Shown here piece by piece: positions 1-64,000 of a DNA stretch of 64,000 bases. The position numbers were made by a program, and so were the translations under genes. Within the stretch, counting starts at the first letter, position 1. Each line of letters starts with the position of its first letter. The notes beneath the pieces were generated by a model that was not told the DNA's origin, searched no databases, and saw only the letters and a program-made list of their open reading frames with translations. Where the stretch lies: positions 806,001 through 870,000 of the forward strand of contig OY253677.1 of assembly GCA_958009085.1 (NCBI GenBank). Direction: 5' to 3'. This stretch comes from Protoeuglena noctilucae (Eukaryota).

Positions 1-368
1 TCACGGTCAGCATGCCGCCCGACAGGCTCCTTTGAAAGCTGCCCTCGTCCTTGACCTGAGGAGAGGAGAGTAGAAGGTTGCTTACCAAGTTGCAAGCTAA
101 ATGCTGCAGGGTGGGTGGCGGGATCCAGTGCGCATGGTGGAACGGGCTGTTGCCGGCGCACAAGCAGCATTGCCATTGCGCAGCCCCCTTGCCTTGGGGA
201 AGGCGTCCAGGCGCTTGAGCACCGAGAGCGGGTGCGAGTCGTCGTTATCCGCGTCATCGGGAGTGTCCACGCGCGCCGCGCGCCGCCGCAGTCCGTCAGA
301 AGCGAAGGGTGGCGGGGACGACTGGGGAAACGAGGCGATTTCCCCGGCCGAGACGCCCGTCCCGTTGC
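1..368 (-). CDS. ERGIC3/Erv46-like ER-Golgi vesicle protein, N-terminal exons (continues off window; 5' end uncertain, possibly up to ~820)
   Basis: Exon 368-193 joined via GC donor (192) to exon from 55 gives LSVLKRLDAFPK-VKDEGSFQRSLSGGMLTV, matching the ERGIC/Erv46 N-terminal LDAF/YPK...T.SGG motif. Confidence 0.75.
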
Positions 369-1260
369 CTGCGACGCGTCGAAAATAGAATATGAAACCG
401 CTAAGAGCAAATGCTTGATTGCTCGCATCGCAGCCGCGGCGCGGGGGGCATGCAAAGTGCGCGGGCATGGATGGGCGCCAGCGCCTCGCGGAGCGCCGCT
501 AAACTCCGTCCGTGCGCATGTCGGGTTCGCAAGCAAAGCGTCTCACCGGATGCGCTGGGGAAGCGATGGTGGTCCTGCCGTAGGCCCCACGGGCTGGGTC
601 CTGCCTCGTGCGCCCCCGCATAGCCGTGCGCCGCGTCGCTGCTGCGGGTCAAAGCGCGCGGATCGCCGCTCAGTTTCACTACAGAACAGTATCGTCCCCA
701 AAACCCGGCTTTGCGCGCGAGATCGGCCGCAGAGGCGATCCGTCCCGCCTGCCTCCGCACCTGCTGGGAGGCCACGGCGCGCCGGCGGGGTCCTGCGGTC
801 CGCCCCACCGACCTTCCATTGCGTGAGAGATCAGAAACCCAGCGGACACGCTTTGAACCCGCAGAGGATCGCGCAGGGGAAATTCGCGGTGCGAAACGGA
901 ATAGCCCGCCTCGTCTGCCCGCGCGCCTGCGCGATTCGTAGATCTGCGCCTGCCTGTGTGCCGGCCGGTCCCAGCACGAACAGAGAGAGGGAACCGCAAC
1001 ACCTCACGTGTGCAGCGAGGCCTGCCAGAGAAGACAGCACGAAGATGGCAGCTGGGAGCGAGGGCTGGGGCAGGATCTACAGCTTCACAGGTGCAGCTTC
1101 AGCATCTACATCACCAGCATCTATGTTCTTTTCACTCGCAGGCGGCGGCAATAGAAGCGCATCTCGCCCCCGCACTGGGTAGGTTTTACGGTTCCGTCGT
1201 TGCGCTGCAGGCGCAAACCTATTTATCTATTCCCGCGACCTCTCCGCGACCTCTCCGCGC

Positions 1261-4198
1261 CTAGGGCAGCACGAGGGTCACGTTGGTCAGGTAGCGGCCC
1301 TCGGGGTAGAAAGGGTCCAGGACGTGGTCGGGCCCGGCTCCCGCGACCCGCACCACCGCCGCCCTGCGCCCGGCCGCGTTCAGAGCCCCGCACACCACGT
1401 CCATAAACGTGTCGCTCTGCGTCATGGCCCCTGAGATGTGCGGAGGGTCGACGCGATTGGAATTGCAAAGCATCCGGTGCAAAGCTGCGCGCCTCAACAC
1501 CCAATGCAGTGACCGTGAGACTCGCCCAAAGGCACTGCATCCTATCCCCCTTCCCTTGTCACTCATCAGCCTCACCAGAGCATAAGCATGCCACGAGTGC
1601 TGCATCCCATTCCCCATCGCTAGTGATCATTTCTCACCTGAGCACGAGCACGTCATGAGCACTCCCCCCGGCTTGACGAGCCTCCCGGCCGCCACGTTGA
1701 GTTTCGCGTACTTGCGCGACGCCCGGTCGAGCGCCTGCCGCGACGGCGCCAGCTTGGGAGGGTCGAGGATCACGATGTCGAACTTCTCTCCCGTCGCAGC
1801 GGCCTCCTTCATGTAACTCTCGACGTCGGACCTGCGAGTTTGCAATTGGGCGGGTTGATGGTAACTAATAACAATGCCTGATGGCTCTCCCGCTATAGCG
1901 CTATAACAACTGCCTCCTTCATGTATGTAACTCTCCGCGTCACACCTGACAAATCGGCACTGTTGGGGAGTGAAGTTGTTGAGTTCCGCGTTGGCGGTGG
2001 CCAGGTCCACGGCCGTTTGGCTCGAGTCGACGCCCAGGCATGACGAGGCGCCGCCCGCGCAGGCACTCAGGGCGAAGCCGCCTGGAGGAGGGGAAGGGAT
2101 GAGGGGTGTGAGTGGTTGGTTGGTGCGAAACGAGAAGGTATGTGCTGGGCTATGGTCTACGCCGAACTGTGTCTCTTGTGCGCCTCTGCACGTTCGTTGG
2201 CTGCCACCGCCGCATGAGTTTTACAGCACAGCACAGCACAGCACAGCACAGCACAGGCACACCCACCCTCCCCTCCCCAGCATCGCGCCCCATGCCATGC
2301 CCCACCGCTCACCCGAGTAGCAGCACAGGTCCAGCACGGTCTTCCCAGCCGCGATGTCGCGAATGAAGGCCCGGCTGTCCCTCTGATCCGCGTAGAAACC
2401 CGTCTTCTGGCCGCGGGGCGCCGCCCAGTACCGCACGCTGCGCTCCACCACCGCCACGCGATCGGGCGAGAGTGCGGTGGGATGGGCAGTTGCAGTTGCC
2501 GCATGATTGGCAGGTGATGCGGTGGCATGGGCAGTTGATGATGCCGTAGCAATGGTGGACGACGCCGTGGCACCGTCCGTGCTCTGACTGGCACCCTCGC
2601 TGTCATCGCCCGCGTCGATGAGAGCGTCGTCACTGCCCGCTGTGCCTTCCTCCTGCAAGCGAGCAGGAGACCAGGGACTAGGAGGCAGAGATTGCTGGCC
2701 CCATCTCGATCGCCATCACCTATGCCAGCACCCCTCCTCACACCACCACTCATCCCCATGCCAGCACCCCTCCGCACACCACCACTTATCCCCATCTCAA
2801 TCGCCATCCCCCATGCATTCCTCATTGCTAGCATTCCTCATCACACCACACAACCCTCACCCCCCTCTCGATCGCCATCCCCCATGCCAGCACTCATCAC
2901 ACCACACTGCCAGTCTCACCCCCATCTCGATCGCCATCAGGTCCGCGGCCGGCCGCCACACCACGTCCTCAATCCCCGTGGCCCGTTTCAAACACTGCAG
3001 CACGTGCTCCTGCATCTGCTCGACCCACACCGCACTTGGGGCGGCCACGAGGGTCGATCCAGGCCGGTCCACCACCAGACCCGACAGGCGGTCACCCTCT
3101 GCAAAAGGGAAGTGTGGGAGTGGGTGGGGGAGTGGGAGTGGGTGGGAGAGTGCTTGATCAGTCAGTCGGTTGAGGTACCAGCAGCATGTCCACACCCTCT
3201 AATAAGCTCTGCCCACCTCTCATTTCATCCCCCACTCACTCACCCGAGTTGATGAGTCGGTAGACGTCCGTGTCTGCGCTCGGTAGCCCCATGGCGCGCC
3301 GCGTGTCGATGGCGGCTTGGATGCGCGCCTCCACCACGCCCCTCACGTCAAAGTCAAAGGACCCGGGGGCGCAACGGGCGCGGACCTCACTGGCTGACTC
3401 CAGGATGCGAACTCTGGGGGAGATGGGAGATGGAAGAATTGTAACACGATGGCTGTCGTTACACGGCAGAGGTGATGAGCCCGACCGCTGCACTGTGCAT
3501 GTCGATGGTGGCATTGGGGCATGAAGAAGCAACCAAAGTGACAAGTGGCAAACACAGTGACCCTCACCGGTAGTGCGATCGCGAGTTGTAGACACCCCAC
3601 CCGATGCTGCGCCAGGCCCCGTCCGTCACGGCCACCGCGTCACCAGGCCGGGGGCGGCGACCGTCGATCTTCGCGACCGAGTTCGGGAACACGATGGGGC
3701 TGCCCGATCGAAATAACTGCAAGAGAAAGGAGCGGCGAGGTCATGGTCGGGGGCCATTATACTGCGGCGATAAGACGGCAAAGTGCGTGGGGACATGTAA
3801 CAGTGCCTTGCCTTGGCCATGCCGCGCGTGATGGAGACCTTGGGCACCCCGAGGCGGTCGGCGGCCTCGACGATTTCGTCGGGACCCGCGTCGGAGGTGC
3901 TGGGGGGCGAGGGGTCGCTCGGGGAGTCGCGGGGAGGTCGAGCAGCCGTGTCGGGTCGACCCTCCGGCGCGGAACCGCCACGCCGTCGGTTCGCGACGGC
4001 GGCGATCGGCGGAGTGTATCGACGACACTCCGATGCCGGGATTCTCGCTGAGAAACGGGGTGCAGAGACGCGGCGCGCGGGGAGCAAGGCCGCCAACGCG
4101 CGACGCTGTTGCGGGGCCGCCGCGACGACCCGCGCGGCCCTGTCATGCGTCGCCAGAGCGAGCGACGCTCCCTTACAGCAGGGGCCAGCCGCCTCCAT
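1261..4198 (-). CDS. RlmI-like SAM-dependent rRNA methyltransferase, ~8 exons, N-terminal transit-peptide-like extension
   Basis: Spliced motifs [89 protein letters not shown]; ends TAG 1261-1263. Confidence 0.9.
2224..2255. repeat. (CAGCA)n microsatellite in intron
   Basis: About six consecutive cagca units. Confidence 0.9.
2699..2938. repeat. Intronic degenerate tandem array built from an exon 3' end
   Basis: cccatctcgatcgccatc-like units at ~2700, 2791, 2862, 2921, interleaved with ccatgccagcac units. Confidence 0.8.
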
Positions 4199-4546
4199 CG
4201 CGACGCTGGCCAGCTGCGCCAGGAGCGAACGTGCGCGTGCGCGGAGGGAAAAAGTCAGCTTTTCGACTCTCGAAACGCTCCGCGGCAGGGCTCTGCGGAA
4301 TCCAGAGATCGACGAGGAGGTAGATAACAAACTGAGAGGGTGAATACGACTTGTGCGCTTCGAAAGGCGACGGAAACGGCATGCCAGTGAGTGTTTCATG
4401 ACGCGGTGGGTACCGTCGCCCCAGGCTCATATCGTCAGGGCGGGCGTGGGAGGTCGCTCGCTGCGTGCTGTGCCGCGCTTCAAGGGCCATCAATCAGCCT
4501 CAGGCATAGCGCAGCATGCTGCCACCATTGGCGTGGCGTGCTGCCG

Positions 4547-5272
4547 TCAATCAGCCTCAGGATACCGTGGCGTGCTGCCACCATCGCCGTGCTGCCACAA
4601 GGCGGCCGCGACGGCCACGCGCACGCCGTGCAGTGCGGACATCTGCCACCGCTCCGGGTCGCCATCGGTGCGCCGCTCCTCGCACAGCCCGCAGCACGCC
4701 ACCGTGTTGCCCGGCGCGAAGTCGAGCGTGCGGCCACTGGCGTCGTGCCACCGGACCCGGTCGAGCCCCACCACCGACTGGTTGTCGAACTGCTGCAGCT
4801 GGCCGAAGGAGCTAGTCCGCTGCCCGCACCAGTAGCGGGCAACGAAGGGCCGAGCTGACGTGCGTGTGCGTGCGCCCATCGCAGCACCCCCGCGCCATCG
4901 ACGTCCCTGACAGGCGCGCGCGACCCGCATGAAGGTCAACGCGGCCCTCCAGAGCTCGTCGTCTGTGAGGGGCTCGGTGCTCTCATGGGCCTTGAGCTGG
5001 GAAAGATCGCCCAGGAAATCCTCGTCGGTGACGATCCAACTGAAATGCTCGGGGAGAAAGAGGTCCATCGCACGATCGAACCTGCGCGCACGACAGGGAA
5101 GCGCATTCAGCTCAGCGCGCCGAGCCCATGGGTCAGCGCCACGGTTAGGCACCGCAACCGGGACTCACAAGGCCGTGGCGTCGTCGTCGTCGCTCAGCTC
5201 CGCTTCCACCTCGCGCAGCATTAGCTCCTGGTTATCCGCGAGCCACTCGGTCCACTCCTCTTGCGTCCGCAT
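4547..5272 (-). CDS. Hypothetical protein with degenerate HNH-endonuclease-like Cys motif
   Basis: Exon 5272-5169 (MRTQEEWTEWLADNQELMLREVE...) splices to 5081; C-terminal YWCG...VVGLDRVRWHD...FAPGNTVACCGLC resembles the GLDR..N.V.CC..C pattern. Confidence 0.45.
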
Positions 5273-5854
5273 CCTCGCCCCGGCCGGGAGGGCGACGCGA
5301 AGATCCCCGTGTTGGGGGGTCGCTTCCCGCGCATTTTCGCCCGCGATGGGAGCACCGCTAAGCCTGAACGCCTATGATGAAAGTAAGGATGGCTTGGAGC
5401 CTCGACCACCGCCGATACTGCAGCGGGTGAACGAAGGCTCGCAACGAAGGCTCGGACGATGGCGAGGCGCGAGCTGTGATTTGAGCGTGATGCCGCGACG
5501 AAAACGCGATGACCTGCTTGCGAGGATGTTGTAGTTCGCTGTGGGAGACGCTGAGGCTTCTTCTCTCGCGTGCCTTTAGGGGAGTTTCTGACTGGCCAGC
5601 CCTGGCAGCCATCGCGGGTGGATTGAGCGCTCTCCGTTCCCTCCTGAGGGCTGCTTATGCAAAGCTTAGGGCTGAGGAGCACCAAACAAGCCTCGGGAGC
5701 GCTTCGTTGGGCGAGAAATCGGCAAAAATCGAAAACGTCGCGCGCGCCCGATTTCGTCGCCGCCGTTTGTTTTAATTTTTAGAGTAAAATGAGTTGCACA
5801 AAATTGGCAAAAAATGGTTGCCGGAGGGCGTCAAAAAGGATCGTCGAAGACGGA

Positions 5855-5927
5855 TGGCCTGCCCCGGGTTTGAACCGGGGACCTTTCGATCTGCAGTCGA
5901 ATGCTCTGCCAAGTGAGCTATCAGGCC
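5855..5927 (-). tRNA. tRNA-Cys (GCA), atypical A73
   Basis: Cloverleaf GGCCTGA-TA-GCTC/GAGC, anticodon arm TTCGA-CTGCAGA-TCGAA, T arm CCCGG-TTCAAAC-CCGGG; T5 Pol III terminator at 5833-5837. Confidence 0.9.
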
Positions 5928-6759
5928 GCGAATCGCTTGGTGATCGTGGTGGGCGTTCATTACGCTACATATACCCGCGATGCACTCGCCTGGTGACCTA
6001 CAGAAAGCGATAATATTGGTACCCCCTGCGCAGGAGGCCCTTCCGGTGTGGTAACTGAGCCAGGCAAACGATTTCTCGCCGAAATTCCGGCGCGATTCTC
6101 CCAGAAGCACGTGAAAGCCGTCCCCGATTCCCCGCGCCGCCCAGCGCTGGGAGCCCCTGCCCGGCCCCCAAGGCTGCGAGGTGGGCCGCCCTCAACCTGC
6201 CTTTCATCACCCTCTCCACGCAGTGGGTCCTCGAACCTCCCCGGGCACCCCGAGGAGGTGCCGCACCCACCCTGCTCCCGTCGCACTCCGCCAAGCAGTG
6301 GGGGTGGCCACCGCGTGCGAGCCGCATCCGCAGGGCTCTAAGTGGGCTCTAGGTGGCCTGGGGTTCCCCAGGCGGGTGGCCCTAGGGGATTAGTGCTGCA
6401 TCTGGCAGCACCGTCGCCAGACACCAGACGGAGGAGCTGTAGTACTTCGCAGCTCCATCCCCAGAGAGCGCACGCAGTCACCGCTGCGATACCGCCACCG
6501 TTTGCTTCACAGGGGCAAGTCCCTAGGTGCTGGTTTGCCCGGTCGGCGCCTGATGTCCTGAGAAACAGCATCTAGGTAGCTTTGCAGAAACCCTTGTAGC
6601 CCAGGCTGAGGCCGGCGAGGAGGGGGAGGCCGCCTGCGGTCGGGGAGGGCCGGCGCAGGGTCTGCGCCCGTTCGGGCCGTCCCCGACCCGCCGGGCAGGC
6701 GTCAGCCACCCGCCGAGATCCGGAGGGACGAAATCTCGCGTTGTTTGAGGTCCGGGGAC

Positions 6760-7939
6760 ATGGAGGACGAGTCGGCGTGCTCAATTTGCGCGGAGGAGTG
6801 GTGCCGGGAGCGTCCGCCGAAGTTCCTGCCCTGCCTGCACGAATGTGAGACAGTGCGAGCGCGAGAGGGCGCGTGCAGAGCCGCTGCGACGCGGAGATGA
6901 CGATGATGCGCGCCGGTTTCCTCAAACGCGCGCGGTTGCCCCCATGCAGACTGCGAGGTGTGCATCCAGGCGCTGAAGGACGCCTCGCAGCGATGCCCGG
7001 CCTGCCGCACGGCGATAGACTGGGACGCGATCCCGTCCGTGAGCGCCCTTCCGACCAACGAGAACCGGCTGGACCCGCGGCCCCGGGAGCACCGTGCCGA
7101 GAGCGCCGTCCATCCTGGCGCCCCGGGCGGGCCTTTGCTCGGCGCGGCGCCGGGACTCGACGAGGACACGGAGTTGCAATTGGCGACGATGCTCTCCGAG
7201 CTCGAAAGCGTGCGGGACGTCGACGACGACATGCAACTCGCAATGGAGCTCTCGCGCGCTGAGGCCGCGTCCCGCGCGGGCCCGGGGCCGAGCGACAGGC
7301 ACGATCATTTCGACGAGGACTTCCAGAGAGCGGTGGAGGAGTCCCTGCGGGCCGCGGAGGCCGGGCCGAGGCAGGGACGGGGTCGGCCCCCGCCCCCTCC
7401 CATGTTCCCGCCTGCAGCATCCGGCAGGCGCCCAGAAGAGTCGGTGAGCTCACAACATGTGCGCGCCCGACTGTGTACGCAAGCAGCTCCCAATCTCTCT
7501 GTCTCGGATGCCCTGCGCTCGCTGTGCACGAGGCGTGTCGCACGGTGCGGAGTCATCTGTGGGTGGCCCTTGCCGTGCCTCGCAGGCTGATTGCGACTTG
7601 GACATGGCGATGGCCATATCCATGCAAGAACAGGCGGATGAGGAGTACGCCAGGCACCTCCACCGCCAGCAGCTCGCCTCCCTCGCGGACCGCTTCCCAT
7701 CGGTCCCCGCGCAAGCTGCCCCGGGCCCGCCCGTCCCGCGCTGCTCGGCGCTGACCGCCGCGGCCTGCGCGGGCCGGGATCGCGACGCGGCGCCCGCGGG
7801 CCGGCAGGGCCAGGGTTTGCCCCAGCGCCGGTCGTGGGCGGGGGCGGAGGCGGGGGCAGAGGCGACGCGGCCCTCCGTCGTGCGCCGCTTAAGCAAGTGG
7901 CTGTCGGACGCCGTATCCAAGGCCTTCAACCCTTCTTAA
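6760..7939 (+). CDS. RING-HC finger protein with ~4 UIM-like motifs (putative E3 ligase), 3 exons
   Basis: Exons 6760-6844, 6950-7443, 7586-7939: CSIC...PCLHEYCEVC...CPACR; UIM-like DTELQLATMLS, DDMQLAMELS, DEDFQRAVEES, DLDMAMAISMQE. Confidence 0.85.
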
Positions 7940-8377
7940 GAGCGATTACGAGCAGGTCATTCTCATTCCTTTTTTATGGGGGCAGGCGTTTGTCCCCCTT
8001 AGACAGGCGCAGCAGCGCGGCAGGCACATTTTGTGGCGCGGCGCCACAAGAGGAGCATTGGTGGCCGCAGCCGCAGCCGCATTCATTGAAACACGAGCAC
8101 TGCTGAGAGCTATCGCCACGATCGCCAAGTGCGCCGTTTCTGGGTAGGGTCATGCAGGGTTATAACCCTTTTGAGGCCTTGTCAAAGCTCAAAGAATGCA
8201 ATCAGCGTTCGGCAGTGCACCAGTGCATGCGAATCGGACAGACTCTGGCGTGCTCGGGTCGCGAGCGCGGTGGACTGCGTCGCAAATCAGAGTGCAGCTG
8301 CGGACCCAGAGCTCCTGGTCGTCAGGGCTTCTGTGGCTTCGCGGGGATCTGCCGGTGCTTCGTTACTTTCTACAGAC

Positions 8378-10391
8378 ATGAGCAGGCTGCGTAGTCTGGC
8401 CTTGGCGGCCGCGCGCGCCTCGGAGGCGGGCAGCGTGGCGTTGGCTACGGTCGAGGGCCCCGTGTCCCGCTCCTCCGCGCTCGCCGGCCCGGCACAGGCG
8501 CGAGGCGTGAGCAACGTGGTCGCGCCCAGCTGGGTGCGCCCGCATCCCGCGCTGCAGGCCGCGGAGGCAGCGGGGCCTTCGCAGGCGGACGTCGCCCGGG
8601 TGAGCGCGGCGTCTCTTGCGCCCCGATCCCCGATTTGCTACCCCCGCGGATCAGTGGAAGACATGAACATCGCATCGGCTGCTTTCACGCGCGCAGACGG
8701 TGACCGAGACGATCATGTTCCCGTGGGAACGTCGGCAGCTGGGCGACGGCACCCAGGTGACGACCGCTGCGCTCGATGTGCGGTCTCTGCTAATTGCCGG
8801 ACTCTAACCTTACTACATGATCGATGCAGCGGTGCTATATTGGACAATTTGCATATCCAACTCCGGTTTTGCCACCATATGCGCCTTAGCGCGGAAATGC
8901 GTCGCGGCAGAGCCCTTCATTGGGCCGCCGTTACACATTCCGATTAACATACTCGCTAATACATCGTTTCGTTTCCAGAGCAAGGGTCTCCGAACGTGGG
9001 AGAAGTGGTACTGGGGCATCTTTGCCGGTGCGGTGGGCGTGTTCCTGTTCAACCGTATTGGAGGTCCAGCCGAGGAAGCAGAGCCCGACTGGGAGCTGCT
9101 GAGGAGGAGGCGACACGAAGCAGCCAGGCGAGTTGGGGTGGGGGGGTGCGAGCGGAAGGTGGTGTGTGGTGTGTGGGCGGGGCTGTGGGTGGGCTGACCA
9201 ATGGACTGGTTTTAGGGTGCCGACGCTACCCAATGCACGACCGTCGATGCTCCTTTTACTACCGTACGCCTCACGCCTCACGCTGTCATGCACAGCCGTC
9301 GGCCCACGCTCATACCACGCTCTCACCCTCACGCTCACCGCACGCCCCCCATAACGTTTCTTACACCCCCCCACCCTTACCTGTGTCTCGTCAGAATCCT
9401 GATCGGCGGCCCCGCCAACTTCGCCATCGGGGATGACCCCTTCGCGGGTATGACCCCCCGGGAGGTGGGCCGTTTTCTGGCGAGCGAGCGCCGGAGGCTG
9501 GGTATGACCCGGGGGGCGGAGGGGGAGGCGTTTGAGGGGCAAAGTCAGTCGGAGATTGAGGCGCGGATCGAGGGGGAGGTGGACGAAAGGGACCCGAGGC
9601 ATCCCAGGGTGAGATATGTATTGTATTGTATATAAGAGAGGAGAGAGGGGGATGCGATATGTAGATGAGAGATGAGGTGAGTGTGACTGTGTGGCGGGGA
9701 GGGGGAGGTGGATGAGAGGGACCCGAGGCACCCCAGGGTGAGGGACAGATGCGATGGGTATGCGTTATGCCATCAAGAGATCATTTTGATATGACGAGAT
9801 GGGTGTGGCAGTGAAAGGAGGCAGTCGATGACAATCATTCGATCCACGTCAATGCAACCCAACTCTCTGCACCCCCAGTGGGCGGGGATGACGGCGGAGG
9901 AGGTGCGGGCGATCAAGGACGCACAGAAGCCCAAGGTGACTATTAACTCATTCAGTTTGCAATTCTGTCAATCGATGGAGCTGGCATTGGATATGCACTG
10001 CACGAGAAGGACACTTGTGTCATGTGCTGATGTCTTGATCACGTTGCGTTTCGTGCTGTGTGACGATATCACATCATGTTTCACACACCCCCACTCTCTC
10101 CCTCATCCCCCCCAGAGCCTCGTCCGGCGCGTGCGGGAGTTCCTGGGCCTTCGCAAAGCTAAGTCAGCAACTGACTCAGCGCCCAAGCCTGCGTCAGGCG
10201 ACGGGGCGGCGGCGGGGGCGGGCGGTGATGGGGGTGAGGGTGGCGGGGAGGGGAGGGGTGGTGGGGATGAGGGAAAGAGTGATAGGGGAAGCGAGGGTGT
10301 GGATGAATGGGAGGGATTGAGTCCGGAAGAGATCGATGCGAAGGCAAAGCAGGGGGGGGCGAGTGGGGCGGGCGTTGGGGTAAAGGGATAG
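8378..10391 (+). CDS. Single-TM organelle-targeted hypothetical protein with repeated (D)PF/W.G(M/L)(T/S)PEE motifs, 5 exons
   Basis: Arg/Ala-rich N-terminus MSRLRSLALAAAR, TM segment WYWGIFAGAVGVFLF, repeats DDPFAGMTPRE / WAGMTAEE / WEGLSPEEI; consistent splice phases. Confidence 0.65.
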
Positions 10392-10668
10392 GGGGTGGGG
10401 ACGGTGATGATGTGTAGTCACCGAAGGGGTAGTACTTATGGTATTTATCCATGCGGGGTGTCTGTTGCCATGACAGAGGATGCGTTGGATTGAACATCGC
10501 TGCCCTATGTGCATGCACTGGCCACTGCCCAGCCAATTCATCGTCATAAGCCCAACTATAATATCACGTGATACAGGGCACACTGGACTCGATAAACTTC
10601 TTAGGCAGTACCAGCTAGTTGGTAATACCGAATAACATGAGGCAATATTTATCGTGATGACGACTGCT

Positions 10669-13600
10669 CTATGTCCTTTACGACTCTTCCCGCGTCGCTG
10701 GGGTCGCCATTTCCACCAAAGGCGACGGGATGGGGGGTGCCCTGGCCTGCAAGTGGGGAAGACAAGGCAGGGGGTTGAAACAAATCAGAGAGCTTATCAC
10801 ACTCCCACGTGACCCTACCGGCAATGCTCACACCCCTACCCACACACACCACTCCCAAGTACCCCCATCCTCACCCTCACCAACCCCCCAACCCCCAACA
10901 CCCCCTCACCCACTCTCTCCTCCACCTCCCCTCGTCCCCTCGCACCGTCCACGCCAGCCCGAGCATAATCGCGGCACATGGCACCCACCCCATCGTCGCC
11001 ACCACAAACGCCCCCCTGCGCCCCATCGTAAGCACCATCGGTGCCACTAGCGCCGGCCCCAACCCCCTCCCCAGGTCATCCATGGTGGCGTGCAATGCCA
11101 GTGCCAGGCCGCGTGTGTAGGGCGAGTTAACGTTCATCGTCACGGCACGAACGTTGGGGCCTGCCAGGGACGTGATGGCCCCCGCTGCCAGTGCGAGCGT
11201 TTCTGGCAGCACGGGGGGCTGGCGGGGGAGGTCGGCGAGGATGAGGTAGAGGGTGGGGAAGATGCCTGAAGGGGGGGGGGGAGTTGAGGGGAAAATAGTG
11301 GGACAAAAGGAATGGCAGTGAAAGAGATGGTGGGGTTATAGTGGGGGGCCATTGGAGCAATGCCATTGCTCTGCTACACCACGCGACGCTGCCGCTGCCA
11401 CCTCACACTCACCCATCAGCACCCCGGTTGCGAAGAACCACACCATCCACTCCTCTTTCTTGTTATACAGTGCCTGCCCCACCGCGCCCCCCCCAAGGAT
11501 GCCCAGCCCACCCCCGATGCCAAAGCACAGCATAATGCCCGTCGCACGCATCACGCCCAAGCCCTGGTCCTGCAAGTGGATAGGCCAAGGATGGATTTGG
11601 TAAATATTATATACTACTAACAATATATCAGTAATAATAGTATTAACAATAAAGGTAATACCAACTGTTGTATTACAATCGTTTCTGTAACTATATCTTA
11701 GTATTATCTCATTCACATCCCCATCCACACGCACGCCCCTCACCTGTGCGAGGTGGTCGTTCATGAAGACCATCATCATGCCCCAGGGGAGGCTCCCGGG
11801 CACCCCCTGCAAGCACACCAGCACGTTCGAAGGCACACGCAACGTGCTCTTGACACGCTCCCACCCCACCACCCACCCCATCTCCCCTGCACCCCGCAAC
11901 GCGCCCCGCAATGCTTCCACGGGGCCCTCCCCCGCCCCATTCGCCCCCATTCGCAGCTCCGCCCCTCCGATGCCCACGCTTGCGTTTCTGACGCCACCGC
12001 CCAACCCCACCGGTCCCCCGCTCACACCCACCAACCCAACCCGATCCTTACCTACAGCCATCGATGGAGGCTTGTCGACGCGATCACCCCCACCCCCACC
12101 CACACCCTCCCTCAACTCCACCCCACCTGTCCCGCTTGCGCCGTCGCCCCCACCCCCCACACCCACCCGCTCCCGCCAGTTCAACGGCGTCAAATGCCCG
12201 CCACTTGTATGGGTGTTACCCATTACTCGCGCAGGTGTCTCGATCACAACATCGCTGAATGGCGGAACACCCTCCGCACTTGTACCCGCACCCCATCCCG
12301 CCCCCTGCCTTGCCCCCCCCGCACCCCCCCCATTCGAACTGCGCGGCGTGCCACCCTCCGCACCCACCCGGAACCCCCCCCATGGGCTCTCCGGCTCACT
12401 CCCCACCTCCCGCCCCACCCCACTCGCACTGCTATGACCCACCAAGGGCATCAGGCCAGCTACGGGCGTGAAGTTGGCCGGGTTCGTTCCGAAAGGCCCC
12501 TTGACTGCGAAGGAGAGCTGGGTGGCTAGGGACGGGCCGTTGACGATGTCAGCATCGGACTCCTCCCAAGGCCGTCGCCCCCGCCGCCACGCACCGTGCG
12601 GCCGGCGAGTGGGCGGGGCGGGGCCGGGCCAGTGGGGCGCGGCGCCGGTCGCGGCGCGGGGGGCCGTGGCCGTGCCCGGGGCCGTTTACTGGCGGGGCGT
12701 CGGTGCCAGAAACGTCCTTGGCGCCCCGGGGGGGGTCGCGGAACGTTGCGAGCATGAGGGCTGCGGGAGGGGCGAGGTGCGGGGGATGGGAAGGATGCGT
12801 GAGTTGAGACATCGGGTTATCAGTGCGCTGCAGGTGCTGTTGTCAGTAGCTGCAATGCAGTGAGTACTTGCAAGCAAACACGCAAGCTTTCTGATTGCTC
12901 AAACTCGTGTGCGCGGCATATTCATCCGCCATGCTGTAATACATTAGCAAAGCAATCAAAGCATCGCGCCTCTCGCCTGCGACGAGGATGCTCGGCGCGC
13001 CGACCATGACGAACGGAACACGCCATCCCAACGCCGGGCCGACGGTGCCCGCGAGGCCCTGGCCGACCGCGACGCCGATGCCGCTCGCGAGAATAATGAG
13101 CGAAGAAACGAAGTTGCGGCGGGAGGAGGGGAAGAGGTCGGAGAGGATGCTGTAGACCAAAGGGAAGGAGCCACCCACGGCAATGCCCGTCAGCACCCTG
13201 CGGAGCGCCGGAAATGCGAACATCGGAAGATGGATATCATTACATAGCGCTCGTGAGCAGAATATCGCGTCGAGTTCGCGCGGAATCGCGTCCGCGCGCG
13301 CTCCAGCACGCTCGTCATCAATACAGCCGGCCCACTCGCCGGAGGAGGAAGAGCTGCCAGAAGCGGGTGACGAAGAGCGTGAGGACGAGAGGACCTTCGC
13401 CTAGGATCACAACGGAAAGGAGCGCGGCGACGCGGTTGACGTAGGGGTCAATGTAACCCGCGACGACCGACGCGGGGGCGCCTACGAGGAAGAACGCCGC
13501 GGAGGTCTGGCCGGCGAGCTTTGCGTCTCGCTCGCGGTCGTCCATGCCGAGGTCGTGGGCGATCTGCGCGTCGGAAGAGCGCGGGGCGAGGGCGTGACGG

Positions 13601-13976
13601 GGATCCACCATGTCGTGAGGCGCACGCGTCCGTGGGTCGCACGGTTTCTACAGCGCGCTTCGTCTACGCACTCTTCGAGATACAAGCTAACGCACGCGGT
13701 CGCGCGCCCGGCTCAGGGGCTCGCCTGGGTGAGGTTGGGCGCCATCAAGTTCTGGTCCGCTGCCACGAGCGCCGCGATGGTGCAGAGCAGCGCGACGGCG
13801 TACACGTGCGAGTCCCTGCGTCTAATCGCCACCGACATGCGCCAGCCCGCGTAGACGGCCCTCCGGAGGGGCGCGGGGAGCCGCTGCACCCATCGCGCTG
13901 GCCCGCTGGGCTGGCGCGCGTCCCGCGAGCCGCGGCCATCGCTGCCCGCGAGCAGCGAGTCCATATCCTCATGCAT
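10669..13976 (-). CDS. Major facilitator superfamily (Spinster-like) transporter, ~7 exons
   Basis: ADQNLMAPNLTQIA, QLFLLRVLTGIAVGGSFPLVYSILSDLF, QGVPGSLPWG, MDDLGRGLGP; last exon reads ...REES-TAA(10678)-RT-TAG(10669); probable homopolymer frameshift near 12660. Confidence 0.9.
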
Positions 13977-15072
13977 GAACGCGGCACCGCAGACGGGGCG
14001 CGCGGGTCGACCCGGCGGGCGTCAACAACCCCATGCTTTGACGCAAGGCCCGATTTTGCGCTTCATGTCCCGCCGAATCACCAAGACAGGTCTCCGATGC
14101 ACGATGCGATAGCTGTCTCGCGCTTCGTCAGTCGCGGGACGCCATGAAACGACTCCCGCTGCCAGTTGGGGCCCCGCCAGCCACGAGGCTTGCAGCACGA
14201 GCCTGTTCCTCTCGCTTTTCTCTCGCAATCGGAATCGCATCGACTTCAAGTGCACGTGTGAGGGTGTGAGAAACGTTGTGTAAACAGAAAAGAGGGCGCG
14301 GGCGCGCGCCGGGGCTCGTGGCTGCAGAGGGGGGTCGGGCGTAGGAAAGGCCGTTGCGTTACAGCACCCGGTCTCCGCCAACCCCCTCCGCGCCAAAGCC
14401 ACCGGCGCGCAGCCCGTCCGCAGAGCCCCGCGCGCCGCGCTGCGTGCTCTCGAACGCCACCGGCCGGTGGCAGCGCGCGTGGCGGGCGGGGCACTGCATG
14501 CGCATGCTAGCGCACGTGCCCGCACCGCCAGCCTAGCTGCGGCGCAAGCAGGCAACGTGCTGTGGCCAGGGGGACGCAAAGGGCGCACCGCGGAACGTCA
14601 CCCTATCGATGCGCATCGCTGCAAACGCAAGCACGCGCGTGCAAAGGGGCAGGCGAGGGACGTGCTGTGTGCCGGGAGAAGCACGTTTGGCCAAGGGCGG
14701 GCAAGAGTGAGTGGTGTTGGGTAGAAGGGAATGTACCCACGTCAGCCTGAGTCAGGGCCGCAGCTGGGCCGGGCAGGAGGGTACAGAGGGAAAGCGAAAC
14801 GCCAGAGAAACGCCAGAGTAAAAGAGGGGAGGTTGGCTAACAGGGAACGGGGCTGGTGCAAGTGGGCCCTTGCGAGGAGGCCAGAGGGACCCAGCGGCGC
14901 AGTGGCAGGCGTGCCTTGCATGTGCCAGGCAGGCATGACCCGAGATGCATCGTGCATACAGCCGAGGCCGACCATGCGCGTGCGTGCGTGCCTACCTACA
15001 CATGGGCAGCGCCTTACAGGTCGAAAGGGGTAGGGCTTGCGCAGAGCGGCTGCTCCGAGATAAGGTGGTTGT

Positions 15073-18000
15073 TTAGGACACATCCAGGGTAGGGGAATGC
15101 AAAGGGGCAGGGGGGTAGGCATAAACAGGAGGTCTGGCAGGGTAGGGAGCGCCAGCGTCGCGCGTCGTCGGTAACGAGCGAGAGAGGGGTCGCTGGTGGT
15201 TGAGTGAAGGGTAGGGCGTCAAGGCGCGGCGAGGGTGGCGGTGGCAGGTGTGGGGCGGGTGTGTCGTGAGGCAGAGTAGCTGGGGAGGCGATAGGCCAGG
15301 TGAGAGGCGACGCGGCGATGGGGGGGGGCGATGGGAGATGAGGGACAGGTGGCGTGAGCGTCACTGCAAGGGAGGGCAGCAGGGGAGGTGAGGGAGGCGA
15401 GGGTGTGCGTAGTACTTTTGGGGTGTGACGTAAGGGGTGGAGAGCAGGTCTTATGTCTGTGTGAAACCCCAGTAGCACCCCCTTGCATTATTATCCTGCA
15501 CCCACTCACCTTCTAGGCATGTTCAAGCTCAGGCTGAGGTAAACAGCCCATGTAATTACACACACGCTCTGTGTCCCTCCCAACACCGACAGCCCTCACC
15601 TTCTTGGGCATGTTCAGACTCAAGCTGAGGTTGATACCCTTGTCCTGCTTGCGCGACGACACGTCCTCCGCCGCGTGACCGTTGCCGTTGCTGCTCCCGT
15701 GGCCATTACCGTTGCCGTGGCCATTGCCCGTGGCGTGGCCGAGGCTGTCCAGGGATGCCCACATGGAGCCTGGGGGTGGGTGGGAGAAGGGCTAATGAAT
15801 AGCCCTTTACACAATTCAGAACCCAATCCACCCAACCAAACTCAACCCCAGCAGCACTGCTGTGACGACGAGCTCCATCCATGCACTCACTAGTCACTAC
15901 CAAACATCATTAACACAGCAACCACCCCGACCATCACCACCCACCCTCCCATCCCCTCACCCGACCCCAACAGCGTGGCCATGGGCGGCAGCCCCCCCTT
16001 GGGCCCCGTAGCCGCCCCGAACCCCCCAAAGCCGTGCGGCAGGCTCTCATCCCCTTTAAACGTCCCAGGCAGCACCAGGCTGCTGGGCGGGCCCTGGAAC
16101 GCGCTTCCGCTCAGCCCACGGCCCAGCGACACGCTGGCGCGACCCGAGCTGCCGCCGGTGTGGAAGGCGCTCCCGGGAGCCGCCGCCTCGTGACCCGATC
16201 CCCCCGCGCCCCTCGCGTGGTTGTGGCCGTGGCCGTGGCCCCCGCTGCTCGTGGGCTGCGACAGGCGCTGGATCAAGTCCTGCATGCTGGGGCTCGCACC
16301 CATGCCGCCCATGCCGCTCATGCCGCCCATGCTGTCCGGGGGCCCCTGAGAGAGCATCGCGAGCAGGCCGTCCGCGTCGCGGTCGGAAGGGGCGGGGCCG
16401 GGGACGGGAAGCGGGCCAGCGGAGCGGGAGTGGCGGGAGAGCGGGGCGGCCGGAGGGGCGGCGCGGCGCGGCTGGGGTGCCAGGAGGGAGAGGAGCTCCC
16501 CGATGGATTGCATGGGCGGAGAGGAGGGGCCGGGGGGTTCCGGGTGCGCCCAGGGGTGGGTGAGGGCGGGGGCGAAGGCGGGGGGACCGGTCGAGGTGGG
16601 CGCGGGGGCCAGTCCGGTGCCCAGGAGCGCCTGCAGTGCGTTGTCGTGGCGAGCGGCGGCGGGGGGCGTCTGCCCGCGTGCGGGCGCGGCGAAGGGGCGG
16701 CGGGGGAGGGGACGGAGGGCGGGTCGAGAGGCGTCGGAAGCGTCGAGGGAAGGGGAGAGGGCCGAGGTGTTGGTGCCCGTGTTGGTGTTGGTGCCAGTGT
16801 TGGTGTGGGAGAGGGACGCGGGGCCGGAAGGGAAGGCGTCGCGGTGCGGGCGGGCCGCGGGGGCCGGGGCGGGGCGGGCGGGGGGCCGCGCGTGGTGGTT
16901 GGCGTGGGTATGCGCATTGGCGTGACCACCACCCATGCCGTCCTGCTGAAGGATCGCCGAGAGCAGCGTGGCGGCGGGGTTGCTGTCTCCCGTGATGAGC
17001 TGCAGGACCTGCAGCAGCTGGTCGGTGCTCAGGCCCAGCTCGTGCTCCAGTTGCTGCAACACCTGTCCCGCGCGTGTCAGGCGTGCTGCCGCCACCACCT
17101 GGGCCTCTGTGAAGGACCCCCACGGCTGCTGCTGCTGCTGCTGTTGCTGCTGCAGGTGCTCGTGCCGCTGGTGCTGCATCAAGAGCAGCTCCAGGACCTT
17201 CTCCAACCCCACCACCCCTGCACCGCCCCATGCCCCCGGGTCAGCTGTAGGGGCCGGGGTGGGTGCGGGGGGGGAAGGCCCGACCTCCCGCCCGCCCGCG
17301 CGCGACCCCCGCAGCGCCTCCGCGCCCTGCATGGCCTGGCCAGCGGTGGCGGGCGGGAGCAGGGCGGAGGCGGGGGCGGCGGTGGCGGGGAGCGGGAGGG
17401 ACGGCGGGGGCGTGGCGGCGCTGGGCTGGGTCTTGGGGGTCTTGGGTGCTTTGCCGTGCAGCGTCTCGAGTGCCCCCAACAGCATGTGCTGATGGGGGAG
17501 GCCGCTCAACAGGCTCTCCGCACCGTTCTGTGTGGACGGTGGGGGGTTGGGGGATGCTGGGTTGGTGTCTGAGCAAAGGTATTGTTGTTCTAGATGGCAT
17601 GGCATGGCATGGCGTGGATGGGGTCAATATCACTCGCACCCCTGCCGCACCCCTGTACCACACTACGCGTCTCAACAACCCCGCAGCACAGCCCTGTCTT
17701 TGCAACCCTCCCCACAACCCCCCTTCACCCCCATCCACCACCCCTCACTCCACTCACCCCACCCCTCGGCACCCCCAGCGGCAGTCCCGTCCCCTGCATC
17801 CCGAGGAACGCCTCAGCGGCACGGCTGCTGGGCACGCCCCGCTCCGCCGGGCTGCCCTTGGCCGAGGCCCGCGTGGGCGGGGGCGTCGGGGATCGCTCCG
17901 CGTCGGAATGGGTGCGGCGCCGGCGCTTGCCGCGCCTCCTCCCCGACCCCACCGGTACGTTGCGGAGGGTGCCGCCCTCGGTCCAGTATCGCTGGCAGGA

Positions 18001-19063
18001 CTTGCACAGGTAGCGGGGCTGGTTCTCGTTGTAGTTGTTGTAGTAGCAGAACTTGGTGTCCGTGGAGGAGCAGCGGGGGCACTGCAGCAGTAGTTGGGGG
18101 ACGGGTGAGGGTGAGGGTGGCCGTGAGGGTGTGGGTGAGGGTGGGGATGAAGGTGGTGGTTGCTTGTAATGGGTGCGGATGGCGTCGCGGCACTATCGTT
18201 GCGGTGCAGGGCGGCGTAGTGGGGCTACCCCCGGTGCGTACTAGCACGAGGCATGGGAGCGACCGAGAACGACAGGTGGGATGCGAGGGGTGGGAGTGGA
18301 TGTGCGGTGCGTGGATATCGCGGAGTAAGAGATCTTGTGCATTGCTGGGATGCCCAAACGCCATGGACACGCGCTGAGGATGCATCGATAAACACGCATG
18401 CATGCATGCGCTCGCCTTCAGGCCCTCCATCTGCAAGCGTTTGTTCGAATTGGCCGCCCGGTCGCCATTCTTGTCGTCCAAGACCTTCTCGGCGCCCTCG
18501 CCTTCGCCCCGCCCCGACGCGGTCGCCGTCCCGACCGCCTCTTCTGCCGGTGGGGGCGCCGCATCCGCCCTGCGCGAGCCCGCGGAGTCCGATGTAAGCG
18601 CCAGCGCGAACGCTGGCATCGGAAATCAACATGCTCGACCCATCGCGACGGCCCATGTGGCGCTGCGAGGCTGATCCAAGCGCGAGGAGGCGTGCGCACC
18701 TGACGTGGTTGGGGATCGTCGAGGCCGTGCCGTTTCGCGAGCTGCCAGACCCGGATTCGGGCACCACAGCGGCGTCGAAGAGCTCTTTATGGGGCGCAGT
18801 GGCCCCCCTCAGGGGCAGCGACGAGCCGGCGCCCCCTGTCCGCTTTTCCTCTTGTGGGTCGCCTTTTCCCGAGGTCGCGGCTCTGTCTCCAGCTCTGTCT
18901 CCTGCGCGCGCGGGCGAAGTGCCATCGATTCGGGGCTACGAAGCCGTGACACAGCGACGAGAGAGGGCGGCGAGGCCGTAGGGGCGCGGAACACAGACTT
19001 CAGCCCCCCGGCCTCGCCTGTCGGGCCTTCCAGCGGCCCGGCCTCGTCATCACGCATCTTCAT
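15073..19063 (-). CDS. Dof zinc-finger transcription factor (both ends uncertain)
   Basis: ~18081-17945 encodes [45 protein letters not shown], a canonical Dof domain; long low-complexity downstream exons with polyQ. Confidence 0.9.
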
Positions 19064-19772
19064 GACCTGCGCGTACGGCGGGCGAGCGATACCTCGCCGC
19101 AGGGGCGCGGGGCCGTTGCGCGACCCAGCCGCGTCGGTGGGCCCCGCGCGCGCGTGATTCAGGGGGTAGCACTCGCTGACGGCGCGCGCCTCGCCTTCAG
19201 GCGACTGGCCCGTGAGTGCTCGGTCCTCCGCGGGGGCGGGCGGTGAACGCCGCGGGAAAAGTTCGCCTGCCCCGACCCTCGACGCGCGCGAGCGTCCCAC
19301 GATCCGCAGAGTACTATCGTCGGAGCGAGGCCCGCGCCAGGCCTCGCCCGTTCGCGCCGGCGAGTGTCTTTCGATCCGAAAGACTCACGAGGCCAAAGCA
19401 AGGAAGCGGCGGGCGAAAGTCACGGGATTCATGCCTCATGCGATGGTCCGGGGCGGTTGCGCGCGCCGCGGGTCGCGCAGCGGGCAAAAGTGCTACCGAA
19501 ACCCGCCTCTGACACGAACAACCGCCCAAAGCCGTTGCGGGACGCCCCGCCGGCCGCGGAAAGGGACGATCGCGGTCACTAGAAGTCCGGCGCTCCGGTC
19601 CCGGCACTCCTGCAGCAGCTTGGAGGCTGAGTTTTGCGCGTTTCAAAGCGCTTAGACAGCTCGTGAAGTGGGTCGCAGCTGAGAGGGGCTCGCAGGAGAC
19701 GCGTGGGGGACTCGGGGTCGCGAGGGGTCGGCCCATTCCCGGCGGGAGCTTTCCTGCGCGTGTGGGGCTGCG

Positions 19773-22700
19773 ATGGACGCCGCCGAGTCGCCGGACGCGT
19801 CCACCTCGGGGGCGAGCGAGCTAGCCGACTATCTGGTGGTGAGGGCGTCCACGGGGTCGGCGGAGCGCGGCCCCGTCGTCACGCGTCACGCGTCGCGCCC
19901 GTCCGAACCCGCGGCGCGCGCCCCGCCCCGCGCAGGAGTGCGCGCGGAAGGGCTCCCGGGTGGAATCCCAGCGCGTGGACAGCATCCTGCAGCGCGTGAG
20001 CCAGCTGAACTTCGTCCGCCTGGAGCCCGCGGCCATCGCGGAGCTGCTGCACACCCTCACGGTGGCCATCCAGCGCCTCGCCGCGGAGAACCAGAGGCCG
20101 CACCACGCGCCGGTGATGGATATCATCGAGAAGGCCTCGAAGGAACTTGAGCCGGGGGGCTTCCCCCCGGCGACGCTGGCCCACATCCTCTGGACCTGGG
20201 CCACGCTGCAGCAGAGGCCCTCGATGGTCACGTCCCGCCGCGTGTGCACGGCCGTCGCCGCGTCCATCGGGAGCATGACGCCCGAGCAAATCAGCACCGT
20301 CGCGTGGTGCCTCGGCGCGCAGGACGTCCGCGCCAAGTCGGGTGCGTGCCTTGGGCCGCCTGCGGGGCCCTCCGCCGGCGCGCCGCGGCCGCCCCGCCCC
20401 CGCAATTGCCCATCCGCTTGTTTTTCTTCATTCCCAAATCTCGCGGACGCCCTCTGCAAGGACGTGTTCAGCCGCATATGGGCGTTCTCGATGGACCATC
20501 TCCGGTACGTGGCGTGGGCCTTCCGTTCCCTCGCCTACGCCCCCCCCCCCCGCCATTTGGAGGGTGCTGGAAGAAGGGGCGGAGGCGTTCGCGACGCGGT
20601 GGACCTTCAAGACCATCTGCGCGGCGCTGTGGCTGGTGCGTGGTGGTTGGGAAGAGGTGGCGTTGCACGTGGCAGCAACGTGGGCTGCATTGTGCATGCC
20701 GCTTGCGGGGTGTCGGTGAAAGTAGCATTCACCCCGCTCAGCTCTGGCACGCACGCCCTGCTGTCTGCGCGACTGTTAGCCGCCTGCCCACCCCTCACTC
20801 ACTCACCCCACCTCGCTCCCACTCACTCCCCGCCCCTGCACCCTTGCAGTCCGCCGAGCTGGGCTACCAGCTCCCCAGCCCCGCCATGTCCGCCCTGCGT
20901 CGCGAGATCGCTTCCCGCCTGTCCGACTTTACGCACGAAGAGATGGTGGTGGTGCTCAAGGCGTGGGCCAAGGTCGGGTACCGGGACGGGGGGTCTGCCG
21001 TCCGCTACTGCATCACGGAGCTGGCGGAGGCGGCGGGTGAGACGAGGATAAGGGTGGGAGTGGGGATTAGATGTGTGTTAAAGGGGGGGATAGGGGGGTA
21101 GGGAAGAGAGGCTGTGTGCGGCGGGTGAGATGGGGGGAGCAAGGATGGGGATGGGTGGGTAGCATGGCGTGTCCTGCTACTGTTACCCATCACTCGCTCA
21201 CTCACTCACGCCACCCTTATTCCCTCCCCCCCAGTGGAGCTCCCCCCCGACATCCTGGCCGATGCCTTCCTCAGCAGCGCAGAGCTCATGGCGCAGGTGA
21301 GGGGGCCTCATGGGCGGTGATAACAATGATGATGACGCTGCTGCATCCACTCTCCCTCTCACCCCACCCACTCACTCACTGACTCACTCACCCCCTTCCC
21401 CCCCTCTCCCCAGTCCCGCCAGGCCGTGGACCGCTCCACGCTCCAGCGCTTCGAGGACGCGGTGCTGGTGGCCTGCTCCAGAGTGGACGCCTCCCAAGTC
21501 ACCAAGATACTCCGGGCGTTCACCGTCATTAAGTACACGCCCTCGCAGGGGGTGCTGGTGAGCAGATGGGGGATGGGACTGTTTCGGGTGTCCCCCATGC
21601 TGCCGTCAGCCATTGTCAACTACAGTCATCAACTCGTATATCCGTAAACAATGAACAACCCCCCATCCCTTCTCATCTCCCCAGCGTTTCCTGGAGCGCC
21701 AGTTCACGGCCAAGATGTCCGACGCCTCCCCGTCCGACGTGGCCGGCGTGGTCGACAGCTACTGCCGCAACAGCTACGCGGGCAGCCCCGAGTTCGTGAC
21801 GGCGCTGGACGGCGAGCTGAGCGGGGATCTGGCGGAGCGGATGGGGGTGCGGGACATCTGCAAGGTGGCGCTGGGGGCGGCGCGGCTGGGGTGGGAGCTG
21901 TCGGGGGAGGCAATGGACATGATGGACGCCAGGCTGGAGGCGAGTGGGTGTTGTATTCAATTATACTATCATATGGTCTTGTTGTTATCATTGGTGGTGG
22001 TACCCTAGACAACTCCCCACTCACCCTCACGAACCCACCTCACCCCACTTACCCCACTCACCCTCACCCACTCACTCCCTCTCTCACAGTCTCTCATATT
22101 GGCCAACGCCCCCGTGGCCCCATTGGACGCCGCGCAGCTCCTCTGGGCCTTCGCCAGGATCGGGTACGGCCTTTCTGACACCGTGGTCAAGCTGCTTGAA
22201 ACGGTGGCCACCGACCATTTGAAACTGGTCGACAGCTCCTCGGTGATCGCGGGTTCGATACCCACCGAGTCCTCGGAGATCGTAAAGCTGCTGGCGGACG
22301 CGAGTGGCGGGGTCGGGAATGGGACGGGGGAGGGGGCGAGGGCGGGGGGTGGGGAGGTTAGGGCGGGGCCGGCGGGGGTGGCGGCGGTGAGTGGGAGTTA
22401 GGGTGGGGTAGATGGGGTGGGGGTGTAGGGAGGTGTGGAGTAGGGCGGGAAGTACGATGAGAGCATGGGATGTACAGTGTTGCACGTCCTGCAGCATCCC
22501 CCCCCCCCCCCAGGCCGCCTCCCAGATGCTGTTAACTGGCGCCTTTGCCTGGCGCACCAGCGACCACGCCAGCGCGTCATCCCTCGACACCTCCTATCGA
22601 GAGAACAGCACCGGATACTATAACAACAATAACAGTTACAGTAGTTACAGTGGCAACGGCAAGGGGAGCGGTTACGGCGGCAACACGATGGGGGGCGGTG

Positions 22701-24078
22701 GCAACATTGGTAACAGTAATAGTAACAGCCCGGGTAATAATGGCACGGCGTCGCTTCGGCAGGTGTCGCGGAGGGGGGAGGGCTTTGGGTTCGTGAGTCC
22801 CCGGGCTTCGGCGTCGTCGCTGCAGCTGCAGGCGGCCGTGGCGATGGCCAGCCAGAACGCGAGGGGGGGGTTCTCGCGCATGGTGAGAGATGAGTGGGGA
22901 AAATAATAACAATAAGTAATAGTACTGGTAGTAATGGTAGTAGTAACGCATGACATGGGTGTGGCGATGGCCAGCCAGAACGCGAGGGGGGGGGTTCTCA
23001 CGCATGGTGAGAGGTGGTTGTTAGCTGTAAGGAAATGGCAGTAGATAGAGTAATGGTAACAGTACAGTATTGAGACAGGTAATTAATATTTCTTCTATAA
23101 TCAATTAATAAATCTCCCTCTCCCCCCCCAGTCCTCCAACGCCACCTTCACGTCAGACGGCTCCTCCCCCCTTGCCGCCCGCCGCGCCTCCCGCCGCCAC
23201 CCGGGCACACAGTCCGTCGACCTCAACGACTCCAATTATGGAAACAATGATGGTGCTAATGGTAACTACCATAACCCGGCGACGGTGGTGCCCGTCAACA
23301 AGCGCTCGTCCAGCAGCAACCCCGTCGGCCGCATGACGTCGCTTGACAAGCACGGGGGGAAGGGGGCGGGGTCGCCGGGGAGCGCGGCGTCGGTGAGTGT
23401 TTATATGGGGGACTGGATTATTAGAATATATATTGTATTGGTAGTATGTTGTACTAATAGTCGGTGAGTGCAAGCAGTGGGGCAGGGTCGCACGCCTCGC
23501 CCCCAACCCCACCCCACTCGCCCCACACCCACTCTACAAAGTTCACTGGTAGCAGTATTCATTACCCCGCATACAAACTCTCCCATTTCCCCCCTCTACC
23601 CCCCAGTCCCCGAGCGCCGCGTCCCTCCCCCCCACCACCGCCACCCCCCGTGCCAAGCGACTGAGTGACCAGCTCATTGCGGCATCGGACGCCACCTACC
23701 GAGGGTCGAGGCGCGTCAGCAAGGGGAGCACGCCGGGTGAGAGATGGGGGTGACAGTGGTGGTACTGATAGCATTTTTCGTCAGCAAGGGGAGCATGCCG
23801 GGTGAAGGAGCAGGGCGTTACATGCGCATTGGCACAACTCGGATCACGTCTTCGACCGCCGCCCCAGCTTTTAGCCCCTTCCGCACCCTCACTCACTCAT
23901 CCCCACTCTCCCACCCCCAGCCCTGAGCCCCCTGGGCGCCCGCCGTGACTCCCTGGACAGCCCCGCCTTTGCGGTGCGGAGCGACGACGATGCGACTGCC
24001 CCACGGCTGGCGCCCCGTCACTCGCGCCAGGGGTCGTATGGGCAGCAGCTGCCCTACTCCAGTGCGATCGAGACGTGA
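19773..24078 (+). CDS. Alpha-helical repeat protein, OPR/RAP/FASTK-like, ~11 exons
   Basis: Repeated motifs FPPATLAHILWTWATL, MTPEQISTVAWCLG, FSMDHLRYVAWAFRSLAY, LDAAQLLWAFARIGY; ends TGA 24076-24078; poly-C frameshift at ~20541-20551. Confidence 0.7.
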
Positions 24079-25058
24079 TGAAGTGGGTGGGATGGATGGG
24101 GTGGGATGTAACGAGGGTAGTTGGAATGGGTTAGGGGTTAAGAGATGGGATAGAATGGATTTTTTTGGTGCATGGGGATGGAAAAATGGGAAAATGGGAT
24201 GGGACGGGGTGGGATGCGGTGGGATGCGCAAGCCACCACCGCCAGTGCCGGCATCCACCGCGTTCCCCAGACATCCCCGTGCCGTTTTCTGTTCGTCTTT
24301 GTCTTTTCTTTTGCTAGAAGCATCGCCGGCCGTCGTCAGGCTCGTGTGTATCTATCGCTTTCCCATGCACCCATTGGGGGTGGGTCGTCCAAGGACCCGC
24401 CTCTGATCCCCTCCGCTAGCCGGCGCCCAGCCGCCACGCCACGCGCAATCCGCAACATGTGACAGCTTATATGCAAGATGCGATGTGTGATATGTTGCAG
24501 CCCGTCTGCGCCACCCCTTCCCAGTTGCGCCGTGGCCGACAGACCGTTGCCCTGCGCCCCATAATTAACCCTGCACCCCCTCCCCTCGCCCACGCTTGTT
24601 GCTCGTTCTCACGCCACCACGCTGCCGTTGTCGATGTGTTGCTAGCCGCCGTGCTCGCCCCCTCCTCTCGTCCGCGCCTCACGACACCCTCTGACATTCC
24701 CCTGACGTTCTCTGACAGTTTCAAACAGCAAGTCGGGCCTCGCTGGCCCTCTGACGCTGCCAGTATTGCGCCAGAGACTGCCAGAATGCCAGCAGCGCCG
24801 CACGTTTCCTACAACTGAGGGTTGCACACGGGCATCCGCGCCTCGACTCTTTGAAGCGCGCACGCGAGAAGTGCAGGGTTCGAAACCCAGCGGCGACCGA
24901 GTGAGGAGTAAATCCGACGCTAAAAAGTAACGCTAACGAGTTGCTTTGATAGGAACAAAGGGACACTGCTGCTTGCGAGGCGGGACTGCCACCACCCTGC
25001 CACTGCCCCTATCCACCCACCCCCTCTCTCAACCCACCCCCTCTCCACCACCCGCCTC

Positions 25059-27316
25059 TCACCCCCGCCCCCCCTTGTCACTCCCACCCCCCTCCCCTCC
25101 CTTGCTCCCATGCCCCCCACCCCCCTCCGCCCTTTGCATCCCCGCCAACAGCCCCGCCAGCGCAATCACCGACCCCCCCACCCACCCCGCCACCCCCATC
25201 GTCTCCTGACTCAGCATCACCATGGTCGCCAGAGATGACCAGAGAGACGTGGTGGAGTAAATGACCTGAACGCGACCAGGGAGACTATGCCAGTTATGGG
25301 AAGGGGCAGTTATGGTAGTGCTACACTTGCCATACAAATGCATAGGACAACGAACGTTTATGAACAAGTAACTAAGTAGTGGCACCGTTCGCAAAGCAGA
25401 CACCCCCACCCCCCTAACACCCCCTCCACACCTGCGCCTGTGCGGCGGGCACCGTCCTCTGCCCCACGGCCTGCAGCAGCCCCGCCATCGCCCCAGGCAC
25501 GACGCCGATATACAGCAGCCACCCCCACACTTGCGGGCTGCTCGCCCAAGCCGGGATGGTGAACAAGGGGGCCGCCACAGAAGCAGCTCCGTGGATGTTA
25601 GTGAGTGGGAGTGAGGGGAGGTGCTGGGAGGTGAACCAGAGTACCGCGAATGCTAAGAGGGCGTTGTGGCGGGCCGAGGCGAGGCGTGCGGGGTCGAAGC
25701 GGCGGGCGTAGCAGGACAGGCGGACTGGGGGGGGGAGGGAGAGGGGGGTGGTGTGTGAGGGGAGGTGGGTGTGTGGTAGGTGGGTGTGAGGGGGGAGGGA
25801 TGCTTCTTAGTGCGGTGAAGGACACAGTCAAAAAAAACATCACACCATACACGCACACAACACACCCCCTCACCTGTTGCCATGGCGTAAAACGCGCACG
25901 CTGCCACGACCATCGCGTCCCCTGTTAAGCTCCCCGCCGCCACCGACGCCGCCCCGTGCGCCGCCCCTCCCAGCCCCGCGTGATCGAAGGAGATCAGCAG
26001 CGCGCCGCCCAGTGCCCCCACGCAGCAGAGCCAGGTGCGGGAGGTGACGCGTTCGCCTTTGAGGTAGGCCAGGGCGGGGACCAGGAGGGAGATGAGCTGG
26101 ATGAGGAAGCCGGCACTGGGGGGGTGACGGGTGAGAGGGTGAGGGTGAGAGGGAGATGAGCTGGATGAGGAAGCTGGCACTGGGGGGGGAGGGGCGGGGT
26201 GAGAGGTGGGGTGGCAGAGTGGGTAACGTCGCAGCTGCAGTGTCAATGCAGTACCGACTGCCCCACTCTCACAGCCAGCGTCCCTCTCATGCACCACGCT
26301 TGCCCCTCACCGCAGACTGGACGTCAGCGACAGCCCCAGCGCCTGCATCGACGACCCCCCAAAGTACCAGGCACCCAACTCCAGTCCCGCCAAGGGCTGC
26401 GAGGAGAAGACAGAGAGAGTAGTGTGGTGACATGACTGATAGTCCCTACTGACTATCAATGATGACAGTGATCACAGCGACATGCATCGCATCTTCACCC
26501 CCCCCACCACCCATGTGCCTCACCAGGGCGTTGAAGGTCACGTTGAGCGCGCGGCGGATGGGATGGGCCATATTGGTGGACGACGGGACGCTCGCGAGGC
26601 CCCACAGCACCGACTCCTCCCCCTTACTCGCACCCGCACTGCTACCCGCACCCGCACCGTTCCCCGCCCCGGGTTTGGTCCCTGCCGCGTCGCGGTCGGT
26701 GCGCGCGGGCGCGTGTCCCGCGCCGATGCCGGGCGCGGCGGCGGAGAGCGCCGCGAGGCTCGCGGCGGAGACAAAGCCCTTGACCAGCATCACGCTCGAG
26801 GGGTCGGGGGCGACCGGGAGCGAGTAGACGGTCTTGAGCGAGGGCGAGTAGGATCCCCATAAAATCGCCACGCCGAGAAGAGCCAGACGACCGACGAGGT
26901 CGGGCGCGGCGAGGCCAGGGGCATCGGTAGGGGCGGGTGCAGTGGCGGACGGGGAGGTCGACGGGCCCGCGCTGGGGTCTTCCGGAGCGCTTCGGCCCCG
27001 GAAACGCAGCGTCGGATGATTCGCGTCGTTCGCGGCGTCCGCGAGCGCCGGGTCCGAAGCTCCGACGTCGCGCGGGGCCGCAGGAGCGAGGCGTTGCGCA
27101 GATACGCCCTCTTCCACCTGCGCGCGAGACGCGACGGGGATGCGCGTCGATGGAGGAGATCGCGATCACATCGAAGGACCGGAATCGGCGGCGTCGCGGG
27201 GCGCGGCTCGCCTCGGGGGGCGTCGCCATGACGCGTGGCGACATCCGGCGCTTGGAGGCCGGCGGGCGCGGCGCGGTGGAGCCGATGCAGACGCAAACGG
27301 ATCCGCTGGCTCGCAT
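25059..27316 (-). CDS. EamA/DMT family transporter, probably plastid-targeted
   Basis: LLGVAILWGSYSP, AGLELGAWYFGGSSMQALGL, AGFLIQLISLLVP, LQAVGQRTVPAAQAQVIYS, GWVGGSVIALA; ends TGA. Confidence 0.9.
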
Positions 27317-28240
27317 GGTCGCGGAGCACGTGCAGGCGCGCGCGAGCGGCGTCAGGGGCGTCGGGGGCGGCGCGGGGAGGGGCGCCGCCAGGGCAGGGCC
27401 GATGACGTCCCTCGTCGCGCACAGGCAGCTGCGTGGGGCGGGGTGACGGGTCGCGCTCGTCCCAGGACGTCTATCTCTGCCGTCTCCGAGCGAAACTGCG
27501 ACAGCCACGCGCGGAGCCGGCAAACGCCCCTGCCCTCACCGCTAGGGCACGCAGGCTCCGCACCTCTGCATCGTGGCGTCGGCCGAGCAAAGAGCCGCGC
27601 AAGCGACGGAAGCGTTACTCAGTCTCGTCTGCGAGCGCGGGGCCAAGAGCTCGCGGTTTCGGGACTCCTCGCACCGTTGACCTTTTCACTGCCCCAATGC
27701 GGGGCGGCCGCGGTCGCTCCCAGCGCGTTCGCCATCACACCGCGCACATCGAGGCGCGAAGTCAATCACGCAATGCCAATGGGGCCAAGTCACGACTCAT
27801 GTGGGCGATGCCACCGACCTTACGCGCGAGGCAGCCTTGTCAGCGGGAAAGGGGCACGTCGGGCGTCCTTAGCCTCGGCCTCCATTCACGACGCGGGACT
27901 GGATGACAGAGCAATGATTGGCGGCTATGATGAAGTCCACAGCTCGCGCAGTAGCTCGTCGCATGCGCGCGCACGGCCTCTGCGCACGCGAGACGACGAT
28001 GTGGTACCGAGGTATCGCAACCAGGATACCATGCGAAGCACAACCCGCGCGGGGAGGAGGAAGCAGGCGGCGCTCGCTGGCATTTCGGGGCGCCAGTAAA
28101 CCGACAGCCCCTTTTCCCCGGCGAACGGAGGGCCCGCCGTAGTTCCCCACCCTGCATGCGCTGTACTGCACGGCTCATTTCCCTGAAATATCGGGACGCG
28201 AGGCCGAAGAGGCTAGGAGGGGGGAGCGACAGGGGGGAAC

Positions 28241-31200
28241 ATGTCGCAGCGGCTTGTGTTGCAGGTATTTGAGAAATACCAGAAGGAGAGGGTGGCGTTC
28301 GTGACGTCGGTGGCAGAGATGGCGACGAGGCCACAGGTGCGCCCGCCTGCGCGCGCTGGGAGACGGGCTCCCCCCTGTCGGCACTCGTTTGCGACGCTCC
28401 GGGTTCCGCCGTGCCATCCGCTCACCCTGGAGCAAGGGATTTGCATCGAATGCTAGGCTGGACGCGTCGTCGCTCCATGCGCGACGGTCCCGGCTCGGCA
28501 TTCGGGGTTGCCGTGGCATTCCCCGGCCTGGGAGAGCGCGTGCCTAGGAAGCCAATGCGTCTTGCTCGTTACCGCATCGTGAGGTGTGTGAGGCGATTGC
28601 ATCTGGGCCGGGACGTCCCCATCCCGCGCCAGAAGCCACTTGGCGCTGCGGGAGACCTTTCGCTGTGGCAGAGGCGCCCCGCTCGCGCCCCGTGCCCGCC
28701 GGCAGTTGCTCGCGTTGCCACTACTAGATCCCAGTGTATATGTTCGTTGCCCTGCTTACCCGCGCGCCTTGCCCCGGGCACCCTCGCGGGCTCGCTATGC
28801 CCGACATCCTCGGCAACATGTGCCCCGTGTCTGGCGCCCCTGTTCCCCCCGCACGCGCCCCGCCTTCTCATGCACTTTCTTTGACGTCTATCGCGACTAT
28901 CGCCGCGGAAGCGGGGTCTTCCGACGCCCCATGCTGCCGTTGCGCGCCCTTTTCCTGTTTGCCACGCTTCTGCCACCCCGCTCTCGCGCTTCTCGCGCTT
29001 CCGCCACCCCGCGCCACATGTTGTGACCTCTTCGTTTCCTCAGAATATCGAGGCCTTGTAACAGGCGGGTGTGATGGCGCTCCTGCGGCCGCTGCTGCTC
29101 GACAATGTACCCAGGTGAGCGCAGCGCCCCGCTCGTCGCGCCCCCGGGCGTCAAATGTTACTAAGCGGCCATGTGATTGATTCCAAACGTCTTCTTGCCG
29201 TCTCCCGCCCGCAGCATCCAGCAGTCGGCGGCCCTGGCCCTCGGGCGCCTGGCCAACTACAGCGACGACCTCGCCGAGGCCGTCGTGCAGAATGAGATCC
29301 TTCCCCAGCTCGTCTACTCGCTCAGGTGAGTCGCGGGCGACGCGGGCACGTAGCGGGACAGCCTGTTGCAATTCGCTTCCTAGAGCAGTGGGCACACACA
29401 CATGCACCGTTCGTACCCGACGGCACAGCTCTCCTTCCCTCGGCCCGACACGGGTCGTCACCGTGCTCGCATTCATGGTATCACACCGTGATGACCTGTC
29501 ACCATCACTTCATCACCATCGCCACCTCCCGCAACCACTGCCACAGCCGCCAACGCCACCTGTCCTCCCCGCGCCCCTCGCCCCGCAGTGAACAGAACCG
29601 CTTTTACAAGAAGGCCGCGGCCTTCTGCCTCCGCGCCGTCGCCAAGCACTCCCCGCAGCTGGCCCAGGCCGTCATCGACTCGGGTGCCCTCGACGCCCTC
29701 GTGGTGTGCCTGGAGGAATTCGACCCGGGCGTGAAGGAGGCAGCCGCGTGGGTGAGTTACTGCTTGTCCCATGGCGACGGGCACGCAGGGAGCCCACTTT
29801 GCCCAGTTGCGACGGGCACGCAGGTGGCATGTGTGGCGTGTCTCCCTGTGTCCCTGTCTGCTCTTGTCCAGCTGACGGCGCGTGCGTGGAGTCCCTCGCC
29901 TGCATCACATCCCTTGGGTGCCACTACTCGACACCCCCGCACACTGCGGCGCCGTTGAGAGCCGTAACACTCTCTCTCACTCTTTATCAGTGACTTCCCG
30001 ATATCCCCACATGCGTCTGAGCAACCCCATCCCCCTCCCCGCAGTCCCTGGGGTACATCGCCGGTCACATGGCCGACCTGGCGCAGCAGGTGGTGGACGC
30101 GGGTGCGGTGCCGCTCCTCGTGCTGTGCGTCCAGGAGCCCGAGCTGTCCCTCAAGCGCATCGCGGCTTCGGCGCTGTCGGACGTGGCCAAGCACACGCCC
30201 GAGCTGGCCCAGGCGGTGGTGGACGCGGGGGCCGTGGCGTACCTGGCGCCCCTCGTGGTGTCGCAGGACGCCAAGCTCAAGAGGCAGGTCTGCGGGGCGC
30301 TGGCGCAGGTGAGGGGGGCGAAAGAGGGAAGGAGAGAGGTCGGCACGTGGGGCAAACCGAACACACTTTCCATCGCGTCTCTTCCTCTGCGTGCCATGCG
30401 TAATTCACGCCCGCCCCTCTCACGTGCCCCTCTTTGCCTCGTGGTCCCCTGGTACCGCACTTTTGTCACTTCCCCACACACGGCACCTCCCTCCTTGCAC
30501 ATCCCCACACCCCGTCCCCTCACGCCCCTCGCCCCCCTGCTCCCCCCAGATCGCCAAGCACTCGGTGGACCTGGCCGAGGTGGTGGTGGAGGCGGAGATC
30601 TTCCCCAAGGTGCTCACGTGCCTGCGCTTCCCGGACGACTTGGTCAAGAAGCACGCGGCCACGGTGGTGCGGGAGGTGGCCAAGCACACGCCCGAGCTGG
30701 CGCAGCTGATCGTGGGCAACGGCGGCGTGGGCGCGCTGGTCGACTACGTCTCGGACAGCCGGGGCAACAACCGCCTCCCCGGCATCATGGCCCTGGGCTA
30801 CATCGCGGCCTTCAGCGAGACACTGGCGCTAAGCGTGGTGGCCGAGAAGGGCCTGCCGCCGCTCGTGGCGGCGCTGCGGGAGGAACAGGAGGACTACATG
30901 AAGTCCGCGGCTGCTTGGTCGCTGGGGCAGATCGGCCGGCACACGCCCGACCACGCCAAGGCCGTCGCCGACACGGGCGTGCTGCCCCAGCTGGTGACGC
31001 TCGAGTCGGACCCGGCGTCCAGCGAGGACCTGCGGACCAAGTGCAAGCGGGCGCTCAAGGCCGTCGTGGCCAAGCTCACGCACCTCCCGGCCCTCGACGC
31101 CCTGGTGCACCGCAGGTACGGGCAGATTTGCATGATATTAGAGACACAGCTGCGGGCGGCAGCTGCATGACAGCAGAGACGCAGCTGCACCCGGCGTGAT

Positions 31201-31524
31201 TCGAACCTCGGACTCTCTCTCTCTCCCTTACCCTTACCCTCGCCCCTCCTCCCCGTCCGCAGCCTGCCAGAGTCCATCATGAAGATGGTCCTGGAGCAGA
31301 TCGGCAAGGTCCTGGCGGCGGACCCGTCCAGCCGGTCGCAGTTCGTGCACTCGGGAGGCCTCGCGGCGGTGCAGCAGATGGCCGAGGCGCCCGGGTCGAC
31401 GCTGCGGGAGGTCGTGGAGATCATCAACAGCAACTACCCGGAGGAGATCGTCAAGTACTACTCGCCGGGATACTCCCAGCAGCTGCTCGCGAAGCTCGAG
31501 GCCGCCGTGCAGCCCACGGCTTGA
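28241..31524 (+). CDS. PF16: Axoneme central-apparatus armadillo-repeat protein PF16/SPAG6, 7 exons, in-frame TAA in exon 2
   Basis: MSQRLVLQVFEKYQKERV..., NIEAL*QAGVMALLRPLLLDNVPSIQQSAALALGRLANYSDDLAEAVV, EIVKYYSPGYSQQLL; closely matches Chlamydomonas PF16 as recalled. Confidence 0.95.
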
Positions 31525-31771
31525 TGTGGCTGGTTGTGAGGGCCTGCGACGCATGGCAGAGATTGAATCCGGGGCCGACGCTCGCGTGCATCGTAACGTG
31601 GCTGTTTTTCAAGCTGCACGGAGTGTGCAGAAGCGCGTGTCGTGGTCTCCCGGGCTCGCGGCGGCCTCGGTCTGACATGGGGGATGACTGGCGCAGACGG
31701 CTGGGGCCTTGTCCCGGGGGCCGATCCGTGTTCCGGGAACAAACCCGCTTTGCGCGATTCTCGCCGCGGAC

Positions 31772-34009
31772 ATGAACGTCGTCAAGGGGGCCGTGGCGAA
31801 CCTGGGCGCGTTGGCATCCGGAGTTCTGGGTTTGGGAAAGAGGCGCGAGATGGAGCCCAAGCGCGTGCTCATCACCGGCGCGGCAGGTGCGACCGTCGTG
31901 TTATCATCGTTTTGGCCGCTCGAGGGAACCACCCAGTCCCGTCCTCCCCGGATCGCGACGCGCGAGGGACCCGCCCTGGGCCCGGCCACCGCGCTCCGGG
32001 AGGGGCTTTTTCGCGCCTCACTTGGTCTCCGATGGGCGATTGATGACACCAAGACTGACCGGACCGACTCTGAGGCCTCCGTGTCGCTTGGACCGGGCGC
32101 TTGGATGGCCTCAGCGTGGCTGCAAACAACGGCGTCGCAGCTGGCGCCTGGGCCGCATCGGGCGCGGATATGTGCTGCTCTGCGTGGTTCAGCTGTTCTC
32201 TTGCGCCGATTTACGGATTACAGCGGCATTTCGTCCACGCACGGCGCCTGTGCGTGCGTTTTTGCTCATGCGGGGCACGCCCGCCTCTCCGGCGCGCCGG
32301 GGCCGCCGGGGGCGCCTGAGACCTTTTGGATGGCGTTTCATATGCACATCGCACACCACGTGCTCCCCATACCCTGCCGCGCGCGCTCGCAGCTCGCGTT
32401 TGGGCCCGTCTCCCCTTGCCGCTCTGTTACACGCCGCGGGCCGCGCTCCGCCACTCCGCTGAGCCCCGTTTCGGGCCATGCTCGCTGCATTACGTACCAA
32501 GCACGCGTCACAACCTCCCAAGCTTCCCCGAGCGCTTGCATCCATCCCCAGACGTGCGTGACCCTCGCAGGCCAGATCGGCTACGTGCTCGCCCCGATGG
32601 TGGCGATGGGTGAGATGCTCGGCCGCGACCAGCCCGTGATCCTCCACCTGCTGGACATTGAGCGTGCGGCCAACCCCCTTAAGGGATTGGAGATGGAGCT
32701 CATCGATGCTGCGTTCCCCCTGCTGCGGGTGAGACTGGGAAATGGACATCACATTGACAATGGATCAATGCATTGGAGATGGAGATGGAGGGGTGGGCTC
32801 ATTGATGCACCCTGTTGCACCCAAACAGCCCCTCCCCCACCCCTCTCGTTCACCCCATCTCACACCCCCACCCCACTGCCACCCACTCAGGGCGTGGTGA
32901 CCACCTTCAGCCTGGAGGAGGCCTGCAAGGACGTCGACATCGCCGTGCTGGTCGGGGGCTTCCCCCGTGGGCCGGGGATGGAGAGGAAGGATCTCATGGC
33001 CAAGAACGCCCCCATCTTCGGACCCCAGGGCAAGGCGCTGAATGACTTCGCCAAGCCGGACGTGCGGGTGCTCGTGGTCGCCAACCCCGCCAACACCAAC
33101 GCGTGGATCGTGGCGCAGGTGAGGGGGTATGCAGTGTATACCTCACATCGAAAGTCCCACACCACCGCCACTGACCACACAGCCGCTCAGCCGCTCCCCA
33201 CAGCCACTCACCACTCACACCCCCTCCCCCCCCAGAACGCCCCCCGCATCCCCCCCTCCCACATCACCGCCCTCACCCGCCTCGACCACAACCGCGCCGT
33301 GGGGCAGGTGGCCCTGCGCGCCAAGGTCCCCGTCAGCGACGTTCGCAACGTGATTATCTGGGGCAACCACTCCTCCACCCAATACCCCGACGTCAATCAC
33401 GCGAGTGTCCGCGGCAAGCCGGCCAGGGAGGTGCTGCGGGATGATGCCTATTTGGACGGTCCCTTTGTGAGCGAGATCCAGCAGAGGGGCAAGGCGGTGA
33501 TCAACCTGCGGGGCGCGTCGAGCGCGCTGTCTGCCGCTCACTCGGCGTGCGACCACGTGCGTGACTGGGTGCTGGGCACGCCTTCTGGGGCGTTTGTGTC
33601 CATGGCGGTCATGAGCAAGGGGGAGTACGGCGTGCCGGCTGGGATCGTGTACTCATTCCCCGTCAAGTGCAAGGTGTGGAACGAGAGGGGTTGTGTGTAA
33701 TGTGTAACTAGACATGGCTTTGTTTGCAGTAGTAGTAGTGCCCAGTGGGATCGTGTACTCATTCCCCGTCAAGTGCAAGGTGAGGGATGATGGGCTATGG
33801 ATGAAGTGACTTGACGTAACGTCATCCGTTCCCGTTACATCATTAGTCACTCTTATATCTCACCTCACCTTCCATCGTTCTCGCAGAACGGGGAGTGGGA
33901 GATTGTTCAGGGCCTGGACATCGACGCTCGCTCGCGTGGCCTCATGGACGCCACGGCGCAGGAGCTGGTGGAGGAGCAGGGGGAAGCCAAGGCGGCGCTG
34001 GGGATGTGA
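31772..34009 (+). CDS. MDH: NAD-malate dehydrogenase, cytosolic type, 5 exons
   Basis: [67 protein letters not shown]; ends TGA. Confidence 0.95.
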
Positions 34010-34448
34010 GAAGAGAGAGATGGGGATATCGGGTGCTTGAGGCGCAAAGTGTGTTGTGGAAGAGTACATGAGATGGGGTGGTCGAGGAGCAGGGGGGAGC
34101 CAGGGCGGCGCTGGGTATGTGAGGTGTGAGAGATGGGGATATCGGGTGTTTGGTGCAACACGTGTGTGTTGAAACGCAACGTGAGTTTCAAAAGACACGA
34201 TAACGATTGTGAGTGGTCCCGATGTCATTCAAACGCCAGCTTGCGATGCCATCGCTAGGGTGAAAGGGTGAGGCCATCTACCGTAGACTATCTATGTTAG
34301 TCACCCATGCATGAGACGCTGACATCGCCTCATCTGCCCTCTGCCCCATGCACTGCACATAGATAGTCTACACTAGTCTCACCACCATAAAGCCCAACAG
34401 TCCCGCATGGTGCCTGGCATAGCATATATCGTCTAATCGTCCTCGTCC

Positions 34449-36770
34449 TCATCGGGAACCTCTATCAATGGCAGCTTGCCATGACTCCTGATCACCGGCA
34501 GCCCCACTCCCCCCCGCCCCACCAGCCCCACTCCGCCCTGCCCCACTCCCACTCCCCCCCCTGTCCCCAGCCCCACTAACCCCACTTGTCCCCGCCCCAC
34601 TCGTCCTAACCCCACTCTTACTCCCCTCACTAACCCCACTATCACTTGTCTCACTCCATCTCATCCCACTCGACTCCGCCCCACTCCCCCACTCCCCCTC
34701 CCCATCCCCACGCCTCTCCCCAACCGCGTTCCCTCGCCCGCACCCCTCCATCTCCCCCTCAGATGACGAGGTTTCTGACAGAGAGGTGGGCACCGTGCCA
34801 CGCCCACTGCCCCCTTTGCCCCCCTTCGCACCCCCCCTCCCCGCCCCTTCCATCTTCACACCCCCCCGTTGCAATGGCACCTTCAGTGGCAATCCCTTGC
34901 CACCCCTGCCCCCCGCCCCCTTCTTGCCACCACCCCCGCCACCCTTATTGCCACCCTTGCCACCCCCGCTGCCACCCCCACTGCCACCCCCGTTGCCCCC
35001 CGCTCCCTCCTTGCCACCCCCCTGCTGTGCCCGCTTGCCCTTCCCCCCATTGCCCGCGCGCTTTTCGACGTACAGGGCCCTGCACGCAGCGACGGCGGTG
35101 CATGTTTGAAAAATTACAGAATTATAGATAGAATTATGTAATAAGATGTAGAGCATCCAAGGCACGTGATTGCTATCCATGAGCTCGTCCAGCGTCGCCC
35201 CCACTCCCTCCCCAACATCCCTCATATCTCATACTACCCAAGTTAATATCCACATCATTTATCATTACTATCCCATATCTCGTATCCCTCACCCGAGGTC
35301 GTCCAGCATGGCCCTCACGCCCGCCTCCCACCCCTCGTGCCACTGGCCCCTCAAGTCCTCACCACCCCCGTGACGCATGCCCACTTGAGGGTAATCACGC
35401 CAGAAACCCTCGGGATAGGCTGCGGGGGGAGGGGCCAGCAGGTGCACGTGAGTGTGGGTGCGGGTGAAGAGCAGGCGGGACTAGTCACATGAAACAGAGA
35501 TTAAGAGTTGTGCTTGCCAGGAAACACACAATCTCCGCCTGCCAATCACGCCGCTACCTCCGCAGCCCTAACCCTGCGCCTCCCTTCCTTGCCCCAGTCA
35601 CTCACTCACGCATCCACACCCCCGCCCCCCGTCAACCACATCCCCCCGCTCTAACTCTCACTCACTCCAAAACACCACCCCAGTCCCGGCACCAGCTGCC
35701 CCCCCACCGCCCTTGCCCTACTCACGCAACGGCCACTGCCCCGCATCTTTCGCCGCCTGTCGCTTTTCCCAATCCTCCCGCAGCTCTCTCCTCCGCTCCT
35801 GGAACTCCACGAACCTCTCCCGCAGCGTCCGGACCGCGCCCGGGCCTTCCAGCACCCCCTCTTGCATCTGCGGGGATCGAACCCGGGATCGCTCGCGACG
35901 CGGCCCGGAAACGACGGCCCTCAGCCACGACATCGTGTGCATTTCCTCACGTCGCGGTCGAGGTAGAGGGAAACGGCCTTCAGAAGCTTGACAGTGGCTT
36001 TGTTTTTGATGAAATCATCCGGCCTCTCGGGCGGTTCCACCGTCAGGCCGCCGGGGCCAAACTTGTACTTGTGCCCAAACACCGGGCACTCGTACGACGT
36101 GTACCTCATGCCGGATGCGTTCACGGGGACATACTTGTGAATTTTCTTGAAGAGAACTCGCTGCGGGAGAGGACAAGCGGCGTGGCGGTCGGGCCGGCGG
36201 GCGCGGCAGGACGAAAAACACGCAGCCGACCGAGCAGACGTCCCCGTGCCCGGCTCCGCAGCCGATTTCGACGGAAACGAGCGCGACTCACGCACCTCTG
36301 ATTAAGGGTCTTCCTCGTCATCCCAGACGATCTCGAAGGTGCTCAAATCGGGGAACTGGGACTGCAGCGCATGTACAAGCGCAGGCCTCACAGTCTTCCA
36401 GGGCGCCGCGATGAATGGCAAGCCACTTTGTGTACAACCAATAACTTCTCCCAGCGCCGCCTCACCGGGTCGACGCGCCGGTTGTTGGTGGAGGCGACGA
36501 AGGCGCTCTTGATGAGCCCCTTCCTCCCCGTCTCGGGGTCCCGCGCCTCGGCGCCGATGTACTGGCGCCATTCCTTGATGTCATGGTACGGTGTCGTGTA
36601 CCTGCGCGTGCGAAGAAAGGCTCAGAAGCTCTCTCCCAACTGCGCCTGCCGCAACGATGCAAACCGCGATCCGTCGACGGCCCTCACCTGGCCACAGGAT
36701 GACCACGCGAAGGGGCCACGTTCACGGGATCGCCGGGGTCGCCGGCCGACGACTGAGTCGCAGTCGTCAT
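34449..36770 (-). CDS. Hypothetical protein with Tudor-like N-terminal segment, ~7 exons, in-frame TAA in exon 3
   Basis: Phase-consistent splicing gives ...YIGAEARDPETGRKGLIKSAFV...TFEIVWDDEEDP*SERVLFKKIHKYV...; Gly/Ser-rich tail ends TGA. Confidence 0.6.
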
Positions 36771-37255
36771 ATCATCGACGGTTGCCTGCTCTCAGATGCA
36801 CGCAGCCCTAGCACATTTCCAATCGCCACCCACTCCACTTGCACGCGACTACCCATCGCGCCAGGGAGCCGATTGCAGAAATGCGCGTCGAGGTGTTTTG
36901 GCAACTCGTTGTCAACGCCAGTGTTTCGGACCCCAGGGCAGGGGATTCGAAACCTTTTCCGAGCGTCACCGCTGCGCCGCTGTGTTCAACAGCCGCTGCG
37001 GTAACGGCGCCGCGCTGCCGATCAACGTCACGCGCGTGCAGTGCGCCTGGGACATTCCAACTAAGCCTGCTAAGAGCGTCACTCCCGGAGCGGCTTGCGC
37101 GCGTCCAGGTCGAGCTTGATGTGATGCGTCGTGTGCTCCACGGCAGATCCCCTCCCGCGCCACTGCAGAGGCGGACTGCAGTCAACAACGGGGGCGGGAC
37201 GTGAGCGTGGGAGGGGCAGGGCAGGGCGGCGTCGCCCTCAAAAGTGCATGGGCCA

Positions 37256-40200
37256 TCAATCGGCAGTGTGGCTGTGATTGTACTTGTGAAAGATAGCCCC
37301 AGTCAAACTCTGACAGCGACATGGGTGACACCGACATGCGCATATGACTGGGTCCCCCACCACCCGCACTGCCACGCACCGCACGCCAGCCGCCTGCGCC
37401 AGGAGGGCCCCCGCCGCCGCCAGCGCCACCGACTGCGCCGCCCGCGCCACCCAGCCACGCCGCCTGCGCCCCGCCGTCGCCGTCGCCGCCGCCCCAACCG
37501 TGCCGCCCTCCCGCTCCGCATGCCCAGCCGCCCCCCGCCCCTCTCCCACAGCCTTATCCGCAACACCGCTCCCCACGCCACTCTTCGTAACACCGCCACT
37601 GTCACACGCACGCCCCGCGCCGCTCTTGACACCACCCCTAACGTCGCCCACCAGCGCTGCCCCACCCATCGCCTGCGCGAGCCCCCTCACCACCTCATCT
37701 CTGGCAGAGCTGCTTTCCTTGGCCTTCCTCGGCGTCGCGATGCCGAGGGCGTGCTTGAGGGCTCTGCCCAGGAGGGGGGAGGAGAGGGGCGGGAAGGGCA
37801 AGGGGTGGGGGTGAGCAGCGATAGGGCCGGTGCGCGCGACACGCTTCCCGCCACCGTTGGCCTGGCCGGGGGTGGCGCTGACGGGGCTGGCGGCGTCAGG
37901 ATCGGCGTCTTCGACATCGGCGCTCGGGTGGCTGGGCTTGACCGGGGTGACGTGGATGTGGCTGAGGGAGTGGGAGCTGAGCTGGCGGTGGGGGGCGACG
38001 GGGGAGGGGGGGGCGGTGGGGAGGACGTGGGGGAGGGGCTGCGGGGGAGGGGGAGGGTGAGGGAGGGTGTAAGGGACTGGGTGGGGGTGGAGAGTGTGGG
38101 AATGGGGTGGGTGGCGATCGGTGCGTACGTGTCTGATGGTCTTGAACTCACACGGCTCGTGACAACAGCCGGCATGCGCCTACCTGTCAATGCACGTCCA
38201 CTGAGCAATCCCCACACCACACACCCATCCACACTCGCCATCACATCCATGCACGTCCCATGCTAACCCCACACCCCACACCCCCCCCCTCACTCACCCG
38301 GCTCGTGAGCGCCTCCGCCGCGTCTCCGTCCGCATCCCCCACTTCGACCGCAAGGCCGCCCCTCCCTGCATTCGAGACCTTGCCAGACACTGTGCTCTTG
38401 TCAGAAACCTTGCCAGAAACCATGCCGGCCTCCTTGGGGCCATTCACCGTCACGGCTGCCTCCAGTGCCACCACGCGGGCGCGGAGGTCCGAGGCCAGCT
38501 GGGCCGAGGCCTGGGGGAGTGGAGATGAACAGAGGATAGAAGGCGGGAGTGGGGGTGGTGAGGGTGGGAGGGACTGAGCTGGGCTAGAGTGGGTGTGTGT
38601 GTATGGGTGAGGCAGTGCCGTGTCAGCCCACCACATGCCCTCATGCCACCCACCCTCACCTCCGCCCTCGTCAGCCGCTCCACCACCTCCGTTTAATCCG
38701 CCTCCGCCACCCCCGCCCGCCCCTCCGCGCCCAGTCCCTTACCACCCGGCAGCGTGGCACTGGGAGCGCCTGCTGACCCGTAACGCGGCCCGGGCGACGC
38801 TGATGCCGATACCGACAAGCCTGATGCGTTATTGGCAGACACGTGCGATGCAGTCGTCGATAACAGCGCTGCGTTGACATTGGCCGCGATCATAGTCGAT
38901 GGCAGTGTTGCCTTGGTCATGGTCGCCTGGGGCGACGTCTGCGATGACGAGGCGGCCGTCACGCGCGCCCGCAGCCACGCCACCTCCCCCGCCGTGCGGT
39001 CGCCGAAGGACTGGGGGAAATGGGAGATGAAGACATCAGTAGTTAATGCCCCTTGACAACGACCTGGGGTGGTTGGTAAGGATGTGACCACCACCCGCAC
39101 CCCACCCCACAGCTCCCGTCCCTTCACACCCCTCACAACAACCATGTCGCATTTCACACCCACCCATCCATTCCCATACCATCCCAAACTGACCTTGGCG
39201 TGCCGCAGCGCCTCCACGCGCCCCCTCAGCTCCCGCACGTGCGCCATGGCCGCATCCCACGCCGCACGGGCAGCGGTGGAGTTGGGGGAATTCGAATTCG
39301 AGTTGGGGATTTGAATTTGAACGAGGCGCTTTCAGGGCCGCGGACGAGGGGGGGCTGACGGCGACGGAGCTGCGGGGAGGGGTGGGGTGGGGTGGGCGAT
39401 GGGTGAAACGTGGAATGTGGTGTGATTTAAAGATGAAATTTGCGCCCACCGGCATGGCATGACATGGAGTGGCATTGTACAACGCGTCCCATCCGCATGG
39501 TTTGCCACCCATCACTTATCCTCCCCCCTCACCCGTCCCTCTCGGCCCTCTCCCGCGCCCTTTCCGCCGCCACCTCTGCGTCCCTCAGCTGACGCACGCG
39601 GGCCGCGAAGCACCTGGGGGGGACAGACAAGGGATATGAAATTCAAAAATACAGAATTTGAATATTTCACAGGCTCCCTGGGCACTTGACACAGACACGA
39701 TGCGCAAAGGGCCCTACCCTCACTTGCCTCAGTAGCAGCCCAAGTGCCAATCCTAACCCACACAACTGAACCTGTGTCAACCTACTCATACTTCCCAAGT
39801 GTGTACTTTCCCCACCACCGCCACCACTCACCTCTCCACTTCCTCCCGGTCCCTTCCCCCCCCCTCCCACGCCTCGGCCAGCGCCAGGATGCGCCGCCCC
39901 AGCTGCGCACGCGCCGACCGCCCCGCCCGACGTTCCTCCTCCAGCAACGCGCGAAGCTTAACCACCTCGTCGGTGGCAGGCGCAGGGTTGCCGTTGGCAG
40001 TGACGGCATTGGCAGTCGCGACACTCGCGGTGATGTCGTTGGCAGTGGCAGCAGTGGCAGCCACGCCATGGGCAGTCGCGTCATTGGCAGTGACACCAGC
40101 CGGGCCGCCGTTGTCCGCAACAGCACCACCACCCACCGCCGCCGCCCCTGCACCGACCGTCACAGCTGCACCGCCATCACCGCCGTGCTTGGCGGGCGCA

Positions 40201-43200
40201 TCGCTCACAGCCACACCAACGCCGTCCATGCCGCCATCGGCCTCCACCACTCCCTGCAGCGCGTTTCCCTTACCCTCAACCCCCATCTCCGCCCTCCCTC
40301 GCTCCTCCCTCTCCCTCTCCACCCCCGCCCGCACCGCCTCCCTCGCCGCCACCGCAGCGTCCCTTTCACTCTCTGCCTCAGCCACCCTCCCCACCGCAGC
40401 ATCCCTCTCGCTCTCTGCCACCACCGCCCTCTCCACCGCACCGTCCCTCTCGCTCTCCACCAATGCCACCCTGTCAACTGCCGCGTCCCTCTCACTCTCC
40501 GCCGCCCTCACTGCCTCCCGCATTGCCGCCACCTCCGCCCTCGCCTCCCCCAGCTCACCCCGCAGACGCGCCACCGTCGCCTCCGCCACCGCCAAACGAC
40601 GCCGCGCCTGGGGAAACAGACAGGGGGGCAATGTTATCAGGGGAGTGCTCATTACCAGTGTTAAAACCAGCGACCACCCCACCATCCGTCAATGATGATC
40701 CCCACAGCCCTTTGCACCTCCCCTCACAATACACCACCCCAACACCATCACCCCCCATTCACCTCCTCCACCTCCCCCCTGGCAACCTCCACCGCCCTCG
40801 CCATCTCCCCTGACCACAACCACCCCGCCCCAACACCATCACCCACGACCCACACTCCCCTCACCTCCTCCACCTCCCCCCTCGCCACCTCCACCGCCCT
40901 CTGCATCTCCTCCCGCCCCTCCGCCGCCCTCGCCGCCGCCTCCGCCACCCTCGACATCTCAATTTCCATCTCTCGCTTAGCTGCTATGGCTGCCTCCGCT
41001 TGCTTCAGTAGCTCTGCCATTTGGGCTCTCTGGGCAGCCACGGCGGCCTCTGCCTGGGCCCTCAGGTCAGCGACTGCCGACTGGGGGGGTGGGGAGAGGG
41101 GAGGTGTGAGATGAGGGGTGGGGAGATTGGTGGGTGTGTGACGACGGGTGGGGAAGGAAGATGAGGGGCAGGGATTGAGGCCAAGCGGGGTGATGAGGGG
41201 AGCACGGAGGTAACAGAATAGAGAGGGATGTCGGTGAGGGTCGACGACGCGTCTCACATGGCACCTGCCACAATCATCTCCACTCATGCATACACACCCC
41301 ACCGCCCCTCAACCGCACCCCACCCCCCACCCACCTGCCGCCCCTCCACCTCCCCCAGCCTCAATGCCAACGCGTCCCTCTCCCTCTCGGCCCCCTCCGC
41401 CCTCTCCCGCTCCCTCTCCGCCCCCTCCCTCGCCTCCACCACCGCCCTCTCCGCCACCTCCGCCCTCTCCCGCTCTCTCTGTGCTTGCCCCCTCGCTGCC
41501 TCAGCTTCCAATGCAAGCGCGCCCGCCCTCGCCTCTGCCGCCCCCACGTCTGACTGCAGCTGAGTCAGGCGGGACTGGCACGACGCCAGTTCTGAAGACA
41601 GGGAGCGGCGCTCGGCCAGGCTGGCGGCCATCTGGGGGGGGAATATGGTAGGCGGTGGGGGTGGTTGGCGGAGGTGCGTGCGGGGGTGTGAGTGTGATGG
41701 CATCACCCATCACCCATCTACCACATGACATCCAACATCCACATTGATTACAATATCTATCTCATACAATCACCTCCCCCTTCCCCCTTATTACCTGCTC
41801 TTCTAACTCCCTCTGCATCTCCCCCAGCTGCCGCTCCAGCTCCCTGGCCCGCCCCACCCCCATCGCCACGTCCCGCCCCGCCCCCTCCCTCTCCGCCGCA
41901 ACCTCCGCAAGCAGAGACTCCATGCGAGCCGCCTGCGCCTCGCGCTCCGCCAGGCGGGCAGCCAGCAGCGCGCGGGACTGCGGGGGGGGGAGGGGGTGGT
42001 GGGGGTGCTGTTGGGTAGCGATGGTGTGGTGGGTGGCAGTGGGTAGCACAGCGTGTGGGGTGCGGTCGAGGCCAGCAGTGGCAGTCATGGCGTTGCTAAC
42101 AGTCGAGTAGCAGTCGAGCTGCGCTGGGCGGTGCAATCAATTGCTAGCGGTGGTGCCCATGACATGACCTTCGCCCCGACCCCACCCACCCCACGCCATC
42201 ACCCCCTCACCTCCGCCGCCCTCCCCGCCTCCTCCACCAGCTCCCGCGCCCTCCGCCCCGCCTCCGCCGCCCTCGCCGCCGCCGCCGCCACCTCGGCCCT
42301 CGCCGCCCCCTCCGCCGCCCTCGCCGCCACTGCCTCCGCCTCCGCCCTCGCCGCCCGCCCCGCCGCCGCCTCCGCCGCCCTCGCGGCCTCCGCCGCGCGC
42401 ATTTCCGCGTCCCCCGCGCGCACCCGCTCCGATTCCATCTCCGCCCTCAGCCCCGCGGCCCGCTCCTCGGCCCCCAGCAGCTCCGCCTCAAGTGCCTCCA
42501 CCCGCCGCCGCCCCTCCCCCGCCGCCCGCTCCGCCCCCTCAGCCCTCGCCCGCGCCTCCGCCAGATTCGACTCGAGACTCGCCGCCCGCTCCGCCGCCTC
42601 CGCCGCCGCCCCCTCCGCCCCCGCCAGCGCCTCCAACAAACGACGCGCCTCGGACTCTGCGACAGTGGGAGGTGGAGCACGGTGGATGTGAAACGTGATG
42701 CGAAATAGTGGGAACGCAGCATGTAAGTGACAATAGCACCAATACTACCGCTAAACGACGGTATCCATGCCACCGACTCTCGCCGCCATCCACTCCCTCA
42801 TCCCCACCCCGCACATAACCCCTCACTGTTCCTAGCAACCCCCCCCACCCCCACCCCTGCTCACCCGCCTCCCGCAGCCTCGCCTCCCACGCCCCCCCCT
42901 CGGCCCTCGCCCGCCCCTCCGCCGCTTCCAGAGCCTCCTGCAGCGACTCTGCCCGGAACACCGCCTCCTCCGCCACCCCCCGCAGCGCCTCGGCGTCCCT
43001 CGCGCCGCCCTCCGCCTCCGCCAGCGCTCGCCGCAGCGCCGCCACCTCCGCCGCCGCCCCTTCCGCCGCCGCCGCCGCACCTCTTTCCGCCTCCGCCAGC
43101 CGCCCCGCCAGCGCCGCCCCTTCTGCAGTCGCCGCGTCCGCCCTCGCCCGCTCCCTCGCCACCTCCGCCTCCACCTCCGCCAGCCGCCCCCGCACCCCCT

Positions 43201-44511
43201 CCAGCGCCGCTGACGCCCCCCGCATCTGCTCCAGCACCGCTGCATTCTCTCGCTCGTACTCCCCCAGCGCTGCCCTCATCTCCTCCGCGGTGGCCTGTGC
43301 CTCGGCCAGCTTGCGCTCGAACCCCGCGGCCCGGGCTGCGTTGGCAGACACCTGGGCGGAGAGGGACTCGACCTCGCGGCGGGCCTCTGTGGTGGGGGGG
43401 GGAGAGGGAGGGAGGGTGGGTGGGGGGGGGGGGAGAAGTGTGGAGTGACTGTGGAGTGGCCAGTGAGTGAGTGAATCATCCCCAGCTTCGCTCTCCCATC
43501 CCCAGCTTTCTTTCCCACTTACCAGCAACCCATTCACCCCATCCCCGCCCCTCACCTCCCAGCCGCACCTTCAGTGCAACCACCCTCCAAAATCACTCCC
43601 CCACCCCTCACCTCCCAGCCGCGCCTTCATCGCCGCCACCCACCCCCCACTCACTTCCCAACCCTCCCAACAACCCCATTCACCCCCAATTACCCCTCAC
43701 CTCCCAGCCGCGCCTTCATCGCCGCCACCTCCCCCCTCGCCGCGTCCCTCTCCGCCCTCAGCGCCTCCGCCTGGGCAGGGGCCACCCACCCGGCCCTGCG
43801 AGAGCCCCAGGCGCCTTTTGGGGCGTCCTCCGCGGCCTGGGGAGAGGCAGGCGATGGGGATGGTCGATGTGTTTTGACAGGTGGAAGCATGTGTTATTAC
43901 TAGCTGATCCGTGGAGTGGTCAATTGAAAGCTGAGCATTGTGCAGTACTTGGAAGACTTGTCGATGGAAAAGACACAAGCAGTCGACCGAAAGCCGGCCA
44001 GTGCAATCACAGTAGTACAAAGTAGCCTGCGCCCATCACCACCTCCCTTTGAACATTGAACATCAGACATCGACTCGCCTGCAGCCTCGCGTCCATGTCC
44101 TCCGCCTCCTCCCACAGACGCGCCACCTCCGCCGCCCTCGCCTCCGCCAGCTCCCTCGCCTCCTGCACCTGGGCCTGCAGGTCCGCAACGCGGGCGCGTA
44201 ACGCATCGCGCTCCTCCTGACTGGCGCGGTCGTCGTCCTCGGATGCCTGAGGTAATTGGGGCGGGATTTGAATATCAACACTACCAGAGCTGATCGCTTT
44301 TGCATTGGAGTCCGCTCTGGGTGAGGCACCCAGAATGCAACCGATGAGCAGCGGCGGGTGTCGTGGGGAGCCCTGGTGGTACGTCAATCCGTGTGCTTGT
44401 CTTGAAAAGCACAGGCTGGCGAGAGTCATGGATTGGTTCGACGATACCAGGGAGGCAATTTGCACTGCTCGCGGCGCGCGTTGTCACCGGGGGGAGGGGC
44501 TGGAGGGACAT
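37256..44511 (-). CDS. Very long Ala/Glu/Arg-rich coiled-coil protein with C-terminal hydrophobic segment, ~12 exons, in-frame TAA
   Basis: Successive heptad-rich exons with matching splice phases (e.g. 44246-44079, 43387-42864, 40607-39831); C-terminal AAQSVALAAAGALLAQA; ends uncertain. Confidence 0.7.
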
Positions 44512-45280
44512 GCGGAGGAGGGAGCGAGAGCGGAGCGTGGGCCCGGCGCCTGCCTCCGCCTTGCCCCGGGAACGGCCCCGGGCGATGGGGCTGTTCGGGT
44601 CCAGCCATGCGAGAGGCCCGCTCGTCCCGCTCGCCGACTGGCGCAGCGACCTGCGGGCACGAAGACGCAGCGACGTCAAGGTGCCATGCGCGCGCAGCGC
44701 TGCGGTTCAACGATCCCGGGAGGAGCGCGGCGTGACGTCGAGACGACAGAGCGTCAGGCGCGGCGCTCGCTCGATCCGCTCGCAATCCCGCGGGGCCGGG
44801 AAGGAGCAACGTCGTGAGCAACGGGGCTGGCCCCGAGCGCGCAATTCAGGCGTCGGTTTCCCGGATGCGCAGAGCCGTAGATCCGACTTGACAAGGAACA
44901 TCACGGAGCGGGCAGGTTGGGCGACCCGGAGTCCACGGGCTCGCGGGGAGCGCACCTGCCAGCCTCGGGTGACATCGGGGCGTCGCGGCCCCACATCGCG
45001 ATACTTGCGGGGACGATCACAGGCCGGTGGCGAGCTACGGAATGCGCGAGGCGGGGAGCGCGCGCGGGGCGATGGAAGGCGATCGCATCGCGCCGGTCGG
45101 GTGGTCAGAACACACTCTGACAGCTCGCGGACGCTTTCAAAACCCATGAGGGCTGAGGGCGATGGAGATGCATCGTTGAGTAACGTTGCTCATTCCGCAT
45201 TCGAGCAGATTGCCGAACCGTCCAATGTCCACCCAAGAGCCACGCGGACAAGGCTCGCGCATTGCACAGGGCTTCAATCC

Positions 45281-45707
45281 CTACGCGGCCTTGGCATCAA
45301 ACCCGAGATTCTCGATCTCGCGCACAAGCTTCTGGACGGTCTCCTTGGCCCCGGATCCTGCGGCCAGGGGATGGAAAGTCATGCCCAGAAGACCTGCTCG
45401 CCGTCCCCGCTCGTCAGAGTGGCTTTTCAGAATACATACGGCTGCAGCACCGGCCCTCACCGTCCGCGCCCTTCAGATGCACCACGGCCTCGCCCTTTTC
45501 CAGCGACACCTCCGCCTTCTCCACCATCGGGGACTTGTCGAGCATTCCCTGCACGCGCGTGCTACACCCGCCGCACACCATGCCCTCCACCTTGATCTTT
45601 ACGGGGCCCGCGGCCCCCGCGGCGACCAGTCGTGCGCGCCGGGCCCGGACGCCCAGTGCCACGGCGTTCCCCGGCCATCGGGACACTCCTGTGCGGTGTG
45701 CGAGCAT
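45281..45707 (-). CDS. Heavy-metal-associated (HMA) copper chaperone, plastid-type, 2 exons
   Basis: Transit-like N-terminus, KIKVEGMVCGGCSTRV (MxCxxC), exon 2 GAKETVQKLVREIENLGFDAKAA then TAG 45281-45283. Confidence 0.9.
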
Positions 45708-46156
45708 TGCTTCCTCGACTAGCGCGTCCACCTCTACAGGAGCCACGGTGGCGGCAGCGAGGAGCCACAGTCGCGGAGAAAGGATCGGGCGAAGGCAGCG
45801 ATTCCTGGGACTCTTAAGCGCGATCCCTGGCGGGCCTCACCTGCCGATGCCGCTGCCTGGAACATGCTTGTTTGTAGGTGGACGATTTGCGCCTCGGGCT
45901 GTCCACGTGGGCTGGCTGACGAGGACAAAAAGAACGGGTTTTTTGACGCACTGTTCACGCGCAGAGAATTCGAGCTGTCTGCCGCGTAAAGCGCATCGCA
46001 GACAGGACGTTTAAACGACCATAACCCTGTTGAGTCCAATTAAAAGCATGAAATAGCTCACTGACGAATCACGCACCAGCGCCAGTTTCGGACACCTGAG
46101 ACGTGCAGCCCAAGTACTACACCTCGCCATCTATCGACCATCCCCAACGGCAGGCA

Positions 46157-48377
46157 CTAGCTACCCCCCATCGCTGGCCAGCTCAGCCGAGGAGAGGGCG
46201 CTCCCTCCCACTCCGACAGCCTCGGCCCCAAGCCCAGCTCACTCCCGTCCTCGCCCTCTCCTCCCACCACCGCCCCCTCCCTCCTGCAAAAGGCAACGCA
46301 CGCACAGCGATGCTGCACCACAGTCCAAACACACACACACACACACACACACACATACGCCGTCATGTCTATACAAGCATCAGTCACGTCTGTACTTGTG
46401 CCACCGCACCTGTCGTCGCCACCCCCGCCGCTGTGCATGTCCCTCCGCAAGCTCGGCCCCTCGGCGTTCTCTGACAGACTCGGCCCGCCCACGCGCGCTC
46501 CCGACACCTCGTGGGCCTCCTCAAAGCCCACGCCCTGGGTCAGACCCATCGGTGGCGATGTCGATGTCAGGGGTGGGCTCCGCCCAAGACCGCCAAACGA
46601 CGTTGCTTTCGAAGCTTGCTGTGCATGGGCACCCACGATGTGGACAGGGCCCTGGTGACCGGACGCCGGGTGCGGGGCAGGGCGGTGGGCTTGGGATGAT
46701 GGGGAGGTGGGCGAGGCATGGGCGTGGTTGTGTGGTTGGGGCTGGCGGGTGTCGGTGGAAGGGAGCGGCCCCGTGGGGGAAACGGGGCTGCCGGGGTTGC
46801 TGCCCGGGTTGCTGCCGGGAGAGAAAGACGAGGCGCTGAGCTCCATATCTGAGGGAAAGGGAAGGGGGAGTTGCGGTGGGTACACCACCATTGTAGCAGC
46901 TAGGGGCGATGGAGAGGCGGGTGTGGCGGGCGGAGAGGCGGTGGTTGGGTGGCTGGCAGGTCGAGATATCAGCCAGCACAACACTCAACAGTCATCGCTC
47001 ACCCTGCAGCGACCCGTGGTGGGGGAGGCCCAAGGGCTCGATTCTCCCAAACTCCTCCACCGGGGCTGAAGCGCGGGGTCCCACGGGGCCATGCACGCGG
47101 CCCCGGTCGGGTGACCCGTTGCGCATCGTGGTCTCGGCTTTGGTAGAATCCGCGGAGCTGTCGCGAGGGCTGGATTTGGCAGACAAGCGGGGCGGGGGGT
47201 GGCGTGGGGCGCCGTGGGTGGATGACAGGCCGTGAATTGGGGGCACGATGTCGGCGCCACGGGGGTACTCGTGGACTGCAGCGGGTGAGGAGACGGCTTG
47301 TGTGAGACTCTGGGCTTGATTGAGAGGTGGAAGGGGGCATAGTGCGATGGGTGCGGCCAGGCTCACTCTCGCTGGGGGATGGGGCGCCAGTCGCTGCAGT
47401 AATCAGTGCCGGGCGGGGCATCAGCACATCGCCACGAACGCTGCCGCTCTGGAGGCTGCCGGTGCTGCGGGCATCGGGGAGGGGATTGCGATGTCGACTG
47501 ATCGACGGGCAGTGACGGGTCCAGCTGCCTGATGGCGCACATCCATCGCTGCACGCGGGAAGCAAGAGCATTTTCACCAGGTGCAATCATGCACGCACCT
47601 GTGCCCCGAATGGCGCGGGTGGCGCAAGCTCGCGCGGTCGAGGGCCGCCTCCACCGACGCGGCGTGCCGAAGCTCGCGACTCACGGCGCGTGAGGGGCTG
47701 GGTTGGGCCGAGAGACCTGCACAACACAAACAAAGGCACCGTGTGGAAATGCACCGTGTGGGGCAGCTGGGCAGCGCAGGGGGGTTCCGCGCGCAGCTCC
47801 GCACATCGCACCTGCTAGGGCAACGCGCCCAGCCGCGGAATCCCCCGCGTCTTTTTCCTGTAGGAAAGCGCGCTTGTAATCGTCATTCACGTCGCAATGC
47901 ACAACAGCGATTCCGTGCAGCGGCATCGTGGGCAAGGCTGCAACAAACAATTGCTGTCCCCCGCACCTGGTCCATCCTCGCGTATCCGCGCCATATGCCG
48001 CTCCATAACAGGACGACATCTTTCCTGTGCTCCAAATACGCCAGCAGCTGCGTGCGGTCAGCGAATGAGGATCAGGTGGAGCCAGGCGGAGCGTGGCAAG
48101 TCATTCGCCAAGCCAGGCAACGTCTCACCGCCACGACGCATGGAACCAGGACCAGCAGGATAAAGAATATGATGCCCAAGACGCCCCAGAATATCTCGGA
48201 GGTGCGATTGGAGCTGGAGCTGGAGCTGGCGAGGCTCCGGCCCAGCGCTGACAGTTCGCAACCGCCAGGCACAATCCGCATGGCGAGCGGCGGAGTCTTG
48301 GGCGAGGAAGCCACGGTTTTGGCAAAACCTAAACCCAGAGCTAGCAAGAAGCCTGCGAAGTGCAGCCAGGAGGTCAT
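46157..48377 (-). CDS. Hypothetical single-pass membrane protein with Pro/Ser-rich tail (model uncertain)
   Basis: Signal-like MTSWLHFAGFLLALGLG and TM IFWGVLGIIFFILLVLVPCVVA followed by GT donor; downstream exons plausible. Confidence 0.45.
46329..46355. repeat. (AC)n microsatellite
   Basis: About 13 AC units. Confidence 0.9.
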
Positions 48378-48617
48378 TCACCGAGCGTGTCGAGCGAGCG
48401 TCAGAGCAGCTGATGGGCGGAGAGCTTACTTGATAGTTGCGGACCCATCATTTGGCAAACCGTGATCTTAGTATGCATCCATTCTCAACGGTGACCGTCT
48501 CGGCGCACTGTAGCTCACGCCTTTGTCTGTGTTTCGTGTCCAGTGTTGCAAACTCCCGGGGAGCAGCGGCCGTGAGCATATTCCTGCCCTCGTGGGTGGC
48601 AGGCGGTCGTGGGCGGG

Positions 48618-49382
48618 ATGGCGGGGCGTAGTCACTACGACGTGATAACAGGCAAGTGCTCGCAAGTGCTCACGGCCCAATGTGCGGGCCAGGAGACCAT
48701 CGCAGGCCTCCCGCCTGCTCCCTCTGGCGCATCGACTCTCCAGCTGTCCATGTCTGCGCTTGCATCTGCGGGTTCCCACCTACGGGTTTCCGCGGGTGGC
48801 AACATGTTTGACCCCGGGAAGAAGCAACTCGCCCGCGACGCCTGCCCCCCGGCGCCTCGCAGGATCGACCCAGGGCCAGGCGGGTGCATCGACGCGGGGC
48901 GCGGAGGACCCGGGCATGCGTATGAGCACGATCCCGCTCGGGGACATCATGTCGGTGCAGCGGGAGTCGCACGTGCTCGCGGCGCACAGCAAGGAGCCCG
49001 CAATGTCCTATCGCTCCAACCAGCGCATGATGAGGGATCGACAGAAGCACGTCCGGCAGCGCTTGGACGCCCGGGACCTCTACACGCGGCCCGTGACCGA
49101 GTCACAGCGCATCGGGTGGTACCAGCAGGTCAACAGCCCGCAGAAGCCGCAGCACGGCAAGGTCGCCTGCAAAGAGACCAAGGTGATGCGCGGCATGCGC
49201 GGCGAGCTACTCATAGCACGCAGCATGAGTGGCCTGTGTGCTTGAAGTAAAGCGCGTGCCCTGTTGCTCCTCGCCCGCAGCTGATAGAGCACGCGATGCT
49301 GACCCAGGACATCAAGCCCGCGGCCACTCCGGCGCGGGTGCTCCTGGCGGGCATGGACCTTAAGCACAAGGGAAGCGCATGA
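48618..49382 (+). CDS. Small putative ciliary microtubule-inner-protein-like protein, 3 exons
   Basis: Exons 48618-48651 (GC donor), 48863-49182, 49281-49382; motif YTRPVTESQRIGW...HGKVACKETK resembles the P.T.SQ.IGW motif of FAM183/C20orf85-type ciliary proteins. Confidence 0.55.
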
Positions 49383-49926
49383 CCCGAGTCTGTGACGATG
49401 GGGGCGCACTGGGCGTCAATGCTGTACATCCTTGTCTTCTATCTGAGAATGATGGTTGGCATTCAAGCTTTCGTCGCTTCGTGCTTGAATCTGTCTACAC
49501 AAGCGCCCCTCGCGACAGCTCGGCGAGGGGAGAGGCCATGGCCAGCGAAAGCGCTGCACGTGCGCACAGCGTGAGAGCAAGCAACAGCAGAGCCGCTCTA
49601 AACCAGGAGGAGAACGAGAGGGGGCAGCAGCGCACGCGCGCCCGCGATCGCACTGTCCGCATTGGCGCCGTCAAGTCAGCACTCAGCACGCAGCAGCAAA
49701 GGGTCCCGAAGAGCCACCCAACAACGAACGACGGTGGCAGCGCGCGACTCGGGTCAAAGGAGGACACGTCGCCTGACACCCACGCAACTCATACCCAAGT
49801 CCCACCCCCAACGCGCAATGGGCGGCCAGCCAGCCAGTCACCACCCCCGCCATCTGCCAATCCCTCTGCCCATCCCCAGGCAGAGGCTGGCGCCCGTCCC
49901 CATGGTGATTGTAACGCAGTGCATCG

Positions 49927-52456
49927 TCACAGGATGATCTCTGGGTGCTCCACGGAGGCCTTCAGCTCCTTGTGGGGCAGCACCACGGCCCCATTGAGGA
50001 GGAGCTCGTCGTGCACAAACACATCGGTGCCAAGCACGGTCGACGCCTGCACCAGGGACTGCGGGGGGGTGAGAGAGGTATCAGTGAGTGTATATGATGG
50101 GCAGTGAGTGACGCATGGGCGCCAGTGTCAGCATTGCAGTGTGGTGCGATGACACGGAAGGAACTGCACTTGCCCCCCGCCAACTCACGCTGCACCCCAG
50201 TCAGCAACAGCCCGCCCCACTCCATCTCCACTCACCCACCGCCCCAGTCACCAATAGCCCACCCCTCTCACTCTTTCCCCACTCACCCACCGCCCCACGT
50301 GGCAGTCCCACCCCACGATGGAGTCCGTCACGCGTGCGCAGTCGAGGACCTTGGCCCCCGACATGACGAAGCAGTTGGACAGGCGCACGCCGCGGCCGAT
50401 GCGCACGCCCGCGCCCACGGAGACGTTGGGGCCGATCAGGGAGCCCTCGCCGACTGCGAGGGGGGGTGAGTGGGGGAGTGGGTGGACCACAGAGGTGGAG
50501 TGAGAGTGCCAGAGTGGGAAGTTAGTCGGGCCACAGAGGCGCGGTGCCAGCGCCAGTGCCACCCCACCACCGACGCTGCCCTCGCCACCACTAGCATCGC
50601 TGTAGCTTCTACTGCCACCGCTCACCCTTCACGGATGGGTCCATGATGACGTCCCCCTTGATGTTGTGGCCCTTTGCCAGCTCCTCGGGGTGACGCTCCC
50701 TGCGAACCGTGACAGAGATGAGGGTGTAAGGAATTGCGGATATGACAGGTGCGGCGCCGCCAACTTGCCCTGTGCTAGTCTTTACAACCAACATGCTTAC
50801 CACACCACCAACACAAAGCCACGCCTGCAACACCCTCGCTCACCCCATTCTGCCCACCCCACCCAACCACCCCCGCCACGCACACCCCCACCCCCTCACC
50901 TGAGGCTGCCCAGGTGCAGCCGGAGCCCCTGCAGGTAGTCCCTGGGCTTCCCAATGTCCATCCAGTACCCCCCCAGCGTGAAAGCGAACAGCCGCCCCGC
51001 CGCGGCGATGGCCGGGAACGTCTCTCGCTCAATCGACGTGGGCCGCATCTCGATGCGCTGCAGGACCTCGGGGTTGATGATGTAGATGCCCGCGTTGATC
51101 TTGTCGCCCACGAACTCCTGCGAAGGAGTCGTGGGTGAGGGGAGTGGGTGCAGTGGGGAGAGGGGGGTGGCTGCGATGTGGTGGATGTTGCATACCCCTC
51201 CTACTCAGCCACACCTTAGGATGCTCCGTAACCCCTATGTACACCACCACCTCATATTCATAATCACCCCGATCACCCAGTCACCTTGGGCTTCTCCACG
51301 AACCTCTCGATGCGGCTGTCCCCGTCCATCACCACCACGCCGTACGCCGACGGGTCCTCGACCTTGGTCACCAAAATCGTCGCCTCGGCCCCGCTGCTCT
51401 TGTGGAAGGCCAGCATGTCCGTCAGCGGGTAGTCGCAGATGACGTCGGAGTTTAAGACGAAGAAGGGGGTGCCGCTGCCGTCGACCAAAATGTGGCGCGC
51501 CAGGGCGAGGGGCCCCGCCGTGCCCATCGGCTCCTCCTCCCGGGAGACGGTGATCTGAGGAGAGTGGATATGTGGATACGGGTGAGAGTGGATATGGAAC
51601 GGGAGAAGTGGCATTGCTGACGGTAATCTGTGCAGGGGCCCCAGGGATGGCCTATCCGTTGTACTGAGAGGAAAGGGTTAGGGTGACTATCTATGCAGTA
51701 AACAGCGAGTGTCACACAGACATCGCATTCACCGTTAGTTCTCCCCATAACAGCCAGCCCAAGTGCCCCCCGCATGCACAATATAGTCTCGCCTTGATGT
51801 TGAGCTTCTGCGACCACTCCTGAATGAACGCCGCCATCACGTCCGGCTTGTAGTTGATCGCAAGAATGACCTCATCGACGCCGGCCTCCTTCAACGCGAT
51901 GATCTGCGGAAGGGCACCCGGGTGGGCATGCCAAAAGGCCATGCGAGCCGATGCCCGCGGCCCCTCGCTCCTCAGAAGCAACGCAGCGCACCTGGTGCAC
52001 GACCATGGGCTTGTTCGCGAACTCCACGAGCGGCTGCGGGTGCGGAGAGGGGCGCGGAGGCGTCCGCGAGGGGGGATGCCCCCTCGAATCTTGGGCCAAG
52101 GGCGCGGGGGCCGGGAATGTCCGGGGCCGGGGCCGCGCGCGGCGGGGCAGGCGGCCGTGCGAGTGCCGCGGATCGCGAACGAGGCGTCGCGGGGGCGCGG
52201 GGGCCGGCGCGGGAGGGCGGGCGCGGCGGGGGGCCAACACACGAGGGCCGCAGGGTGGGCAAGTGGGCGTGGCATGCGCGCGCGAGGAAAAGGTGCCCGC
52301 GCGAGGATTCCGTGCGCCTCATCGGCGGCTCCCCCGCCACGCAGAGAAGCGTCGCGGCCTGGCGGGCGCCGCGGCGAGGCGCGGCACCTTGGGCACGCTC
52401 AGCGTCAGCGGCCGGAGCCGCGTGCAGTAGCCGCCGACCAGGATGAGGGCTTTCAT
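49927..52456 (-). CDS. GMP1: Mannose-1-phosphate guanylyltransferase (GDP-mannose pyrophosphorylase, GMPPB/VTC1-like)
   Basis: [84 protein letters not shown]; ends TGA. Confidence 0.95.
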
Positions 52457-52864
52457 CGCGTCGCGTCGACTCCGTTCGCGTTAGCGACGGATGGCGGCCA
52501 CGGAAGCGCGGGACGATCGGCAAGCGGCGCGCAGGCGGACGCGGCGGGCGTTTGGGGAGCGGGCTCGCGCGCGGCGGGGGGCGGGGCGATCCCGGGCGAT
52601 CCCTGGGGCTGGAGTAGCGTCCGACTGGCAGGCCTCGGAGGGGCACGCGTGGAGATGCGCAGATGCCCCTGCCCCGTCGGCGGACCTGCGCGCGATGCGC
52701 CGGACTGACGTCGCCAGAACTCCCGCGTGCGGCGCCTTCTTCCGTGCGTCGGGCCGCGCATTTGCGACGTCTTTTCGCGTCTCTCCGGCCGGCGCCTGAC
52801 CTCCGCGGCCCGCGTCCCGGGCGGAGGGCGCCAAGAAAACCGCGGCCACCAGCGCGCCCGCCCA

Positions 52865-54425
52865 ATGCCTCCCGCCGGCGCCGTCGCGCCGCGCGCGCCG
52901 CTTCCCCTAGCACGCGGCCTTAGGCGACGGTCCGCGCGGGGGCCCTCCGCGCGCGCATCGCCCGACGGCGCGGATGGCCCCCTGGGGGACCTGCAGGAGC
53001 TGCTCCCGGGAGGTGCGCGGGCCCGGATTCGCTGCCAATCCTTGCGATGCGCTAGTTTAGCTTTTAAGCTGTCGCATGGGAGTGACTAACCCCGGCCCCG
53101 TCCCGCCCGCGCAGCGTTCCAGGCCGTGTTCAACGGCATCGACCGCCCGCCCGAGGCCCCGCCCGCCCCCGCCAGCGCCGAGGACCTGGCGCGCGCGGCG
53201 GCGGAGGCGGTGAGCCGCGTGGCTCCGGAGGAGGCCCTCCCCTCGCCTTTTGTGTGGTGGGCCCTCGCGGCCGCGGTGCTCTGGGTGCTGGTCGTGGCCG
53301 GGGCGGTGAGTGCCAGCGGGGGAGAGCAAGCTGCCGGGGCACGTCTCGCAACGTCATCGTGTTCACCACTCCCGCCCCCACCGCTTGCAGTCGTCGCTGC
53401 TGTCGCCGCGCCGGGAGGAGGAGGGGTGGTCGGACGCCGGCCGCCGCGCCTCCCGGGGCGTCGGCACTCCCGACCTCGTCAGCGCATCGGCGTGGGGAGG
53501 CGGTGGAAACAGTAGCGGTCGGCAAGTGAGCCGGCCGGACCCGGCGCTGGCCGCCGGCCCGCGTGACGTGGAGGCGCTGGTGGCGACCGAGTCGCGGCGT
53601 CGCGTGGCGGAGGCGCGGGCGCTGGCGCGGCGCCGGCTCGAGGACCGGATGGCGGCGCTGGTGGGGAGCCTGGGGAGCGTGGCGGTGCTGCCGGGGGACG
53701 AGGAGCAGCGCACGGAGATCGACGCCCTCGTGCGGGAGCTCGAGGCGCTCACGCCCATCTGGCGGCCCATGGGCGGCGGGTCGCGGTACGACTGGGCGCG
53801 GTCGAGCGAGCTGCGGGGCGTCGCGACGGGCCCGGGCCCGCGCCCGGAGCTGGACGGCGTGTGGCGCCTCGTGTACGCGTCGGACGGGACGTACGTCACG
53901 CGGTCCCCCCCCGCCCAGGCGCTGCGGGCGCTGAGCGCGCTGCCGCTGGGGTTCGGGGTGCGGGACATCCGGCAGAAGCTGCGGGTGGACGCGCGGGAGG
54001 GGGTGGTGCGGGCGGCCAACATCGCGGTCATCGGGCTGGGGCCGGGGGGGGAGTGGAAGGTGGCGGTGCGGGGGACGTGGGCCCCCCAGGGGGACGGCAT
54101 CGTGGCGGACGTGGCGTTCGACGAGCTGAGCGTGCGGCCCGTGTCGATCCTGGGCCGCGCGGTGGACGGCCGCGAGGAGGCCCGGGAGCGCGCGGGTGGT
54201 GGGGGCGGGTTGGCTTGGGGCGGCGGGGAATTAGGGGGCGGGATGTCCCTGTCGCTGGCGGAGCTCCGCGTCCCGCTGCCGTCGGACTCGCAGTCGGCCG
54301 CACAGTGGCAGACGACGTTCCTGGGGGACCGGTACCGCGTCGGGCGCGGCCGCAGCGCCAACCTGTTCGTCTTCGAGCGCCTGCGGGACCTGGACCCGGC
54401 CCTCGACGCCACGGTGTTCTCTTGA
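52865..54425 (+). CDS. PAP/fibrillin-domain plastid protein with internal TM segment, 3 exons
   Basis: EIDALVRELEALTP...LDGVWRLVYAS...IRQ...WQTTFLGDRYRVGRGRSANLFVFER fibrillin motifs; phase-consistent exons. Confidence 0.85.
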
Positions 54426-54600
54426 GAGTTGTGAGGTGGGATGGGGGGGGGGAATGCGGTAGAGCGTTTCAAGTAACCAGCGGGATGCTGCTTTCAACTG
54501 CGCCTGGCTGAGACGTCGTGCCAGCTCTAAATGCCCTACCAGTTCCCCACCGGGCCTGTTCTGAGAAGAGGCGACGCGTTGCATGGGGAGGACTTAGAAA

Positions 54601-54783
54601 GCGGGTTCCCGCGGGAACCCACCGGGCTGGAACCTCATGGTTGAGGGGGAGGGGGGGGCAGGCCCGAGGAGCGGGTTCCGGCAAACCCGCTTCGTAGGAA
54701 CTTGTGTGGAACCCTGACAACGGTCTTCCGCTAGGCGCGGAACCCGCCTGGAACCCGCCCGGAACCCGCCTGGGAACCCGCCC
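54601..54783. repeat. GGAACCCGC / GCGGGTTCC direct and inverted repeat cluster
   Basis: Near-palindrome 54601-54620, inverted pair 54671-54690, four tandem ggaacccgcc 54739-54782. Confidence 0.75.
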
Positions 54784-55357
54784 TCGTGTGGCTCCACCTG
54801 ACCTGGCCGCGGGCGGGGTGGCCACGCGGCGCGCGTGGCGGGTGCCTGTGGGGCGACCGCCTGACGGGAGAGCGCCAGCCGTAGGCCCTTGGTAGTGAGG
54901 CAGGGGGGTGCGGGTCGAGGCACAGGAGAGGGCGAGCGTGGCGTCGGCCACGCTCGTGCACTCCCCGGTGCTCATCAGACCCTGCTACCTTGCCGTGGCG
55001 CAGCCACGGCGCAGCAGCTGAGGGTGGTGAGGGCCATCAGGATCCTCACCGCACGGGGTTGGCCCATACAACGAAGGGCGCCTGGTACGGGCGGGAGTGT
55101 CGCGCAAGGAGGCGCTGCTTTTCCAGTCCGGCGACGCCCACGCAATACGTTATGTTTAAAGCAGGTTGCAGCCCTGCCTGGGCGCAGCCACGGCGAGGAT
55201 CGGGGCCGTGCGGGGCCCAACAGGGGTGCGTCAGGAAAATCAAAATAAAATAAAAACGGCGCACTCCCGCCTCACGCAGCCAACGCCAGCGCATTTCTTA
55301 GGCAATGAGGAGCGCAATAATGCAAAGAAAAAAAGAAAAGAATGCGAGATGAAAAAG

Positions 55358-55425
55358 AAGGCCCGACGAGAATTGAACTCGTGACCATTCGATCTGCAGT
55401 CGCTCTACCTCTGAGCTACAGACCC
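55358..55425 (-). pseudogene. tRNA-Cys (GCA) lacking 4 nt of the 5' anticodon stem
   Basis: GGGTCTGTAGCTCAGAGGTAGAGC-GACTGCAGATCGAATGGTCACGAGTTCAATTCTCGTCGGGCCTT; U73 and T5 terminator (55352-55356) retained. Confidence 0.8.
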
Positions 55426-58000
55426 ATTCCTGCAGGGATCGTCAATGCGACCCCTGACGTGGGGCTCCACACGAGCCGCTCACAATGTTCGGCAACATCG
55501 CCGGTCGAAATTTTAACCTATATAGCTGACCCATACTCAACAGCGCCCAACGCTGGATAGCTCCGCAGTGGGCTGGCGTGGCCCCCGAGTGAGCTTCACA
55601 TCCGCCTCAGTCCATGGGCGGCGCGGGGGGCCCAAATTCTCGTCGACCTGGCCGAGGCGCTCCGCGTCCCTTAGAAGCGGGGGCTCACAATCCCACCTGA
55701 CGGCCACGAGCTGGCCTCCTCCTGGGGGCAGCGATGTCCCTGACCCGGCAACCAGGGGCTGGTAGCCGGCCGGGGGCGCGCCCGACGGGGAGCCGGCCCC
55801 TAGGCCTGCGATGAGTACCCCGGCCCTCTTGGCACGGCGCATTTGCACAAACAAGGCATCCTGGGAGCCTCGCTGCACGTCAGCGAGGACTGACCCGAGC
55901 CCCGGAACGCGCCCTCGGCGCTTTAACCATGCTAGCACCCCCCCCCCCCCCCCCCGCTCGAGCCCGCAGTGCAAACGGAAGAAGCCCGCCGCGTTGCCCG
56001 CCGTCTCAAGCACCCCGAGCTGCGCGAGAAGTACGACGTCAAGCGCTTTCACAGGGCATTCAATCCATGTGGGTGCAGCATCGGGGCCCCCTCCTTTGGC
56101 CCACCACGGCTGAGCTACAGCGGGGGCAGCCCCAGTCCAGAAAACGTCCTTGACCGGCGTCCTATGCGATGGATTTCCACCGAAGGGGAATATGGGGATC
56201 TACGCAAACACCCACGCCCACGCCCAGCTCGAGATGCTTCCCTCCGGCACGCTTCGCTGGCACGCCACCGGCACCGCCACTGATGGGCGTCGAGGGGCCG
56301 CTCACCGTCTAAGCAATCGGCCGCCTCAAGCTATCTTTGGTGCCGCGTGCGACCTTCAGCCAAACGCTCACGGCCCTACAGGACGCTTGCGCCACCGAGC
56401 TGACGGTTGAAGCCCTCCGCAGCTAGCAACCTCGAGCGACGCCTCATTGCGCCCCTCCTGCCCCACGCGCGCTCCAGGGCTTGCCTGATCCTCGTCAATG
56501 GGCTGTTGTGGAGGAGGAGCGTTTGGGAGTCCTCCAGCCAGCACGTGTGCTAGCGCTGCAGCCCCGCCCAGCGCTGCCCCCACCAACACTTGCAGTGACG
56601 CCCTGTGGACGTGCCACGTCTCGAGAAGGTGCGTCGGGCGCTGTCCACGGGGTCTCTGGGCCCCAACGGGTTGCTCGCAGCCGGCCACATGCTCGGCGTG
56701 CACGCGCCTCCCGGCTCGCCAGCACTTCGTCTGGACCACCGCTGGATGGCACATGATGATCCTCTTCTGTGTGGCCCTTTGCTTGGGGAGCTGCGCACAG
56801 CCCCCGGGCACGGGCGAGATGCTCACTCGGGTGCGCAGTGCTGCCAGCGCTAGCGACGCTGCTATGGCGTCGCACCGTACTACGCCTTTGTCTCTATGCG
56901 CCAGGCTGTCGTCCGGTCTCTCGAGAACGCGGGGAGGTGGATGGGTATGGACCGTGTGCCCGCGCCGGGCATGGGGCGCCCCGTGCCCTTTTCCATTACC
57001 CAACGTGCCCCACCATGGAGGGGCACCTGGCTCCAAAATACACAGAGGCCGGGGCCCCAATGGCAGCTCCCTGTGCGTCCGAAGCTTCCCAATGGCGGGC
57101 AACTCAGCCCGCTACCTCTGCTTAGCTCAGTTTTCACCCCACGTGTGTCGGGCGCTTAATGCGAGCTTGGAAGCCCCCGCCCCGCTTGCCCACTCTTGTT
57201 GCGCATCGGCCCAAATTCCAAGCCTCTCGTGCCGTTACAGAGAGGCCCGTCGTTCATGCACGGTGCCCCATTGACCCCACCACTGATGCCATTCAAGAGG
57301 GCAACACTTCTTTGCTCCCTATTCGTGGGTGCACGGCGCCTGCTTAGCACAGCGTCACTAGCACAGCGTCACTCTAGCACAGCGTCCCGTCCCAAATGCC
57401 GCACCGGTACCATCACATTGCCCTGTCTGGCCGCGATGGCCAGTCATCAGCACGCGACTTTCCATTCATCGCCCATGATTATCTGTGACTGCTCAATCGA
57501 ATCGGTCCTTACGCCCCCCTCGCCGGAGCATCGCTGCAACGAGCGGTGGCGTGACCAGAAATCGTCTCATAATCACCTCAGATTAGGACGCGGCTCCGCC
57601 TTCGGGGCCAACATACCAAGAGTATGGCCGGACGCCGCCCCAACCGCACCATATCATCGTATCTCGACGCGCGCACGCCATTGCAGCAACGTGCTGGTGG
57701 CTAGCTTTCGCCGCAGTTGGCCCGTGATCGTCAGGATACGCGCGCCATGTTCTAATCCCGTTACCTGTGCCGCTATGAGCGCGCATCGAACGAGGAATGC
57801 GTTCCATGTGCACTAGTGGGCAAGAACACTCCTAGTGCAGACCGGGGACCGGGCACGGGATTGCGAAATCCGTAATCCACTGCCTAACGCCTGCCACTAT
57901 CCTTTTGACCTGTCAGCTCACGCACACGCCACGGCACGCGAAATCTCGCAGGATTTTGCCTCTAAATCCTGCGCACCAGCACCACAACCTGCGCTGAGTC

Positions 58001-61000
58001 ATGGCGTCTGTCGCGCCGAAGCAGACGCGCCAGCGTCGAAGCTGTGAAGGAACCCTACCTCGGGTAGGTGCACGGCACAGCACCATGCCTACCGTGGTAT
58101 GCAGCTGGTTTGGTGCGGTCGCATCTGCGGCCCTGTCCTTCGCCTCGCGCTGTGCCGCGCAATGGACGCGCCAGGCCAAGCACCCGCTGCGCGGAGCTAT
58201 TCCCTCGTACAACTTCAGGGACAGCGTCATGCACCTTTTTTGCGTAGATGCTGATAAGGTGTCGCTCTCGGAATGGGGCGCCACCTCGGCTTTCCTGTAC
58301 GGCGTGCTCTGCGCCCCGGACAAAGCCACAGGGATCAAACTTCCTGATGGCCACGACGACGGGTCGCTTCGCGTTGGCAAAGTCGGCATCGGCTCGACGT
58401 TCGTCTCGTATGTCTCTTCTCTGTATCGTGGGTGGGTCCGCCGGCTATACCTGGTGGCCCAGTTGTTCGTCGTGGAGGACATGGAGGTCGTCGGGCTGCC
58501 CGGCTATCGGGACGGCTTCCGCGCCAACCACGGCACCGGGGGAGTCGGCCCCATCGAGGCGGGCTTCGACGCGAAGATGTGAGTCACCGCAATTCGCTAC
58601 TTTTCTTCTGTAGAACCCAGAGATTCAGTTTGGGCCCTCGTCGTGCACCAGGCGCGACCAGCAGCCCTCCTGCTCTCATCCTCGCGGCCCCACTTTCCTG
58701 GCCCACGCTGCGCTGCTGCCGCCGGGCGTTGCTGTCCCGAGCGTGCCTGTCCCCGCTCCGACCGCAGGGTCTATCGCCCTCGTGCCCTCGTGTGGGTGGT
58801 GGAGGGGGTGTTCCACCGGCTCCTGGACGCAGCCCAGTTCCGGTGGCCAGAGCTGGCGCAGTACCTCCCGTTCCACGGCCGGACCGAGTTTCGGGTCCTG
58901 ACGCGTGCGCAGGTGGGTGCCGCTAGCGTTTTGCACCGCCCGCGGGCTTCACGGGACGAGCTTCGCACCGCTCCCGCTCCTGCCCCGCGTGCCTGCAGTT
59001 CGAATCCCTCCTTCCCGCCATGGATGCCTTCCTGAAGTACCTCGAGGCGAAGGATATGAGCGTGTGGGTGGAGGTGGCCCTTGCTGCAGGGGCGCCGCGC
59101 ATGTTCAACATGTTCGAGGAATTCGTCCATGAAGATCCTCATGCGTTCCTGATGGTGACTGCTCGAGGGGAGCCACGCAGCTTCACTCCCCGCGTGATCT
59201 TGCTTGGCCTCAGGTGGTGGGGACAACTGCAGTTGGGATCTAGGGGTGTTGGAGAATGCCAACGGGCGAGGTTGCCCTCGACCGTTCAGGGCTAAAACCA
59301 ACAGTAGCTGTCCTCTCTACACTCGATGCAGGGGCATGTGATGGCCGTGCCCAAGATGGAGGTCTTCCTGAAGGCCATCGGCTTCACCGAGCTCGAAGAG
59401 CCGTTCGTCGCGACGCCCATCGTCTACACGTGCAGCCACCCCGACTGTGCGCGGCCGGTGTTGGGCAGCCGGATGACCTGGACCGTCGTGGAGGCGGGCA
59501 GAGACGAGAACGGGCAGGTCCTCACCAGGATCGAGTGCACCGAGCACGCCACGGCTGAGGAGCTGAAGCTCGCCCTCTGCGCCGAGACCCAGAGGACCCC
59601 AGTCTACCGTGAGTTGGCGCTTTGGTGGCCATGGCAACTGCGCAGGTGCTGCAGCTTTCGAGGCAGCCACAGAAGCGGCTGGCACTCGCTGTGCGCCCGC
59701 AGCCAAGTACTGGAGCGAGGGCGGCGGGTGGGTCACCCTTGTAGAGGTCACGGAGGCAACGGCGCACATCAAGGACGCGACACGCGGGGACAGGCTGGTA
59801 CGTCGCGCTGCAGGCCCTGCACTGCTGGAGCTGGATGGCTTGCGTCATGGCGTGAGTGGCGGCCAGTCGCCAACACACCTCGCCTTTGTTCTCTTAGGAC
59901 ACTGTTCTGGGCTACCGGATCCTGGATGCCGCGAACGTGACCCTGGGAGCGGCTGAAGCGCAGCTGTCTCTTCAACCTTTCCACGACTTCTACGAGGAGC
60001 ATTCGAACCCCTTCGATGAAGAGACTGCTGAGGCCTGCAGGGCACTTGTCCAGGATGTCCTGGAAGCCCACAACCTCGAGATTGGCGACGAGCAAGTCGT
60101 GCTGCGGGTCAGGGTGAGGCGGCGCCCCTCAGCGTAGCAGCGAGGGCGGCGCAGCCAGCGTGCGGCAGCCCGAGCGCGGCAGCCAGCACGCAGCCTCCCT
60201 TGCCATCCGATAGCGGGACTTTACGACTTTCTCACCACTGTAGGAGGCCATGACGGAGCGGGGAGTGCTGCTGGAGAGGACGGCCGAGCAGGTGGTGACC
60301 TGCGTCGAGGCCGAGCGCAACGTCAAGGAGCGCCTCGAGCCTTCGCCAGTCAGATGCTACAGCGAGATCGAGATCCAGTGGTTTCTCCACTACCTGGTCA
60401 CCAAGGTCAACTGCCAACGCCACCCTGGGTGGGTCAAGGTGAGCTTTGAGAATCGAGGTGCCAACCCTTAGCTGGCTAGGCTGCCACGTGTTCAGCCCTG
60501 CGTGAGAACTTGCCCTTGTCTGGCACCCTCTGCGCTTCTTGCTCCCATGCTGACTGGGGGGGGTGCCCTCAGCTTCTGACGCTGTCTTAACCTTAACATA
60601 TGCTGTGGCGCTGGCGGGCTCACATCACTTGCGGGATGGTGGCCATGACTGTCCCCGCTCGTGCCTTCCGCAGGCCCAGATGCGGGGGGCTGGGCTGTGC
60701 CTGGGTCGCAGCACGGAGGCCATACGGTCGAAGCTCTACACTCTCAAGCTCGCCCTCAGCAGGGGAGATATCGTGGCCCCGACCACAGAGCCCCCGAGCA
60801 AGGCGGAGTGGGAGGAGCTGGAGGAGGGGAAGAGGGCGGAGAGGGAGGAGGCGGCGCGGGTGAAGAAGGAGGAGGCAGCGAGGAGGAAGCGGGAGAGGAA
60901 GAGGGCGGCCAGGGCGGCCAAGAAGAGGGCGAAGGAGCAGGAGGAGGCGCTGAGGGTGAAGAGGTTGCTGGCCAGGACCACCCGCCTGCGCCGGGGCGCA

Positions 61001-61303
61001 GAACCTTCCTACGAAGTCAAGCGGGAGAGGGACGCAGGGGCACTCCAGGGCCTTGAGCGTGTGTTCCAGCTGCGGGCCGCGGCGGCCCGCGCGGCGCACG
61101 ACGAGATCATGGACTGCGAGTACGAGCGGCACGGCTGCCACGCCCACGTGGACGAGGCATTCGACTTCGACGCTGCCGTTGCCGCGGACATGATGCGAGA
61201 GGCCGACGAGATGGGGCTGATGGAGTGGGTGGTGGTGGATGAGCAGGCATTCGACGAGCACTGCGAGCGCATGGAGCACTCACTGGCTGCGTGCATGCCG
61301 TGA
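58001..61303 (+). CDS. Hypothetical ~8-exon protein: possible GIY-YIG/T5orf172-like N-terminus, Cys/His motif, Myb/SANT-like domain, charged coiled coil
   Basis: GT-AG exons with coding-like bias; AFLYGVL...VGKVGIG...IEAGF; YTCSHPDC...IECTEH; YSEIEIQWFL...GWVK...GRSTEAIRSKLYTLK; ends TGA. Confidence 0.55.
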
Positions 61304-61631
61304 GGTAGCTCGCATGCCGGGCTTGGGCCAGGTTTATGCGTGGGACTAGTACTGCTCGTGTGCACTCTGTTCTGTGCTTGGGAGAGGTCTCATTTAGTGC
61401 ATGTCTGCCATTTGGTGCTTAGAGAATCACGTGTTTCCTCCCTGTGGTCCAAGTCGTCTCAGCACGTTTTCCCCAGATATGCCCAGCTGCCTGTTTGCCG
61501 ACAGTGATGGGGGATCTTTTGGTTAAGCGAAGCCATTACATTGCTGTAGTCGCCTTGCAGCTTCAGGAAGCGGCGTACCACCAGCAGCCGCGTGCCACGT
61601 ACCACGAGCCTGACACACGTAGCCTTGTGAA

Positions 61632-61658
61632 AACGCTCTACCACTGAGCTACAGACCC
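61632..61658 (-). pseudogene. 5' fragment of tRNA-Cys (acceptor 5' strand plus D arm)
   Basis: GGGTCTGTAGCTCAGTGGTAGAGCGTT; first 25 nt match the 55425 copy with one mismatch; no 3' half follows. Confidence 0.8.
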
Positions 61659-62768
61659 GATGGGCAGAGGTCGAACACGCGACCTCCGGGCGGCGAGAGT
61701 CCACGCCGACTCTCGCACGCTCTCGACACCCTTTTTCGGGAACGTGACCGCCGTAAGAGGCTGTTCCGCACTCAACCGGCCGAAACGCAGGGCGTGGCTG
61801 GGCTTGCGGGCCGCTGAGCGGCAAATTGGCATCCGTTCCGGACACCCAACACAGACAGCGGCGGCCCGGGCCTCCCGCGGGCTGCCTGGCTCAGCAGTGG
61901 CTGCTGCCCCGGCGGATCGGTCGACATCGACATCGTGCTCCCCACGTGAGGCGCCGGTCCCGCCCCGCAAGGTGCCTGCCCTCCCTCCTCCCGGCGCAGT
62001 CCCCGTCTCTCGAGCCCGGACCTCGCCCAGCTCCCCGACCGGACCCTGACCCTCCCCGCAGACGCTCTCTCCCCAGCGCCGTCCTCGCCGACGTGCTGGC
62101 ATGCCCACCGGGGGTGCTGGGGGCCCAGACCCGTGGCGGGGCTGCTTCCCCCGGACGTGTTTAGCCCCCCTACCCTAACCCATGGCCAGGCTCGCGAGGT
62201 GGCCGAGGAATGCGTCGGGGGTGCGTGCGTGGGTGGTCGCGTCCCCCGCGCGCGTGCCCGCGTGCTTGCCACCCTCAGGGGCGCACCATAAGCCTCTCCC
62301 TCCCTCACCCCGCAGCTGCAGGAGGCGCTGTGGCTACCGCTTGCTGACGCGCCCGCCACCGCTCCGCACTGCTGCCAGTGGCAGGCTCCACCTGACCGCG
62401 TGCCCCCTCCAGCTGCGCAGGAAGGGGGAGCAGTGCATGCGTGACGACGCACACACAGTCGCTCACGCCTCCTCAGTCTCCCTTGGCAGGGCCCAGGAGG
62501 TGTGGGGACCGTCCAGGCGGCCGCGCGTGGCGCTGCACCTGACCTGCCCCCCCTCGCAGCGGTGGCCCCGGGGGCGGCTGGCTGCCCCATCCGGCGGCGC
62601 CGGCACCAGCTCCGGGAGAGGCCTCAACACCCGGGCCCCCACGCCCAGCTCGGCGCCGTCGAGGTCCACGACACCCCGGCCGACACGGTGCCCTCGAGGG
62701 AAGTTGCGGGTACGAGCGGCCCTTTCCCGCAGGCAGGCTCTAGTCCGTGGCCTCTCCGGTTTCCTAGT

Positions 62769-63219
62769 CTCACGCGTGCACTCGAAGTAGATTCGATGCC
62801 GATTGCGAGAGAAACACGCTCGTGCTGCAAGCTTGGTGGCTGGCGCGGCCCTGACTTGCAGCGGGGGTCGTTTTATGACGCGCCGAGAGTGGCGGAGCGC
62901 AAGACAGCTATCGTATCGTGCATCGGACACCTGTCTCGGTGACTCGGCGTGACTGGGAGCGCGCAATTGGGCCTCGCATCAAAGCATGGGTGTTGACGCC
63001 CGCCGGGTCGACCCGCGCGCCCCGTCCGCGATGCCGTGTCAATGCATGAGGATATGGGCTCGCTGCTCGCGGGAAGCGACGGCCGCGGCACGCGGGACGC
63101 GCACCTGGCACGCTCGCAGCGCGATGGGTGCAGCTGCTCTCTGCGCCCCCTCGGGAGGGCCGTTCTACGCGGTTTCGCGGCTTTCAATTGCGATACAACG
63201 CAGGAACTCGCACGTGTAC
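62769..63219 (+). pseudogene. Diverged inverted copy of the upstream region and exon 1 of the MFS gene (13800-14262)
   Basis: Colinear match including MHEDMGSLLAGSDGRGTRDA vs MHEDMDSLLAGSDGRGSRDA, with indels. Confidence 0.9.
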
Positions 63220-63339
63220 CTCGTCCGGCGTCGAGCGGGCAGTGACGTGCGTCGAGGTTGGCGGAACGAACCTCGAAGAGCCGTCTTGCGCTGGTGAGGA
63301 CGTGCAGCTCCACGGAGGCCCAGTGGCTGCTGCGTTACC

Positions 63340-63455
63340 ACACCAATAGGGTCGTCTGACCTGGCTGACCAGCCTGAGCTGCGGCTTGAGGCGCTCCTCG
63401 ACCTTGCGATCTGCCTCGCCGCAAGTCACGACCTGCTCGTGCGTCCCCTCCCGCA
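63340..63455 (-). pseudogene. Paralogous fragment of the 58001-61303 gene
   Basis: GTHEQVVTCGEADRKVEERLKP vs RTAEQVVTCVEAERNVKERLEP (60277-60342). Confidence 0.7.
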
Positions 63456-64000
63456 GCAGTCGTCGAGGCGCAGGACACGGGTGCGGATGCGACCGCGCCC
63501 AAGTCACCAGGGCCGACCCCTCCCCTGCCGAGCTCGAGGCTCGCACGCGATGATTGCCGTCAGCCGGCGAGCCCAGGTGCAGGCGTGTCCTCCTTTGGGA
63601 GGCATTGGGAGGCCAGGTCTCTTGGTGGGACCCAATTGCGGACCACCGATGAGGCGAAACAGAGATTGACCCTGTACATCAGGCCGACCTTCGTCCCTCT
63701 GCATCGGTGGTCCGCGGCTGGGTTTCACGAATACACCTGCTCTCGCGATGGCTCTTCGTGAAAGTCAAGGCCGTTACTGGCATTGATGGCTATTGGCAGG
63801 CACGCTAAATGAGGTGGGCCCCATCGATGGGGGCAACGACGCCAAGACTCACGTCTTGGCGGCTCGTACAGCGTGGACCCCTTTCGCATTTTGCGGCGGC
63901 ACTGCCAAGGCATGCAGGGCACTGGTCGAGGAGGCTTTGGGGGCCCACGTCTGGTGCTCGTGTGTGGACGCGTACGGCTCGCCCACCATCGACAACCATA

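Follow-up and report, generated by a model that had tools for sequence, protein, structure and literature searches.

The PF16/SPAG6 gene of Protoeuglena noctilucae, as it stands in the window (the whole 64-kb stretch of DNA analysed here), is interrupted by an in-frame TAA at codon 38. Apart from this one C-to-T difference, which is either a mutation private to the assembly or an error in a base, the gene is normal and expressed. We found this stop in one assembly only, none of the other data sets examined from this alga having it, and a reading of it at the level of the species fails because four of four public runs and three public proteins have Gln at this codon.

A complete PF16/SPAG6 gene interrupted at codon 38

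In the flagellum, PF16 serves as the armadillo-repeat scaffold of the central-pair microtubule C1. In the window it is encoded on the forward strand by seven exons (Table 1), whose spliced coding sequence comprises 510 codons, 509 of them intact, with a GC3 of 0.94 and the TAA at codon 38 as the sole stop before the terminal TGA. Its six introns are all of the GT..AG type, and each of the six joints was found in RNA contigs of the metatranscriptome runs X10 and X12; these include 28336/29044 and 29114/29215, which show that exon 2 is real and confirm its frame. A previous sequence-only reading of this DNA had reported an in-frame TAA in exon 2, which these joints bear out, and had delimited the exon as 29044..29115; the start was right, whereas the true end lies one base earlier, with the GT donor at 29115-16. 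From 29044 the window reads AAT ATC GAG GCC TTG TAA CAG GCG GGT, i.e. NIEAL*QAGVMALLRPLLLDNVP.

The assignment to PF16/SPAG6 made in the sequence-only reading is well supported by homology. When the large PF16 exon was used as a query, 957 proteins were retrieved at E<=0.001 among 8000 scored candidates, the top one being P0001, a protein of 510 aa from a contig that we judge to be transcript-like because it is only 1684 nt long. P0001 is 100% identical to the window across the large exon, and equals the whole spliced product except at codon 38 and for A458V. It aligns from residues 1-507 to residues 1-507 of the Chlamydomonas PF16 chain (PDB 7n6g/7sqc; E=4e-284), and is colinear with mammalian SPAG6 (PDB 9ijj; E=1.9e-216). 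Moreover, Pfam Arm matches (PF00514) occur in the open reading frames over exons 4, 5, and 6 (E 7e-7 to 7e-12), and the large exon shows 86% identity to Volvox and 81-83% to trebouxiophyte proteins. The window gene therefore has the colinear arrangement and armadillo repeats of Chlamydomonas reinhardtii PF16 and mammalian SPAG6, together with their identical NIEALQQAG motif, except that a TAA stands where they have the codon for Gln38; unlike Chlamydomonas, its host is a GC-rich marine green alga. The Chlamydomonas motif given in the sequence-only reading is indeed NIEALQQAG in the PF16 chain of PDB 7n6g/7sqc.

The conservation claimed for this Gln also holds, column 38 being Q in 92 of the 103 homologues of 480-540 aa that were aligned out of 129 proteins. 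We also retrieved 80 related metagenome loci, none of which comes from the same alga, the best being L002 (95% identity) and L001 (90%). A peptide pattern locating codon 38 matched 69 of the 80, the other 11 being omitted, and the matching loci have CAA (37), CAG (31), or ATG (one) as this codon, and never TAA or TAG. It is CAG in L002 and CAA in L001, and the acceptor position is common to the window and both loci. L001 has no intron between exons 2 and 3 (L001:1480-1640, where NVP runs directly into SIQQSA), an intron that is present in the window and in L002. In the population sequence, the CAA at Gln38 is the sole CAA among the 31 Gln codons of PF16 (GC3 0.94), and lies 15 nt past the acceptor.

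Table 1. Position of the PF16 gene, of the sites discussed, and of other features in the window
Feature	Position	Strand	Remarks
TAG gene end, RlmI-like RNA methyltransferase	1261-1263	-	homology-defined
tRNA-Cys(GCA)	5855-5927	-	
Dof zinc-finger factor	17728-18192	-	E=3e-32
PF16 exon 1	28241..28336	+	ATG at 28241; codons 1-32; equals P0001 residues 1-32; RNA joint 28336/29044
PF16 exon 2	29044..29114	+	codons 33-56, final codon split; RNA joints at both ends in X10 and X12
In-frame TAA, codon 38	29059..29061	+	T at 29059 private to the window; C (CAA, Gln) in public runs
Proposed alternative acceptor CAG	29062..29064	+	in frame, +21 nt; unused in the RNA contigs seen
First in-frame ATG past the TAA (Met43)	29074..29076	+	candidate reinitiation site, 12 nt after the stop
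PF16 exon 3	29215..29325	+	RNA joints
PF16 exon 4	29589..29751	+	RNA joints; synonymous polymorphism at 29721 (TTC/TTT)
PF16 exon 5	30045..30308	+	RNA joints; polymorphism at 30070 (ATG Met156 / ACG Thr)
PF16 exon 6	30550..31115	+	RNA joints; Pfam Arm repeats
PF16 exon 7	31263..31524	+	RNA joints
TGA gene end, PF16	31522-31524	+	homology-defined
TGA gene end, malate dehydrogenase (MDH)	34007		homology-defined
FAM183/SPMIP11 ciliary inner protein exon	48649-49242	+	
TGA gene end, GDP-mannose pyrophosphorylase	49927	-	homology-defined
GDP-mannose pyrophosphorylase	49930-52480	-	
PAP-fibrillin domain protein	53310-54422	+	
TGA gene end, fibrillin-domain protein	54423		homology-defined
tRNA-Cys(GCA)	55357-55425	-	~50 kb from the other tRNA-Cys

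Codon 38 in other data from the same alga

Four public runs were compared with the window over 27800-32200: X1, a marine metagenome (DNA, depth 8.2), X7, a run labelled with an organism name and of unrecorded kind (depth 237), which behaves as DNA because all introns are covered without joints, and the RNA runs X10 (depth 204) and X12 (depth 29). All four have C at 29059 (CAA, Gln), and each gives a single contig that carries all the depth at this position. Similarly, Q38 is found in P0001, P0125, and P0128, three proteins of 510 aa in P0001's 90% cluster, whose contigs of 1681-1689 nt are transcript-like. An uninterrupted frame of ~510 aa is consequently present in the four runs and the three proteins, and absent from the window. 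The sequence-only reading had itself named a C at 29059 as refuting its finding, and C is what every data set compared has there; the stop is therefore not a property of the species.

The T at this position is seen in the window sequence alone. An exact scan of metagenome contigs with the 31-mer around 29059, with Y at the site, gave no match, and no indexed run contains all sampled words of the PF16 gene, the best share being 0.97. Among the nine members of P0001's cluster there is no PF16 protein of ~468 aa starting at Met43; such an absence carries little weight, because nonsense-mediated decay or absence of the strain would look alike.

Origin of the premature stop

We lean, by slightly more than an even chance, towards the T at 29059 being a nonsense allele that the sequenced strain or haplotype really carries, be it of recent origin, acquired in culture, or rare in nature, because the window mixes real population alleles and has no private indels. 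At the synonymous position 29721 it has the allele of X1, against X7, X10, and X12, and at a 3-nt indel at 27992 that of the RNA contigs, against X1 and X7; its T at 30070 sets it apart from all four runs and is shared with P0001. Since its alleles are shared with different runs, the window is a distinct real haplotype from a population that varies, rather than one of these runs copied with noise. Over 4.4 kb only two differences from the four runs are private to it (29059 and the intronic 29951), and none of them is an indel, G and C homopolymers included, a pattern more in keeping with real divergence than with long-read noise. A consensus or base-call error, in which case the cells carry CAA and the gene is fully functional, is nevertheless a serious possibility whose probability we place somewhat short of even. 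It would account for the C in all four runs compared and the Q in three transcript-derived proteins, and would spare from inactivation a highly conserved gene of which the population clearly makes RNA (word depths of 204 and 29); a free-living flagellate should indeed be under selection against a nonsense allele in such a motility gene. In some assemblies it is not unusual to meet one consensus error in 64 kb, and among sequencing or PCR artefacts C-to-T is a frequent one. However, the window otherwise behaves as an accurate copy of its haplotype, and an error rate that is high enough would normally also have produced indels.

The remaining explanations have far less in their favour. A stop at codon 38 of 510 would also be found in an early-stage pseudogene of a lineage that is losing its flagella, which we consider extremely unlikely: the 510 codons have no second lesion, GC3 is 0.94, the splice sites are all preserved, spliced transcripts of the gene are present in the population, as RNA contigs of two runs, and the FAM183/SPMIP11 ciliary exon is open. 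With one lesion, intact codon bias, and expression in the population, a decaying PF16 was rejected, in agreement with the earlier statements that the rest of the gene is undecayed (509 codons intact) and that a second ciliary-type gene is intact. It is very improbable, too, that the T is real and harmless, through a splice 28336/29065 that drops seven codons (NIEAL*Q) in frame and gives a shorter working PF16. The CAG put forward as an acceptor in the sequence-only reading does lie in frame, 21 nt past the used one, but its use finds no support: the X10 and X12 contigs show 28336/29044 only, the joint 28336/29065 being absent from these contigs, which carry the C allele and belong to a kind of assembly that drops rare isoforms. 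Moreover, the used acceptor comes first and has the better pyrimidine tract (cttcgtttcctcag), and the seven residues that would be lost rank with the best conserved ones of the N-terminal region (N 91, I 89, L 84, and Q 92 of 103). There is no evidence of regulated splicing at this site.

Genetic code of the alga

If TAA were read as Gln, either by a variant nuclear code of the ulvophyte or ciliate type or by efficient programmed readthrough, T and C at 29059 would be synonymous. The stop lies exactly at a conserved Gln, one transition away from CAA, and of the five gene ends defined by homology in the window, four are TGA and none is TAA. Nuclear codes in which TAA and TAG specify Gln occur in certain Ulvophyceae and in ciliates, and the known codes that reassign TAA to Gln reassign TAG too. 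The likeness to these systems consists in a stop at a conserved Gln position; the window differs from them in offering a single case, which is missing from the other data of the same alga, and in using TAG as a terminator. We find recoding scarcely credible here. Among the Gln codons of PF16 are 30 CAG, with no TAG and no second TAA, standard-code gene calls on public transcripts yield the full 510 aa, and the window holds no suppressor tRNA, the only two tRNA genes in its 64 kb being both tRNA-Cys, with no tRNA-Gln (UUA/CUA).

The four TGA ends alone would leave a TAA/TAG-to-Gln code formally possible, but the RlmI-like methyltransferase gene ends on TAG. The final exon of this gene (55 aa) matches the NCBIfam profile NF046099 over positions 343-389 of 391 (E=2.6e-4), in direct continuation of the preceding exon (positions 277-336, E=1.1e-15). 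A search of 1.84 billion representatives yielded 122 proteins at E<=0.001, of which 105 end at the same residue as the window ORF. The same C-terminal exon has no Pfam match at E<=10, and its match in the PDB is weak (3c0k, E=0.51). Because 105 of 122 homologues end exactly there, at position 389 of 391 of NF046099, TAG acts as a terminator in this gene. A TAA terminator was not found among the five gene ends checked in the window, and we infer that TAA is also read as stop. Overall, a TAA/TAG-to-Gln code in this alga is very unlikely.

PF16 ends on TGA in both L001 and L002, which is of no help on the question of the code. A scan of the window for in-frame stops, of low power, gave six hits, at least three of them antisense to known exons and none in a recognised gene; it required 15 coding-like codons on each side, so that the PF16 case, with five exon codons upstream, is undetectable by it.

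Predicted effect of the T allele

If the T is real, translation of the allele would end after 37 residues and its mRNA would probably be exposed to nonsense-mediated decay, as expected from a stop that lies upstream of five exon junctions. At best, translation might reinitiate at Met43, a position that is M in 96 of the 103 aligned homologues. The paper PMC9113940 describes PF16 as critical for the assembly and stability of C1, and its N-terminal helix as the element of dimerisation. A product starting at Met43 would be devoid of this helix, giving a loss-of-function pf16 allele, and the T allele, if real, should be null or nearly so. There is a slim chance that the T is real and that the strain swims all the same by bypassing the stop, either through the CAG acceptor, with a PF16 that lacks NIEALQQ, or through reinitiation at Met43.

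Classical pf16 loss-of-function mutants have paralysed flagella and an unstable C1 microtubule. The window allele, if the T is real, would affect the same gene, through a nonsense mutation near its start that removes the dimerisation helix; it differs from them in being a putative allele known as a sequence only.

Variation within PF16 and features of the neighbouring region

Residues 156 (Met/Thr, 30070) and 458 (Ala/Val, 31363) are found in each of their four possible combinations among the window, P0001, P0125, and P0128, as recombination in a natural population, or a mosaic assembly, would be expected to produce. In the spacer between PF16 and MDH (31730-31816 of the window), X7 splits into short alternative contigs with depths of 162 versus 57 and 222 versus 7, which suggests variation within the sample or a repeat.

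In MDH itself, the 3' end of an exon and its GT donor (33632-33684) are duplicated 106 nt downstream (33738-33790) with 89% identity, so that there are two candidate donors. Another duplication, of 107 nt (33966-34072 and 34079-34185, 79% identity), spans the MDH stop codon. Just past this gene, the region 34000-44000 has a strongly negative GC skew (~-0.3) and contains proline/threonine-rich, low-complexity open frames on the forward strand; the ORFs tested in this region have no Pfam match.

Significance

The stop at codon 38 is either a base error or a private mutation of an ordinary kind, and nothing new biologically, and there is no evidence of recoding or of a new genetic code. It has little weight for biology and some for annotation: gene prediction on this assembly will give a PF16 model that is truncated or mis-spliced at codon 38, and the site merits a flag. 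Should the stop be bypassed in a swimming strain, the N-terminal dimerisation segment of PF16 would be partly dispensable. The PF16 of the species is normal and expressed. A real T would make the sequenced strain a marine green alga that is null for pf16 and should not be motile, which would be of modest use to those who work with it.
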